From assembly GCA_963674735.2 (NCBI GenBank), contig CAXXQS010000001.1:2016001-2080000 (forward strand): a stretch of 64,000 bases of DNA. Direction: 5' to 3'. Numbering within the stretch: the stretch's first letter is position 1; each line of letters begins with the position of its first letter. Positions 1 through 64,000 of this stretch are shown piece by piece. Under the pieces are notes generated by a model, which saw nothing but the letters and a program-made list of their open reading frames with translations, did no database searches and was not told the DNA's origin. This DNA is from Myxococcota bacterium (GTDB taxonomy: Bacteria > Myxococcota_A > SURF-8). A program made the position numbers and the translations under genes.

Positions 1-2351
1 TGAGCGCAATCGTCTGACAGTCGAGCTGGAGAGAGCCAAGGTCATCGCTGAAAAAGCCAGCCGAACGAAATCGGACTTTCTGTCCAACATGAGCCACGAA
101 ATACGAACACCGATGAACACAATCATCGGCATGTCGCATCTATTGCTGAAAACCGAACTGACGCCGAACCAGTGCGAGTGCCTGAAGAAGATACGCAGGT
201 CAGGCCAATATCTGCTGTGTATCATCAACGACATCCTCGACTTCTCGAAGATAGAAGCAGGAAAGTTGACTGTTGAGCAGGCCGAGTTCGATATGAAGGA
301 AGTGCTTGAAAATGTCGCCGACCAGATTGCTCCCAAAACGGCCGCAAAAGGGCTGGAATTGGTTTTCGATGTCGGCCGCGATGTGCCTTGGCAAGCTGAT
401 CGGCGATCCACTGCGCCTGGGTCAAATACTCATCAACTACGTCAATAACGCCGTCAAATTCACCGAAGCGGGCGAGATTGATGTCGTCATCCGAGTGCGC
501 GAGCAAAGCGACGAGGATGTGCTGCTCTACTGCGCCGTGAATGATACAGGTATCGGCATTTCTTCCGAGCAGCGCGGGCAATTATTCCAGTCCTTCCAAC
601 AAGCGGATGCATCGACCACGCGCAAGTACGGAGGCACCGGACTTGGGCTGGTTATTTCCAGGAAACTTGCGGAGTTGATGCACGGAGAAGTCGGGGTCGA
701 CAGCGAATTCGGCAAGGGCAGCATGTTTTGGTTCACCGCTCTTCTCGGCAAGGTTGCAGGCGCTGAGCGCCGACGGATATTGAAACCGGATATGCGCGGG
801 GGCCGAGCGCTGGTGGTCGACGACAACGAGAATGCCTGCTCCGTGATAAAGGGTCTGCTGGAAGACATGGGCTTAGTTGCCGACAAGGCAGCTTCGGGAC
901 AAGCTGCGCTCAATGCCGTTGAACGCGCCGAAGCACAGGACAAGCCCTACACTATAATTTTCCTCGACTGGCAAATACCTGGCACGGATGTCCGTGAGAC
1001 GTCTCGCCAACTGCGTACACGTCCATTCAACCACTCACCGCACATCGATATGGTCACAGCCTATGGAAATAAGGAAGCAATCAGGGATGCCGAAGAAATC
1101 AATCTGGCAGAAGTGATCATCAAGCCGGTAAGCGCTTCCATGCTGTTCAACACCGTGGTGAACGTGTTGGGGGGGGGGGTGAGTTCCGTGAGGCGGGAGA
1201 TGGGTGATGATATGTCTGTGGTGGAGAGCAAGCTCACCGTCATCAAAGGGGCTCGCATCCTGCTGGTCGAAGACAACGAACTCAATCAGGAGGTGGCTTC
1301 AGGACTGCTGCGCGGTGCCGGTTTTGCCGTCGATCTTGCCGAGAACGGAGAGATCGCTCTGGGAAAAGTCAAAGAAATGACTTACGAAATTGTGCTTATG
1401 GACATGCAGATGCCGGTAATGGACGGCATCACGGCAACTAGGGAAATCCGCAAACTGCCACAATTCGCAGCGTTACCTGTCGTTGCGATGACTGCCAACG
1501 CGACGGAACGTGACCGCCAGCGTTGTCTGGATGCTGGCATGAACGACCACATCGCCAAACCCGTCGAGCCGGACAATCTGTGGAAGGTGCTGCTGAAGTG
1601 GGTCAAGACACCACATGCGCTCGACGAAAACGCGACGATTACAAGCCAACCTGTAACCGAGGAGAAACTTCAGTCTGCAAGCGAAAACTCCGTAGAAAGA
1701 CCATCTTCTGCTGTAACCAGTGCCAAAGCCGCCGCTCAAATTCCTCCTACCGACTTGCTGGCCATAAAGAGTATCGATGCATTGAACGGCATTCACCTCT
1801 TTGGAGACAATATAGAAGCTTATCGTAAGCAGCTGGAACGTTTCCGCCAGAATTACCACAGTGCGATTGATCAGTTGCAACACATGATCGTAGCGGAAGG
1901 CATAGCAGCGGGAGAGGTCTTTTGCCATGAGTTCAAGGGAGTTTGCGGCACCATCAGTGCGAACGAACTATCTACCCTTGTTGCCGAACTGGATGTCCTG
2001 CTGAAGCAGGGAAAGATGCCCGAACCCGCACGATTCAACCACCTGCAGCGAATACTGAAACAGCTTATAAGTGAGATCGACGGACTCACAGCACCTGAGG
2101 TTGCGACGCCGATAATAAAGGTGGTGCTGGGGCGCGACGAATTGTTTTGCGGTTTGGCCAAACTGGCCATCCTACTTGAGAGCGATTTGGGCGAGGCCGA
2201 GACACTACTCGCAGAATTGCACGCAGGCGTAATCGGCGGCGACACGGAGCAAACAATGAACGAGATCGCCGCCACGGTGGATCGTTTTGCCATTGACGAT
2301 GCGCTTGCCCAGATCAGCGCATTACGTGCCCGATTGCGCGGGGAGTTATAA
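1..2351 (+). CDS. Hybrid sensor histidine kinase (HisKA-HATPase-REC-REC-HPt), 5'-truncated by the window edge, apparent +1 frameshift near 388-391
   Basis: The frame from position 2 reads [30 protein letters not shown] (H-box). After DVP the homology continues in another frame as [24 protein letters not shown], then DTGIG/GGTGLGL, two receiver domains and an HPt motif CHEFKG. Confidence 0.88.
1169..1179 (+). repeat. G11 homopolymer inside the hybrid kinase
   Basis: aacgtgtt-G11-t, read in frame as LGGGV between the two REC domains. Confidence 0.85.
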
Positions 2352-2368
2352 GAAATGGAGCTGCAACC

Positions 2369-5300
2369 ATGAAGGAAAACAGCAACGATAAACAAAGGCT
2401 CCTCATCGTGGATGACGCGAGCGAAAACCTGCATGCAATGATAAGCATTCTGGGCGATACGTATGCTGTCGCCGCCACGACTAGTGGGGAAAAGGCGCTG
2501 GAACTGGCGGCATGTACCCCTCAGCCGGAATTGATATTGCTTGATATCAAGATGCCTGGCATGGACGGCTACGAGGTATTGCGCAGGCTAAAGGTTGACC
2601 CTCTCACGGCGGGTATCCCAGTGATTATCATTACGGCTATGGTGGAGTCGGAAGATGAAGCCAAGGGGCTGAAGATGGGCGCTGCTGACTACATTGCCAA
2701 ACCGGTCAATCCCGATTGGCTCAAGTTGTGTGTACTGACCCAGATCGAATTACGCCGCTACCGCAGGAAACCGATTCCACTTGTAGAGAGCGCGGATGTC
2801 GCTCCACGAGGGAAATTCAATATTTTGGTCGTCGATGATGTGCCGGAGAATATCCATCAACTCATCAGCAATATATCCGACGAATATCGTGTCACTGCCG
2901 TTGATAATGGATCGAAGGCGCTTGAAATAGTGCTGGGGCCGACCCCACCAGACTTGGTCTTGCTGGACATCTTGATGCCGGAGATGGATGGCTATGAGAC
3001 ATGCCGCCGCATCAAGGCGACCGAAAGGGGGAATCATATTCCGGTTATCTTCCTCAGCAAGGTCGGCACGTCGGTAGAAAAAGTTCGCGGACTTTCCATT
3101 GGGGCCGCCGACTTTCTCACCAAGCCGTTCGATATTGATGAAGTTCGTGCAAGGCTCCGGACTCACCTTGAATTGAGCCAATTGAATCGACATCTTGAAC
3201 AAGCTGTCGCGCAACGAACTGCCGCGTTACGGAAAAATGAAAACCAATTGTACGAAGCCCTATATATTGCCAGGATGGGTTATTGGGAATATGATTATTC
3301 CACTGATGTTTTTCTTTTCAACGACCAGTATTATTCACTGCATAATATTACGGCTGAAGAGGCGGGTGGGTACCGGATGTCCTCTGCTGAATTTGCGAGC
3401 CGCTACGTCCATCCGGAAGACGAGCCACTTGTTGGTCAAAATGTTCAGCTTGCATTTGAATCCGACGATCCGGATTATTTTGCCATAGTTGAGACTCGAA
3501 TATTGACTGGAGATGGCAAAATTGTCTGGGTGGAGGTGCGTTTCAAAGTAGAGAAGGACTCACAGGGGCGGACAATCCGGCTTCTAGGCGTTAATCAGGA
3601 CATCACCGAACGTAAGCAATACGAGGAGAATATCAAGCACCTCAATCTCGTCTTAAATGCCATCCGAAATATAGACCAGTTAATCATCCACCAAACCGAT
3701 ACAGAGAAGCTCATTCGGGAAGTCTGCGCTTTCCTTGTGGTCAGCCGTGGTTACAATGACGCATTCATTATTCTCTTGGACGAAGCGGGAAACCCGTACA
3801 CTTTTGCCGATAGCGGTCTTTCAGATATATTTCCACTGCTCGCCGAGCAACTGAGTCAGCATATTTTACCTCACTGTCTTGCAAACACGTCGTCGAGCGA
3901 TCAAATATTCATTGTCGCCGACAAATCCACAGGTTGCGTTTCCTGTCCCATATTCACTCATGGTGAGAATAGTGATACGATTTGCTGCCGCTTGATCAGC
4001 GAAGATAGGACTTATGGGTTTCTCGTAATTACGACGAACCCGCTTGAAAATATTTTCGCCACCGAGGAGAGAACCCTTCTCGCTGATATGGCCGGAGACT
4101 TGGGTTTCGCGCTGAACAAAATCGGACTTGAAAAACGTCGTAAAGATGCAGAGAACCAAGTTCTGTCTCTCTCACGTTTCCCTTCTGAAAATCCAAATCC
4201 CATTTTGCGACTGGATAAAGACGGATGCATTTCATACGCCAATCAGGCTGCGGCACCGATTCTAAACGCCTGGAACGTCCGTTCCGGCGAGACGGCGCCG
4301 GAAAAGATCAGCGCACGGGTCCGTTCCGCCCTTCATACAGGTCATCGTGACGAGATACAGATTGATGTTGCGGATCGGGCTTTCTCGTGTAAATTCATAC
4401 CTATTCTGGGTAAAGAGTATGTGAACATTTACGGACGGGACATTACAGAACAGAGGCAAGCGGCGGCGATTATCCGTGAAAGTGAGATCCGCTATCGACG
4501 GCTTTTTGAATCAGCGAAGGACGGCATTCTTATCCTTGATACGGAAACGGGGATGATTGTCGATGTGAATCCCTTCATGATCGACCTGCTGGGATACTCC
4601 AGGCAGAGCTTCCTCGAAAAGACAATATGGGAATTGGGAATATTCGACGACATCTTCACTAATAAGGGTAATTTCTCATTATTGCAGAAAAATGAATATA
4701 TCCGCTATGAAGATTTGCCTCTGGAAACCCATGATGGGCAAACAATAGACGTTGAATTTGTCAGCAACGTATACCAGGTGGATAACCGCAAGGTGATCCA
4801 GTGCAACATCCGGGATATTTCCGAGCGCAAGCAGGCGGAGAAGGAGATACGCTTCAAAAACATCATTCTGTCCACCCAGCAGGAAGCCACCATCGATGGA
4901 ATTCTGGTGGTTGATGAAAACGGCGTAATCATTTCTTACAATCAACGGTTTGTTGAGTTGTGGAACATCCCAAGTGACCTTATTGAAACCAGATCCGACG
5001 AATCCATCCTGAAATTCGTGACGGATCAGATGATGAATCCTGATGCGTTCATGCACAGAGTACAAAGCATCTACGCGAATCGGAGTGAAATCAGCCATGA
5101 AGAAATTGTTTTGAAAGAAGACCTGATATTTGACCGCTACTCGGCTCCAATGCATGACGCGGGGGGGGCGTATTTTGGCCGCGTGTGGTATTTCCGCGAC
5201 ATCACAGAACGCCGGGCCACCGAGATGGAAATCCATGAAATGAACCACCAGTTGGAGGTGAAGAACTGGATCGCGGAGATCTGTCTCACCAAGCCGGACA

Positions 5301-6889
5301 AGGACATGTACGCCGACGTAATGGATGTTGTTCTGGGGGAACTTGAAAGTCCCTACGGCCTTTTCGGCTATCTCGACCATGAAAGTAGTCTTGTCTGCCC
5401 CTCGCTGACTCGGCAGGTGTGGGAAGAATGCAAGATGCCGGAGAAAAATATCATCTTCCCCGTCGAGTCGTGGAAAGGGCTCTGGGGAAGGGCCCTGACC
5501 GAGAAAAAGACACAGATGTCAAACGAACTGGGCAAGACGCCGGATGGGCATATCCCCATCGAACGCGTCATTGCCACGCCGGTCGTCCAACAGGGCAAAG
5601 TCATCGGACTGATGATGGTCGCCAACAAATCCGAGGATTACAACGACCGGGATATCCAGTTGTTGGAGTCAATCGCCGGGCATCTCTCGCCCATCGTGCA
5701 GGCCAGACTGAGCACGGCTCGCGAGGAATACCAGCGCATCCAGGCTGAAAATAAATTGAAGGAATATGCGGCAGACCTGGAAAACAAGGTTGCGGCACGC
5801 ACCCAGAAACTTAATGATACCTTATATGATGTTGAGAAATCGAGAGATCAGATTGACGGAATATTGAAGTCCGTAACTGATGGCCTGGTCGTGACCGATG
5901 CTTCCAACCGTGTCATCCAGATAAACCGGATGGCGGAGGAAGCCTTGGGCATCCGGTTTGAGGATGTCCAGAATAAACCGATCCAGTTCGCGATTGAAGA
6001 CGCCAGTCTGAGTGAAAAATTCACTCACACCCTGAACAAGCAGCAACCCAGCTATGAATTTGACTTCCAGGTCTCTGACCCGGAAACGAATGCCGCCCGG
6101 ATTATGCGCGGGCGAACATCGGTCGTAATGAGGAAGGACGGATTGGTAAATGGCGTCGTGACGCTGATTCAAGACGTGACCAACGAACGGGAAGTGGACC
6201 GGATGAAAACGGAGTTCATCTCCACCGCCGCGCACGAACTGCGAACGCCGCTGACCTCCATCCTGGGTTTTTCGGAAATACTGCTGACCCGCACCAATCT
6301 TGAGCCGAAGGACAAGGAGAAATACCTCACCTACATCAACAAGCAGGCCATCGGCCTGGCCAGTATCATCAACGACCTTTTGGACATCTCCCGCATCGAA
6401 TCGGGCAAGGGATTCACGCTGGATAAAAAAGAGTGCGAGGTCGAGGATTTCGTTCTTCCGCTCATTCCTCATTTCCAGAGCTTGACTGAGAAGCACACGT
6501 TCGAAGTCGATTTGAAAGACGAAGACACGAAACTTCTCGTCGACTCTGAAAAGATGGGGCAAGCCGTCCGGAACCTGCTCAGCAACTCCGTGAAATATTC
6601 ACCCAAGGGCGGGTTGATCCGCATCACCGGACGAAAGGGCGAAGCCGCCTATGAAATCTCGGTTGAGGATCAGGGCATGGGCATGACGCAGGACCAGGTC
6701 AAGCGTGTGTTCGACAAATTCTACCGTGCGGACGCTACCAGCACCGCCATCGAAGGCACGGGATTGGGCATGAGCATCGTGAAATACATCGCCGAGGCGC
6801 ATGGTGGAACCGCAAGTGTACAAAGCGAATTCGGCAAAGGCACGACGGCCCAAATCACTATTCCTCTGGGGCAAAAACGGCCAGATTAA
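2369..6889 (+). CDS. Multi-sensor histidine kinase (REC-REC-PAS/PAC-GAF-PAS x3-GAF-PAS-HisKA-HATPase)
   Basis: Two N-terminal receivers (LLDIKMPGMDG, LLDILMPEMDG), repeated PAC ends (QDITERK, RDITEQR, RDISERK), AHELRTPL H-box and EDQGMG/GTGLGM boxes. Confidence 0.93.
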   Translation: MKENSNDKQRLLIVDDASENLHAMISILGDTYAVAATTSGEKALELAACTPQPELILLDIKMPGMDGYEVLRRLKVDPLTAGIPVIIITAMVESEDEAKGLKMGAADYIAKPVNPDWLKLCVLTQIELRRYRRKPIPLVESADVAPRGKFNILVVDDVPENIHQLISNISDEYRVTAVDNGSKALEIVLGPTPPDLVLLDILMPEMDGYETCRRIKATERGNHIPVIFLSKVGTSVEKVRGLSIGAADFLTKPFDIDEVRARLRTHLELSQLNRHLEQAVAQRTAALRKNENQLYEALYIARMGYWEYDYSTDVFLFNDQYYSLHNITAEEAGGYRMSSAEFASRYVHPEDEPLVGQNVQLAFESDDPDYFAIVETRILTGDGKIVWVEVRFKVEKDSQGRTIRLLGVNQDITERKQYEENIKHLNLVLNAIRNIDQLIIHQTDTEKLIREVCAFLVVSRGYNDAFIILLDEAGNPYTFADSGLSDIFPLLAEQLSQHILPHCLANTSSSDQIFIVADKSTGCVSCPIFTHGENSDTICCRLISEDRTYGFLVITTNPLENIFATEERTLLADMAGDLGFALNKIGLEKRRKDAENQVLSLSRFPSENPNPILRLDKDGCISYANQAAAPILNAWNVRSGETAPEKISARVRSALHTGHRDEIQIDVADRAFSCKFIPILGKEYVNIYGRDITEQRQAAAIIRESEIRYRRLFESAKDGILILDTETGMIVDVNPFMIDLLGYSRQSFLEKTIWELGIFDDIFTNKGNFSLLQKNEYIRYEDLPLETHDGQTIDVEFVSNVYQVDNRKVIQCNIRDISERKQAEKEIRFKNIILSTQQEATIDGILVVDENGVIISYNQRFVELWNIPSDLIETRSDESILKFVTDQMMNPDAFMHRVQSIYANRSEISHEEIVLKEDLIFDRYSAPMHDAGGAYFGRVWYFRDITERRATEMEIHEMNHQLEVKNWIAEICLTKPDKDMYADVMDVVLGELESPYGLFGYLDHESSLVCPSLTRQVWEECKMPEKNIIFPVESWKGLWGRALTEKKTQMSNELGKTPDGHIPIERVIATPVVQQGKVIGLMMVANKSEDYNDRDIQLLESIAGHLSPIVQARLSTAREEYQRIQAENKLKEYAADLENKVAARTQKLNDTLYDVEKSRDQIDGILKSVTDGLVVTDASNRVIQINRMAEEALGIRFEDVQNKPIQFAIEDASLSEKFTHTLNKQQPSYEFDFQVSDPETNAARIMRGRTSVVMRKDGLVNGVVTLIQDVTNEREVDRMKTEFISTAAHELRTPLTSILGFSEILLTRTNLEPKDKEKYLTYINKQAIGLASIINDLLDISRIESGKGFTLDKKECEVEDFVLPLIPHFQSLTEKHTFEVDLKDEDTKLLVDSEKMGQAVRNLLSNSVKYSPKGGLIRITGRKGEAAYEISVEDQGMGMTQDQVKRVFDKFYRADATSTAIEGTGLGMSIVKYIAEAHGGTASVQSEFGKGTTAQITIPLGQKRPD

Positions 6890-6908
6890 AAGCAAAGGAC
6901 AAGGCATC

Positions 6909-7274
6909 ATGAAAACGATACTGATTGTGGATGACCAAGTGGAGGTCCGAGATCTGGTGCAGGTGACGTTGGATCTCAATGATTATCGCATTTTACAGGC
7001 CGATAACGGAGATGACGCGGTCAAGCTGGCGGAGAAGGAAATTCCCGACCTGATCATCATGGATATTATGATGCCGGGCGGCATCGACGGTCTGGAGGCG
7101 ACCCGGCAGATACGCCAGAACATGGCCTGCAACAACTGCGCCATCATCATGCTGACGGCAATGGGCCAGGATGCGGATAAGCAGGCCGGTTTGGATGCCG
7201 GGGCCGACGACTATTTTTCCAAGCCGTTCAGTCCGTTGGATCTGATTCACAAGGTGGAAGAGGTTCTGGGTTAG
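6909..7274 (+). CDS. Single-domain response regulator
   Basis: MKTILIVDD...IMDIMMPGGIDG...SKPF. ATG at 6909. Confidence 0.9.
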   Translation: MKTILIVDDQVEVRDLVQVTLDLNDYRILQADNGDDAVKLAEKEIPDLIIMDIMMPGGIDGLEATRQIRQNMACNNCAIIMLTAMGQDADKQAGLDAGADDYFSKPFSPLDLIHKVEEVLG

Positions 7275-7297
7275 CTTTTACCAAATAGGATGCTTCC

Positions 7298-8140
7298 ATG
7301 ACGAAACCGATCATACCGAATATACACACCGCTGACGATCAGAGTGATGGGTATAAGCAGCTACAGCGTTATGCTGAGGATTTGAAGCGCGTGCATCAGT
7401 CCGAAAAAGAAAAGCGCGCGCAACTGGAGCAAGCAAATAGCCAGTTAAACCAGCACGCGTCGGATTTGAACCAGATAATTTTAAAACTTCGTAAATCTGA
7501 AGAGCATTTAGAGAAATCCTATCTGGATACCATTCACCGGCTGGTTCTGGCTGCGGAATTCAAGGATGAGGACACGTCGGAACACATTGTCCGCATGAGC
7601 CGCTACAGCGCGTTACTGGCGGAAAAGATGGGCTTCGATGCAAAGCAGGTCAAGCTGTTACTGTACGCGGCGCCCATGCACGACATCGGCAAAATGGGGA
7701 TTCCGGACCATATCCTGATGAAAAAAGGGAATTTGACCGAGGAAGAGTTTGAGATCATAAAAACGCATCCGGCCATCGGTGCGAAGATATTAGCCGGATC
7801 AGACTCGGAACTGTTGCAGGCTGGCGAGCAAATCGCTTTGGCGCATCATGAAAAATGGGACGGCAGCGGCTACCCTAGCGGACTACGCGGCTCCTCGATA
7901 CCCATCTTCGGACGGATCTGTGCGCTGGCGGATGTTTTCGATGCATTGACCTCAAGAAGACCGTACAAAGAACCGTTTCCCGCTACAAAGGCGTTCGGTA
8001 TCATCCAAGAGGGCAGCGGCCAGCATTTTGATCCGGATCTGACCGCTCGTTTCCTGGAGAACGGGGCCGAAATTCTTCGAATTATGGATGAGGTCAATCC
8101 CACCATTCAAACGGAAGAAAGTAGTTTGGTAGGGAAATAA
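7298..8140 (+). CDS. HD-GYP cyclic di-GMP phosphodiesterase with N-terminal coiled coil
   Basis: MHDIGK, HHEKWDGSGYPSGL and ADVFDALTSRRPYK motifs. Confidence 0.92.
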   Translation: MTKPIIPNIHTADDQSDGYKQLQRYAEDLKRVHQSEKEKRAQLEQANSQLNQHASDLNQIILKLRKSEEHLEKSYLDTIHRLVLAAEFKDEDTSEHIVRMSRYSALLAEKMGFDAKQVKLLLYAAPMHDIGKMGIPDHILMKKGNLTEEEFEIIKTHPAIGAKILAGSDSELLQAGEQIALAHHEKWDGSGYPSGLRGSSIPIFGRICALADVFDALTSRRPYKEPFPATKAFGIIQEGSGQHFDPDLTARFLENGAEILRIMDEVNPTIQTEESSLVGK

Positions 8141-9013
8141 TTGCTACGATACTTGGGAAGTTTAAGTGTTGTCTCAAATGAGACTACCTCCACGCCGCAT
8201 ATCCTCCCAATAATATTCTTTGTAGTCATGACGATTCTGGTTTGGCTATGCAAACTGCCGAGCACCTACGAGCAGTTGGGAGATGAAGCTGCAAGTTTTG
8301 GTAGCCTGCGAACATCGGGACCATTCTCCGGCTTCAAAGATATTTGGGAATACGCACCTATAGGAAAAGTGCTATTGTTTGTTTCTACCCTTGTTCTGCT
8401 CGGATATGCAAAAACTGCGGCACTGAGCATTTTCGAGGGATACCAAGACACTATCACGATTTTCGGTAGCCAAAAACCAACTATGCTCTTAATCTCTTCC
8501 GGGTTGGCAATGAGTGTACCTTTAACAATCCTACTTCTTCCGCTGAATTATTGCATATCCATACGCCTAAACAGCCTGCTTTGTGCGCTTGCCATCGTGC
8601 TTGGCCTTTTGCTGTACGCGATTCCGACATCCGGGTGGTGGCTGCTGCTTTTTACTTTTACTGGGGTGGTCTTGATCAATACCGCATACTGTGTGTTGAT
8701 AGTTCGCTTCATCGAATACACCCTCACAGCGTCGCCCGTCGGACGCGAGGGCAGCATAGCCGCGATGGTGAGCGTGGTCTGGCTAATCTCAAGATTTTTC
8801 GATAGAGGGCTGAATACCGTACTGAAAAGCCAACAAATGGCCGACTGGACATACAACTTGGTTGTAGCCATCGAGCCGCTTGCCAGCAATGCCCACGCGC
8901 TTTGGTTGATTGTCCTCGTAGCGGTACTTCTAGGCGCGATACTACTTTTTATGTTCCGAGAATATCTATTCGGAGAAAACAGCCCGGTTAATAATAGAAA
9001 TTTAACTGACTGA
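8141..9013 (+). CDS. Multi-pass membrane protein (possibly an MFS-like fragment); start uncertain
   Basis: 290-aa ORF with about 7 hydrophobic segments and no recognised motif. Confidence 0.55.
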   Translation: MLRYLGSLSVVSNETTSTPHILPIIFFVVMTILVWLCKLPSTYEQLGDEAASFGSLRTSGPFSGFKDIWEYAPIGKVLLFVSTLVLLGYAKTAALSIFEGYQDTITIFGSQKPTMLLISSGLAMSVPLTILLLPLNYCISIRLNSLLCALAIVLGLLLYAIPTSGWWLLLFTFTGVVLINTAYCVLIVRFIEYTLTASPVGREGSIAAMVSVVWLISRFFDRGLNTVLKSQQMADWTYNLVVAIEPLASNAHALWLIVLVAVLLGAILLFMFREYLFGENSPVNNRNLTD

Positions 9014-9202
9014 ATAATTTGGTTCCCTTCCTTCTGCCTATTTATATTTCCCGTGCTGTATACGGGCTATCAAATCGCTTCTAGCCACGGAACCAGGCGT
9101 AACAGACCGGAACCAAACGGAAAAAGCAAAGTCCTCGGAATCAAAGGGAGATACGGCCAAGATCGTGTAGTTGTTAGCAAATTCCGGATTCGGTGGGAAT
9201 TA

Positions 9203-9225
9203 TTCGATTCCCCCCGTCTCCACCA
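9203..9225 (+). other. att site: 3' fragment of tmRNA (or tRNA-Ala), T-loop to CCA
   Basis: TTCGATT-CCCCC-CGTCTCC-ACCA gives a T-loop, the 3' T-stem strand and an acceptor strand compatible with a GGGGACG 5' end and a G3:U70 pair. The 5' T-stem strand is missing (upstream is AATTA), so this is a fragment and not a gene. Confidence 0.75.
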
Positions 9226-9241
9226 TTGTCTTCTTGTATTA

Positions 9242-9415
9242 TCAGACAGTTATAATTTTCCAGCCGTTTTGTGCGGCTATTGTGCGATTGCGATTCAGCA
9301 GTTGCACCGCCTCTCGTTTCACATTCGGACTGAGATGCATGTAGCGCATTGTCGTGCGAATGTCGGCATGACCCAGCAACTCTTTGATGGTCTGTGGGGT
9401 CTCACCAAGCATGCT
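9242..9415 (-). pseudogene. C-terminal remnant of a tyrosine recombinase/phage integrase
   Basis: Manual minus-strand translation gives MLGETPQTIKELLGHADIRTTMRYMHLSPNVKREAVQLL...*, containing box II LLGH and the catalytic Tyr. It ends 17 bp from the att fragment. Too short for the ORF track. Confidence 0.88.
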
Positions 9416-9424
9416 CCAAATGCG

Positions 9425-9529
9425 GCTGGATCAGCCCCGTCAACTACGGGCGGGCGTACTTGTCAGGCAAACTGGAGGTCGCCGCATGAGCCCCAACTCC
9501 TGAGTGTCCACCTTTCCAGGGGAGGATCA
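9425..9529 (+). mobile_element. 3' end remnant of an IS3-family element
   Basis: GWISPVNY...EVAA* resembles an OrfB C-terminus. It is followed by an IRR-like GTGTCCACCTTTCCAGGGGAGGATCA ending in CA. Confidence 0.5.
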
Positions 9530-10214
9530 CTCCGACGACCAGACCGAGCAGCAAGCGCTCGACCGTTTTTCTTTCATGCGTTTTTTAGGGATAGAACTTG
9601 GCGACGCCGTTCCGGACGCCCAAACCCTCTGGCTGTTTCGTGAGCGGTTGAAGGAGGTCGGTCTGGTCGAAACGATTTCCGTGTAGTTCAATGCGTTTCT
9701 TACCCAGCATGGCTTTGCGGCCCAGAAGGGTCAAATCGTGGACGCGAGTATCGTGTCCGTGCCCAAACAGCGCAAGCGTCGGGACGAGAATGAGAAGATC
9801 TAGCAAGGCGATGCCCTCGACGACTGGAGTGAAGCGAAGCGGCGGCAGAAGAATGTGGATGCGCGCTGGACGAAGAAGCGAGGCGTTACCTACTATGGTT
9901 ACAAGAATCATATTTACGTAGACGTGAAACACAAGTTCGTCCGAAACTACGCCGTGACCGACGCAGCGGTTCACGACAGCCAGGTGTTTGATGAGTTGCT
10001 GGATGAATCCAACACCAGCCGTGGCGTATGGGCGGATTCCGCCTATCGTTCGGAAGAGAAAATACAGAACCTGAGGGCCAATGTTTTCCGCGAACACTTG
10101 CATCACAAGGGCTATCGCAATCGACCCTTTACGGATTGGAAGCAAAGAGGCAACTGCACGCGAGCCAGAGTGCGCAGCCGTGTTGAGCACGTATTCGGGA
10201 TTCAGGCGAGATGA
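9530..10214 (+). pseudogene. IS5-family transposase pseudogene
   Basis: DRFSFMRFLG, VPDAQTLWLFRE, GQIVDASIV, DARWTKK, YGYKNH, VHDS and WADSAY motifs. Two in-frame TAG stops (9684, 9801) and both ends are missing. Confidence 0.9.
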
Positions 10215-10302
10215 ATCGGGGTAAATGACACCGGTCTCAAAACGCATCGATAGAGGTTGCCATAATATAATCCCCGTCAAATGGCGAAGACTTTGTCAAC
10301 GG

Positions 10303-10334
10303 TCTGAACGGGGAGGTTTCCCTCCCCGTTCGGA
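10303..10334. terminator. Stem-loop downstream of the giant surface-protein gene
   Basis: TCTGAACGGGGAGG-TTTC-CCTCCCCGTTCGGA inverted repeat about 10 bp past the stop at 10345. Confidence 0.65.
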
Positions 10335-10344
10335 AAGTCCGAAA

Positions 10345-13300
10345 TTATACAAACCACCTTCTTCGTCGTCGAGCTGCGATCAGGCCAATGATCATTGCCC
10401 CGATCAACTCAAGACCGTTGCCGGACCCAGAGGTCGTGTGGCATCCGCCATCACCGCCACCAGTTCCCTCATCGCCATCGACGGGCGATTCATCACCATC
10501 CACCTGCGGCTCGTCGCCATCCACCGGCGGTTCATTACCGTCCACAAAATCCCCATCTCCGTCATCACCGTCCTCGAATTCATCGCCGTCTTCAAGGGGA
10601 TCATCGCCATCCGCGACATCGTCACCGTCAACCTCTCCGTCACCGTCAACCTCTCCGTCACCGTCCACAACTCCGTCGCCATCCACGGGTTCGTCACCAA
10701 CGTGGATGCAGGCACCCGATTCACAATAGTCATCGGTGTAGGCGATCCCATCATCAGGACATGCCGTACCATCGGCTTGCGCACCGTAGTCCTCGGCATC
10801 TTCCTCCGAATTGCAGATCATGCAGGGATTATTCGGATCCTTCTGATCTTCGGCGACACACGCTCCCTCGATCAGACAGCCGGCATAGAGCACATGCTCA
10901 CACAGTCCCGCACCGTCACATTCATCCGCCGTACATTCCAGGGAGTCATCCGAACAAGGATAACTTTCCGCCTGGTAGCTCCAACCGGCCCGATCCTTCT
11001 CCGGATCGCAGACTTCGCATACGTTCTGGGGATTTTCAGCGCCACCCTGGAAGGTATCTTCACCGATAACACATTCGTCACGATCGACGTGCTCGCAAAC
11101 GCTGCTACCATCGCAGTAGTCATCTGTGTAATCCAAACCGTCGTCCGCACAAGGAACCCCGTTCGTTTTGGCGGAAAAGCCGTCGGTCGCCAGATTCGGC
11201 AGACAGGCCTCGCAATCGTTCGCCGGATTGTCGACGTCTTCGGCAACGCAGGCATCTTCGATCAGACAACCGGTGTAAAGATTATGCTCGCAGGTCCCCT
11301 GACCATCGCAGACGTCCCAGGTGCAATCCAAATCGTCCGTTTCGCAAGGGAAGTCCACCGCGCGGGTCGACCAGGCCACCGGGTCGTTATCCGCATCGCA
11401 GAATTCGCAAAGGTTGGCCGGGTTAGCGGCATTGGCGTCGTACACGGTTTCATCGATCAGGCACTCGCCCGTCTTCTCATGCGTACATACACCCTCCTGA
11501 CAAGAATCTGCCGTATAGACGATATCATCATCCGTGCACACCACACCATTCGCCACAGCGCTATAGGCCGATATGGAAACAGCGGGAATACAGGCCATGC
11601 ATTCATTGTTCGGATCGAGCGTATTCTCTTCGACACATGTATCCTCGATCACGCAGCCCGTATCAATGGGATGAATGCAGCTCCCGGTGCCGTCGCAAAC
11701 ATCGCTTGTGCAGGCCAGTTCATCATCAGCACACGCCGTCTGGTTCGCCAGATTGGTCCAAGTGGTTTTACTGACGGAAGGCTTGCAATACTGGCAATCG
11801 TTATCGGGATTCAGGTCGTTCTCGCTGTAGGTAACATCCTCAATGACACAATACTTGCTGTCGTCGTGAATGCAACTTCCCTGCCCGTCGCAATAGTCGT
11901 CGGTGTAGTCGAATCCATCATCCGTGCAGGCCACGCCTACTTCTTTCGAAGAGTACGCATCTGCCGTCGTATCGGGGATGCAGGCGGCACACTCGTTTTC
12001 GGGATCTTCAGTCCCTTCGGCGACACAGGTTTCGTCGATCAGACATCCCACGGTAAGTTCGTGCGCGCACGCACCTTCACCATCACAGAAATCGGCGGTG
12101 CAATCCCGTTCATCGTCAGAACAGGCCACCGATGTGTCGCTGGGCGACCATTGATCTTCCGACTCCAACGGCGCACACACTTCGCAGACATTCTCCGGGT
12201 TGCTCTCGCCGTCGTCATAGCTTTCATCACCGATATTGCAAATACGGATGCAAGCACCGCCTTCCATCGGGCAGCGCCACCCGTTCTCGATGTTCAAACA
12301 ATTTCCGCTGCAGCCATCTCCCGGCTCGTTGCCGCCATCGTCGCAAAGTTCACCAGTGACAACCGTTCCGTCTCCGCAGTCGGCGGTACAAGCCGAGGCT
12401 CCGGTGTCCGAAACGAACCCGTTCTCACAGGGTATACAAGCGATCTTCCCTGTCTGGCCCGCATAGGTATTGGTCGGGCAGTCATCACAGGCAACTTTAC
12501 CCGACTCTTCCGAGAACGTCCCCACCGGGCAGGCTTGGCAGGAGGTTGCACTGGCTGCGTAGGACCCCGCCTCGCAAACGTCGCATACCTCCGCGCCCTC
12601 GGTATCGTTCACATAGCCTTCCTCGCAGGGGATACATTCGCTTTGTCCGGTGAGCTCGACGTATGTTCCCACAGGACAAGCCGTGCAACTCTCGCCGCCC
12701 GTTTCCGAAGCGTAGGATCCGGCAGCGCATGGTTCACAAGCAGATGCTCCGGACTGAGCGGCATAAGTTCCAACCGCACAAAGTTCACATGACTCGCTGC
12801 CTGTTGCGCTGGCGTACGACCCGGCGGCACAAAGCACACAAGCACTCTGTCCGATAAGATCGTTGTACGTACCCACAGGGCAGAACTGGCAGGCATCATC
12901 GCTCGTCATCCCACTGCTCGGATTGTACGTTCCCGCCGCACACGCGGAGCATGCCTGTCCATTCCCCCAATAGCCAGGATTGCATGCACAGGTGAAGGAA
13001 CCGTCCGTATCCGTGCAGGTACCATTGGAATCGCAGTTGTCTGCCTGCGTGGCACATTCATTGATGTTGCTACATGTGGTGCCATTACCTTCGTAACCTT
13101 CATTGCAAGTACAGGTAAAGGAACCTTCGATATCCTCGCAGGTGGCGTTGTCGTCGCAGTCGTCCAGGTTTGCTTCACACTCGTCGACATTCACACAGAC
13201 GATGGCACCTTCCGACGAATCGTAACCGTCCGGGCATTCTTGGCAAGACGTTTCCCCTGTTGACGAGTTGTAAAATCCTTCCGGACAATTTGTGCAAGAC

Positions 13301-16300
13301 GCTGCTCCGGCGACCGCGTTGAAGGTCCCAGCCGGACAAGCGTCGCAATGCACGACATCCAAGACGGGATCATGGGATCCGGTATTTCCCGTACCGGAAG
13401 CAAACTCACCCGGTGGACAGGCAAAGCAGGCGCTAAGGGCGGTAAACGGAGCGACGGTTCCCTCCAGACAGAGCGTGCATGAGGTTTGCCCGGTTTCCCC
13501 ATTGTAGGAACCCAGTTCACAAGGACTGCAGGATTGGCTGCCGGTTCCACTGGAATAGTATCCTTCGGGACAAGGAGTGCAGGCCGCCTGTCCCATATTT
13601 TCGCTGTACGTTCCGGCAACGCAAGCATTACAACTGGCCTGCCCTGCCTGATCCTGATACGTTCCGGCAACGCAGTCTTCACAACTGGCCTGACCCGTCT
13701 GATCGTTGTACGTTCCGGCGGCGCAGGCATTACAACTGGCCTGCCCCGTCTGATCCTGATACGTTCCGGCAACGCAGTCTTCACAACTGGCCTGACCCGT
13801 CTGATCCTGATACGTCCCGGCAACGCAGGCTTCACAACTGGCCTGACCCGTCTGATCTTGATACGTCCCGGCCGCGCAGGCATTACAACTGGCCTGCCCT
13901 GTCTGATCCTGATACGTCCCGGCCGCGCAGGCTTCACAACTGGCCTGCCCTGCCTGATCCTGATACGTTCCGGCAACGCAGGCATTACAACTGGCCTGAC
14001 CCGTCTGATCGTTGTACGTTCCCGGCGCACAGTATGCGCAGGAAATACTCCCCGCTTCGTCGGCATAAGTTCCGGCCTCACAAGCTATGGGTGAGGTGCT
14101 TGCATCGGCGCAGGAGTACCCCTCGGGACAGATCAAACATGAAAGAAAGCCTGTTTGGTCGGCGTAGTAGCCGTTACTGCAAGCCACTGGAGCGATACTT
14201 GCATCGGCGCAGGCATGACCTGTCGGACATACCGTACATTCTGTAGACCCAGAATTATCAGCGTAAAAGCCTTCATCACATGGCGTACATTCCGTGCTTC
14301 CGGTGCCAGAGGCATAGGTTCCAACCTCACAAGCTATGGGTGAGGTGCTTGCATCGGCGCAGGAGTACCCCTCGGGACAGATCAAACATGAAAGAAAGCC
14401 TGTTTGGTCGGCGTAGTAGCCGTCACTGCAAGCCACTGGAGCGATACTTGCATCGGCGCAGGCATGACCTGTCGGACATACCGTGCATTCTGTAGACCCA
14501 GAATTGTCGGCGTAAAAGCCTTCATCACATGGCGTACAAGTAGTTCCATTCCCGAAGTAACCCGCATCACACGCACACGTAAAACCGCCCGCTGTGTTTG
14601 TGCAGCTGGCGTTTGCGTCACAGTTGTTGCCGCCGCCTTCGCCCGAGCACTCGTCGTAATCGGTGCAGGTCACGCCGTCACCCGAGTATCCGCTGTTGCA
14701 GGCGCAGGTGAACGATCCTGCCGTGTTGCTGCAAGTAGCGTTCGCGTCACAGTTGTTGCCGCCGCCTTCGCCCGAGCACTCGTCGTAATCGGTGCAGCTC
14801 ACGCCGTCACCCGAGTATCCGCTGTTGCAGGCGCAGGTGAACGATCCTGCCGTGTTGCTGCAAGTAGCGTTCGCGTCGCAGTTGTTGCCGCCGCCTTCGC
14901 CCGAGCACTCGTCGTAATCGGTGCAGCTCACGCCGTCGCCCGAGTATCCGCTGTTGCAGGCGCAGGTGAACGATCCCGCCGTGTTGCTGCAAGTAGCGTT
15001 CGCGTCACAGTTGTTGCCGCCGCCTTCGCCCGAGCACTCGTCGTAATCGGTGCAGCTCACGCCGTCACCCGAGTATCCGCTGTTGCAGGCGCAGGTGAAC
15101 GATCCCGCCGTGTTGGTACAGCTGGCGTTTGCGTCGCAGTTGTTGCCGCCGCCTTCGCCCGAGCACTCGTCGTAATCGGTGCAGCTCACGCCGTCGCCCG
15201 AGTATCCGCTGTTGCAGGCGCAGGTGAACGATCCCGCCGTGTTGGTACAGCTGGCGTTTGCGTCGCAGTTGTTGCCGCCGCCTTCGCCCGAGCACTCGTC
15301 GTAATCGGTGCAGCTCACGCCGTCACCCGAGTATCCGCTGTTGCAGGCGCAGGTGAACGATCCCGCCGTGTTGCTGCAAGTAGCGTTTGCGTCGCAGTTG
15401 TTGCCGCCGCCTTCGCCCGAGCACTCGTCGTAATCGGTGCAGCTCACGCCGTCGCCCGAGTATCCGCTGTTGCAGGCGCAGGTGAACGATCCCGCCGTGT
15501 TGCTGCAAGTAGCGTTTGCGTCACAGTTGTTGCCGCCGCCTTCGCCCGAGCACTCGTCGTAATCGGTGCAGCTCACGCCGTCGCCCGAGTATCCGCTGTT
15601 GCAGGCGCAGGTGAACGATCCCGCCGTGTTGCTGCAAGTAGCGTTTGCGTCACAGTTGTTGCCGCCGCCTTCGCCCGAGCACTCGTCGTAATCGGTGCAG
15701 CTCACGCCGTCACCCGAGTATCCGCTGTTGCAGGCGCAGGTGAACGATCCTGCCGTGTTGCTGCAAGTAGCGTTCGCGTCGCAGTTGTTGCCGCCGCCTT
15801 CGCCCGAGCACTCGTCGTAATCGGTGCAGCTCACGCCGTCGCCCGAGTATCCGCTGTTGCAGGCGCAGGTGAACGATCCCGCCGTGTTGGTACAGCTGGC
15901 GTTTGCGTCACAGTTGTTGCCGCCGCCTTCGCCCGAGCACTCGTCGTAATCGGTGCAGCTCACGCCGTCACCCGAGTATCCGCTGTTGCAGGCGCAGGTG
16001 AACGATCCCGCCGTGTTGGTACAGCTGGCGTTTGCGTCACAGTTGTTGCCGCCGCCTTCGCCCGAGCATTCGTCGTAATCGGTGCAGCTCACCCCGTCGC
16101 CCGAGTATCCGCTGTTGCAGGCGCAGGTGAACGATCCCGCCGTGTTGCTGCAAGTAGCGTTTGCGTCACAGTTGTTGCCTCCGCCTTCGCCCGAGCACTC
16201 GTCGTAATCGGTGCAGGTCGTGGGCGACGCGCCATTGCACAGCCAACCGCTTTCGTCCTGGCAAGTGGAACTGCAGCCGTCTCCGCTGTCGGTGTCGCTG

Positions 16301-17697
16301 TCGTCGCAAGTTTCCCCGGATTCAACGGTCCCATTGCCGCAAACCGAACCGGCTTGAATTATCAGCGTGTAGTCCTCCGCTTCGCCATATCCTTGATCGC
16401 CCGTGGCGGTCGGCGCACCGTCATACTTCAACACAATACGCATGCGTGTTGACCCCAGACTTGCCGTGGCGGGAATCGTGATGGAAGTACTTGCCGTCAA
16501 CGGGTTCGTTGTCTCCAGCGACCCATCAGTTAAAACCGTAAAGGTCTCGCCGGAATCCCCGAAATTGTCGTTCTGGTTCCAGTCGATAAATGCGCTAATA
16601 TAATACGGATCAAGCGCATCACTGCTTGCCACCGTTATGCTCAACGTATGGGTGTCTTCGCGCGAAACCGTTGTGGATACGGAGGTGTAATCCCCATAGC
16701 CGTCGGTCGATTCGTAGCCGGTGTCTTTGTCGATGGTGTTGAACGTAACGTTGCTGATGGCGTCGTAGGTATTATCGCAGGTGATCGCCAGAGCGGATTG
16801 GACCGAAATCGTAAACGCCTCGGCAAAATTGTAGGTTCCGTCGTAGCTGTTGATGCGCACGGAATAGCTGCCCGCCGTCAGCGAGGCATTGGCCCGCAGG
16901 CTGGTCCCGCTGATGTTGAAGCTGCCGTTATCGGTGTCACCCGCGCCCGAAACAAGCGAGTAGGCATGCGTATCGCCACTGTTGGCGTCGGTGGTGCTCA
17001 GTGTGCCGACCACCGCATTGACGCCCGCGCCTTCGCTCAAAGTGTTGTTGCTCAGCGAAATATCCGTCGGAGCCATTGGTCCCAAAGTCCCTCTAATGTA
17101 AATCTCGTCGATGGCGGAGTTCGAGCCGCTGTCGATGACTCCAGACCACCCGCCGAGCGCCGTTGTATTGCGGGGCATCCAGCGAATACCAACGCTGGAG
17201 TTGGCCTCGCAGGCGCTAGGAAGTGAGTAATTGCTGATCGAAGCCCAGTAGCTCGATCCGGAATTCGGACTGCCCGGCAAATCCACTGTCGCTCCGTCGG
17301 TCCAGCCGGAACCGCAGTCATACTGCATCTTCCAGTACCGGGGGGAGGATTCGAAAGATGTCGCGTAAGCAAGATGCAGGGACGATACGGTAATGTTGGC
17401 AAAGCCCACCGTGCTGATATTTACATTCCAGTTGTCCGAAGTGGAGTCCCAGCCATCGTTCGAGTTGGCCTGAGTGCTGTTGGGCAGCCCCACACCCGAC
17501 CAGAAAAGCGCCGAGACTCCGGAAGTATTCAGTTGTTTACCCACATTGGCGCTTGCTCCGCCTGCGCTGTTGTTGGAATTCCAATAGGCAATATCATCGG
17601 CAAACGCCGTACCGACAAACAACAGAATAAATGCCAGCACTTGCGTTGCCGTTTTTAGTAGTGCCACCCAACGTCTGGAGGTTGCAAATCCCATCAT
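10345..17697 (-). CDS. Giant secreted Cys-rich surface protein (cadherin-like, GEVED, Myxococcus Cys-rich repeat, 13x cbEGF, ephrin-receptor/TNFR-like Cys repeats, DGD linker, MYXO-CTERM-like anchor), 2450 aa
   Basis: Signal peptide (...GTAFA). APTDISLSN...VGTLSTTD is cadherin-like. AFIDWNQNDNF...GEAEDY is GEVED. CGNGTVESGETCDD...GDGCS matches the myxobacterial Cys-rich repeat. D-x-D-E-C...C-x-N-x-x-G-S-F-x-C are EGF repeats. The C-terminus is GGDGGC + TM + RRRRR. Confidence 0.9.
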   Translation of the reverse strand: MMGFATSRRWVALLKTATQVLAFILLFVGTAFADDIAYWNSNNSAGGASANVGKQLNTSGVSALFWSGVGLPNSTQANSNDGWDSTSDNWNVNISTVGFANITVSSLHLAYATSFESSPRYWKMQYDCGSGWTDGATVDLPGSPNSGSSYWASISNYSLPSACEANSSVGIRWMPRNTTALGGWSGVIDSGSNSAIDEIYIRGTLGPMAPTDISLSNNTLSEGAGVNAVVGTLSTTDANSGDTHAYSLVSGAGDTDNGSFNISGTSLRANASLTAGSYSVRINSYDGTYNFAEAFTISVQSALAITCDNTYDAISNVTFNTIDKDTGYESTDGYGDYTSVSTTVSREDTHTLSITVASSDALDPYYISAFIDWNQNDNFGDSGETFTVLTDGSLETTNPLTASTSITIPATASLGSTRMRIVLKYDGAPTATGDQGYGEAEDYTLIIQAGSVCGNGTVESGETCDDSDTDSGDGCSSTCQDESGWLCNGASPTTCTDYDECSGEGGGNNCDANATCSNTAGSFTCACNSGYSGDGVSCTDYDECSGEGGGNNCDANASCTNTAGSFTCACNSGYSGDGVSCTDYDECSGEGGGNNCDANASCTNTAGSFTCACNSGYSGDGVSCTDYDECSGEGGGNNCDANATCSNTAGSFTCACNSGYSGDGVSCTDYDECSGEGGGNNCDANATCSNTAGSFTCACNSGYSGDGVSCTDYDECSGEGGGNNCDANATCSNTAGSFTCACNSGYSGDGVSCTDYDECSGEGGGNNCDANATCSNTAGSFTCACNSGYSGDGVSCTDYDECSGEGGGNNCDANASCTNTAGSFTCACNSGYSGDGVSCTDYDECSGEGGGNNCDANASCTNTAGSFTCACNSGYSGDGVSCTDYDECSGEGGGNNCDANATCSNTAGSFTCACNSGYSGDGVSCTDYDECSGEGGGNNCDANATCSNTAGSFTCACNSGYSGDGVSCTDYDECSGEGGGNNCDANATCSNTAGSFTCACNSGYSGDGVTCTDYDECSGEGGGNNCDANASCTNTAGGFTCACDAGYFGNGTTCTPCDEGFYADNSGSTECTVCPTGHACADASIAPVACSDGYYADQTGFLSCLICPEGYSCADASTSPIACEVGTYASGTGSTECTPCDEGFYADNSGSTECTVCPTGHACADASIAPVACSNGYYADQTGFLSCLICPEGYSCADASTSPIACEAGTYADEAGSISCAYCAPGTYNDQTGQASCNACVAGTYQDQAGQASCEACAAGTYQDQTGQASCNACAAGTYQDQTGQASCEACVAGTYQDQTGQASCEDCVAGTYQDQTGQASCNACAAGTYNDQTGQASCEDCVAGTYQDQAGQASCNACVAGTYSENMGQAACTPCPEGYYSSGTGSQSCSPCELGSYNGETGQTSCTLCLEGTVAPFTALSACFACPPGEFASGTGNTGSHDPVLDVVHCDACPAGTFNAVAGAASCTNCPEGFYNSSTGETSCQECPDGYDSSEGAIVCVNVDECEANLDDCDDNATCEDIEGSFTCTCNEGYEGNGTTCSNINECATQADNCDSNGTCTDTDGSFTCACNPGYWGNGQACSACAAGTYNPSSGMTSDDACQFCPVGTYNDLIGQSACVLCAAGSYASATGSESCELCAVGTYAAQSGASACEPCAAGSYASETGGESCTACPVGTYVELTGQSECIPCEEGYVNDTEGAEVCDVCEAGSYAASATSCQACPVGTFSEESGKVACDDCPTNTYAGQTGKIACIPCENGFVSDTGASACTADCGDGTVVTGELCDDGGNEPGDGCSGNCLNIENGWRCPMEGGACIRICNIGDESYDDGESNPENVCEVCAPLESEDQWSPSDTSVACSDDERDCTADFCDGEGACAHELTVGCLIDETCVAEGTEDPENECAACIPDTTADAYSSKEVGVACTDDGFDYTDDYCDGQGSCIHDDSKYCVIEDVTYSENDLNPDNDCQYCKPSVSKTTWTNLANQTACADDELACTSDVCDGTGSCIHPIDTGCVIEDTCVEENTLDPNNECMACIPAVSISAYSAVANGVVCTDDDIVYTADSCQEGVCTHEKTGECLIDETVYDANAANPANLCEFCDADNDPVAWSTRAVDFPCETDDLDCTWDVCDGQGTCEHNLYTGCLIEDACVAEDVDNPANDCEACLPNLATDGFSAKTNGVPCADDGLDYTDDYCDGSSVCEHVDRDECVIGEDTFQGGAENPQNVCEVCDPEKDRAGWSYQAESYPCSDDSLECTADECDGAGLCEHVLYAGCLIEGACVAEDQKDPNNPCMICNSEEDAEDYGAQADGTACPDDGIAYTDDYCESGACIHVGDEPVDGDGVVDGDGEVDGDGEVDGDDVADGDDPLEDGDEFEDGDDGDGDFVDGNEPPVDGDEPQVDGDESPVDGDEGTGGGDGGCHTTSGSGNGLELIGAMIIGLIAARRRRRWFV
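13620..14030 (-). repeat. 51-bp (17-aa) coding tandem repeat, about 8 near-identical copies
   Basis: C(A/V)AGTY(Q/N)DQ(T/A)GQASC(N/E)(A/D) units. Confidence 0.9.
14045..14538 (-). repeat. 249-bp (83-aa) coding tandem duplication
   Basis: CATCACATGGCGTAC recurs at 14274 and 14523. TPCDEGFYADNSG...SPIACE occurs twice. Confidence 0.9.
14539..16215 (-). repeat. 129-bp (43-aa) coding tandem repeat, 13 copies (calcium-binding EGF-like)
   Basis: TCGTCGTAATCGGTG recurs every 129 bp from 14651 to 16199. Unit: TDYDECSGEGGGNNCDANA(TCS/SCT)NTAGSFTCACNSGYSGDGVSC. Confidence 0.97.
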
Positions 17698-18127
17698 GTT
17701 TTCCTCATTTCAATATCTGATTCAGTTTTCTACGTTGCCCGCATCGGAGCTAGCGGGCTTCGCAATAGCTTGGTCGATCATTACTCACTGATAAAAACGT
17801 CTCGGGCGTCACACAGGCTCTTTTACAATCGGCATTCTTGGAGCCAGTACGCAAACGTTGCCTGCCTATTTGCCTACTCATAACATCGACCATAAAACTT
17901 AAAATTGAAGTGCTATTTGGGGTCGCGACTCTTTTCCGTCAATCCTCAGACAAGCGGAGAGTCGTAAAAGCCTTTGAGATCATGCAGATATACGCGATTC
18001 GAAGAACACGATACCCGCTCGTGGATACCGAGAACACCATCAGGCGCGATTCGGCGGCACCCGCATGAGAGTAAACAACTTTTATGCGTGGGAGCGAAAC
18101 TCGAACGTTCCATATTTCGGATTAAAG

Positions 18128-18468
18128 AAAATCAGCGCTTGAGACGAAAAAGCCAATGATTTCAAGGGAATATTTCGATGGTTGCAATCGGTTAGCGAGT
18201 GCAATCATCAAACTATCGCTGTAGCCACTCGAAATATCCGGTGATTCTGTACCGTTACAGGTTGACAACCTTTAGAGGGTTTTCGACGCCGAGTTGCACG
18301 GGCTCCACCAATTTTTCAGCATCGAACCCGCTCTCTGTTAGATCAGGGAGGCGGGTTTCGTGTTTCTGGAGTGGTCTATATCTGCTTGAATATCAAAGGG
18401 ATTTCGCTTTCAGTCGCCGACAAAGCAACCAACCCAGAACGGACAGCGCAACCACACATCCCGCCTAT
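18128..18468 (+). repeat. ~340-bp non-coding direct repeat, copy A (attP-like junction, core CTCCACCA at 18303-18310)
   Basis: Aligns with 20837-21175. The left arm is nearly identical and the right arm is more diverged. GCAACCA/GTAGCCA motifs lie on both sides of the core, with a hairpin just after CCA. Confidence 0.9.
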
Positions 18469-19073
18469 CATCGGCCAATTCTCGGCGGTTCTTTCTCTGT
18501 TTCTCTGAAATTTCGCTCCGTAGAAGACTCATTGAGGCCGGAGAATGGCCAGTCCTGCCTGTCCAAAAATCTACCGATGAAAACGACCCCGAATTGCCCT
18601 GATTTCATGTCCACAAGCCATGTCCAAAAGCCTGCAACAACCAAATGGTTGTGGACAGTTGTATTTTAGTACGAAAGTCGGTATCCACGGCGGTCGATAA
18701 TAATATCAATACCTTGGAAACCAAGCCGCGTCGCCAGACGCAAAAACAAGCGGCGAGTTTCATGTATTGAGTATACAAAAATTGGGCTTGCGTCAAACCC
18801 GCTGGATTCGTATAATGATCTCGCTCCCTTACAAGGCCACGGTTTATGATCGGGCCCTCGTAGAGGGTATGAAGAATTTTGTCCGCGTTGAAATTACGTG
18901 CTTTTTCGAGACTGTCCCTTAAATCTGCTTTCCTCTTTGAGAGGAATCTCCTTTTCGCCTGAACCAGACCGACTAGACCGCGAAGTTCAGACTTGCCGTT
19001 AAAGGAAACACTCATGAATCGCAAGGAAACCGTGAAATCAATCACCGATGCTGAAAGTGAATGTAGAAGCACC

Positions 19074-20809
19074 ATGCGAATAGTCTTGACGGCGGTTGCC
19101 CTTGTTTCGACGCTGTGCTCGTACGCCCATGCAGATCAGACGATTGAAGCGACCTTCCCAGCGCACATGTCCGAACCGGAACACGTAGAAACACTTTTGG
19201 AACCACTCGACATCGAGGGGATACTGAAGGCGGCGGAAACCCGCTCGGGTTGGATTGAGCCATTGCCTGAAGAGGAACTGCCGAGCAGATTTTCCTGGCA
19301 TGACTTTGAGGGCGAAGATTGGATGAGCCCGGTCCGCAGCCAGGGAAGCTGCGGATCCTGCTGGACGTTCGGTGCGCTGGCGGCACTTGAAGGCCATATT
19401 AACCTTGCCATGAACGATTCCGGTTTCGATATGGATCTCTCCGAGCAGTTCATGGTCGCTTGCGGGGCGGGTAGCTGCGCCAGTGGAGGAATGGCGGAGG
19501 AAGTGCTGTTGGATTTGCAGACTGAGGGTATTCCAGATGAAGCCTGTTACCCCTATTTAGCCGAAGAAGGCGAATGCGCGGACACCTGCTCCGATTGGCG
19601 GGACCGGGTAATCAAGATCTATGACTGGTATATCCTGATCAGTCCAACCGAGGAGCAGTTGAAGACCGAGTTGTTGAACGGACCCATGCCGGTCACCATG
19701 CGGGTGGAAGGAAGCTTTCACAGTTACAATTCCGAAAGCGGTGTGTTTGTGGGTAGCGAGACTCCTTGCGGATTTTTGAAAACCAAGTGAACCATGTGGT
19801 CGCGCTTGTCGGTTGGGACGATGACGATGATTGCTGGATCGCTAAAAACAGTTGGGACGACGACTGGGGTGAGAACGGCTACTTCCGCATCAAGCGTGGC
19901 ACTTCGTGCCTGGGCTCGTTTACCGCCAACTGGCTGCGCGTGGACGACACCACCATTCCAGGTAGCGGGCGCACGGCTGCTATTTGCGGTCCCGTGACGG
20001 TCTCTCAGGAGGTGGACGTCGAACAAGGAGAAACAAGCGAGAATGCAGTCGAGATCACGTTGACCAACTGCGGTAATGTGTCCACACCTTGGTCCGTGCT
20101 TGAAGATGCCCGGGAATGGGCCCAGTGGCTGTCGATTTCGCCGCTCGAGGGAACGCTGGAGGCGGGAGCGAGCGAAACGGTGTCCGTAACGGTTCTGGGC
20201 GACGGCAAAGAATTGGGCAATTACCAGCTTCACCTCGATTTCGAGCCCCTGAAAACTGGCGAAGCCTACGGCTTCGACTTGACCGTGAACATCATGGAAG
20301 AACAGCCGGATGGCGACATGGATGAAGACGGCGATGCCGAAAGCGAAACCGATGCTGAAGCCGCCTGTATCGAAGAAGGTGGAAGTATTGCGGTGATCCC
20401 TGGTGGACCTTCCTGCTGCGAGGGTCTCTCGGCGATCGGCTGCGACAGCCCGCAGGATGACGGATCTTGCCCCATGGGTTGCGAGGGATCGGTCTTCTGT
20501 GCCAACTGCGGAAACGATATCTGTGGACCGGGAGAGAACAATTGCAATTGTCCCGAGGACTGCACCGCCCCAACGGACGGAGACGGTGAGACCGATGACG
20601 CTATCACACCCGATGGGGACACGGTTCCCGATGGGGATAGTTTTTCTGACTCTGACAGCGATGGAATCCCGGACAAAGACAAGGAAAGCCTTGGCAGCGG
20701 GGATGGAAGTTGTCGTAGCGCAGGCAGCCCAGGCGGCGTGCTGTTTTCGTTGTGGCTGCTCGGTTGCCTGCTCGTCTGTCGTCGCATGAGATTCGCCCAA
20801 GGTCGATAG
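19074..20809 (+). CDS. Secreted papain-family (C1A) cysteine peptidase with Ig/BACON-like domain, DGD linker and MYXO-CTERM-like anchor; single-base frameshift near 19775
   Basis: Signal peptide, then QGSCGSCW (catalytic Cys). NHVVALVGW and KNSW lie in the next frame, and adding one T to GGATTTTTGAA restores CGFFENQVNH. The C-terminus is GSGDGSC...TM...RRMR. Confidence 0.88.
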
Positions 20810-20836
20810 TTCCGACCTTCTATCCCTGTTACGGGA

Positions 20837-21175
20837 AAAATCGGCGCGTAAAACGAAAAAACCAATAATTTCAAGAGAACATTTCGATGGTTGCAATCGG
20901 TTAGCGAGTGCAACCATCAAACCCTCGCTGTAGCCACTCGAAATATCCGGTGATTCTGTACAGTTACAGGTTGACAACCTTTAGAGGGTTTTCGACGCCG
21001 AGTTGCACGCCCTCCACCAATTATCACGAAACAAACTTGCTCTCCGCAGAAGCGGCGAGCTTGTTTCGTTTTATGGGAGCGTGCTATATCTGCTTAATAT
21101 CAAAGGCTTTTCGTCGCTATGCACTTCCCGAGCAACTTACCCGAATCGGACAGCGCAGCCAGACATCCCGCCCAT
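20837..21175 (+). repeat. ~340-bp non-coding direct repeat, copy B (core CTCCACCA at 21012-21019)
   Basis: See copy A. The two cores are 2709 bp apart. Confidence 0.9.
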
Positions 21176-21562
21176 AGCTTGCATACTGGGCGATACTAAG
21201 CTGTACCGTAGGAACCTGCTATTAAGGTGGTTTTCATTGGGGCGGATTATTGCCACATGTTGATTGACCCTAGCTGGCAGAACGGAAGGGGCAACTTGGC
21301 AGCATCGCGCAACGGAATCGCCAGTGATGTTTAACAGCACATCATTGGCCTTCACTTCAACATTGCTAAGCTGGTTTGCATGCTTTGCAGAAATGTAGAC
21401 AAGGCCACTATGATGGAATCCTGAATTATATACGTTTTGACTACGTATTAAGGCAATTTCACCTGCGTCTTTATAGACCTTTGACCCGCCTCTTGGGGTT
21501 GCACCACTACCGATTTTACTGCACACCTCCCATAATTGGACTTTTCGCCACTCAGCCGCCAT
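21176..21562 (-). pseudogene. hsdS: Type I restriction-modification specificity subunit, N-terminal TRD only (truncated)
   Basis: [26 protein letters not shown]...DVLLNITGDSVAR...ARVNQHVAIIR. It overlaps the hsdM stop and runs into repeat copy B after about 129 aa. Confidence 0.88.
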
Positions 21563-22288
21563 AGCCCAACCCCTTCAAGTTCTTCCGAATCGCCTTTTCC
21601 AGCCGGGCGGATTCCTTGAACTGCTCATCCAATTCGGCGCTCAGGCGAGCCATCTTTTCGGGGAAGGGTTCGCCATCATCCTCGATGGCCTCGGCTCCTA
21701 CGTAGCGTCCCGGTGTCAGCACAAAGCCGTGGGACTGGATCTCCTCCACCGTGGCGCTCTTGCAGAAACCGGGGATGTCTTCGTACTTAGCCGCGCCCTT
21801 GTCCCCGCGCCATGCGTGGTAGGTTCCGGCGATCTTGGCAATATCGTCATCGGTCAGTTCCCGATGCACCCGGTCAATCATGCTACCCATCTTGCGGACG
21901 TCAATGAACAACACCTGCTTTCGGCGGTCACGGAAACGGCCATTCTGCTTGTTCTTGGACACAAACCACAGGCAGACGGGAATCTGCGTGGAATAGAACA
22001 ACTGCCCCGGCATGGCCACCATGCATTCCACCAGATCCGATTCCACCATCTTCTGCCGGATGTCGCCTTCACCACTGGTGTTGGAACTCATGGAGCCGTT
22101 AGCCAGAACGAAACCCGCCATGCCCTTCGGGGACAGATGGTGGATGAAATGCTGTACCCAGGCGAAGTTGGCGTTGTTCTGGGGCGGGATATCGTAGACC
22201 CAGCAGACATCATCCCGCAACTGATCCCCGCCCCAGTCTTTCGAATTGAACGGTGGGTTCGCCAGAATGAAGTCGGCCTTCAGGTCCT
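21552..22288 (-). pseudogene. hsdM: Type I RM methyltransferase, C-terminal half (5' part lost at IS end)
   Basis: [32 protein letters not shown] and LTPGRYVG motifs. The N-terminus and motif I are absent. Confidence 0.92.
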
Positions 22289-22840
22289 TGTACATCTTCA
22301 GCGAAAGTGGGACAAATGATGGTTTATTTCTAAGGGAGACTTTGAGCCATTTGTTGTTCGTTCCGGTCCGGGTGGTTTCGGTTCATGATCTTTCGGTTTT
22401 CAAGAGTTCTTCGCTTCAATTCGGCTCGTTTTCGTAAGATCGCCTCCTTTCTGTCGAAATATACGTCATCCGGCGTGACGTTGCCAAGAGCTTCGTGAAC
22501 CCGGCGTTGGTTGTACCAATTCACGAATTCCAGGATTTCGTTTTCGATCTGAATCGGCGTTTCGTGGACGTTCTGGTTGACGTGCTCTTTCAGACTACGG
22601 TGATAGCGCTCGATCTTGCCGTTGGTCTGCGGGTGGTACGGGGCGCCGAAAATGTGGTGAATGCCTTTGATATCCAGATATTCCGCCAACTCACCACTGA
22701 CCAGCGCGCTGCCTCGATCCGACAGGATGCGCGGCTTGGTTTTCATCCTGTCCACACCTGCAAACTCGCAGGCTGCCTCGATCACCTCCGAGAAATCCGG
22801 CACCCGCATGGTGGGCTGCAGCCGCCAGGCCAGGGAGCTT
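22289..22840 (-). mobile_element. 3' part of an IS3/IS481-type (rve integrase core) IS, truncated by the adjacent IS
   Basis: LSDRGS, PYHPQTNGKIERYH and YNQRRVHEALGNVTP motifs. Terminal sequence TGTCCCACTTTCGCTGAAGATGTACA abuts hsdM. Confidence 0.82.
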
Positions 22841-23091
22841 TGCGGCTCCCTACGGACTGGCCTCATAATTGGATTCGACTGTCCGGGAAGATCGTAACTT
22901 TTTCATTTGAATCGTAGCACAAATCACCTTTCCGATCATCCTTTTCGTGGCACACTGGCCGTACCCGTACGAAGGATAGGGCTCCGCTGGAGAGCGACCC
23001 GAGCATCGGATGGGTGGACGACGGAGGGACAGGTTCGTATGCCTGTCCTTTCTTTTTTCTGTCCCTTCGGAGTCCGCTAAAGCGTTAAACT

Positions 23092-23931
23092 TCAGGGGTT
23101 CGGGGGCAGCGCCCCCGAGAAGAAACGCTGTCGTTCCTCCTGCGGCGTTCGATACTCCAGACCACTGTGCGGACGATACGTATTGTATTTCCTGCGCCAC
23201 ATTTCCGTCTTCACCTGCGCCTCCCGCAAGGTCAGGAAAATCTCCATGTTCAAATGCTCGTCGCGTACCTTCGAATTGAAACTCTCGATGAAACCGTTCT
23301 GCCAGGGACTGCCCGCGTCGATGTGCAAGGTGTCCGTACCGCGCTTGTTGAGCCAGTTTTTCAGTTTTTCGGCGATGAATTCCGGGCCGTTGTCCGAGCG
23401 GATAAACGCCGGATTTCCGTGCTGATTGAATAGATCGTCGAGAATGCAGATCAGATCAGCCGACTTGATGCCACGGCCCACATGTATCGCCAGACCTTCC
23501 CGCGTGTACTCGTCCTCCACCGTTAACAGTTTGATCCGCCTGCCGTTCGAAAGTGAATCGAACATGAAATCGTACGTCCATACGTGGTTCGGACATTCGG
23601 CCTTGACCGGCAGGCCCGCCATCTTCGTTCTCTTTTTCTTGCGCGGCTTTCGCCTCAGAAGGCAAAGTCCAAGTTTACGCCAGACGCGATAAACCCGTTT
23701 CAGGTTGACGACCTCATCCCGGACGATCACACCCCAGGCCCGTCGATACCCGAAGCGCGTCTCGTCTTCTGCAATCGCTTTCAGTCGGACCGCCAGGACC
23801 GAATCGTCACGCGGATGGGCCTTGTAATAGTACGTGGACCGTTGCAGTTTCACCAACGCGGCGCTCCGCCGGACGGACAGACCACGCGAGGCCGCGCGAT
23901 CCACCGCACACCGACGATGCGCCGCCTTCAC
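23092..23931 (-). CDS. IS3-family transposase OrfB
   Basis: RFGYRR, NHVWTYDF, RSDNGPEF, PWQNGFIESFN and YNTYRPHSGL motifs. Confidence 0.93.
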   Translation of the reverse strand: MKAAHRRCAVDRAASRGLSVRRSAALVKLQRSTYYYKAHPRDDSVLAVRLKAIAEDETRFGYRRAWGVIVRDEVVNLKRVYRVWRKLGLCLLRRKPRKKKRTKMAGLPVKAECPNHVWTYDFMFDSLSNGRRIKLLTVEDEYTREGLAIHVGRGIKSADLICILDDLFNQHGNPAFIRSDNGPEFIAEKLKNWLNKRGTDTLHIDAGSPWQNGFIESFNSKVRDEHLNMEIFLTLREAQVKTEMWRRKYNTYRPHSGLEYRTPQEERQRFFSGALPPNP

Positions 23932-24197
23932 CAGTTTTTTTCCAACAACTCCTTCGCTACGTCCAGCTCCAGATCCCGTTCTGCAAGAAGCCGTTTCAAG
24001 CGGGCGTTCTCTTTTTCAAGATCTTTAAGCCGCTTTGTCTCCGAAACCGACAGGCCCCCGAATTTTTTGCGCCAGCGATAGAACGACTGTTCCGACACCC
24101 CGTGCTTGCGGCAGATCTCCTGCACCGTCGAGATCTTGCACTCCGCTTCCTTCAAGATCGTCACGATCTGCACGTCCGAAAACCGCTTTCCTTTCAT
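23928..24197 (-). CDS. IS3-family transposase OrfA (-1 frameshift fusion at GGAAAAAAACTGGTGA)
   Basis: MKGKRFSDVQIVTILKE...CRKHGVSEQSFYRWRKKFGG...LEKENARLKRLLAE. Confidence 0.93.
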   Translation of the reverse strand: MKGKRFSDVQIVTILKEAECKISTVQEICRKHGVSEQSFYRWRKKFGGLSVSETKRLKDLEKENARLKRLLAERDLELDVAKELLEKNW

Positions 24198-24265
24198 CAG
24201 AATCCCTCCTTGAATCGTTGGAGGATTCTAACACATCAGTTGTCCAGTTTTTGGGGGGCAAGGCA

Positions 24266-26318
24266 AATGTTGATTCCGGCGCGTCCCTGCACATCCGCAC
24301 GGCTGCCATAAGAACTCCAAAATTTTCGTGAGCGGCGTGGTAGATAATCATAGGCGAAGCCGGAATATAATTCGTAATTTTGAAGATCCTGGCTGATGCC
24401 CGCCGCAACAATGATGCTGCCGGATTCCGAAAAGGAACGCGACGAACGCCGCAGTTTTTTGAGTGGTGAGGGATATTGGATCCCTTCGCCCCAATCGATA
24501 TCGCCATCGGGATAATCGAATTCGAAATCGCTGTCGCTTACGTCTGTGTCGAATTCCCCCAGTTCGTAATCGTCATCCACCGGCAACACATATTGCGGAT
24601 CATCCATATTTACACCAGCCGAAAATAACGCGATGTTTTGAAAACTGATGCCGTTCCCCGGAATATTGACCGCCACAATGTCGTTGGCTGTGATGGTGCT
24701 GATAAAATCGTGAAACTCCGGCCACACCTCGATCGGACAGGCACCCTGGGCGTCGCCGACGAGCCCGGACACGTAGCAGCCCAGAGGCGCTTCCAGCAGG
24801 AACACCGCCCCGTTTCCCTCCGCGTCGTTGATCAATCGAAGAGCAATGTCGATCCAATCGGCGGTGGACCATACCTGGCCGATGTAATAACGCGAATGTG
24901 GTGCGAAACCCATGCCTCCGGCGTGAATACCGCTGTTATAGTCGGCGGCCATGATGCCCAACACGGGCGTTCCGTGCGAGTATCCAAATTTGTAATTACC
25001 GCCATTGCGGCGATCCGGCGTCACGTATCGCAGGTAGGTCGAATGGAAGGTGGCCAGATCGGGATGTGTCGGGCAGTCAACATCATAATTGCCGCCTTTG
25101 GCGTTCAGGCACCAGTCTTCTTCGACGTATCCGACGGGTACGTTCTCTCCGAGATAGCCCTTGTCCCAGGCGGGCTAGGCGTTCAGGCCACCCGTGGTGC
25201 AGTCACCGTCTCCGCAGATTAAGCCGGGAGGTAACTTGTCGGGAGGCAAGTAATCGGCGTCTCCATCCTGAAGGTCATCGATGGCGAGAGTACGGTCGTA
25301 ATCACCGTCGGTAGAGTAGGTGTCCGACGCAGTCTGAAGCTGATACTCGGTCCAATCGGCGGTTCCAGCCTATTGATAAAAAGAAGAATAATTATCATCT
25401 GGTCTAAAATCAGCGAATGTTAGCCAATCCCATATCGACGTCAATGGGTAATTCTCGTACAGAATATCCGGCCAGCTCGACCGGATAAATGGCGGCATTG
25501 CATGCGCCGTTTCCACACCGGGAAGCGACGTCAGTAAATCGATAACCCTCCGGATCTGCTCGGCGTCCTCGGCGCCTAGCAGCGGCGTGCGTTCGTCCTT
25601 CTTGTCGATCGTCTCCTTCTCGAAAAGGCCTGGAACCGGCGTGACTTCCATCCATTGCGACAAATCCGGAAGGATCCGGCCGCTTCTTTTCTCACCCCGT
25701 TGTTTAAGCTAGGTCAGTTTCTCCGGATCGCCCCAAAGCGGTTTCATGTCGAGTTCGGAATATTCATAATCGAGATAATAGAGCGCCTGTTCGTCGCTGC
25801 ATTTTCCGTTTTCGTCACGAAGTGTGGTGACGCCATCGACTTTCTGAAGATGCACGCCGGCTTTCATCTGCACGTGGATACGGCCGGTTGAGAATTCCAA
25901 GGGGATCGAGGGAGCCCTCCGGATACCCTTGGATTCTTCTTCCGCAGGACCATAGATTCCCCCGGGCAAGCCCGGGGTCCTTACCTTTACGGTTCCGACC
26001 CCACCGCTGCTTAATCGCAACGACGGGGAATGGCTCATTCATCCACGGGCAAGCCCGTGGTATTCTGTCTTCGACCGCATAAAGAACCTGTTGACGTACC
26101 AGACTATCCGACCCGTGATAGGACGGAGCGGAGTTCTCAGTACCTTCCGCCAGTCCGATGCCGAGATCCCGATCGCCGTCGATTCCCACGATCTCTTCAT
26201 CAAGAGCGGGGTTTTCGAACTCTGAAGCCTCTCCGGTAGAAGCAACTGCATGAATTGACAATAACAGAGCGGTACCCCCCACACTCAGCCAACCGAAAAT
26301 ATTTTTTAGTCCTATCAT
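24266..26318 (-). pseudogene. Secreted subtilisin-like (S8) peptidase, disrupted by one frameshift, three in-frame TAG codons and IS truncation
   Basis: Signal peptide at 26318. One frame continues through TAGs at about 25709, 25370 and 25176: GLNA*PAWDKGYLGENVPVG, SHGTPVLGIM (His), IPGNG, SSYGSRADVQG. The catalytic Ser region was removed by the IS. Confidence 0.82.
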
Positions 26319-26366
26319 TATCCCTACTTCCCATTGTTATTTATCAGGCTTTGCCAACCAAGACGG

Positions 26367-27897
26367 TTAGCGGATCATCTCCACCGTGATGCGGTTCGAT
26401 TTCGTCCAGATACGATTTTCGTGTCGCCACACACGGTCGAGTTGCAGGATGCGCTGCTGTTGAAAAAGAAAGCCATCGTCGCATATACGCGTAGGTGGAC
26501 TCGACGCACAAGACAGATTTGTTAGAGTTTCGCTCGCTTCACAGGTGGAGTCGTTCCATGTGTCGGACAAGCGCAGGGCTGTCCATACAGTATGGGTGCT
26601 ATAAGGGTAGATAGCGCCTGGCCAATAATTGGCCGTGACGAATATCCCGAGTGGAAACCCAGCCAGTCCGGGCGCCGAACCGGGGATGACGTGTGCGGGA
26701 TAATAGCTTTCGGTGTTCAGCGTTTCCCGACAGGAATTCGTCAGGTCGGGCGTGTCATGAGAGCCGCTTTCGCCCGTCGCCGGGTTGTAGAGGATCGTGC
26801 GGATCAAGCGACCGAAATCACCGGCCGTTTCCGATTTCATGTCCACCTGCGCCAGCCACAGTTCGCCATCCACAACGCCCGTGGCGTAGAGCTCGTCTTC
26901 TCCGTCCGTGTCGCAGCCCTCGAAGGTGACGGCCGTTGCACAGTCCGGCGCGGCCGGGTCGACGGCGTAAAGGCGGCAACCGCCCGGCAGATAGAAGATG
27001 TCGCCGATCCAATAGCCGCTTAAAACCGTGTTCGATTCCATCCCCGGGCAGAAAGCCAATTTCGCCCAGCTCTCCGCAGCCGTATCGTAGAACCCCAGCC
27101 TCCAGTTGCCCCACACAGCGATAGTCGTTCCAGGTCCAACCTGAATGCCGCGCGGCATGGTCAAATCGTTTTCTATATCGTATGGGTCCACGTCGGGAAT
27201 CGAAACGCGGGACCAGGTTCCCCCACGTCGCCGCCAGAGTTTATCTTTAGCTTCCGCCCAAACTTCCATCTCACCTTCAATCAGCCGTCCGTCGACATCG
27301 AATAAATAGTCAGTAATGCCGGGTTCGCAGGTCAAGGTGTCGGTATTTTCATCATAAACCCACAGGGACTCAAAGCTTTCCATCGAAGTGCCGCCGGTAA
27401 GACCGACGAAATAGATTTTACCTGTTCCGTCTCCCCATACGCTGACGAAGATCCTATTGTAGAAGGGTGATTCTGAACAGGGAACGATGGTTGGTCGTGG
27501 CAAAAGGGAAGGGCTCCGTAATAATTTGAAACTTGGTTGGTTCTTCGGCCTCCGGTTCAAACTCAAGTTCCGGCTCCCATTCAAACTCGGGCTCGGTTTC
27601 GACTTCTATTTCGGCTTCGATTTCCGCCTCAACCTCGGCTTCCGGTTCGGTTTCCGGTTCCAGTCCCAGTTCCAGTTCCAGTTCCAGTTCGGCATCGGAC
27701 TCGGACTCATCGAGATCGCCATCGTTAGGTATGAAATCGACGTCGAGATCCGCCGGGGGGAGCTCCGGATCCAAATCTACATCGCCGGTGGAAGAACTGT
27801 TAGCATCCCCGTCACCGCTAAAAGCCAGGTTGCCGGATGATTGGCAGCCGCCGAGAAGTGCGAGAATGAACGAGCAGATAAGAATCGTCGCGTTCAT
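26367..27897 (-). CDS. Lipoprotein with DGD/Glu-rich linker and probable beta-propeller C-terminal domain; frameshift near 27503
   Basis: GGAGG RBS, lipobox LLGGC, SGDGD..NDGD and an (EPE/ELE)n linker. Removing one T from CCCTTTTGCC joins the two ORFs (EPFPLPRPTIVPC). Confidence 0.72.
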
Positions 27898-28525
27898 TAG
27901 AAGACCTCCGTCAGGCGAGGGAAAAACGCCTTTCGTCCACACGGCACGGGCAGTCGTTCATGTGCACACTTGTCGATCAAAAGGAATGATTGCACATCAA
28001 AACCAGGGTATCGTTTCACCTCGCTGTTTGTCATCATAACAATTCGGATGGATAGTATTATTACGAATGCTACCCTATTCAAGTGTTGCCAGTGTATTTC
28101 ATCGTGCCCTTCGAATGAACGACTGACGCTGAATCCAGAGTTCAGATGAGCAGGCACAAAAAGAGAAGCTCCCGACAAATGAAGATGTACCGAAATCCAG
28201 TTATGTTGCAACGATTCTCGCCTGCCTGGGTCTTATAGAACGAGTGCCGGATGATGTTGCCTTGCCGAACTGGCCTTGAAAAGCACAATCCGAGTTCATA
28301 CAGCAGCGATCGGTCGCAGGCTTACGCTTCACCAAGCATCTACCCATGCTTAATAGTCAGAATAATACAAATATTATTTACAACATAGCTAGCCAGCAAC
28401 GGCAAATAACAACGGTTACTCAGTAAAAACACCAGTTTTCAATACTATCATTGACGTACAGTTGCAATTTAGCCGATTCGAATTATTCTTTCTCACTTGT
28501 AGCTGTTGTCATTGTCATGTGGCAA

Positions 28526-29648
28526 TATCTATTCGAGCATTATATCGTAATGATCCTGCTGCTTGTGATGTATACTGAATGCATGACAAACGAGAATCTG
28601 CATTTATCTGGGAAAGAATTGTACGATCCTCGCAAACGTGCCGTGCGAATGAAAAGAAACGGGCATACGCATGCCGCCGTGGCCGAAGCGTTCGGCGTTG
28701 GGGACTCCACCGTACGGAAATGGTGGGCGCTTTTCAAAAAAATAGGAGGCTTCAAGGCGCTGTATCCTCCCAAACGCGGACGAAAAGAAGGCCAGCATCG
28801 TTGTCTGACAACCGAGCAGGAGCATGAAACACGTCGACTGATTACCCAGAAGAGTCCGGATCAGTTGAAACTGGGTTTCGCCCTGTGGACACGGCGGGCG
28901 GTGGTGGAGTTGATCCGGGAACACTTTGGCATGACGATCTCCATCCACTCTGTAGGGCGCTATCTGAAACGCTGGGGATTCACACCGCAAAAGCCTCTGA
29001 AGTGAGCTTACGAGCAGAATCCCAAAGCCGTAAAGCGCTGGTTGGACGAAGCGTATCCGGCGATTTACGAGCGGGCGAAGCAGGAAAGGGCCGAGATTCA
29101 CTGGGCGGACGAGATGGAACTTCGTTCCGATAGTCAACACGGACGCAGCTATGCGCCGAAAGGGAAAACACCGGTGATCCGGCTAAACGCCAGGCGCAAG
29201 TCGGCTTCTCTGATCTCAACGGTAACGAATCAAGGCAAGGTACGTTTCATGATTTACAGTGGCGCCATGAACGCCCAGCGTCTTATCAAATTCTTCAGGT
29301 GCCTGATCAAAGACGCGGGGCGCAAGGTCTTTGCCATACTGGACAATCTGCGTGTGTATCACTCTAAACGGGTGAAGCAGTGGCTTGCGAAGCATGAAAG
29401 CCAGATCGAGATTTTCCACCTGCCGTCGTATTCGCCAGAATTGAATCCGGATGAATTGCTCAATTGCGACCTGAAAGCGGGTGTACATTCGAGCGCTCCG
29501 GCCAGAAACGAGAAGCGACTGAAGATGAAGATATTGTCACACATGAGAGTGCTGTAAAAAAACACCATCGAGAGTGTGTAAATACTTCAAGCATGACAAG
29601 GTAAAATATGCGGCGTAATGCGCTAACTTATTTCGCTCGGGTTAATAA
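28526..29648 (+). mobile_element. IS630-family element with inactivated transposase (about 28583-29618)
   Basis: LWTRRAV, RYLKRWGFTPQKP, IHWADE, ILDNLRVYH and LPSYSPELNPDE motifs. Internal TGA (29003) and TAA (29555). Ends are approximate (weak TA-flanked IRs containing CGAGC). Confidence 0.88.
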
Positions 29649-29812
29649 TACTAAGCGGTTCTTTGGCAGATTCTCTCGAATCGAAATTATCGGCCTCAAG
29701 GGCGGCGGCGAAATCGGGATCGACCTCCGCATCATCCGGCCCAGGCTGGCACACCGAACAAAGCGAGAGGAAGCACCAGCAAGCTTCCCCACACGATCAT
29801 TGTCAATCGCAT
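29649..29812 (-). pseudogene. 5' stub of an exported protein, cut by IS630
   Basis: GGGGAG RBS, then MRLTMIVWGSLLVLPLALFGVPAWA (signal peptide), a frameshift, and DDAEVDPDFAAALEAD up to the IS end. Confidence 0.5.
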
Positions 29813-29882
29813 AGCAATTACTCCCCAAATTGAGGTTTCATGAAAACTGGCAGTCAACGCCAGCGTTGTGAAAACTGAAGAA

Positions 29883-30335
29883 CTAGGCTACTGGTGGGGA
29901 GTTTTTCGGGGCCATAGAAAGACAGGAAATGGGGGCGAACGTAAGTTGTTCAGAAAACGAAAGAAATCCATCCAAGAGATGGTTATGATTCAAATGCGTA
30001 GAAAGAAAAGAGGCGTTCGCAGTCTGATAGAGCTGAGCCAGTACGTGGCAGGCGTCATGCGGATGCGAGAGTTCTTCCGGATTGGCTAGAAAAGATGCCG
30101 ATGACTTGCTGAACCGAGAAAAGTCCTGAAGGAAACTTTCATTGTCGTGGTCAGCATGGTCGAAGTCGTGATTGTGCTTCGCGTCGTTATGATGGAAACG
30201 TTCAAACTGCTGGTGCCCGTTACACCAGACATGTTCGTGGTTTGCAAACAGAAAAGGCGTCAGCAGCCAGTTGGCCGCAAAGACGGCCACAAGCAGGTAG
30301 ACTAACGTATCTTGTCGATATTTCCGCTTTAACAT
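29883..30335 (-). CDS. His-rich small exported protein with C-terminal APKNSPP (DUF2946-like putative metal-sensing leader)
   Basis: N-terminal hydrophobic helix, HEHVWCNGH, a His-rich stretch, HDACH and terminal APKNSPP. Confidence 0.6.
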   Translation of the reverse strand: MLKRKYRQDTLVYLLVAVFAANWLLTPFLFANHEHVWCNGHQQFERFHHNDAKHNHDFDHADHDNESFLQDFSRFSKSSASFLANPEELSHPHDACHVLAQLYQTANASFLSTHLNHNHLLDGFLSFSEQLTFAPISCLSMAPKNSPPVA

Positions 30336-30886
30336 TACCCATTACATCCATATGACTTAACCCAATCCAAAGATCTTGAACAATATACGATTATTCCAAT
30401 CAGACAGCAAGAACCATTCTCACGAAGGATTATGGAACCTAAAAAGTCGTTAAACCGTGTCCACATTCCTTCAATCACGTTTTGAGCCCTCACGGTATAC
30501 GAATGATTGGACTTAAACATCCGCTACGCGTCGACATTAGCGTGGGGTAGCACAGTTCGATCGCCATCGGTATCAACGGTCTACCCGTCAACGCCTTCTG
30601 CGTTTCCAATTGGCCGCGGCGGCAAAAGGAGGGGCAATCCTGGCATATAAGGTAGGAGAAGGTCGGGCGGGAGAGGCGTTTTCTACCCGAAGTCGGCAAC
30701 GGTCGTGCCTATCCGGCCAGCCGCGCGCCTTCCACCTTGATGCATTTCGGCTGCGCCATCTCCCGGCGAAGCTGCTCCGTCAAGCCGAAGCGTTCCGCTT
30801 TGGGAAAACTCGCTGTAAACCGGCAAATCAACACCACTGATCCGTGCCGAGAATCGCTTTATAACGGCTCACGAAATCCGAAAGCC

Positions 30887-31084
30887 CTACCCTTTCGCCC
30901 GCTTGGCAACCCCGACGAAAGACAGGCGGCTTTCCAACTCCAGAAAATCGAGGTTGACGACCTCCCAGCCTTCCTCGCCGAGCACGTTGAGATAGGCTTC
31001 CAGATCTTCGGGAGCTCTTCCCTTCAACAGACCGGAACTCTTGACGTTTTTGCTGTCAATGAGCTTGTACTCCCACTTCGGCAT
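30887..31084 (-). CDS. DUF4177-like small protein
   Basis: KWEYK...LEAYLNVLGEEGWEVV pattern. Confidence 0.75.
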   Translation of the reverse strand: MPKWEYKLIDSKNVKSSGLLKGRAPEDLEAYLNVLGEEGWEVVNLDFLELESRLSFVGVAKRAKG

Positions 31085-31134
31085 GTTCACCTCCGCGTAT
31101 CCGAATCTGCACCCGCACCACCCGCGTGAGAAAT

Positions 31135-32883
31135 CTATTCACCCCAGCGGGAAGGATCCGAGACGATATCGCAATCCACAAACTCCGAACCATTCGCGTT
31201 TTTGTAGGGCGACCAGCAGTATTCCAGCATGTAGGCCACCTCAGTCGGTCGAACGTAAATGGTCTTGGGCGTCGTGCTATAATCATCGCGGCTCGGCTTA
31301 TAGTTGAAAGCGCCATCGGCCACGGACGCATCCCAGGGATCCCAGTAGGACCACTGACTGTACCAATCCGCCGAATCGCCATACCATTTCGCGACATAGC
31401 GTGCTTCTTCGGAAGTCAGGGGCATACCGGCTGTGGCGGCGGCAACCAGATGGGAGGCGACGTCGGCATACCATTCCGGTTTGCTATCGTGGGGTAACTT
31501 CACCTGTTCCATCCAATACTCAACGCGCTCGATCAGGCCCACCATCATGTTGCGCGCCATACCGTGGTAACCATGAACGTATGCCAACTCCAAAACGGCG
31601 AAGTGGAAGTAGCGGATAATGGCATTGTTGAAGTAATTCCCGATGGCTCCCTCTGCACCGGCCAGTTCCTCATACAGGTTCCGACCGGCCGTGCCGCAAT
31701 CGTTATCGCGCGGTTCACCATAGGCAATCAAGGCGGAAGACAACTTGGACTTGCACTCGGCCAGCGGGTCGAGAAGCTCGAAGTTGTTGAAACTGGCCAG
31801 ATCGTTCACCACTTGGTTTTCACAATAGGGATCGTACGATTCGGGATCGTCCTGGTCGTAGCAAGCTTTCGGGATATAGGCTTGGCCGTCCTCGCCCTTC
31901 GTTCGGATGTAGTATCCCTGATCCACGATGTCTTTTGCAAACCCGACCAAATACTCGTAGGCCCATTCGGCGGCGGCCTTTACCTCGGCATCTTCGGCAT
32001 TTTCGGCCAGATACTTGACCATCGGGACCGAGCGAAACATGTGCGGCACATCGTCCTTCGAACGCATGGTCCGGACCCAGATCGGCCCCCACCAGGGATT
32101 GGACGGATTGGGAATCGTCAAGGCATTCCAGCTATAAACGGTGTGATCCTTAACCGGATCGTAGTCGACGGCAACCTTGCGGCCGCCTTCCATTTCATAG
32201 CTGTGATTGATCGTGAACAGCGCGCGCGTCTGCAAGTATTTTACCGGCTCGTCCTCGCTCCAATCGTAAGCCAAGGAGAGCGCCACCAACCCTTTCAGGT
32301 ATTGAATCACGATGCGGCGGAACATTTCATCACCGGTGTACAAGTAACCGGCAATCACGTTATTAAGCACTTTGCATGTTCGCAGGGTCAGATTGTCGGC
32401 TCCGCCGGTATGGGAGAAAGTAATGGTATCGCCCGACTTGGACGCCTGGGTGTCCTGCCACCAGAGCTTGTAGTCCGGCATATCGGGATTATAAGATGCA
32501 TCCAGGCCGTGGCTCATCCACCACACCCAGTTGAAATAACCACTGTCTTTCCAGAAACCAGTGATTTTCTTGGTAAATGCGGTGATTTCCGCAGCCGTCA
32601 TCGGCTCGCCCACATCCTCGCGGGTCGTTTCAAAGGCAGGCGGCAAATCTTCTTCGGCTTCTATCTCATCTTCGGATTCCAATTCGGCGTCGAGTTCTTC
32701 TTCCGGCTCCAGTTCTTCATCGCCATCCGGGACGACGGTATCGTCATCGCCATCGACCTGCGGTTCTTCATTGGCCGCGTCCTGATCGCCATCGACTGCC
32801 GTTTCGTCTTCACTGCCGCCACACCCGAAAGCGAGCAAACCAACCAACATCCATACGATCATCCAGCTCACGCTGCGTACCAT
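31135..32883 (-). CDS. Lipoprotein of unknown function with DGD/Glu-rich N-terminal linker
   Basis: Lipobox AFGC, VDGDQD/VDGDDD/PDGDEE, then an aromatic-rich ~480-aa domain. Confidence 0.85.
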   Translation of the reverse strand: MVRSVSWMIVWMLVGLLAFGCGGSEDETAVDGDQDAANEEPQVDGDDDTVVPDGDEELEPEEELDAELESEDEIEAEEDLPPAFETTREDVGEPMTAAEITAFTKKITGFWKDSGYFNWVWWMSHGLDASYNPDMPDYKLWWQDTQASKSGDTITFSHTGGADNLTLRTCKVLNNVIAGYLYTGDEMFRRIVIQYLKGLVALSLAYDWSEDEPVKYLQTRALFTINHSYEMEGGRKVAVDYDPVKDHTVYSWNALTIPNPSNPWWGPIWVRTMRSKDDVPHMFRSVPMVKYLAENAEDAEVKAAAEWAYEYLVGFAKDIVDQGYYIRTKGEDGQAYIPKACYDQDDPESYDPYCENQVVNDLASFNNFELLDPLAECKSKLSSALIAYGEPRDNDCGTAGRNLYEELAGAEGAIGNYFNNAIIRYFHFAVLELAYVHGYHGMARNMMVGLIERVEYWMEQVKLPHDSKPEWYADVASHLVAAATAGMPLTSEEARYVAKWYGDSADWYSQWSYWDPWDASVADGAFNYKPSRDDYSTTPKTIYVRPTEVAYMLEYCWSPYKNANGSEFVDCDIVSDPSRWGE

Positions 32884-33065
32884 CGCAAAGCCTCCAATTT
32901 TCGAATGTTTTGGGCCAAGTACAACCTTGCCGGATCTCTTGTTCTTGAAGTTATCGCAGTTCTCGAAGAACAGACTCCCACGGCCTGCATCTTAAAACGC
33001 AAAGCCAACTTGGGCAAGGAATGTTTTCGCGAATAGCATCACGAAGATTGAAGAAAACGGCGAGT

Positions 33066-33782
33066 TTACAAACCAAGAAACACGATCGCCGCCCCGGAAA
33101 GGGCAATAATAAACCCCGCAATCGCATGGATATACCGCTCCAGCCACTGGGTCGGAAGGATGTGAAAACCCAAACTGAGCAGGATGGTGATCGTGGTCAT
33201 CGTAGCGATGGTGACGACACCGAAAACGGTCGCGACAAACGCGACTCCCGCCCATGAATGAGCGGCAGCTGGAAACATGAGCAATGGAATCAAGGGTTCG
33301 CAGGGACCCAGAACGAAAACGACAAACAGAGCCCAGACCGTCACCGATTTGTGACCATCCGCGCTCGGGTGCGGATGTGCATGCGTGTGCTCGTCGTGGC
33401 TGTGCTCGTGATCGTGATTTTCGCCATTATGGAGATGGAAATGGCGGTGGGGTTTCTTTTTCCAGGCATTTCGCAACCCCCAAACCCCATAGGCCAAACC
33501 GAATGCCATCAACAGATAGCTGGCCAGCTCACCACGAGTCCCTTCAATGCCCTCCAAATTGGAGACGGCGATACCCAATGCAATACCGACAGCGCCCAAA
33601 ACGATGGACGACAGCACATGCCCCAAACCGCAAAGGGCCGTAATAAACGCGATTTTGGGTAGGCTCCATGATCGGGCTTTGCCGATCATGACAAAGGGCA
33701 GGTAGTGATCGGGACCGAAAAGGGTGTGTATAAAGCCCAAACTGGCCGCTGTTACCGCAATAACGCCGACATCGCCGGTCAT
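33066..33782 (-). CDS. Nickel/cobalt transporter-like membrane protein (NicO/UreH-like, His-rich loop)
   Basis: HTLFGPDHY in TM1, HRHFHLH...HDHEHSHDEHTHAHPH loop and LGPCEPL. Confidence 0.82.
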   Translation of the reverse strand: MTGDVGVIAVTAASLGFIHTLFGPDHYLPFVMIGKARSWSLPKIAFITALCGLGHVLSSIVLGAVGIALGIAVSNLEGIEGTRGELASYLLMAFGLAYGVWGLRNAWKKKPHRHFHLHNGENHDHEHSHDEHTHAHPHPSADGHKSVTVWALFVVFVLGPCEPLIPLLMFPAAAHSWAGVAFVATVFGVVTIATMTTITILLSLGFHILPTQWLERYIHAIAGFIIALSGAAIVFLGL

Positions 33783-33823
33783 GTGTTGCCTCGTCGGTGA
33801 AAGGGGTCGAAAATCCATATTTC

Positions 33824-33872
33824 GTAGCACTATTGCAGAAATAGTACTACCACTACTAACAAGTCCTGTCAA
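33824..33872 (-). promoter_or_regulatory. Putative NikR-type operator overlapping a sigma70 promoter
   Basis: GTAGCACTATT-GCAGA-AATAGTACTAC (10/11 inverted repeat, 33824-33850). TTGACA on the minus strand at 33872-33867. Confidence 0.55.
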
Positions 33873-34105
33873 CGCTTGAAATCATTCCGCATTGCAAATC
33901 AATCCAGTTTCAAGATCGCTTTTTCAGTTGACGAAAGGGTACCGCCGCGATTGGCTACAATCACTCACGAAGTGCTATAATCTACAGATTATGGCGAAGC
34001 TTGCGACACAGGTTCCAATGCGGGAATGACGAAATGGTTGACCCTTTCATGATAAGCTCTACGATGGAGTCGGATTGGTTTCATGGTCGCAGGAGGATTC
34101 TTTCC

Positions 34106-35599
34106 ATGATGTCCCCACGTTGGCTGTTTGCAGGGTTGTTTATTCTGCTGGTTGCCTGCTCCGGCTCGCCTGATTCCCCGCCCGATGGCGATGGTGAGGC
34201 CACTTCCGAGCTGGAAGCCGATCCCTGTTCGGGTGCGGCGGTGGATTGTACACCGGGCGTGTGTGTGGCAAAGAACGGTCAGGCGAGTTGCGATTGTCCG
34301 GATGGATATATGCCGGTGCGCTATTCCTGCGAATCCGTCAGCGATGGCGATACGGATTTCCCGGATGGTGATCTTCCGGGGGATGGTGATATGGAATGCG
34401 AGGAGACGGATCGCGACGCGGATCCGGAAGAGGCGGAGGATAACATCTGCGACCACCTCCCCACCGACGGACCTTTCGCCGGATTGCCATGCTGCGGCGT
34501 GGAAGCGATGGTGTTTCCCTGTATCTCGGATCTGCCGATTGTCCAAACAGATAATCAGGGCGGATTCAGAATTGGCGCAACAGATAACAATAATCTTTTC
34601 CCTCTTGGTGTTTGGAACGAATGGATACTCGTTACTTATTCGAGTACTCATTATCAAACCGGAAGTTATATCTGCAATTATTACAGCGGATTATGTTCAT
34701 TGCTGACCGATGAAGCTGCATCTCTCAATGGTTCCATTCGCGACAACCACATAATTTGGGAGGAGATTGAAGAGTGGACCGAAGGTCAGACACAGAAGCG
34801 CGGTAGTTTGTGGAGCAGTCCGCTCGATAAAATCCAGCGTATCCAAGTTTCCGACAGCATTACCGCCAAGTTCACCCAACATATTTACGGCGACCGTTTC
34901 TACTGGATCGGACGCAATCGCGTTGAAGACGACCCGACTGGCCATGTATATACGCTCAACGAGCAGGGGCAGGAAGAGCACCTCGATCAGGCCAGCGGCA
35001 GCGTGGCAACCTTCACCGTTTACGACAACATGCTTACCCTCCTGAATGGGGCCAACCAACTGATTCGTTTGAATCTGGACGACCGCAGCGAAACCCTGAT
35101 TCATGACTACGCCTATGCGGTCGGCAACCTGGCTCAGTGGGGTCATACTCTTTATGCAACCGACCTCTCCAATTCTCCCAACCCCTTCTCGCATTGCGGG
35201 GTATCGATCATCACCTACAATCTGGACACCTTGGAGCGCACGCCGTTGAAACAAAACGACGGCGAACGCGAATATTGGGTGGAAGATGTCTGGGAGGACT
35301 GGATGGTTTTTGTTACCTGCAATGAGGGGGCGGCTGATGATCCGAATGAGACCTGCTGTGAGAGCAGCGGTATGGGTGATATCTGGCTGCGTTATCTGCC
35401 GACAGGTGAGGAATGGAATTTATCCGACGCTTTCGGCGATCAGGTTGGGGCTCGAATGTGGGGTCCGTTGGTGATCTGGCGAGACGGTCGCAACCGGATA
35501 GACGGTAAAGGCAAGGCGCTCTACGGCATCGACCTGTGCAAGCATGCCGAATTGAAATCCCGCTTCAGTGAGTGCGCGAGCGAAATAGGACAAAAATAA
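34106..35599 (+). CDS. Lipoprotein with EGF-like domain, DGD linker and TolB-like beta-propeller
   Basis: AGGAGG RBS, lipobox LVAC, DPCSGAAVDCTPGVCV...CDCPDGY, PDGD repeats and VIWRDGRN. Confidence 0.8.
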   Translation: MMSPRWLFAGLFILLVACSGSPDSPPDGDGEATSELEADPCSGAAVDCTPGVCVAKNGQASCDCPDGYMPVRYSCESVSDGDTDFPDGDLPGDGDMECEETDRDADPEEAEDNICDHLPTDGPFAGLPCCGVEAMVFPCISDLPIVQTDNQGGFRIGATDNNNLFPLGVWNEWILVTYSSTHYQTGSYICNYYSGLCSLLTDEAASLNGSIRDNHIIWEEIEEWTEGQTQKRGSLWSSPLDKIQRIQVSDSITAKFTQHIYGDRFYWIGRNRVEDDPTGHVYTLNEQGQEEHLDQASGSVATFTVYDNMLTLLNGANQLIRLNLDDRSETLIHDYAYAVGNLAQWGHTLYATDLSNSPNPFSHCGVSIITYNLDTLERTPLKQNDGEREYWVEDVWEDWMVFVTCNEGAADDPNETCCESSGMGDIWLRYLPTGEEWNLSDAFGDQVGARMWGPLVIWRDGRNRIDGKGKALYGIDLCKHAELKSRFSECASEIGQK

Positions 35600-35600
35600 C

Positions 35601-37286
35601 ATGCGTGTGGCGTTCGTCAGTTTTCATTGTCGCTATCATTATCAAACCATTGCCGGTCCTTTTTTACAGGCTGCCGTGGCAAAACATCAACCCGATGTCG
35701 AATGGCGCAGCTTCGAGTTTTTGACTTCATCGCCGGTATCAAACGCCCTATCGGACTTGCTGGACTACCAACCGGATGTGGTGGCTTTCTCCTCCTATCT
35801 TTGGAGTCTCGACATACAAGGTCAGCTGGCGGCACGGCTCAAACTCGTCTTACCGAATGCAAAAAGGATTATGGGCGGACCGGAATCCTGGCTGGCGCTT
35901 GAGGAACCCGACCACCCCTTGCTAACCCCATTTGATGTAATCGTACTAGGCGAGGCGGAAAACGAATTCCCGGTCCTACTCGATCGAATTGGACGAGACG
36001 AAACACCGGAGCCCATCATCCGCGCGGAACCGATTGAAAATCTCGACAAGCTGCCCTCCCCTTATCAAATGGGACTTTTTCGCGATGATGCGCCCTATTT
36101 GCACATGGAAACGTCACGGGGTTGCGTGAATCGCTGCACATTCTGCACCAGTGCGTATTCGCCAACACGCCTTTATTCAGTCGACCGCTGGCGAGACGAT
36201 CTCGACGCCGTTCTGAATCGCTTTGAAAACCTTCATCGCATCAACCTGCTCGACCGTAGTTTCAATGAACATACCGACCGGATGGTGTCGATCATCGACG
36301 GATTTTTCGAGAAATCCAATTCACAGATGCTGCATATCGAAATGCACCCCGATTTTATCGACGATGATCAGTTGAACTACCTGAAATCGCTACCGTCCAA
36401 TCGTTTGCATATCGAGATGGGCATACAAAGTTTCGATAAACGGACCTTGGCACATGTGGGGAGAAAAACCGATCCCGAACATGTTGAACGGCTTGTGAAA
36501 ACCTTTGCCGGATTCGATTCCGTTTCCTTGCACGTCGATCTGATAGCGGGACTGCCCAAACAAAAACAGTCGGATATTCGCGATTCGGTCGAGACACTCT
36601 GCGCATTGCAACCGGATGACATCCAACTCGAACGGCTCAAGATGCTACCCGGAACGATCATTCGGAAGAGTCTCAATCATTCCATCGTTTACGCGCCGAC
36701 TCCGCCGTGGGAAGTCCTGAAAACGGATGACTACAGTGCAAGCGAGCTCTTCGAGTCGGACCGCTTGTCACGGCTTTTGGATCGCTTTTACAACTCGGCC
36801 TATTTCTCGCGGACATTGCGAAAGATGGCTTCGGAACTGGGAAGCTGGAATCGCTTGTGGGATTTGCTGGGAGAAAAGGAGGACAGAGAAAACCCGAGTT
36901 CCGTCTTTCAGCGATTTCGATACCTGGAAGCGATAATAGATGAGCACAACCTGTCCAATCGCGTTCGCGAGCAGTGGCGGTTCGATTTGTTTTTACACGG
37001 CCGCTATCGCTTAGCCAGCCAACTGGCTTTAGAGCCCGAATACAACCGGCGGCTGGTCCCGATATTACGGGCACAATCCCATAAAGGAAAAGGGCATATC
37101 GAGCTTTTCGACAATCCAATTGAAGACCTGCCAAGCTTCAAAACGCCGGGCTTATTACTCTTCTTACATCAGCCCAAGCGGGTATTGCTTTTCGAGGTCG
37201 ATGATTCCAGCGAAGCGATTCAGGTGGATCTGTTGGCGATTTCGACCCGAGGCAAGCTGGAAAGAGTTCAATCGGAATCCCAATAA
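35601..37286 (+). CDS. B12-binding radical SAM protein
   Basis: AFSSYLW/GGPE/GEAE cobalamin-binding domain and ETSRGCVNRCTFC. Confidence 0.92.
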   Translation: MRVAFVSFHCRYHYQTIAGPFLQAAVAKHQPDVEWRSFEFLTSSPVSNALSDLLDYQPDVVAFSSYLWSLDIQGQLAARLKLVLPNAKRIMGGPESWLALEEPDHPLLTPFDVIVLGEAENEFPVLLDRIGRDETPEPIIRAEPIENLDKLPSPYQMGLFRDDAPYLHMETSRGCVNRCTFCTSAYSPTRLYSVDRWRDDLDAVLNRFENLHRINLLDRSFNEHTDRMVSIIDGFFEKSNSQMLHIEMHPDFIDDDQLNYLKSLPSNRLHIEMGIQSFDKRTLAHVGRKTDPEHVERLVKTFAGFDSVSLHVDLIAGLPKQKQSDIRDSVETLCALQPDDIQLERLKMLPGTIIRKSLNHSIVYAPTPPWEVLKTDDYSASELFESDRLSRLLDRFYNSAYFSRTLRKMASELGSWNRLWDLLGEKEDRENPSSVFQRFRYLEAIIDEHNLSNRVREQWRFDLFLHGRYRLASQLALEPEYNRRLVPILRAQSHKGKGHIELFDNPIEDLPSFKTPGLLLFLHQPKRVLLFEVDDSSEAIQVDLLAISTRGKLERVQSESQ

Positions 37287-37628
37287 AGACACGCACTCGA
37301 TTATCTTCCCGGCCACCAGTTCTTCAGCATCAAACCCGTGTGTCCCAAAACTCCATCCGAATAAGATTTGGCAACGAATACCCGATGAAAAACGAGCCTG
37401 TTAACATGGATGACATGGATTACGACGGCAGGGATCGCCAATTTCACATCCTCTTTGCCCGAACCCTCCATTAAAAGTAGACGGCCAACGGCTGACAGGG
37501 AAGCTTCGCTGAAGCAAAGGGGTATTGGTTAAAATGTCGGGAACTCTATGAATCGATGAAGATGCAGCGCAGAATTGACAAAGTCGATACTTGGCTTTCA
37601 TCTCTCCCAGATGCTGACTAGCTTCAGC

Positions 37629-38435
37629 TCACGCCCCTTCCCCCTGGCATTTCTCGCAGATGTGGGTGCCACGCTGGCCGACCACCAGACGGAGGATGGG
37701 TGTCCCGCAGGTTGGACAAGGCTCGCCCGCACGTCCGTAAACCCGAAGGAAATCCTGCATATGGCCGCCTGGATAAATCCAGTCGAGACTTGTTCCATTA
37801 TGGCGAATGCCGTCGCGTAACACCGCCCGAATGGCCCGGTGCAGACGACGCGCATCATCCTGCGTCAACCGATCCGACAACCGCAGCGGATGCAGTCGCG
37901 CCCGAAACAGCGCCTCATCGGTATAGATGTTTCCCAGTCCGGCCATCACCGATTGATCGAGTAAAAGCGGTTTGAGGCGACGCGAGCGATGCTTCAGAAG
38001 CGACAACAAATCCCGGGCCGAAAAGCTTTTCTCCAGAGGTTCCACACCCAGATGCGCCGTGGCGGAATCCAAGTCATCGGCAAAGCGAATACGTCCGAAC
38101 TTACGCGCGTCATGAAACAGGAGCCGCGAGCCGTCGTCCAAAGTCCAAACGGCGCGGACATGCGTCGGATCCGCTTCTCCCGGTACGCCCCATTCGAAGC
38201 GTCCGCTCATGCGCAGGTGCGTGAGCACATAGCCCGCCGGGGCGAGGCTCCAGACAATCAGTTTGCCCCTTCGACTCACTTGCCGCACCTGACATCCAAG
38301 CATGGCGGCCGTGGCTCGTTCAAGATCCGGCAACACCTGACGAGGCCAGCTTGACGTAAACGCAACAATATTCCGCCCTTCCAGTTTCGGGGCGATATTG
38401 CGAGCGATGGTTTCGACTTCGGGAAGCTCAGGCAT
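37629..38435 (-). CDS. mutM: Formamidopyrimidine-DNA glycosylase
   Basis: MPELPEVET, HLRMSG, GLGNIY and a C-terminal CPTC...CEKCQ zinc finger. Confidence 0.97.
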   Translation of the reverse strand: MPELPEVETIARNIAPKLEGRNIVAFTSSWPRQVLPDLERATAAMLGCQVRQVSRRGKLIVWSLAPAGYVLTHLRMSGRFEWGVPGEADPTHVRAVWTLDDGSRLLFHDARKFGRIRFADDLDSATAHLGVEPLEKSFSARDLLSLLKHRSRRLKPLLLDQSVMAGLGNIYTDEALFRARLHPLRLSDRLTQDDARRLHRAIRAVLRDGIRHNGTSLDWIYPGGHMQDFLRVYGRAGEPCPTCGTPILRLVVGQRGTHICEKCQGEGA

Positions 38436-38633
38436 GACGCGACTGTAAACCAGTCCACCAACCGAGGCAAGGAGAACCGACAGGAATATCTCAAACAATT
38501 TCCTGCGATTTATACGTCCTTATTTTACGCGTGACCGCTTTTAACTTGACACACCGCGTTGCTGTTTTCTAGTCTGCTTCATCATGCGCAAAGACTGGAT
38601 TGCGCCCTCATTCGATTCAAGGAGTTAACTCGC

Positions 38634-40019
38634 ATGCAAAAAGTAATCGAAGCGGATATCGTCGTTGTTGGCGCAGGATCGGCCGGTGCGGCAGCCGCCT
38701 ACCACCTCGCCGGTGCAGGCTTCGACGTCGTGTGTCTCGATAGCCGTCCATTAAACGAATCGGGGGCGCGTTGGGTCAATGCCATGCCTCCGTGGATGTT
38801 CGACCGGGCCGCTATTGCGCGGCCTGAATATCCCGAGCGTGTTGGGATGGGCGATCGCTTGATAATGATTACGAAAGATCTCGAAGCTAACGCCACACTC
38901 AATCCCAATCCGATTTACCCTACCGATATGCGCAAACTGGTGGCCCGCCTGCAGCGTCTGGCTACCGATGCCGGTGTGCGTTTCATCGGTGAATACATGG
39001 CGGCCCGTCTCGATTTCGACGGCGAACGTCCGGTGGCGCTCCAAGCCGAGAGCACCCGTCGTGGCGGTGCCGAATCCTTGACCCTTAGAGCCCGTCTGTA
39101 TGTCGACGCCTCGGGGATGACCGGCGCGATCCGCCGCCTGACACCGCAACTCAAACGCGACTGCCCCAAGGTCCAACCATCCGACATCTGCTCGGCGGCA
39201 ATGGAAATGTGCGATATCATCGACAAACCCGCCGCGCGCGACTGGCTCGACCGCCACAAGGCCGTCCCCGGAGAATTCGTTTCTTTCACCGGCGTCAAGG
39301 GTGGTTTTTCAACCGCCTGCTACACGGTTCATCGCGATCTCAGTTCCATCGAAGTGTTGAGCGGTGTCGTCAGCGAAGGGATCCGCCCCAGCGGCCCGCA
39401 GTATCTGGCCGAAATGAAATCCGATAAGCCCTGGATCGGGCGTGCGCAATTCGGCGGTTCCGGCCTGATTCCCATTCGCCGCCCTTACGATCGGCTGGCC
39501 GCCCCCGGCGTCGTGCTGCTCGGTGACAGCGCCTGCCATGTCTTTCCCGCCAACGCCAGCGGCGTCGGAGCGGGACTCATTGGCGCCCGCATTCTGGCCG
39601 AAAGCCTCGCGCAATTCCAAGACCCGGGTTGCCTGGAAGCCGTGTGGAGTTATCAGGCCAACACTCAGCGCGAAGTGGGCAGCTTACTGGCCAGTTTCGA
39701 CCCCTTCCGTCGTCTGTCCCAGACCTTCAGCGAAGAGGAAGTGGACGACTTGGTCAAGTCGGGACTCGTGAGCGGCAGCACCATGTATGCGGGCATTGCC
39801 CAGGCTTTGCCCAAACCCTCCCCAAAACAAGGACTCGACATCGTCCGTGGCATTATGCACAGCCCCAAATTGGCCGCACGCATGGGAACTGCCATGGCCA
39901 AGATGCCGCTGGTGTATGCGCTTTACAAAAACTACCCCCAAACACCCGATGAGGCCGCTCTCAAGCGCTTTTCGCAACGCATCGCCAAGATTATGGGAAC
40001 GGAGCCGGACTTGGCATAA
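38634..40019 (+). CDS. FAD-dependent oxidoreductase (geranylgeranyl reductase-like)
   Basis: VVGAGSAG, VDASG and LLGDSACHVFP motifs. Confidence 0.85.
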   Translation: MQKVIEADIVVVGAGSAGAAAAYHLAGAGFDVVCLDSRPLNESGARWVNAMPPWMFDRAAIARPEYPERVGMGDRLIMITKDLEANATLNPNPIYPTDMRKLVARLQRLATDAGVRFIGEYMAARLDFDGERPVALQAESTRRGGAESLTLRARLYVDASGMTGAIRRLTPQLKRDCPKVQPSDICSAAMEMCDIIDKPAARDWLDRHKAVPGEFVSFTGVKGGFSTACYTVHRDLSSIEVLSGVVSEGIRPSGPQYLAEMKSDKPWIGRAQFGGSGLIPIRRPYDRLAAPGVVLLGDSACHVFPANASGVGAGLIGARILAESLAQFQDPGCLEAVWSYQANTQREVGSLLASFDPFRRLSQTFSEEEVDDLVKSGLVSGSTMYAGIAQALPKPSPKQGLDIVRGIMHSPKLAARMGTAMAKMPLVYALYKNYPQTPDEAALKRFSQRIAKIMGTEPDLA

Positions 40020-40053
40020 AGGGCGGGAAAAACCGGATTCGGGAATTCTCGGT

Positions 40054-40986
40054 TCAGGGATTCAGCACGGCTTTGAGAGCCACGCCCAGGCTGGGATATC
40101 GGTAGCGGAACCCGGCTCCAAGCAGACGCTCGGGGTACACTTTCGCACCTTCCAACAGAAGCGACTGCCCCATCTCGCCGAAAAGCAATCGCACCATCGG
40201 AGCGGGGATCGGAAACACGGCAGGCCGATGGAGTGCACGGCCCAAAGCTTTCGTAAAAACTGCGTTCGATACCGGTTCCGGCGCCACGGCGTTCACCGGC
40301 CCATCCAACTCTTCGTTCTCGATACAAAACCCGATGGCCGACACCAGATCATCGAGCGTGATCCAACTCATTCCCTGACGACCCGCTCCCAAACGCCCAC
40401 CTACACCGAGCTTAAAAGGGGGTAACATGCGTTTGAGCGCCCCGCCATTGCTGCTCAATACCACTCCGATGCGCAAGTTGACCACTCGCAATCCCGCCGC
40501 GCGGGCCGCTTCGGTTGCCGCTTCCCATACCCGGCAGACCTCGGACAAGAAACCGGTTCCCGACTCGCTGGCTTCGCTGATCCGCTCATCGGGACGATGT
40601 CCGTAATAACCGATGGCGGACGCCGAAATCATAACTGGAGGTGGAGAAGAAAGCCCCGCCAAACACTCGGCAAGAAGCCGCGTTCCCATTCGGCGGCTCT
40701 CCAGAATGGCCGCCTTCTTATCGGGAGTCCAGCGACCCTCCGCCAGGCTTTCTCCCGCGAGATGCACCAAAGCCTGCAGACCTTCCAGAGCGGCCCGGTC
40801 GATTTCACCTGTGGCGGGATTCCAGCGAATGTCGTTCGGGGAGACGTTTTTGCCGCGCACGAGTTTCGCAACCTGCCAGCCTTCGTTCTCCAATCGCTCG
40901 GATAACGCCTGCCCGACCAACCCGCTCGCCCCGCTGATGGCGATGCGCCTGATTGGAGACTCTGGACGACCGGATACCTGTGTCAT
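40054..40986 (-). CDS. TIGR01777-family NAD-dependent epimerase/oxidoreductase
   Basis: SGASGLVG, HLAGE, SASAIGYYG and GPVNAVAP motifs. Confidence 0.93.
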   Translation of the reverse strand: MTQVSGRPESPIRRIAISGASGLVGQALSERLENEGWQVAKLVRGKNVSPNDIRWNPATGEIDRAALEGLQALVHLAGESLAEGRWTPDKKAAILESRRMGTRLLAECLAGLSSPPPVMISASAIGYYGHRPDERISEASESGTGFLSEVCRVWEAATEAARAAGLRVVNLRIGVVLSSNGGALKRMLPPFKLGVGGRLGAGRQGMSWITLDDLVSAIGFCIENEELDGPVNAVAPEPVSNAVFTKALGRALHRPAVFPIPAPMVRLLFGEMGQSLLLEGAKVYPERLLGAGFRYRYPSLGVALKAVLNP

Positions 40987-41055
40987 GTCGCCTCCCGTCC
41001 CGCAGCATAGGTTTACCAGCGTTTTCTCAGTTGCAGACAGCCGATTTTCGACCTG

Positions 41056-42252
41056 TCAATCTCGCTTGAAATGACGTTCACATAAACTGGCGAACAACTC
41101 CACTCCTTGCGACAGTACATCTTCGTCGAAATCGAAACGTGGATTATGATGCGGATACACCATACCCTTCTCCGGATTGCCTGCGCCCAAAAAAACAAAA
41201 CAGCCGGGGATCTTTTGAAGGTAGTAGCTCATATCTTCCGCCCCCATCGTCGGAGGAGATTCCACAACCCATTCGTGCCCGAATACCGCCTGAGCCGTTT
41301 CGCGCGCAAATGCCGTCGCGACCTCGTCATTGATCGTAGCCGGGTACTGCGCCCGCCATTCAAAATCGATTTCGGCTCCATGCCCGGCGGCCACACCCCG
41401 CGCCATACGCTCGATCAATTCGGGAATTCGCGCTCGCACCTCGGTATTGAACGAACGCGCCGTACCAACCAATTCCGCCCGTTCGGCGATGATGTTATCG
41501 CTCGTCCCAGCCGAAATACGTCCCACCGTCACCACGGCGGGCTCCAGCGGATCGATTTGACGCGCCACGATGCTCTGCAATTGGGTGGTAATTGCCGCCG
41601 CTACCACCACGGAGTCGGTAGCCGTATGCGGAATCGCCCCATGCCCGCCATGGCCTCTTACCGTAATCGTAAAGCTATCGGTACTGGCCATCAGCGCTCC
41701 CGCCTTGATTGCCACGACACCCGCCGGGGCCGGAGCCCACAAATGCAGACCGAAAATGTGCGAAACCGGGGGATCCGTCAATGCAGCACCGGCAATCATG
41801 CGTTCCGCTCCGCCACCGCCCTCCTCGGCTGGTTGAAAAATCAAACTCACCGGCCCCGGGAAACGCTGTCCACTCTCGGACAGCCAACGCGCAAAGCCCA
41901 GCAAAATGGCCACGTGGCCGTCATGGCCGCAGGCATGCATACAACCGGGCGTTTTCGAGCAGAAATCATGGGTGTTTTCTTCCTGCAACGGCAGAGCGTC
42001 CATATCAGCGCGAAAAGCCACAGCCGGATGCCCGGGCTCCGATCCTTCCCAAACACCGATGACACCGGTTCCCCCAACACCCTCGCGGACGACAAAACCG
42101 AATTTCTTCAGACGTTCCGCTACGATACCCGCCGTCCGGAACTCGGCGTATCCCAGCTCGGGATGCCGATGTAAATCACGGCGCGTGGCTATGAGTTCGT
42201 CGGTCTGGCGACGAATTTCCGGCCGCACCTTCTCCAGAAGTTCTTCTGACAT
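41056..42252 (-). CDS. M20D-family amidohydrolase
   Basis: HRHPEL, RADMDALP, MHACGHDGH, FQPAEEG and HHNPRFD motifs. Confidence 0.95.
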   Translation of the reverse strand: MSEELLEKVRPEIRRQTDELIATRRDLHRHPELGYAEFRTAGIVAERLKKFGFVVREGVGGTGVIGVWEGSEPGHPAVAFRADMDALPLQEENTHDFCSKTPGCMHACGHDGHVAILLGFARWLSESGQRFPGPVSLIFQPAEEGGGGAERMIAGAALTDPPVSHIFGLHLWAPAPAGVVAIKAGALMASTDSFTITVRGHGGHGAIPHTATDSVVVAAAITTQLQSIVARQIDPLEPAVVTVGRISAGTSDNIIAERAELVGTARSFNTEVRARIPELIERMARGVAAGHGAEIDFEWRAQYPATINDEVATAFARETAQAVFGHEWVVESPPTMGAEDMSYYLQKIPGCFVFLGAGNPEKGMVYPHHNPRFDFDEDVLSQGVELFASLCERHFKRD

Positions 42253-42297
42253 TGCGTCCCTCTCTCGCGGATGTTTCCATTCCTTCAATCGGGACGA

Positions 42298-43947
42298 TTA
42301 TACCGAAATCGAGTCTTTGCGGAAGTCGCTATTTCCGATTTTCACATTCACCAGCGCCGCGCGGTCGGCTTTGAAGGCCCGCTCCAGCGCCGGACGCAGA
42401 TCAGCCAAGCGCTCGACATATTCGCCATGCCCTCCCAGGCCTTCCACGACTTTGTCGTAACGTGTGTAGGCCAATCGTGTCGCGACCGCGCGATCATGGC
42501 CGTACATTACCACCTGACCGCGATGGATTTGATTCCAGCGTGCGTCATTGCCGATAACACCCACCACTTTGATCCCCTGGCGCACCATGGCTTCGAATTC
42601 CATGCCGTTGAAGCCGAAAGAGCCATCGCCCATGACCAACACCACTTGATGGTCGGGTCGCGCCAATTTGGCGGCCATGGCATATCCCGGCCCCACTCCC
42701 AAAGTTCCCAGCGGACCCGGATCCATCCAACTTCCCGGCCCCTGCACATCGAGGATATAAGCTGCCGTCGCGACGAAATCGCCGCCATCTCCCACCACAA
42801 TCGTTTTGCTATCCATGAAATGATTCAGTTCACCGCACAAGCGCAGCGGATTGATCGGTTCCGAGTCGGTCTCAAGCTCGGCTTCCGTTTTCGCAATGAT
42901 ACGCCGATCGATCGTCGAAACATCCTTCAACCACTGAGACCAGTCGGGCGTTTTCGTTCCCAGAGCATCGGCCAGTTGCGATAGCACCCAACCGGTATCG
43001 CCCGTGATTCCGACATCGACCGTACGGTTGCGACCGATTTCAGAGCCCGACAGATCGATTTGAATCAATTTGGACGGGGCGGCGATCTTCTCGCCGTAAC
43101 CCAGCCGGAAATCCAATGGCGTTCCACACACGATGACACAATCACTCATGCCCAGCGCCTTGGACCGCGCCCGTTTGAAGGCGGCCGGATGAGTTTTCGG
43201 CAAAGCCCCGCGCGCCATACCATTGAGGAATGTCGGAATCGTCGCCGTTTCGAGAAAACGGACCAACCCTTCGCGATTTTGCGACCAACGCCATTGAGAT
43301 CCGACGATCAGCAGGGGCCGTTCGGCTTGCCGGATCAGGTCGGCGGCCCGCTCGATGTAACGCGGATCCCCTTGGGTCGTCGCCGGGCTGCGATAGCCGG
43401 GGTAATGGATGACCTGACTGTCTTCCGCTCCCCCCAACAGCATATCAATCGGCATCTCCAAAAACACCGGACCCGGCACATCGGTCGTCGCAATGCGAAA
43501 AGCCATCTGTACATACTCAGCCAGCCGCCGCGCCTCGGGGACCGAGACCGCCCATTTGGTGATCGGGCGCATGACCTCGACGTGATTCATGTCCTGCAAC
43601 GATCCACGATCCTGACCGCCGAAAGGACCATAAGTGCGTGATCCCTGCCCGCCGATGACAATCAGCGGCACCTGGGCGCGATACGCGCTGGCAACAGCCG
43701 TAACAGCATCGGTGACCCCCGGTCCAGCCGTGACTGCCGCAACGCCCGGATGACCCGTCACCCGCGCCCACCCATCGGCGGCATGCGCAGCCGACTGCTC
43801 GTGTCGAAAATCCACCACCCGAATTCCTTCGTCCAGACAACCATCGTAAATCGATTGGATATGCCCGCCACACAGGGTGAACAAATGGCTCACCCCTTCT
43901 TCTTTCAAGGCCTGCGCCACGATCTGACCGCCATGTAAAAACGCCAT
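42298..43947 (-). CDS. ThDP-dependent enzyme (acetolactate synthase-like / 2-hydroxyacyl-CoA lyase-like)
   Basis: FTLCGGHI, RHEQSA, TAGPG, DPGPLGTLGVG and GDGSFG...GND motifs. Confidence 0.9.
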   Translation of the reverse strand: MAFLHGGQIVAQALKEEGVSHLFTLCGGHIQSIYDGCLDEGIRVVDFRHEQSAAHAADGWARVTGHPGVAAVTAGPGVTDAVTAVASAYRAQVPLIVIGGQGSRTYGPFGGQDRGSLQDMNHVEVMRPITKWAVSVPEARRLAEYVQMAFRIATTDVPGPVFLEMPIDMLLGGAEDSQVIHYPGYRSPATTQGDPRYIERAADLIRQAERPLLIVGSQWRWSQNREGLVRFLETATIPTFLNGMARGALPKTHPAAFKRARSKALGMSDCVIVCGTPLDFRLGYGEKIAAPSKLIQIDLSGSEIGRNRTVDVGITGDTGWVLSQLADALGTKTPDWSQWLKDVSTIDRRIIAKTEAELETDSEPINPLRLCGELNHFMDSKTIVVGDGGDFVATAAYILDVQGPGSWMDPGPLGTLGVGPGYAMAAKLARPDHQVVLVMGDGSFGFNGMEFEAMVRQGIKVVGVIGNDARWNQIHRGQVVMYGHDRAVATRLAYTRYDKVVEGLGGHGEYVERLADLRPALERAFKADRAALVNVKIGNSDFRKDSISV

Positions 43948-44185
43948 CGAACACCTTCCTTCATTGTGACTGAAGAGGATGCTTCCACATCCTCGGACTT
44001 ATCGAATATCGCAGTTTTCCATTGTGTTTGCGCTACGTTACAGATTAGAGAGTTGAAAGCACGTCTTGATTCCCATCAATTAAACTCGCTTGCGCCTGGC
44101 TTGGTTTGCATTTCACGTCTATCTGGTTAGAATAACGACATTCGCAAACCGGCGAGAACACCACTCGCCCCGTCACGAGGCGCAG

Positions 44186-44905
44186 ATGGCGTTTATCCCC
44201 TTTCCCGATCCGATCCTCAAAGCGACCTTTCAACGTCGCTACAAGCGCTTTCTCGCAGACATGACTTTCCCCGATGGTTCGACGGTAACCGCTCACTGTG
44301 CCAACACCGGATCCATGAAAAGCTGCCTGGTGCCCGACGCCCCGGTCCTTTTGTGGGATTCGCAAAATCCCAAGCGCAAGCTGCGTCACTCTTGGAAAGC
44401 CATCCGCATCGGCCGCACCTGGGTCGGTATCGACACCGGCTTACCCAATGCACTGGCTGAAGCGTCTGTTTTAGCTGGTGAAATCTCGATTTTCGGCAAC
44501 ATCCAGACTGTGCGACGCGAAGTGCCGATGGGGGCTCACAGCCGCGTAGACCTCCTCGTCGAGGCCGATACGGGCACCTGGTGGGTGGAAGTCAAGAATG
44601 TAACATTGGTCGAAAACGGCGTGGCGCGCTTTCCCGATGCCGTCACCACACGCGGGCTCAAACATCTGAATGAATTGATGGAGCGTGTTCGTGAAGGCAA
44701 CCGCGCCGCCATGCTGTTTGTCGTACAACGAAACGACGGAAAGTGCGTCGAACCGGCCGACGACCTGGACCCGGCCTATGGGCACGGGTTGCGCGAGGCC
44801 AAAGCGAAGGGCGTCGAACTGCTGGCCCTGGGAGCGCGCGTTTCACCAAAAGGCGTTGAAACAACCGGACTTTTACCTGTTATCCTGCCCGATTTGGACA
44901 GTTGA
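44186..44905 (+). CDS. sfsA: DNA/RNA nuclease SfsA
   Basis: RYKRFLAD, HCANTGSM, EVKNVTL and FPDAVTTRGLKHL motifs. Confidence 0.96.
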   Translation: MAFIPFPDPILKATFQRRYKRFLADMTFPDGSTVTAHCANTGSMKSCLVPDAPVLLWDSQNPKRKLRHSWKAIRIGRTWVGIDTGLPNALAEASVLAGEISIFGNIQTVRREVPMGAHSRVDLLVEADTGTWWVEVKNVTLVENGVARFPDAVTTRGLKHLNELMERVREGNRAAMLFVVQRNDGKCVEPADDLDPAYGHGLREAKAKGVELLALGARVSPKGVETTGLLPVILPDLDS

Positions 44906-44914
44906 GGAATTGCC

Positions 44915-45262
44915 ATGTCGCCCTATTCCATCGACCGCGAAACCCTGGAATCTTTATGTGAAGTCACCTTCATCAAAGCCGGCGGTCCCGGCGGTCAACA
45001 CCGAAATCGACGCGAAACCGGGGTGCGGCTGCATCATCCGCCATCCGGACTCACCATCGAAGCTACCGAACGACGCAGCCAGACTCAAAATCTGGAAATG
45101 GCCTACGAGCGGCTGATACGGAAACTGATCCAACTTAACAAACCGGTGAAACCACGTCGCGCCACCCGGCCCACCCGTGCGTCACGCGAGCGGCGCATCA
45201 CCTCCAAGAAGCAGATTTCGCAGAAGAAAGCCATGCGACGAAAACCGGAACGGAACCAATAA
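44915..45262 (+). CDS. RF-1 domain peptidyl-tRNA hydrolase (ArfB-like ribosome rescue factor)
   Basis: GGPGGQHRN and a basic tail RRATRPTRASRERR. Confidence 0.88.
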   Translation: MSPYSIDRETLESLCEVTFIKAGGPGGQHRNRRETGVRLHHPPSGLTIEATERRSQTQNLEMAYERLIRKLIQLNKPVKPRRATRPTRASRERRITSKKQISQKKAMRRKPERNQ

Positions 45263-45286
45263 GAAACCACCCATTTTTCGTCCTTA

Positions 45287-46096
45287 CTAGGCGTTTTGGG
45301 CCATGCGATCCAACACCAGCTCCACAACACCGGGGACCAACCGTTTAGCCCATAGCGAAGCTTTAGCATCCATGCCCGGCACAATGAGGAAATTCCCGCG
45401 ATAAACTCCCTTGAGAGCCGCTCGCGCCACGGCATCGGCCGACATGACACGCGCCCCTTTGGAGATCGCCTTGGTTTCAACCGGTTTTGTGCGGTCCTCG
45501 CGATACAGCATCGGTGTATCGGTGTCGGGAGGACACAGCACCGAAACCGTGATACCGAAACGTTTGAGCTCGGCACGCAGCGCTTCGGAAAATCCGATTA
45601 CGGCAAACTTGGCAGCGCTGTAGCTGGTAAAGCCGAAGACACCCACCAATCCCGCAACGGATGACACGTTGAGGATCGCGCCGCCCCGATCTCTCATATG
45701 AGGAACCAGGACATGAGCGGCATTGAACGTGGCGTAAAGATTGACCTTTAGCACTTCGTCAAACTGCTCGGGCGTGACATCTTCAAAATAATGTGGGTGG
45801 GAGATTCCCGCGCTATTCATCAGCAGATCGGGTGGACCGTTCTCCTCGATCGCAAGCCTGAATACACGTCGGCAGGCATCCAGATCAGTGGCGTCAAGCG
45901 TATAAGCGTGGACGCGCTGGTCGGATCGGCGGCGCACCTGCCGAATGGCCTGGGCCGCCGCATCAAGCGCGTCTGGACGACGCGCCAGCAAGACCACATT
46001 CGCACCCTGGACGACCAACCGTTCGGCGGTCGCCAACCCGATACCGCTCGAACCACCGACAATATAAGCACATTTCCCTTTAAACGACGTGCGCAT
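45287..46096 (-). CDS. SDR oxidoreductase, 3-ketodihydrosphingosine reductase (KDSR)-like
   Basis: GGSSGIG, YSAAK and PPDTDTP...E..TKP.ET..IS motifs. Confidence 0.85.
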   Translation of the reverse strand: MRTSFKGKCAYIVGGSSGIGLATAERLVVQGANVVLLARRPDALDAAAQAIRQVRRRSDQRVHAYTLDATDLDACRRVFRLAIEENGPPDLLMNSAGISHPHYFEDVTPEQFDEVLKVNLYATFNAAHVLVPHMRDRGGAILNVSSVAGLVGVFGFTSYSAAKFAVIGFSEALRAELKRFGITVSVLCPPDTDTPMLYREDRTKPVETKAISKGARVMSADAVARAALKGVYRGNFLIVPGMDAKASLWAKRLVPGVVELVLDRMAQNA

Positions 46097-46125
46097 GACG
46101 TCCCCCTACTGTCAGGCTTATATAG

Positions 46126-46602
46126 TTACTTAAATATCTCAATCAAATCCGGCTCGATCTTCGTCCCCTCGATGGTAAGACGCGCAAGCGACACCGGTTT
46201 TCCTGCACGGGTGGGTCCGATACTTCCGGGATTGAGAAAGAGAACTCCACCCCGCCATTCGGCCTGCGGTAAATGTGTGTGTCCATGTACAACCACCGCG
46301 ATATCCGCTGCTGCCGGATCGAGGTCCAGCCGGTCAAGATCATGCAGCACATAAAGCGTGCGTCCAGCCACCTCGGCCCATTCGGTTTCAGGAAGCCGTG
46401 CCACATCGCTGCGGTAATCGGTATTCCCTCGCACCGCCGTCACTGGAGCCAGCGTGGCCAGTCTTTCCAAAATTTCGATAGAACCGACATCCCCAGCATG
46501 CAGAATCTGGTCGACGTCCGCCAGCAAATCGAAAACCTGCGGACGCAATAAACCGTGCGTATCCGAAATCACACCGATAGTCGTTTTACGCCTGCCTGCC
46601 AC
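46126..46602 (-). CDS. YfcE-family metallophosphoesterase
   Basis: SDTHG, HAGD, GNTD, GHTH and NPGS motifs. Confidence 0.93.
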   Translation of the reverse strand: MAGRRKTTIGVISDTHGLLRPQVFDLLADVDQILHAGDVGSIEILERLATLAPVTAVRGNTDYRSDVARLPETEWAEVAGRTLYVLHDLDRLDLDPAAADIAVVVHGHTHLPQAEWRGGVLFLNPGSIGPTRAGKPVSLARLTIEGTKIEPDLIEIFK

Positions 46603-46611
46603 ATCAGCCTC

Positions 46612-47016
46612 CTAAGCCGGTGCCTCATTCTCGTTCACGGCATCACCGACCGCTTCAATTACCAGTTTTTGCAGGTCTTCCGGGGTGAACGGCTTCAACA
46701 ATAATTCCGCATACGTCATGGATTGAATCGCTTCACACTGTTCCGGTTCCGGTGCACCGGAAATAAAGATCACGCGCATATCCCGAAACTGCTTCCGCAG
46801 TTTTTTCTCAAGCTCGAAACCATCCATCCACGGCATGTTAAGGTCTGTGATTAAAAGATCGATGGAACGAGCCAAGGCTTCAACCACTTCAAGCGCCCGT
46901 TTCCCATTTTCAGCTTTCTCGATTACATAACCGAACGATCCCAGTGCATAAGCGGTGATATCCAACAGGGCTGGCTCATCTTCGACAAGCAAGATGGTTT
47001 GCACATCGGCTTTCAT
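46612..47016 (-). CDS. Single-domain response regulator
   Basis: LLVEDE, ITDLNMP and KPF motifs. Confidence 0.9.
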   Translation of the reverse strand: MKADVQTILLVEDEPALLDITAYALGSFGYVIEKAENGKRALEVVEALARSIDLLITDLNMPWMDGFELEKKLRKQFRDMRVIFISGAPEPEQCEAIQSMTYAELLLKPFTPEDLQKLVIEAVGDAVNENEAPA

Positions 47017-47281
47017 ACCGTTTTTCCTTTAGATAACAACAACCCAAGTTGTTCCTGTTGCTCGAACAGTTTAGTTGCAATAAGCCACAACGTCACGTCT
47101 TTTTGCAATTTTCGATTAACAAAACACCCGGCTGCTTTCGCCTTTCAACAACGTCAAGCATGCCATTTCGGCATGTTCTCAGGTTTTCGGGCTAAGAATC
47201 CATGGATTTCATCTATAATATTGTGATAGTCTGGATAGACTCTTGGTGAGTGGGAATCACTTTTCAGCAAAGAGATCCAGG

Positions 47282-48481
47282 ATGCCTAAGCATAATAAGA
47301 ATGACCCTGATCATTTAGGCACAAAAGCAACATCCGAGAAACGTCCATACGCCGACATGGTGGAAGGACTGCCGGACGCGGTGGTGCTATTCAACAACAA
47401 GGGCATCCTGTATTGCAACGAAGCGGCTTGTCGCTTAGTCGGGGCCGATTCGCTCGATCAGATTTTAGGTCGACCCGTTACCGACTTCATCGCTCCGGAA
47501 AGCCGTGAGTTATTGCTTCAACGCCTTCAGTCATTAAGTATCGGGGACCAAATACTACCGCCCCATGTACAACTTTTTAAGCGCTTGGATGGGACGATTG
47601 TCGAAGTCGAAGTCTCAAGCATCCCCATCCACCTAAACAACGAACAAGCGGCGCTATCGGTTGTTCGCGATATTTCCAAACGTCATGCAACCGAACGCCA
47701 GATTCTCCAGGCTGAAAAGATGGCGGCCCTGCGAGAGATCATGTCCGGAGTGGCACATGAAATCAACAATCCAAACACCTTCATTTCTTTCAATATCCCA
47801 ATTCTGAGAAATTTTTGTAAAGCCATACAGCCGCTTTTGGACGATCATGCAAAATCCAATCCGGGTTTCAAAGTCCATAACTTGCCTTACACCGCCTTCC
47901 TCGACCGCCTGGAAAGCATTTTCACTATCATGGAAAACGGCTGTGATCGTATAACCGGAGTTGTCGAAGCGTTGCGAGATTACGTTTCAGGTCAAGACGT
48001 TTCCTATAAAGAGCCGACATCTGTTCAAAGATTGTACGAGAAAGTCATGGCGCTTGCGTCCAAACAGCTAGAACGTACGATCCGCGAAGTTACCATTTCA
48101 GTTCCCGACGACCTACCTCCGGTCGTCGTCAATGCCGACCGCCTGGTTCAGGTCATCATTCATTTGGTTCTCAATGCCGCCCACGCCGCCGACAAACCGG
48201 ATTCTCATCTCGAGCTCTCCGCCCGATATGAACCGGAACATGCAAACATGGTGACGTTAAGCATTGTCGACAATGGCTGCGGAATCCCCTCCGAAAACCT
48301 ATCCAAAGTCTTCGAGCTGTTTTATACAACCCAGAAAGCCGGATCCGGAAGCGGATTGGGATTGGCCATATCGAAGTCCATTGTCGAAGAACATGGCGGT
48401 CAAATGCGGATCATCAGCGAAGTCAACAAAGGTACAGAGGTACAGCTCACCTTGCCGATCGAGCAGGAGGATTGGGGATGA
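47282..48481 (+). CDS. PAS sensor histidine kinase (NtrB-like)
   Basis: PAS domain, AHEINNP, DNGCG and GSGLGL motifs. Confidence 0.93.
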   Translation: MPKHNKNDPDHLGTKATSEKRPYADMVEGLPDAVVLFNNKGILYCNEAACRLVGADSLDQILGRPVTDFIAPESRELLLQRLQSLSIGDQILPPHVQLFKRLDGTIVEVEVSSIPIHLNNEQAALSVVRDISKRHATERQILQAEKMAALREIMSGVAHEINNPNTFISFNIPILRNFCKAIQPLLDDHAKSNPGFKVHNLPYTAFLDRLESIFTIMENGCDRITGVVEALRDYVSGQDVSYKEPTSVQRLYEKVMALASKQLERTIREVTISVPDDLPPVVVNADRLVQVIIHLVLNAAHAADKPDSHLELSARYEPEHANMVTLSIVDNGCGIPSENLSKVFELFYTTQKAGSGSGLGLAISKSIVEEHGGQMRIISEVNKGTEVQLTLPIEQEDWG

Positions 48482-49851
48482 AAGAATCGATCCTGCTTGT
48501 GGACGATGAAATCAACTTCCTCCGAAGCCTGGAACTACTGTTGGTAACGGAAGGCTACTCCGATGTGGCGATTGAGGACAACCCGGAGTCGGCGCTGAAA
48601 CAAATCGCCGCCCGCGATTTCGACGTCGTTTTTCTCGATGTCAACATGCCCGGCAGCAGCGGTATGGACTTGATCAAACAAATACTCGAGATCAGGCCGG
48701 AGACCGCCTGCATCATGGTAACAGCCGACGAACGTGCCCCGACCATTGTCGAAGCCATGCGATTGGGCGCATACGATTATTTGATTAAGCCCATCACACC
48801 CAACCGCTTGCTTCTCGCCCTGACCCGCGCCCTGGAACGGCGAAGACTGCTTCGGTCCCTGGACGTTCGCGCAACCCCGAGAGCCAGAAAAGACCTGCAG
48901 CACCCCGGGGCTTTTGAAAACATTATCGGCGATAACCCCAAACTGGTAAAATTACTTCATGAAACCGAGTTGCACGCAGGGTCGGACATCACCGTCCTTC
49001 TTTCCGGAGAAACCGGTGTCGGGAAAGATCTTTTAGCGCGGGCGATTCATCAGGCAAGCCCTCGTTCAAAGCAGCCCTTCGTGGCCGTCAATATGCTGGC
49101 CATCTCCCCGACCCTGTTCGAGTCGGAGTTCTTCGGACACCGCAAAGGATCTTTTACCGGTGCCACTTTCGATCGAAAAGGTTACCTGGCCGATGCGGAA
49201 GGCGGCACACTGTTTCTCGACGAAATCGGCGATTTATCTCTCGATATTCAGGGCAAACTCTTACGGCTCTTGCAGGAACGCGATTATCGCCCGGTCGGCG
49301 AATCGATCTCTCGCAAGGCCAATGTCCGATTCATCGCAGCAACCAACCAGGATCTGCCGCAGGCGGTAAGTCAGGGTACCTTTAGAAAAGACCTCTACTA
49401 CCGCTTGCAATTCGCTCATCTGATCATCCCGCCTCTTCGGGAACGCCGCGACGATTTGCCGGTGTTGTGCCTGTCCATGCTCCCACTATCCTCCGAACGT
49501 TCGATTACCATTACCACATCAGCATTGGATGCTCTCGACACCTACGCCTTCCCCGGCAATGTCCGCGAGCTCAAAGGACTTATCGAGTCAGCTATCAATC
49601 TCTCCAGGGACGGAAAAATCACTCTGAAGGAACTGCGCCTGCCGGAATCATCCAAACGTCACAGATTCAACTCCAACTCCAAACCTGCCGCAGAAGAATC
49701 CGACGTAAGCCTTCCGCTCGCGGAGGTAGAAAAACGTCATATCCTGGCTGTTTACGAACACCATAACCGCAATAAAACTCGCACGGCCAAAGCCCTGGAA
49801 ATCGGTTTGCGAACCTTACATCGCAAACTTGAGCAATACGACAAACATTGA
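48478..49851 (+). CDS. Sigma-54-dependent response regulator (NtrC family)
   Basis: REC domain, GETGVGK, GSFTGA, LFLDEIG, FPGNVREL and a Fis-type HTH. Confidence 0.95.
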   Translation: MKESILLVDDEINFLRSLELLLVTEGYSDVAIEDNPESALKQIAARDFDVVFLDVNMPGSSGMDLIKQILEIRPETACIMVTADERAPTIVEAMRLGAYDYLIKPITPNRLLLALTRALERRRLLRSLDVRATPRARKDLQHPGAFENIIGDNPKLVKLLHETELHAGSDITVLLSGETGVGKDLLARAIHQASPRSKQPFVAVNMLAISPTLFESEFFGHRKGSFTGATFDRKGYLADAEGGTLFLDEIGDLSLDIQGKLLRLLQERDYRPVGESISRKANVRFIAATNQDLPQAVSQGTFRKDLYYRLQFAHLIIPPLRERRDDLPVLCLSMLPLSSERSITITTSALDALDTYAFPGNVRELKGLIESAINLSRDGKITLKELRLPESSKRHRFNSNSKPAAEESDVSLPLAEVEKRHILAVYEHHNRNKTRTAKALEIGLRTLHRKLEQYDKH

Positions 49852-49895
49852 GTTTACCTCAGCCGATCCTGTCGTTTTCTCTCTTGCCTTAGACA

Positions 49896-49982
49896 TGTCA
49901 ACCTGACAATGTCATTTTGACATTGTTTCCAATTTCCCGCAACATATCAGATGGTTGGGGAATTTGCCATGTCATTTTGACA
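49896..49982. promoter_or_regulatory. Three TGTCA-N3-TGACA palindromes (probable enhancer for the sigma-54 activator)
   Basis: Copies at 49896-49908, 49910-49922 and 49970-49982, 100-190 bp upstream of a sigma-54 promoter. Confidence 0.7.
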
Positions 49983-50082
49983 CGATTTACCCGAAAATCA
50001 AAGAGGTCCGCCCAGCGCCTTCTATTTCTTCTAATTCCTTGTTTTTAGTTATTATTTTTGTTTTATGCTTTTCTTTTTTATT

Positions 50083-50099
50083 TTGGCATTCCTCTTGCT
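50083..50099 (+). promoter_or_regulatory. Sigma-54 (-24/-12) promoter
   Basis: TTGGCATTCCTCTTGCT fits GG-N10-GC. An AT-rich stretch lies upstream. Confidence 0.75.
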
Positions 50100-50153
50100 C
50101 TATCTTTAGGCCGTTGGGAGACGCAAAAGAAAACCCAACGAAAGGAGCAAAAG

Positions 50154-50648
50154 ATGGGCAATCAAAAACATCCTTCGAAAACAGACGGAACACCCCCCCA
50201 TCTGACAGTCACATCCGATATGATCCAAGAAAAAACTCCACATCTATTATTCCGCCTGCATGATAAGCGCTTCGGTCTTTCGATCTCGACCATCCGAGAA
50301 ATCGTCGGTTTAGCGGCGATCGCCCGACTGAAGAACGGAGATCAGCCTCTGCGCGGCAACATCACGGTGCGAGGAATCGATATCCCTTTGACCGACATCA
50401 CCGCGTTGTTGGACTTACCCGCAGGACCGCTGGAAGACAAAGCGGCGGTGATGGTTTTGCGCGACCATGGCAAAGACTCCAAACCGATCGGCATTGTGAT
50501 CGATGAGGTACTGGGTGTGGCTCACATCGCCAGCCCCTACAACCCATCAGCCGATCGATCCAGCCTCATCAAAGGCGAACTCGAACACGAAGGACAGCGA
50601 ATCTGCGTATTATCCGCCCAAACACTCAGGGATCATACTCAAATATGA
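50154..50648 (+). CDS. CheW-like protein
   Basis: LLFRL...FGLSISTIREIV, LRGNITVRG..IPL.D and IGIVIDEVLGV motifs. Confidence 0.8.
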   Translation: MGNQKHPSKTDGTPPHLTVTSDMIQEKTPHLLFRLHDKRFGLSISTIREIVGLAAIARLKNGDQPLRGNITVRGIDIPLTDITALLDLPAGPLEDKAAVMVLRDHGKDSKPIGIVIDEVLGVAHIASPYNPSADRSSLIKGELEHEGQRICVLSAQTLRDHTQI

Positions 50649-50679
50649 ACAATCAATTGAAGACGATGGGAGACAAACA

Positions 50680-51018
50680 ATGAGAAGCACTACAGATCTT
50701 AAGAACAATCAAACCAGCATATTCGCCTTACAGAAAAATCTACGGCAGCTGGAACATAATGTGGTGCATCTTCTCGATCGTTTTCAACGTGACTGCCACC
50801 AAACAGATATGCAAGCGGCCAGCCAACTTCTAGGGCGATTGATGTTGCAACGTTTGAGGCTGGTGGAATCCACTTTTAACAAGCAATCTGGAACGCTGGC
50901 TGAAAGCAGTCGAGCTATCTCGGAACTTAGACTGGAAGTCAGGCGACTGAGACATGGCGAGAAAACCTGCCCTTGTAATCCCAGTCGATTCATCCCGATA
51001 AAACATTTTTCGATTTAA
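50680..51018 (+). CDS. Hypothetical helical protein
   Basis: GGGAG RBS and an ORF filling the gap between cheW and the receiver gene. Confidence 0.45.
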   Translation: MRSTTDLKNNQTSIFALQKNLRQLEHNVVHLLDRFQRDCHQTDMQAASQLLGRLMLQRLRLVESTFNKQSGTLAESSRAISELRLEVRRLRHGEKTCPCNPSRFIPIKHFSI

Positions 51019-51048
51019 CTATCAACGAATTGAATCAAGGAAACAACC

Positions 51049-51600
51049 ATGAAGTCCAGTTTCAAGACCAACAAAATCTTTATCGAGACCCTGTCCCAAA
51101 CGACGAATTTGTCCTCCGAAAAGACCACAAATTCCAGCCATCGAGCTAAAACGTTTCGAGATAGTGATTTGTTGGTCGAGAAAAGCGGTTTCGGAAGATC
51201 CATAACCGATCCCACTGTTCTAAGCGATCTGACGGGTCGAGAAACCATTCTGATATTCGAAGAAGAGAGCATGGTGCGGCGAATGACCCTCAAATTGTTG
51301 ACTCGCCTGGGTTATAAAGTCTGTATTGCGGCCAATCCCGAACAAGCCGTGCAACATGCACGCCGTTTACCCAAAGTCGATTTGCTGTTGACCAACGTCA
51401 CCCTTGCCGAATCGATCGAGGGTGATGTCGCCGCTCAATGCCGCGAGCTTCATCCTGAAGCCCGAACTCTTTTCACCCCCGGTTATAGTTTAGGTGAAGG
51501 AGAGATAGACTATATTTCAGGGCCGAACCGGGACTTCATCCCGAAACCTTACACGGCACTTGCTCTGGCCAAGCAAATTCGTTCCATGCTGGACAAGTAA
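51049..51600 (+). CDS. Atypical receiver-domain protein (phospho-acceptor Asp appears replaced)
   Basis: GRETILIFEEE...DLLLTNV...KPY, with N at the usual Asp position. Confidence 0.72.
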   Translation: MKSSFKTNKIFIETLSQTTNLSSEKTTNSSHRAKTFRDSDLLVEKSGFGRSITDPTVLSDLTGRETILIFEEESMVRRMTLKLLTRLGYKVCIAANPEQAVQHARRLPKVDLLLTNVTLAESIEGDVAAQCRELHPEARTLFTPGYSLGEGEIDYISGPNRDFIPKPYTALALAKQIRSMLDK

Positions 51601-51842
51601 GCACCGATCGACTTTTTACGATCTTTTACATATTAACCCGTTCCCATACCGAGGCGAATTTTCTACAAGTTGTAACGCTGCAAATCCCCTTCAAAGCGAC
51701 TTACCGGCTGATGCTTACCTATCACGCTCTCACCAACCCATTATTCGCCTCGGTTTTTCTTTTGCTCACACCTCACAACAAGCTATGCTAAGCACGCTTT
51801 TAAGACTCTGCGGAATGATCCGTGCTTATCGGGAGGTGTGTG

Positions 51843-52691
51843 ATGTCCAAACTGCAAAACCAAGTCATTCTCATAACCGGTTGTTCAAGCGGTATCGGCC
51901 GTGCGCTGACGAACGTGCTGGCCGAGCAAGGCCACCGGGTTGTCGCAACCGCCCGCAAACCTGAGAGCATAACCGACCTCGCCGGTGAACATGTCACGAC
52001 AATGGCTTTGGATGTTACGGATCCGGCCTCCATCGAGCGGGCCGTCGGGGCCGTGGTCGAACGCGAAGGCCGCATCGACATCCTGATCAACAACGCCGGT
52101 TTCGGACTGATCGGGCCGGTGGCCGAAGTGGCGCTCTCGGATCTGCGCCTGCAACTTGAAACCAACGTCATCGGACCGGTTGCGCTGATCCAGGCGATCG
52201 TTCCGTGGATGGCCAAGCAAGGTGGCGGGCGTATCGTCAACGTGGGCAGTGTCTCGGGGATTACCGCCACGCCCTTTTCAGGGGCCTACTGTGCCTCGAA
52301 AGCGGCCCTGCACCTGCTTTCCGACGCACTGCGTATGGAACTCAAGCCCTTCAATATCGACGTTCTCCAGCTTCAACCGGGCGGTGTCCGCTCGAAATTC
52401 GGCGATACGGCCTCCACTCGCCTCGATCGCTATCACGACCCCGATTCCCTCTACCGCCCCATCGTCGAAGGCATCGAACAGCGCGCGGGCATGAGCCAGG
52501 GCAGCCCCACCACTACCGAAGACTACGCGGCCGATGTCGCCGGAGTGCTTACACGCAAACGCATCCCGGCCGTTTACCGCTCGGGCCACGGATCGACATT
52601 GATGCCATTGCTGCGCTACACCCTGCCATCCGGTCTGCGTGACCGGGTCATGATGCGCAAGTTTGAATTGAATAAGCTGGGAAAGGGCTGA
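51843..52691 (+). CDS. SDR oxidoreductase
   Basis: TGCSSGIG, NNAG and YCASK motifs. Confidence 0.94.
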   Translation: MSKLQNQVILITGCSSGIGRALTNVLAEQGHRVVATARKPESITDLAGEHVTTMALDVTDPASIERAVGAVVEREGRIDILINNAGFGLIGPVAEVALSDLRLQLETNVIGPVALIQAIVPWMAKQGGGRIVNVGSVSGITATPFSGAYCASKAALHLLSDALRMELKPFNIDVLQLQPGGVRSKFGDTASTRLDRYHDPDSLYRPIVEGIEQRAGMSQGSPTTTEDYAADVAGVLTRKRIPAVYRSGHGSTLMPLLRYTLPSGLRDRVMMRKFELNKLGKG

Positions 52692-52920
52692 AAGGCACCC
52701 AAGCCGGTTCCTTCTCTCGTGTTCAACCCACATGAGAATTGACGAAATTTCATAAGGCGGCCATCGGGCAACGGCGGCAAAATAAATACTTCTACCAGGA
52801 ACAATATTCCGACTAAACCCCGGTTCTGCAGAAGCCATCAGCCCCCATATCATATGACAATATTTTTTCTATCCACCACCTGATTCACTGATCTACTTTG
52901 CTGAAATTTACTCTTGATCA

Positions 52921-54009
52921 TCACCTACAATACATGACTAAATGCGGGAGGTGCTGAGTAAGGTAATTCACAAATCTCCTTTTTCTAAAGCTGAAAAGAC
53001 CTTCAGTTTCTGCCCCACCCAAATTTGCGTATTGAAAACCCGACTTTAATGCTCTCTCAAGTGCAAATAACAATAGAAGTTCGCTACAAGATGGGATTTC
53101 TGGATCTCCAATTTCCGCATATATACCGACAGCAGATGTTGAAATTTTGTCGGAGAAAGAAAGTCCCAATACTTTTCTACTTTGTGTGTCATACATTATA
53201 TAAGCAGATCCCATTTTTCTTTTCTTCTTTGATAGCCCATGTGTGTCATAAAATCGATTAAACTGATCGACATCGTTTAGGAAACACTCATGGCTATCAA
53301 CTAGTTCCTTTCTACACTCGCTTGGATATCGAGCTATTCTTCTATCTGCCCATTTCCTAATAAGAGATGATACGTCTTCTCTATCTTTGTCTGGTTTGTA
53401 CCGTTTAAAACGGACTGACAATTCTCGTTCAGCTGCATGATTAATAAACTTATTGATTTTTCTCCTTATTTGCGCTCCACTAGAACCCCTTGGAACCGGT
53501 ATTCTATAATTATTATCAATCGTATATCCCGTGAATAACGGATTAATCTGAACTATAAACTCGTCATATGTATCATCATCGTGCCTATATTTTTCATCCC
53601 ATCCATCCATTCTTCTGTAACTACTAAATCCTCGCATTCTTAGTATAGCTCTAATATGTTCGCTTGCCTTTTTGATAATCACTCTTTTGAATCCCTTTTT
53701 AAAAAGAGTTTTGGAAAGTGTCGCACAAGAATTTGAAATGGTTTGCGGATTACTTCCGATTGGACGAATTAGAACCACAGTGTCTTTGCAAGTAGGATGT
53801 GAAGTTATCGTAATTAACGTATTGTTTTTCTCATAACATAGCCATATTCTTCTCGCCGCTTGTCGATAATAGCTCCAAGAATTACCATAATCGATTTCAT
53901 TCTCATATATATTAAAATATCTCGTATAAAGTGACCGATCTAAAGGAGAGACTTCTCGAATTCCTTTTACAGATAGAAGCTCAATTATTTTCTCTGGCTC
54001 ATCTCTCAT
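52921..54009 (-). CDS. DUF2156 / aminoacyl-PG-synthase C-terminal-like (GNAT-fold) protein
   Basis: C-terminal GFQYANLGGAETEGLFSFRK resembles the tRNA-dependent aminoacyltransferase fold. AT-rich. Confidence 0.55.
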   Translation of the reverse strand: MRDEPEKIIELLSVKGIREVSPLDRSLYTRYFNIYENEIDYGNSWSYYRQAARRIWLCYEKNNTLITITSHPTCKDTVVLIRPIGSNPQTISNSCATLSKTLFKKGFKRVIIKKASEHIRAILRMRGFSSYRRMDGWDEKYRHDDDTYDEFIVQINPLFTGYTIDNNYRIPVPRGSSGAQIRRKINKFINHAAERELSVRFKRYKPDKDREDVSSLIRKWADRRIARYPSECRKELVDSHECFLNDVDQFNRFYDTHGLSKKKRKMGSAYIMYDTQSRKVLGLSFSDKISTSAVGIYAEIGDPEIPSCSELLLLFALERALKSGFQYANLGGAETEGLFSFRKRRFVNYLTQHLPHLVMYCR

Positions 54010-54031
54010 GATTTCACTCTCGAGTAACCAC

Positions 54032-54832
54032 CTATTTACCGAAGTATACCTCTTTAAACAAGAGTATATCAATTATTTCTATTATTAGGATAACAATACC
54101 ACACGCTCCTAATAAAAATTGAACATCCGCACAATACAAAGATAAAAATATTATTGCCAGTGTTGCTATCACAATATCAAGCAACAACCACACTTTAGCT
54201 AAGTTAAAATGCTCAACCGATTGATCATACATTTGCTGATAGTTATTCTCTCCGGCACAAAGTTTAACAATTTGTCTCTTGTAATAATAGAAAGTATACG
54301 TTAGGTACGAGTTTCGCATTACAAACAACATGGAAGACACAATAAATATCCACAAAAACACCTTAGGCTTGTTAAAATAAAATGATTGAAATGCAAGTGA
54401 TAAGACAACCAATAGCAAAAACAAAAAATCTACAATCCTCTCATTGTATTTTCTTTTTTCAGGCATTTTAGCGTTTTCAATAAAGTCGGAATATAGTATT
54501 TCTTTGTCATAGAAACAAACAAAACCCAAGAATGTCCTTATCAAATTCGAAAAATATATTATGAAAAGTGAGACAAGAAGTAAGCTACTCGAGCCTCCAA
54601 TTTTCTTTACAAACTCGTTTTTGTCTAAACAAGTTGCTTGTAACAATTTTCCAACACAATCACTATCAGAAAATATTTTATCAGCAATTCCACTCCTAAC
54701 CATCTTGCAACAACAACTGGAATAGTCAGCAACGGCCACGCCATTAATACCTTTGACAAACTCAGAAATACCAACTCCCAAACAGATGCCCAATAAGACA
54801 TTAATAAACAATAACATTCCGTCTCTTCTCAT
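54032..54832 (-). CDS. AT-rich multi-pass membrane protein
   Basis: About 6 hydrophobic segments and a GGGG RBS. Lies 22 bp upstream of the DUF2156-like gene. Confidence 0.7.
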   Translation of the reverse strand: MRRDGMLLFINVLLGICLGVGISEFVKGINGVAVADYSSCCCKMVRSGIADKIFSDSDCVGKLLQATCLDKNEFVKKIGGSSSLLLVSLFIIYFSNLIRTFLGFVCFYDKEILYSDFIENAKMPEKRKYNERIVDFLFLLLVVLSLAFQSFYFNKPKVFLWIFIVSSMLFVMRNSYLTYTFYYYKRQIVKLCAGENNYQQMYDQSVEHFNLAKVWLLLDIVIATLAIIFLSLYCADVQFLLGACGIVILIIEIIDILLFKEVYFGK

Positions 54833-54901
54833 ACTAAAACCCCTACCTTTATTTTATTACTACATAACTATTATAATATTTCTTGTCAAGTTTATGGCAA
54901 C

Positions 54902-54933
54902 AAAAAAGCGCGGGGACCACATGGTCCCCGCGC
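54902..54933 (-). terminator. Rho-independent terminator of the acyl-CoA dehydrogenase gene
   Basis: GCGCGGGGACCA-CA-TGGTCCCCGCGC stem followed by T6 on the minus strand. Confidence 0.85.
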
Positions 54934-54962
54934 GTGCGTTCGCGATGAATGAGTGACGTGGC

Positions 54963-56807
54963 TTAGAGCACGACTTCCATCACGCTGTGATCGTCGGCCA
55001 GCATGGTCTTGACCAGGCCGCGATTCGCGGTCAGCAGGTTCAGGTGATAGAACTGAGCCGTCTTGACTTTGGCATCGTAGAACGCCGCTTCGTCGTTGTC
55101 GGCGATCAGCGCTTTCTGAGCCGCTTCGTCGTTCGCATTCTTGTCGGCAAACATGGCCGTCAGTTTATCCTGAGCAACCATCGCCTGCTCGCCCAACAAC
55201 CAACCCATCACGAGGTTACCCATGAAGGTCAGGAACGGGGTGGCCTGCAGCAGCACGTCGATGATCTTGCCTTCCATGCCCTTGCCCATGAAGGTCATGG
55301 CGACGGTCTGCATGTCGCCGAGGCTCTTTTCGAATTCGGCGATGTAACCCTTCGTGCCTTCATGCTCTTTGGCTTTGGCCAGATAGCTCTGCAGCTCGCC
55401 GACAAACGCCATAAACACGGCACCCTTCTTCATGCCCATCTTGCGGCCGACGAGATCCATGGCCTGAATGCCGTTGGTTCCTTCGTAGATGGAGAAGATC
55501 TTGGTGTCGCGCATATGCTGTTCGCAGGGGTACTCGCTGATGAACCCGTAACCGCCGAGAGTCTGGATGGCGAGACGAGTGACTTCGAAAGCGATGTCGG
55601 TGCCGTAGCCCTTGCAGATCGGGGTCAGAAGCTCGATGATACCGGTGGCCAGATCCTTCTCGGGACCTTCTTCGCCGTTCATCATCAAGTCGGCATAGCG
55701 GGCGGTTTTGTACATCAGGGCGCGCATGCCGTGCACATAGGCGCGCTGGGTCAGCAGCATGCGGCGAACGTCCGGGTGCTCGATGATCGGAACCATCGGG
55801 GCGTCGGGGTTTTTGAAGTTTTTGATGTCGGTGCCCTGCAGACGCTCACGGGCGTAATCCAACGCTTCGTTGTAGGCGGCCGCGGCCACCGACAGGCCCT
55901 GCAGGCCGACGCCGAGACGGGCTTCGTTCATCATGTGGAACATGATCTTGATGCCGTCGCCTTCGTTGCCGATCAACCAACCTTCGCAGTTGTCGTTTTC
56001 ACCGAAAGCCAAGGTACAGGTGGAGGAACCCTTGATGCCCATCTTGTGCTCGATACCCACGCACTTCACATCGTTGAATTCGCCGACGCTGCCGTCGTCG
56101 TTGACCAGGAACTTCGGCACGATGAACAGGGACAGACCCTTGACGCCCTTCGGGGCTTCGGGGGTACGGGCCAACACCAGGTGAACGTTGTTTTCGACCA
56201 TATCATGCTCACCGGAACTGATGAAGATCTTCTGGCCGACGATTTTGTAAAAGCCGTCGCGGATTTTGACAGCCTGGGTTTTGTTCGCGCCGACATCGGA
56301 ACCGGCTCCGGCTTCGGTAAGACACATGGTGCCGCCCCAAACGCCGCTGATCATTTTTTCGAGGTACACGGCCTTCTGTTCGTCGGTGCCTTCGTCCATG
56401 ATCAACGCCAACGCGCCATGGGTCAGGCCCGGATACATCGAAAACGCAACGGACGCGCCACAGAAAGCTTCGCTGGCCGCCATGTAAATCAACTGGGGCG
56501 CACCGGTGCCGCCATGCTCCATGGGGATATTCAGACCGATCCAACCGTCCTGGCAGTAAGCGTCATAGGCTTCTTTATAGCCCTTGGGCGTCGTCACGCT
56601 GCCATCTTCGTTGAAGATGCAACCTTCTCGGTCGCCGCTCTCATTCAAAGGCGCAATCACGTCCTTGGAGAATTTGTAGGCACTCTGCAGAAGGATATCG
56701 AAGGTGTCCTTATCGAGTTCGGAATAGGCAGGCAGCTTGAGCAGTGCTTCAGCATCCAGATACTCGTACAGGTTAAAACGATGGTCTCTTTCCTCTACGC
56801 GAAACAT
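54963..56807 (-). CDS. Acyl-CoA dehydrogenase
   Basis: GTMCLTEAGAGSDV, KIFISSGEHD, EHKMGI, MFHMMNEAR and IYEGTNGIQAMDL motifs. Confidence 0.96.
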   Translation of the reverse strand: MFRVEERDHRFNLYEYLDAEALLKLPAYSELDKDTFDILLQSAYKFSKDVIAPLNESGDREGCIFNEDGSVTTPKGYKEAYDAYCQDGWIGLNIPMEHGGTGAPQLIYMAASEAFCGASVAFSMYPGLTHGALALIMDEGTDEQKAVYLEKMISGVWGGTMCLTEAGAGSDVGANKTQAVKIRDGFYKIVGQKIFISSGEHDMVENNVHLVLARTPEAPKGVKGLSLFIVPKFLVNDDGSVGEFNDVKCVGIEHKMGIKGSSTCTLAFGENDNCEGWLIGNEGDGIKIMFHMMNEARLGVGLQGLSVAAAAYNEALDYARERLQGTDIKNFKNPDAPMVPIIEHPDVRRMLLTQRAYVHGMRALMYKTARYADLMMNGEEGPEKDLATGIIELLTPICKGYGTDIAFEVTRLAIQTLGGYGFISEYPCEQHMRDTKIFSIYEGTNGIQAMDLVGRKMGMKKGAVFMAFVGELQSYLAKAKEHEGTKGYIAEFEKSLGDMQTVAMTFMGKGMEGKIIDVLLQATPFLTFMGNLVMGWLLGEQAMVAQDKLTAMFADKNANDEAAQKALIADNDEAAFYDAKVKTAQFYHLNLLTANRGLVKTMLADDHSVMEVVL

Positions 56808-57351
56808 GGCAACTCCTTCCGTGTGCCAACCTATGTCGGCTGATGAGTGGAAACAGCCTGAATCAGGCGTGTCAATACAACAATTCCAGGTTCGTCGCAC
56901 CTCAACGAACCTACCATTACTACTCCTAAGTTTGTCTCCAGGTCAAGAGGAAATGACATTGTGCGCCATCGAATTCTGACTAATTGGTAAGTTTCATTAA
57001 AACTCTCGCGCATCGAGATTTCGATGCAGCCATATCCCATTGTATCCATTGATGTTTTAAAATATGCTGCGTGATTGCGGTTTCGGTGAATGACTATTCA
57101 TTCACAGGTCTATTTCTGTCTTTTTTACGACATTCTGCGAGGTGGATTTGCACATGAATGAGCGCTCAATCACCACAAGACCAACCTGTTTCCTCGCATC
57201 AATATCTGGAAATCCAACCGGCCATTCCAAGTTGGTGTCGACAAGCTCCATCCAAAATCTTGCGCTCATCTGCCCCAGCTGCTACTCTTGGGACGCTTGC
57301 ATGGAATGACACGCGGCAACCGGCTGCGGATATAGGGGAGTCAACCATACG

Positions 57352-60213
57352 ATGATCGGCGATCGCGTCCGGAGGATCCTCCAAAAAGTTTTTCGCATTC
57401 GCCAGGGGGAAATGGAAAAGACCCTCCTGATGGCGGTGTACGCCTTCAATGCTGTGGCGGCCTTCATTATCGGTCGTATTATGAAGGACACCCTGTTTCT
57501 CAATCAGAGCCAGCTATCCTGGTTACCGTATATGTATATCATCGTGGCGGCGGCGGTTAGTAGCGTCACTCTGCTTTACACGCGCCAGATCGCCCGTTTT
57601 ACGCTTCGCGCCATCATCAACACGACGCTTATAGCCATCATCGCCATCTTCCTGCTCTTCCGATACTTCCTGTACTTGCCGCCACAGAACTGGGTGGTCC
57701 CCGCGCTCTATATTTTCGTCGAGGTCATGGGGATTCTGCTGGTCATCCAATTCTGGACCTTCGCCAATGAGTTGTTCAATTCCCGTGAGGCAAAACGGTT
57801 ATTCGGCGTCATCGGCGGCGGTGCCGTACTGGCCAATCTTTATAGTTTCCCGATTCGCAGTTTGAAAGAATATATCGGAATTCCGAATCTGATCTATGTT
57901 TGCGTCCTCTCGATTTGCATCTGCCTGCTGATTTTCAACTACCTGTCGCGCAAATATCACCTCGCCATCACCGTCAAACGGCGAATCCGCTTGCCCGAAG
58001 ACGAGCATCCCCAGATCAACGGCCCCTCGCGACGACAAGTGGTGTTCGGTTCTCTGCAAAAACACATTTTTTCACTGACCATGATCACCATTCTGGTCGT
58101 CACTTTCATCGATTACCAGTTCAAGGTCACCGCCCGGCATGCCTTCAACGGTTCCGAGCTGGCCGACTTCTTCTTTGCCGTCTATGCTTACGGTGGCCTG
58201 TTGGCCTGTCTGACGCAGTTTTTCCTGACCAGCCGCATCTTGGATAAATTCGGGATGTTGGCGGCCCTTCTGGTTCTTCCCGTCCTGCTTTTCTCCGGAT
58301 CCATTTTCACTTTGGGAATAATCGGCTATATCGGCATCACCATTGCCAAAGGGAGTGAACTGGTCACACGCTACACCATTACCGACACCACCACCCAACT
58401 CCTGTACCAGCCTTTGCCGCCCACACGTCGCCGCCACTCCAAGGCCTTCAGCGATGGCGTGATACGACCCTTGGCGCAGGCCATTGCCGGTACGACCTTT
58501 CTGGTGCTGAACATCCTCTTGGCCATCGATCAGCCGGATCGTATTCATCAACTCAGTTGGGCAATTCTCGTGCTGATCATGGTGTGGGTCGGGCTCCTGG
58601 TCTCCACCCGCCAAAAATACGTGGAAGCCTTGCTCACCGCGTCCGACCGCCGGGCCGGGCAACATCGCTACGCCCCGGAAGATGACGAGGCTGCCGGGCA
58701 TTTGTCGCGCACGGCCGTCAAGAAAGCGCTCGCCTCGAATGATGAGTCGCAGATCTTGAATGCTTTCGAAGTATTGCACCTGACCCGCCGCCACAACTGG
58801 GGCGACGCCATCCGTCCGTTGCTGGAATCCGACTCGCCACGCATCCGCGAACAAGCCGTGCAGTTTCTTGGAAAAAGCGGCAATCGCAAGCATTCGAGCG
58901 CAATCCGGAAACGCTTCGCCGATTCGGATATCGGTGTTCGGTCGATGGCGATCCGCCATTTCTGCGCGTTGGAACAGGAACGCGCCGTTCCACAAATCGC
59001 CGGATTCCTTTCCGATCCGCATCCGAAAGTCAAAGCGGCCACCATTTCGGGGCTGATTCAGTTCGGCGGACTCGACGGCATGCTATCCTCGACCGTCGAG
59101 TTAAAGAAAATGCTCGTCGACGAAGATCCCGACGTCCGCCGATCCGGTGCGGATGTGCTGGGATTCATTCGCATTCACAGTTTTTATCATCCGCTGTTCT
59201 CACTCATTAACGACTCCGACCTCAAGGTCCGTCTGGCCGCAATCGACGCCGTAGGCCGTATGGGCTCCACCGAATTGATTCCAACACTCATCCATAAGCT
59301 GCTGGATGAACGCACCCATATTCACGCCAAACAAGCCTTGTCCTCCTTTGGCGAGGCCGTTTTGCCCTATCTGGACGATCTGTTGACGATCCGCTACGGA
59401 GCAACGCGTCTGCGTCTTCACATTCCGACTATTCTGGCAGATATCCCCACGCAACGGTCATTGGAGATGCTGGAAGGATTGATGGACGAACCCAGCTATC
59501 GGCTGCGATCCAGTGCGATTTCAGCCCTGCGCAAACAAACCCTCAAATTGCCTGAAGAAGTCGAACCCAACCTCTACATCCTGCGCCAGACACTGCACAG
59601 CGAGTTACAGTTCTACTTCCAGTTGCTGGTTAATAAGCAAACGGTCGATCGAGCAGGCGATGGATCGCAATTGCTGTCCTCCGCCATGACCGACCGCAGC
59701 GAGGAAACACTCGGCAACGTTTTCACTTTGCTTGGCATGCTTTACCCGCGCGAACAAATCGAGATCGTCTGGTACAACCTTAAAAGCGATAATCCCGGAA
59801 TGCGTGCCAACGCCATCGAAATCATCGATAACATCTGCGAGTCGGAAAGCAAACGCTACCTGCTGCCGATTCTCGATACCATCCCCCTGCACGAAAAGGC
59901 GGAGGCCGGGCAGCGCTTGTTCAAGCTGAACGAACCCGACATCATCAGCCTGATTCGCCAAATACTCGCCGACGACCAAGACGACTGGTTGGCGGCCTGC
60001 GCGATCCATATGGCCGGCGCCTGCGGCTATCGGGAACTTTTGGATGACCTAGCCGCTTTCATCGATCACGACGACCCGATTCTACGCGAATCGCTGCTGT
60101 TCAGCTTGAATCGTCTGCTGGATTCCGATGAGAAAGCCGGTGTATTCGGCAAATTCGAAAGTGAAAAAGACGAACAGGTTCGCCTCTACCTCGACTCGCT
60201 GCAAACCGCCTGA
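57352..60213 (+). CDS. Npt1/Npt2 (ATP/ADP translocase-like, TLC) transporter fused to HEAT repeats
   Basis: QFWTFANELFNSREAKRLFG, FIDYQFK and LLYQPLP motifs, then repeated D..VR..A HEAT units. Confidence 0.88.
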   Translation: MIGDRVRRILQKVFRIRQGEMEKTLLMAVYAFNAVAAFIIGRIMKDTLFLNQSQLSWLPYMYIIVAAAVSSVTLLYTRQIARFTLRAIINTTLIAIIAIFLLFRYFLYLPPQNWVVPALYIFVEVMGILLVIQFWTFANELFNSREAKRLFGVIGGGAVLANLYSFPIRSLKEYIGIPNLIYVCVLSICICLLIFNYLSRKYHLAITVKRRIRLPEDEHPQINGPSRRQVVFGSLQKHIFSLTMITILVVTFIDYQFKVTARHAFNGSELADFFFAVYAYGGLLACLTQFFLTSRILDKFGMLAALLVLPVLLFSGSIFTLGIIGYIGITIAKGSELVTRYTITDTTTQLLYQPLPPTRRRHSKAFSDGVIRPLAQAIAGTTFLVLNILLAIDQPDRIHQLSWAILVLIMVWVGLLVSTRQKYVEALLTASDRRAGQHRYAPEDDEAAGHLSRTAVKKALASNDESQILNAFEVLHLTRRHNWGDAIRPLLESDSPRIREQAVQFLGKSGNRKHSSAIRKRFADSDIGVRSMAIRHFCALEQERAVPQIAGFLSDPHPKVKAATISGLIQFGGLDGMLSSTVELKKMLVDEDPDVRRSGADVLGFIRIHSFYHPLFSLINDSDLKVRLAAIDAVGRMGSTELIPTLIHKLLDERTHIHAKQALSSFGEAVLPYLDDLLTIRYGATRLRLHIPTILADIPTQRSLEMLEGLMDEPSYRLRSSAISALRKQTLKLPEEVEPNLYILRQTLHSELQFYFQLLVNKQTVDRAGDGSQLLSSAMTDRSEETLGNVFTLLGMLYPREQIEIVWYNLKSDNPGMRANAIEIIDNICESESKRYLLPILDTIPLHEKAEAGQRLFKLNEPDIISLIRQILADDQDDWLAACAIHMAGACGYRELLDDLAAFIDHDDPILRESLLFSLNRLLDSDEKAGVFGKFESEKDEQVRLYLDSLQTA

Positions 60214-60405
60214 TCGACCGCCGAAAAAGAAAAAAACGAAAGCGCTGAAATCCACAACCGACACGATTGTCTACCCATAAATCCGCTTGGAACAGGTTGC
60301 ATCCGTATCCAAACTTCCTATAAACGGGTCTAATTGGCGGATAAAGTTGACGAATCGTCGTTGCATGTTTAAAGTTGGGGTCGGCATTCACTCGCATTTC
60401 TGATT

Positions 60406-61503
60406 ATGGAGGCACGCATGTACGTGGTGATTCTGGCCGGCGGATCCGGTACCCGTTTCTGGCCGCTTAGCCGACGCAACCGCCCCAAGCAACTCCTACC
60501 GATCGTAGGCCGACAGTCCTTGCTCACCCAGACGGTGAAACGCGCCTTGCAGTTAAAACCCAAAGGTATCCTGATCGTGACGGGAGCCGACCAGGCCGAA
60601 CTCGTCGAGGCGACTCTCAAGCGTGAAAAGGCGATGGGAGCGGCGGGTGATACCAAACTGGAAATCATCGGCGAACCCCAAGGGCGCAACACCGCCCCGG
60701 CCATCGGGCTGGCGGCGCGGATCATCTCGCGCCGCGAGCGTAAAGGAATCATGGTGGTCCTACCCGCCGACCACTACATCAAAGAAACTAAAAAATATAT
60801 CGGTCTTTTAGAAGAAGCGGTCCAGATCGCCGAAACCGGCTACCTGGTCACGCTGGGCATTCGCACTTCACGCCCCGAAACCGGCTATGGGTATATCCAG
60901 CGTGGGCGTATGCGTGTCCGGCAGGGATTCATGGTGCAGAGTTTCATCGAAAAGCCGAAGCGTCTCAAAGCCGAGCGTTATCATCACGATGCGGAATACT
61001 ACTGGAACAGCGGGATGTTCGTCTGGCGTTGCGATGTCTTTTTGGATGAGCTCAAACGCTACCTGCCCGAAGCTCGTCAGCTTCTGAGCAAACTCCCGGC
61101 CAAGCCGTACGATCACCCCGCCTACGAGCAGAAGCTCGCCGAGATCTACGGCAAAATGCCGGGAATCTCGGTCGATTACGCCATTCTCGAGAAATCCCAC
61201 AAGGTGACGGTTTTACCCGCCCCGATTACCTGGAGCGACGTCGGTAGTTGGCCGAGTTTGCATGATTTGAAGGCCACCTCCACGAACCAAACGGTTTCCA
61301 CCGGCGATCTGCTGCCTCTGAATGGCGTCAATCGCTGTTACGTACAGGCACCGAAAAAGAAGCTCGTTGCCATCGTAGGCGTGGACGATCTGGTGGTGGT
61401 CGATACCGACGACGCCCTGCTGATCACCCGGCTCGACAAAGGTCAGGAAGTTTCTCAGGTCGTGAAAACGCTCAAGAAGCTGAAACGCGACGATCTTCTA
61501 TAG
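60406..61503 (+). CDS. manC: Mannose-1-phosphate guanylyltransferase
   Basis: LAGGSGTRFWPLSR..PKQ, RNTAPAI, PETGYGYI and WSDVGSW motifs. No isomerase domain. Confidence 0.94.
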   Translation: MEARMYVVILAGGSGTRFWPLSRRNRPKQLLPIVGRQSLLTQTVKRALQLKPKGILIVTGADQAELVEATLKREKAMGAAGDTKLEIIGEPQGRNTAPAIGLAARIISRRERKGIMVVLPADHYIKETKKYIGLLEEAVQIAETGYLVTLGIRTSRPETGYGYIQRGRMRVRQGFMVQSFIEKPKRLKAERYHHDAEYYWNSGMFVWRCDVFLDELKRYLPEARQLLSKLPAKPYDHPAYEQKLAEIYGKMPGISVDYAILEKSHKVTVLPAPITWSDVGSWPSLHDLKATSTNQTVSTGDLLPLNGVNRCYVQAPKKKLVAIVGVDDLVVVDTDDALLITRLDKGQEVSQVVKTLKKLKRDDLL

Positions 61504-61519
61504 TCGAAAAGGATGTCCG

Positions 61520-62524
61520 ATGCCAGTTCCACGGATCTGCGTGGTCATTCCGGCCCATAACGAAGAAGCGTTCATCGAATCCGTCATCCGGCGTGTTCCC
61601 GATCTCGTGCAATCCATCGTCGTGGTCGACGATGCCTCCAGCGACGCCACCAGCGAGCGGGTCGAGGCCTGCCAAGATCCGCGTGTGCATCTCATCCGCC
61701 ATGAAAACAATACCGGGGTGGGCGGTGCGGTTTTATCGGGTTATCGCTACGCCCTCGAACAGGAAGCCGACATCGTCGTCAAGCTGGACGGCGATGGGCA
61801 GATGGCCCCGGAGGAAATCACCGACATCATCCGGCCGATCCGCTCGAAACGCGCCGATTACACCAAAGGAGTCCGTTTCCAGGATTCAGACGTCATTCAC
61901 AAGATGCCACCCGCCCGACTGATCGGCAACCTGGGGCTTTCTTTTTTGGTAAAAGCCGCCAGCGGTTACTGGAACACCTTCGACCCCACCAACGGATTCA
62001 CGGCCATCAGCCGCCTGGCTCTCGAACGCCTCGATTTCTCTCGGCTGGCCAAAGATTATTTTTTCGAATCCAGCATGTTGGCCGAGCTATACCGCATCGG
62101 GGCGGTGGTGGAAGATGTCCCCACTCAAACCCATTACGGGGAAGAACACAGCGACCTGACCCTCATCCGTTCTCTGATAACCTTTCCGGTTTACCTCGCG
62201 CAAACCTTTTTACGCCGCATCATTTGGCGCTATTTCATCATCGATTTCAATGCCTTTTCCTTGTTCTCCGTGCTGGGTTCGCTGCTATTCGGCTTCGGCT
62301 TTACCTTCGGCTTGTACCATTGGATTAAAAACGGCCTGTTTCTGAATGTCGCCACCCCGCTGGGCACCATCATGCTGGCCGCGCTGCCGCTGCTTTTGGG
62401 CTTTCAACTCCTGTTGCAGGCTTTCGTGATCGACATCCACAACACCCCTCAGACACCGCTTTTCGCCAAGCTCGACCGCGATCCACCGGATGACGCTGAC
62501 GATCCAGCCCCGAGGAAGGCATGA
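61520..62524 (+). CDS. Glycosyltransferase family 2 (polyprenol-phosphate glycosyltransferase-like) with C-terminal TMs
   Basis: VVIPAHNE, VDDAS, KLDGDGQ and DPTNGF motifs. Confidence 0.92.
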   Translation: MPVPRICVVIPAHNEEAFIESVIRRVPDLVQSIVVVDDASSDATSERVEACQDPRVHLIRHENNTGVGGAVLSGYRYALEQEADIVVKLDGDGQMAPEEITDIIRPIRSKRADYTKGVRFQDSDVIHKMPPARLIGNLGLSFLVKAASGYWNTFDPTNGFTAISRLALERLDFSRLAKDYFFESSMLAELYRIGAVVEDVPTQTHYGEEHSDLTLIRSLITFPVYLAQTFLRRIIWRYFIIDFNAFSLFSVLGSLLFGFGFTFGLYHWIKNGLFLNVATPLGTIMLAALPLLLGFQLLLQAFVIDIHNTPQTPLFAKLDRDPPDDADDPAPRKA

Positions 62525-62880
62525 GCCGGACGGCGTCGAAAACGCTCTGGTTGTCGCTGAGTCTGGCCTTTCAAACCGCAGCCATGATCCTGGCCAAACA
62601 GGCGGGTTTGTCCACCGCCGATGACGGCATGATGGCCTTGCCCACTTGTCCCTGGTTCTGGCTGATGCTCGTCGCCTACGCCGCCCAAGCGCTGGCCTGG
62701 CTGAAAGCCCTAACTCTCCTGCCGCTTAGCGTGGCTTATCCGTTTACGGCCTTAACGGTGGGGCTGAACCTGCTGGCCAGCCGCCTCCTGTTTGCAGAGC
62801 CGTTTTCCCTCACACATGTGGCGGGGGGCGCCTTGATCATCGCCGGGGTCTGGCTGGTCGCACGAGGAGCGGAGGCATGA
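62521..62880 (+). CDS. SMR/EamA-like small membrane protein (ArnE/F-like flippase subunit)
   Basis: Four TMs and an LPLSVAYP motif. Confidence 0.8.
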   Translation: MSRTASKTLWLSLSLAFQTAAMILAKQAGLSTADDGMMALPTCPWFWLMLVAYAAQALAWLKALTLLPLSVAYPFTALTVGLNLLASRLLFAEPFSLTHVAGGALIIAGVWLVARGAEA

Positions 62881-63212
62881 GCGTACATGTCATCGCCATG
62901 CTGGCGGCCATTCTGTCGGTGGGAATCGGACAAACGCTGCTGAAAGCCGGAGCGGGGGGAGACATAAGCTTCACGCGTCGCTTATGGCGCGTCCCAACAA
63001 TGGGCGGTTACGCCCTGCTGGCACTGGCCACCCTGCTCACAGCCTTTGCGCTCCAAGAACTTCCGCTACGGCTATTCGTTCTCACATCCGCCTTGGTTTA
63101 CCCGCTGATCTCAATCCTGTCGGCCTCGTTCCTGAAGGAACGCATCAGGTGGTCTCAATGGCTGGGAATCGCGCTGATCGTCACCGGGGTTATCTGGTCA
63201 ACCTTCGGCTGA
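62877..63212 (+). CDS. SMR/EamA-like small membrane protein (ArnE/F-like flippase subunit)
   Basis: GQTLLK and FLKE...WLGIALI motifs. ATGA-coupled to the previous gene. Confidence 0.8.
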   Translation: MSVHVIAMLAAILSVGIGQTLLKAGAGGDISFTRRLWRVPTMGGYALLALATLLTAFALQELPLRLFVLTSALVYPLISILSASFLKERIRWSQWLGIALIVTGVIWSTFG

Positions 63213-64000
63213 AGAGATCGACTCTCTGCGTCGCCACAACCGGAATACCAAACTCGCCACACCCACACACGCCAGCATAGCCCATGAAACAACGACGATT
63301 TCCGGATATCCGGGCGGATCGAAGGTATAGCGGATACGCTGACGCCCCGCCTTTACCGGCAGCGCACGGAAGATGAAATTGGCCCCCCAGCTTTCAACCG
63401 GTCTGCCGTCCACCGTTGCCTGCCAACTGCGGCTCCAGCGATCCGTCACCACCACCCAACCGGCGGCAGGCGTGTTCGTTTCGAATTCGAGTTCGTCGGA
63501 CCCGTAGCGATGCAGGTCCACCGGAAGGAGTTGCAAGGCTTGGACCTCCTCCAACCGCCCAGCCGCTACGGCATCGCCGGGATAAGCTTGATCTTTCCGT
63601 GAATAAGCCAGCATCTCCGCCGGGGAGTGCACCACCAATGGAGGCCGTGCAAGTTGTTTGCTGCGACGCAGGAAGGCATTGAACACCCCATCGGTCGGAC
63701 GCGCCTCGACGGCGTTCGGGGCAAACCAGATGCGCGCCTCACCCAAAGCATAGGAATAGAGGGTCTCGTCCTGCACGATGGCATCGTGAAAACGGTTGCG
63801 CAAGGCGGTAATCCCCTTTAAAGTCGGCTGCTTGCGGGGAATATTTTTATTGTTCACCAGCGCCTCGCCGGTGGAGGTATAAACGGGATCGACGCTATAA
63901 CGGCGTCCAAGACCGCCTTGGGTCTGATCGATACGGGCATCGTGGGTTTGCGCCATGTTTTGCCATTCCGGCGCAGGTTTAGCCACTACCGTATGGTTCA
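63198..64000 (-). CDS. C-terminal part of a YfhO-like membrane protein (5' end outside the window)
   Basis: WVVVTD.W...WQATVDG...ANFIFRAL.V.AG...I.Y.F.P followed by a terminal TM. Confidence 0.75.
   Translation of the reverse strand, partial: NHTVVAKPAPEWQNMAQTHDARIDQTQGGLGRRYSVDPVYTSTGEALVNNKNIPRKQPTLKGITALRNRFHDAIVQDETLYSYALGEARIWFAPNAVEARPTDGVFNAFLRRSKQLARPPLVVHSPAEMLAYSRKDQAYPGDAVAAGRLEEVQALQLLPVDLHRYGSDELEFETNTPAAGWVVVTDRWSRSWQATVDGRPVESWGANFIFRALPVKAGRQRIRYTFDPPGYPEIVVVSWAMLACVGVASLVFRLWRRRESISSAEG

Follow-up and report, generated by a model that had tools for sequence, protein, structure and literature searches.

Two long non-coding direct repeats stand on either side of a single protease gene in the genome of a Myxococcota bacterium, and the locus raises the question of what kind of element these repeats delimit and how it came to lie there. 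The window, that is, the whole stretch of 64,000 nt that was analyzed, belongs to the genome here called G000, and the element family was traced in the 10 species genomes available for its poorly sampled class, eight of which have a detectable tmRNA gene (ssrA).

Two direct repeats that change at an 8-nt core

The repeats occupy 18128-18468 and 20837-21175, which agrees with the two copies of about 340 bp reported in the preliminary description, and their cores are 2709 bp apart. Each copy consists of a left module L (~190 nt), the 8-nt core CTCCACCA and a right module R (~225 nt), giving an L-core-R seam of about 400 nt. In a global alignment of copy 1 with copy 2, the left arms are identical in 161 of 175 columns (92.0%, no gaps) and the right arms in 120 of 166 columns (72.3%, 18 gaps), so that the earlier contrast between near-identical left and diverged right arms holds; the core itself is identical in all eight positions. 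The fall from 92% to 72% is located at CTCCACCA, a sharp change of the kind that marks a crossover. The 100 nt flanking each repeat end show background identity (46% and 52%), and in the 5.26-Mb genome there are only two full copies of the repeat.

The core copies lie at 18303..18310 and 21012..21019, both on the plus strand. Counted on both strands, the 8-mer occurs six times in the window against 1.52 expected, which alone means little because 1 of 100 shuffles also reached six; its significance comes from the relatives, in which ssrA and tRNA-Ala(CGC) end in the same 8 nt, CTCCACCA. This strengthens the earlier proposal that the 8-mer is a recombination core linked to the ends of these genes. 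On the plus strand the 8-mer starts at 9218, 18303 and 21012, and a copy of the target-gene end thus stands at every seam. The first of these closes a displaced tmRNA 3' fragment at 9203..9225 (plus strand), which agrees in 22 of 23 positions with the 3' terminus of the tmRNA gene of this genome and confirms the assignment of 9218-9225 to such a fragment. No complete RNA gene was found there with ARAGORN or Rfam, nor any tRNA or tmRNA gene in the window with ARAGORN or Rfam at gathering score, and a known RNA family, tRNA or tmRNA was rejected as the identity of the repeats on the basis of covariance models and ARAGORN. The short “tRNA-like” repeats of the region are scars, not genes.

We therefore favor, with moderate confidence, the reading that the repeat pair represents the seams of mobile islands inserted successively at the last 8 bases of a tmRNA or tRNA-Ala gene. 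The core, as the shared last 8 nt of both genes, would then be the crossover point of a site-specific integration.

The L and R modules

The near-end module R1 lies at 18311..18539 (plus strand, R profile E = 3e-53) and R2 at 21020..21183 (plus strand, E = 1.6e-37), the latter ending early at profile position 172. R is composed of a short AT-rich trailer and an intrinsic terminator, followed by conserved boxes. The hairpin noticed earlier after the CCA is found in both copies as a strong hairpin with a T-rich run 6-12 nt past the CCA (-26.0 kcal/mol in R1, -22.9 kcal/mol in R2), and the same combination follows the CCA in all 11 R copies that were folded. A full R stands directly behind ssrA in five of the eight ssrA-bearing genomes (G004, G008, G009, G002 and G006; E <= 1e-30), and in a sixth, G007, the contig stops ~47 nt past ssrA and the R start alone matches (E = 1.5e-4). 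The ssrA genes of the remaining two, G000 and G003, have no R behind them, and in both a tyrosine integrase is located 0.8-2.3 kb downstream of ssrA. The two copies in the window differ in type: the 87 nt at 18303-18389, comprising the core and the R1 start, are 91% identical to DNA behind ssrA in G004 and G008, and R2 is of the type found directly behind the real ssrA in G002 and G006, as judged from ssrA trailers compared by eye. On the seam reading, R would be the stretch that normally follows ssrA in this class, with further copies at the gene-proximal end of islands, and an R copy at the island start would ensure that an inserted island still terminates transcription of the RNA gene. Against this reading counts that the first ~12 nt past the core vary among the R copies, which is odd for a recombinase half-site. 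A partial R in inverted orientation (profile positions 40-142) at 17925..18026 on the minus strand (nhmmer, R profile E = 4.2e-10; inverted repeats I1 and I3) had been overlooked in the preliminary description.

The far-end modules L1 (18128..18302, plus strand, L profile E = 7.7e-60) and L2 (20837..21011, plus strand, E = 5.4e-57) contain stem-loops at 18161-18224 and 20870-20933, which fold with -20.4 kcal/mol (z = -4.4) and -21.1 kcal/mol (z = -3.7), respectively. Ten L copies from five genomes can be aligned, every one of which stops at the core, and in the relatives L forms the far end of islands that stop exactly there. All ten carry the same three-tier hairpin of ~56 nt with differing stem sequences, with z <= -2.6 in nine of them; the shape is kept, while the sequence varies. 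The copies were folded singly because the alignment sets these variable hairpins out of register, and RNAalifold on the alignment gave only -3.15 kcal/mol, with both-sided change in 1 of 15 pairs. A third L, also missed earlier, was found in an L profile search 11 kb to the left of the window (C1:2004656-2004855, minus strand).

With these families at hand, the lambda-type site layout that had been proposed for the repeats is not borne out. The supposed arm-type motifs TGGTTGCA and TGCAA(T/C)CA are not direct arm repeats but pair with each other as the opposite sides of the L stem-loop, a single inverted repeat, and the further motifs, GCAACCA-like words and TATCAAAGG, are not conserved in the alignments of the other L and R copies. 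As the motifs are either hairpin halves or not conserved across the family, they do not establish such a layout. The word ATTTCGGAC and its relatives occur 60 times genome-wide against 33 expected, which is not a notable enrichment. Beside either repeat there is no tyrosine integrase gene; shortened ones adjoin the same core at 9242-9430 and at the third L.

The conserved fold also permits the view that L and the core constitute a structured RNA gene, or a 3' untranslated element ending in CCA, for which R supplies the terminator, which would make the two copies paralogous RNA loci instead of recombination scars. The hairpin common to all ten L copies and the terminator past the CCA in every R copy fit this view, and as the protease gene, as read, lacks a terminator of its own before R2, L2 would lie within its transcript. 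However, the L hairpin folds equally well on the opposite strand, so that no strand is favored, and the RNAalifold result, too, speaks against the view. A sigma-70 consensus scan of 17600-21400 gave no site (2.8 expected), Rfam gave no match at gathering score and up to E = 5 only one irrelevant weak match in 17900-21300, and ARAGORN found nothing. The view also leaves unexplained why the copies of an element in G006 begin at the core, and we consider it unlikely.

The protease unit and its surroundings

Between the cores, the sole protein with a family match is encoded at 19014..20809 (plus strand), where Pfam identifies Peptidase_C1 and BACON_2, and the protein atlas confirmed the family; this agrees with the single C1A (papain-family) protease recognized before as the only gene of the unit. 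The window sequence splits the gene into two frames (18993-19790 and 19766-20809), but the contigs of all three public runs contain an extra T after 19772 that yields a single 598-codon frame. The frameshift is thus a homopolymer error of the assembly in an intact gene. The label of a MYXO-CTERM-like anchor was confirmed by no NCBIfam or Pfam model, and the cysteine, hydrophobic stretch and arginine-rich tail are visible by eye only. Relatives of the protease with 35-63% identity are encoded in seven of the nine other genomes (463-585 aa where intact). No L or R lies within ~1.5 kb of the seven such loci examined, all with 51-63% identity, and the two neighborhoods examined, in G004 and G006, share no gene order with the window.

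No recombinase was found in 18311-21011, and the earlier characterization as a cassette without a recombinase of its own stands, as the protease alone has a family match in this interval. The unit has cores and modules on both sides and lacks an integration gene, as is characteristic of a cis-mobilizable element, and like such an element it would be movable only by a recombinase from elsewhere that acts on both cores. A circle or empty-site joint was absent from the contigs of three runs of one study, and contigs drop rare forms.

To the left, a C-terminal remnant of a tyrosine integrase (62 codons by translation) is found at 9242..9430 on the minus strand, with its stop codon 17 nt from the core. 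A second remnant, behind the third L (C1:2004514-2004633), is 95% identical to it over 39 residues. The nearest intact relatives in the genome reach 63-73% over 40 residues. The minus-strand gene at 10345..17697 encodes a 2450-aa surface protein with EGF repeats (Pfam EGF_3, EGF_CA, Ephrin_rec_like and GEVED), which constitutes the cargo carried by the L1-terminated unit. To the right, shortened type I restriction-modification genes (hsdS and hsdM pieces, Pfam Methylase_S and N6_Mtase; 21137..22295, minus strand) curtail R2 and are followed by IS3-family pieces at 22330-23931 (Pfam rve and rve_3).

From this arrangement we infer a stack of three items, in which a unit starting with the tyrosine integrase at 9226 and ending in L1 would be followed by the R1-protease-L2 unit and then by R2, probably the old native trailer of ssrA, curtailed by the restriction-gene and IS debris. 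Copy 1 would on this reading be an attP-like seam between two stacked units, composed of the far arm of one, the core and the near arm of the next. The preliminary description regarded both repeats as attP-like, and the make-up of copy 1 suits a seam between two elements; copy 2, in contrast, is more likely an attR, joining an island end to an old native trailer, than a rebuilt attP, because its right arm belongs to the same type as the trailers immediately behind the genuine ssrA genes of G002 and G006.

The genome's own ssrA is located at C1:607260-607611, 1.4 Mb from the array, which therefore does not start at an intact target, and the description of the system as tmRNA-anchored does not apply in this genome. 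The array is rearranged, and a later rearrangement must be assumed for the seam reading. Such an event is plausible, though not proven, given that an R piece and two integrase remnants are inverted. The window contains the remains of a stack, and nothing indicates present mobility.

Related islands and candidate recombinases

An array that starts at an intact ssrA is found in G004 and G008. In G008 the order is ssrA-core-R1, 23.5 kb, L-core and a partial R2, and in G004 it is ssrA-core-R1, 24.7 kb and core-R2. The tmRNA bodies of these two genomes differ, but the DNA past the CCA is letter-identical for ~205 nt as read off the sequences; BLAST gave 96.7% over 270 nt, including the last 58 nt of ssrA, and beyond this the sequences are unrelated. 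G006 contains four copies of an 8.3-kb element that are 93-94% identical, the shared sequence starting either at the core itself or 3 nt earlier, with left flanks that differ, being L, an L variant or ssrA 3' fragments. A 21-kb segment is 93.4% identical in G003 and G008, which belong to different families, and is followed by L and the core in both. Related modules thus bracket unrelated cargo in other genomes, as the preliminary description had suggested should be checked. This cargo includes chemotaxis, glycosyltransferase, heat-shock and defense genes, and the idea of a cassette system for secreted proteins, which rested on one cargo gene, is not sustained. Pattern scans of viral contigs gave 0 matches each for L and R, and a scan of metagenome contigs for the L end gave 32 matches, none of which resembled L or R.

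The recurrence of the breaks is relevant to another explanation, in which the two repeats arose by plain segmental duplication, or by homologous recombination between older copies, with no site-specific recombinase involved in this genome. That only two full copies exist, that the region is crowded with IS pieces and broken genes, and that the contigs of the three runs, which cannot show rare forms, contain no circle or empty-site joint, would all be compatible with it. A duplication predicts even divergence, however, and not 92% and 72% with a change at the core; in addition, R1 and R2 are different R types, each present behind ssrA in different genomes, and the same core breaks recur in G004, G008 and G006. 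We regard this explanation as quite unlikely.

One observation is not explained by simple integration: R1 is identical in G004 and G008, and the cargo differs from the inner end of R onward. In G003, the point that matches the R1/cargo boundary of G008 falls inside an intact 512-aa frame, so that the G008 island does not cleanly reproduce a circular element. The arrangement observed most often is L-core-R, which would likewise be compatible with a single functional unit. It is conceivable, though improbable, that L-core-R is the working site of an undescribed gene-capture system that docks at the shared CCA end of tmRNA and tRNA-Ala genes. R would be a fixed platform at which transcription of the RNA gene stops and beyond which the cargo begins, any cargo could join at the sharply defined inner end of R (...ATTTCG), L would close the unit with a hairpin read as a folded structure, like attC in integrons, and the recombinase would act in trans. 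Such a system would account for the identical R with differing cargo in G004 and G008, and for single-gene units such as that of the protease.

Integron cassettes are small units, often with a single gene, that are arranged head to tail, each closed by an imperfect palindrome that is better conserved in structure than in sequence. The small stacked units described here, which end in a palindrome of conserved shape, resemble them in this respect. Unlike integrons, however, they show neither IntI nor the attI/attC consensus, as far as the latter is commonly described, and their ~400-nt seams are tied to the end of an RNA gene, with R repeated at every seam. An integron was rejected, as no integrase adjoins the array and the seams are 400-nt L-core-R modules.

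A DDE (rve-family) enzyme has also to be weighed as the mover of the units, with L as an IS481-like terminal part and the two copies of CTCCACCA as an 8-bp target-site duplication. At three loci, two in G008 and one in G009, L is joined to an IS481/IS3-like gene; intact copies of this gene encode 387-425 aa, and the third has a shorter frame of 274 aa. The combined unit of ~1.7-1.8 kb is 76-87% identical among these loci, and at two of them a degenerate core forms its end. Yet terminal inverted repeats were not seen by eye, the bases at the R start and the L end are neither conserved nor complementary, such a gene is missing upstream of seven of the ten aligned L copies, G000 contains no close homolog (best 27-34% identical), and the core belongs to the target RNA genes themselves. 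We think that this mechanism is very unlikely to be realized here. An insertion sequence or MITE was likewise rejected, as the L and R ends are not complementary by eye and the repeated 8 nt are target-gene sequence.

On the seam reading, there are three candidate recombinases, none of which is proven. The first are the tyrosine integrases, both of whose core-adjacent representatives in G000 are incomplete. A CcrB-like large serine recombinase, which forms a pair with a DUF2924 gene, lies right after R in the G006 element copies only; 12 other loci with serine recombinase homologs (in G000, G002, G003, G004, G007, G008 and G009) have no R, and the best G000 relative of the G006 enzyme is 38% identical. 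The third candidate would be the IS481-like gene joined to L. A 341-aa gene that adjoins R1 in G004 has no Pfam or NCBIfam family match.

Islands in tRNA and tmRNA genes with tyrosine integrases were reportedly treated by Williams in 2002, and the primary work on streptococcal cis-mobilizable elements and their accretion is said to be that of Pavlovic in 2004 and Bellanger in 2011. A close parallel is found in Dehalococcoides, for which McMurdie et al. 2011 (PMC3146451) describe tandem ssrA islands, some of them without integration genes and proposed to be cis-mobilizable, and autonomous units with a CcrB-like large serine recombinase adjoining the seam. In both lineages several islands follow one another behind the tmRNA gene and each seam repeats a short piece from the 3' end of ssrA; in G006 a CcrB-like recombinase comes after R. 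In contrast to the 20-bp repeat with a crossover in the T-loop given there, the islands of this class use the last 8 nt only, occupy tRNA-Ala as well and have seams with long conserved hairpin-bearing L and R modules, and the stack of this genome is away from ssrA and without an intact recombinase (PMC3146451). For streptococcal ICEs and IMEs, a review (PMC5704250) describes decay to cis-mobilizable elements and subsequent accretion, in which a newcomer integrates into an existing att site and forms a tandem with related elements. The protease unit likewise keeps both attachment sites, has lost integration genes and stands in tandem with related elements, but it shows no conjugation or mobilization genes (PMC5704250). 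As in other tRNA- and tmRNA-gene islands, integration is into the 3' part of a tRNA-type gene, whose end is restored by the island, and the far end is recognizable by a displaced fragment; incomplete tyrosine integrases abut the core in the present case (PMC4383910). Compared with the crossover sites in the T-stem region or centered on the anticodon that Islander counts, an overlap of 8 nt at the very CCA terminus, common to ssrA and tRNA-Ala, is unusual (PMC4383910). The statement that the system is neither an integron nor an IS is correct, but tandem accretion with recombinase-less units has already been described in these sources (PMC3146451, PMC5704250), and we regard the arrangement as a lineage-specific version of it, not as a new cassette system.

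If the seam reading is right, the islands form a lineage-specific family that uses only the last 8 nt common to tmRNA and tRNA-Ala, so that two kinds of target gene share one site, and thanks to their long recognizable end modules they can readily be followed through a poorly sampled class. The tRNA-Ala(CGC) gene of G003, too, has R behind it.

The repeat pair and probable exchange at its core

The direct repeat reported in the preliminary description was confirmed at 18128-18468 and 20837-21175, with a core-to-core distance of 2709 bp, and BLAST and profile searches of the 5.26-Mb genome of the window (G000) returned only these two full copies. Each copy consists of a left module (L), the 8-nt core CTCCACCA and a right module (R). 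In global alignments, the left arms L1 and L2 are identical in 161 of 175 columns (92.0%) without gaps, the cores in 8 of 8 positions and the right arms R1 and R2 in 120 of 166 columns (72.3%) with 18 gaps; the 100-nt flanks outside the repeat ends reach 46% and 52% identity. The 8-mer CTCCACCA is weak evidence alone: the window contains six occurrences (1.5 expected), a count reached in one of 100 shuffles. It also ends the tmRNA gene, ssrA, and the final 23 nt of this gene in G000 are matched at 22 of 23 positions by a fragment at 9203-9225.

An apparent exchange at the core is seen in three independent cases. In the window, the drop from 92% to 72% identity falls across the core. In G004 and G008, two relatives of the same class, the tmRNA bodies differ and approximately 205 nt past the CCA are identical letter for letter when read off the sequences; the BLAST match is 96.7% over 270 nt, including the last 58 nt of ssrA, and the DNA further on is unrelated. 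A further relative, G006, carries an 8.3-kb element in four copies that are 93-94% identical from the core, or from 3 nt before it, and have differing left flanks: a partial L, an L variant or ssrA 3' fragments. Judged from such comparisons, the breaks at CTCCACCA are most likely the mark of site-specific exchange. Plain duplication as the source of the repeats was also considered and is made unlikely by the identity breaks at the core in the three cases.

The right and left modules

From the core on, R1 is 91% identical over 87 nt to DNA of G004 and G008 that begins with the terminal 8 nt of ssrA. An R profile built from eight copies was tested behind every tmRNA gene located, which covers 8 of the 10 genomes of the class. 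A full R directly follows ssrA in G004, G008, G009, G002 and G006 (E <= 1e-30); in G007 only its start was matched (E = 1.5e-4), and the contig stops approximately 47 nt past ssrA. It is absent behind ssrA in two of the eight, G000 and G003; in both, a tyrosine integrase lies 0.8-2.3 kb downstream. In G003, R also stands behind a tRNA-Ala(CGC) gene. Given these ssrA and tRNA-Ala contexts, R is in all probability the usual trailer of ssrA in the class, and its copies seem to travel with islands too. R1 belongs to the G004/G008 type, R2 to the type found behind ssrA in G006 and in G002, from the family of G000. All 11 folded R copies open with a hairpin (-17.7 to -28.6 kcal/mol) that begins 6-12 nt past the CCA and is followed by a T-rich run; its stem sequences vary, and because the predicted stems differ in this way it would be a terminator kept by selection. 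The profile has conserved boxes downstream of the hairpin and a sharp inner end (...ATTTCG).

Two further observations concern R. In G003, whose genome shows heavy IS-driven rearrangement, one R is split over two contigs (fetched loci L007, on G003:C3, 1488-1700, and L010, on G003:C1, ~1495-1540), one half lying by the end of an IS630-type transposase gene and the other behind a degenerate ssrA 3' fragment. A 258-nt low-depth contig from sequencing run X2, aligned at 18303-18391, joins an R of the G004/G008 type to 22 non-L nucleotides at the core, which points to a second organism or locus with R in the sample.

A profile search of G000 located a third L, which lies 11 kb to the left of the window (C1:2004656-2004855, minus strand); BLAST with this copy revealed others in G003, G008 (two), G009 and G006 (several). 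The 10 aligned copies from five genomes all end at the core, which is degenerate at two of them (G008b and G009). A 21-kb segment is 93.4% identical between G003 and G008, which belong to separate families, and in each genome L and the core come after it, so that L would be the far end of an island acquired by transfer. All 10 copies form the same three-tier hairpin of ~56 nt from differing stem sequences (z <= -2.6 in 9 of 10); the motifs TGGTTGCA and TGCAAYCA, earlier taken for integrase arm sites, form one half each of the hairpin. The opposite strand of L folds equally well, and the data therefore fit an RNA, single-stranded DNA or a palindromic protein site alike.

Four observations sit uneasily with simple exchange at the core. 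G004 and G008 have an identical R, and their cargo differs from the inner end of R onward; the G003 counterpart of the R1/cargo boundary in G008 falls within an intact 512-aa frame; the bases directly past the core vary among R copies; and L-core-R is the commonest arrangement. These misfits keep two other readings alive. L-core could be a structured RNA locus rather than a recombination scar, which the prevalence of L-core-R would suit, but neither ARAGORN nor Rfam recognized a known RNA in the window, tRNA and tmRNA included, and we think this quite unlikely. Alternatively, R could serve as a platform for capture and L as a structured site akin to attC, to which we give a small chance. The motif ATTTCGGAC or its reverse complement occurs at three places, namely at the L start (alignment A3 of the L copies), within R and beyond the R inner end. 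It is found twice just past this end in both G004 copies (fetched loci L019/L020, g4 290-330 and 25030-25070), where it straddles the R/cargo boundary. It shows no genome-wide enrichment, and could serve as a protein site or as a second point of joining.

Layout, proposed history and cargo of the stack

Behind the ssrA fragment with its core follow a tyrosine integrase remnant (9242-9430, minus strand), a giant EGF-repeat surface protein gene (10345-17697, minus strand), an inverted R piece (17925-18026, minus strand), L1, core and R1 (18128-18539), the protease gene (19014-20809), L2, core and R2 (20837-21183) and broken hsdS and hsdM genes (from 21137) with IS3 pieces after them. Under successive exchange at the core, the simplest history would have R2 as the old native trailer; units with a terminal L would then have entered there in turn, and a later rearrangement would have carried the stack away from ssrA. 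The ssrA gene of G000 indeed lies 1.4 Mb from the stack, with other islands behind it. Of the two attP-like junctions proposed initially, this history would leave copy 1 as an attP-like seam where two units meet and make copy 2 an attR, R2 being of the type behind ssrA in G002 and G006. The preliminary interpretation as a whole is partly supported: it stands as to stacked seams at the tmRNA end without a recombinase, and is not borne out as to lambda-type arm motifs and a second attP. Sequence comparison also shows the two-R pattern of the window in G008 (ssrA-core-R1, 23.5 kb, L-core, partial R2) and G004 (ssrA-core-R1, 24.7 kb, core-R2). The stack in G000 is probably a decayed, displaced relic.

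Two segments with core and integrase remnant (G000:C1:2004514-2004863 and window 9218-9440) are 96.6% identical over 149 nt, inverted to each other and ~20.6 kb apart, one behind the third L and one behind the ssrA fragment, which suggests an inversion or duplication between them. Frames at 9504-10214 resemble, by eye, a broken IS4/IS5-type DDE transposase, a candidate cause of the integrase truncation. The tmRNA gene of G000 heads a separate stack (G000:C1:519966-607611) with AT-rich DNA directly behind it, an integrase at ~605 kb and a 23-nt ssrA repeat at 575498-575520 adjoining a 387-aa integrase; further ssrA repeats lie at 519966-519987 (22 nt) and 2322653-2322677 (25 nt).

The protease is split into two frames in the window, where the assembly has a five-T run at 19768-19772 against six T in the contigs from each of the three public runs. 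The extra T after 19772 restores a single frame of 598 codons, and its presence in all three runs identifies the frameshift as an assembly error; other homopolymer frameshifts of the assembly may be errors likewise. Relatives of the protease (35-63% identical) occur in seven of the nine other genomes, in most cases with an open frame of 463-585 aa. Neither L nor R was found near them at seven fetched loci, and the two neighbourhoods examined (G004, G006) share no gene order with the window. The proteins encoded at 10345-17697 and 19014-20809 have like tails of Gly/Cys, a hydrophobic stretch and an Arg run. No model matched either tail, the MYXO-CTERM label once attached to the protease included, and a common route would take both proteins to the cell surface.

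Candidate recombinases and known systems

The protease unit does lack an integrase, as initially described, with no recombinase gene between the two cores. There are three candidates, and the few independent observations behind each do not allow a choice among them. The first (a) is a tyrosine integrase whose stop codon lies 17 nt from the core and which is present in G000 as two truncated copies, behind the ssrA fragment and behind the third L; it has no close relative in the class (best 59% identical). The R-to-L islands of G004, G008 and G003 contain no PF00589 match, and Pfam detected no tyrosine integrase in the scanned frames of the G004 and G008 islands. The second (b) is a DUF2924 protein with a CcrB-like large serine recombinase, directly after R in the multi-copy G006 element; R does not stand beside its relatives outside G006, and its closest relative in G000 shares 38% identity. 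The third (c) is an IS481/IS3-like rve gene that forms with L a conserved unit of ~1.8 kb at three loci and has no close homologue in G000. The G006 element (fetched locus L097, G006:C1:3073700-3093699, at 10062-18344, plus three further copies) comprises R, DUF2924, the large serine recombinase, three unnamed genes and an ATP-dependent DNA ligase/AAA ATPase fusion of ~1030-1120 aa; its recombinase exists in at least four intact copies and one broken.

PMC3146451 describes stacked ssrA islands in Dehalococcoides with a short ssrA repeat at each seam, a CcrB-like serine recombinase adjoining the seam and some units without integration genes. For streptococcal elements, PMC5704250 outlines decay to cis-mobilizable elements and then accretion by a newcomer entering an existing att site. 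The Islander work (PMC4383910) maps the crossovers of tyrosine integrases to the T-stem or anticodon region and notes that no serine integrase is known to use a tRNA gene as its target. By analogy, the present arrangement would be a variant of known tandem island accretion. Four features set it apart from these systems: a shared stretch of only 8 nt at the gene end, use of the site behind ssrA as well as tRNA-Ala, seams with long L and R modules whose hairpins are conserved in shape, and one unit that consists of a single gene. Pattern scans beyond the class, in viral and metagenome contigs, returned no match resembling L or R.
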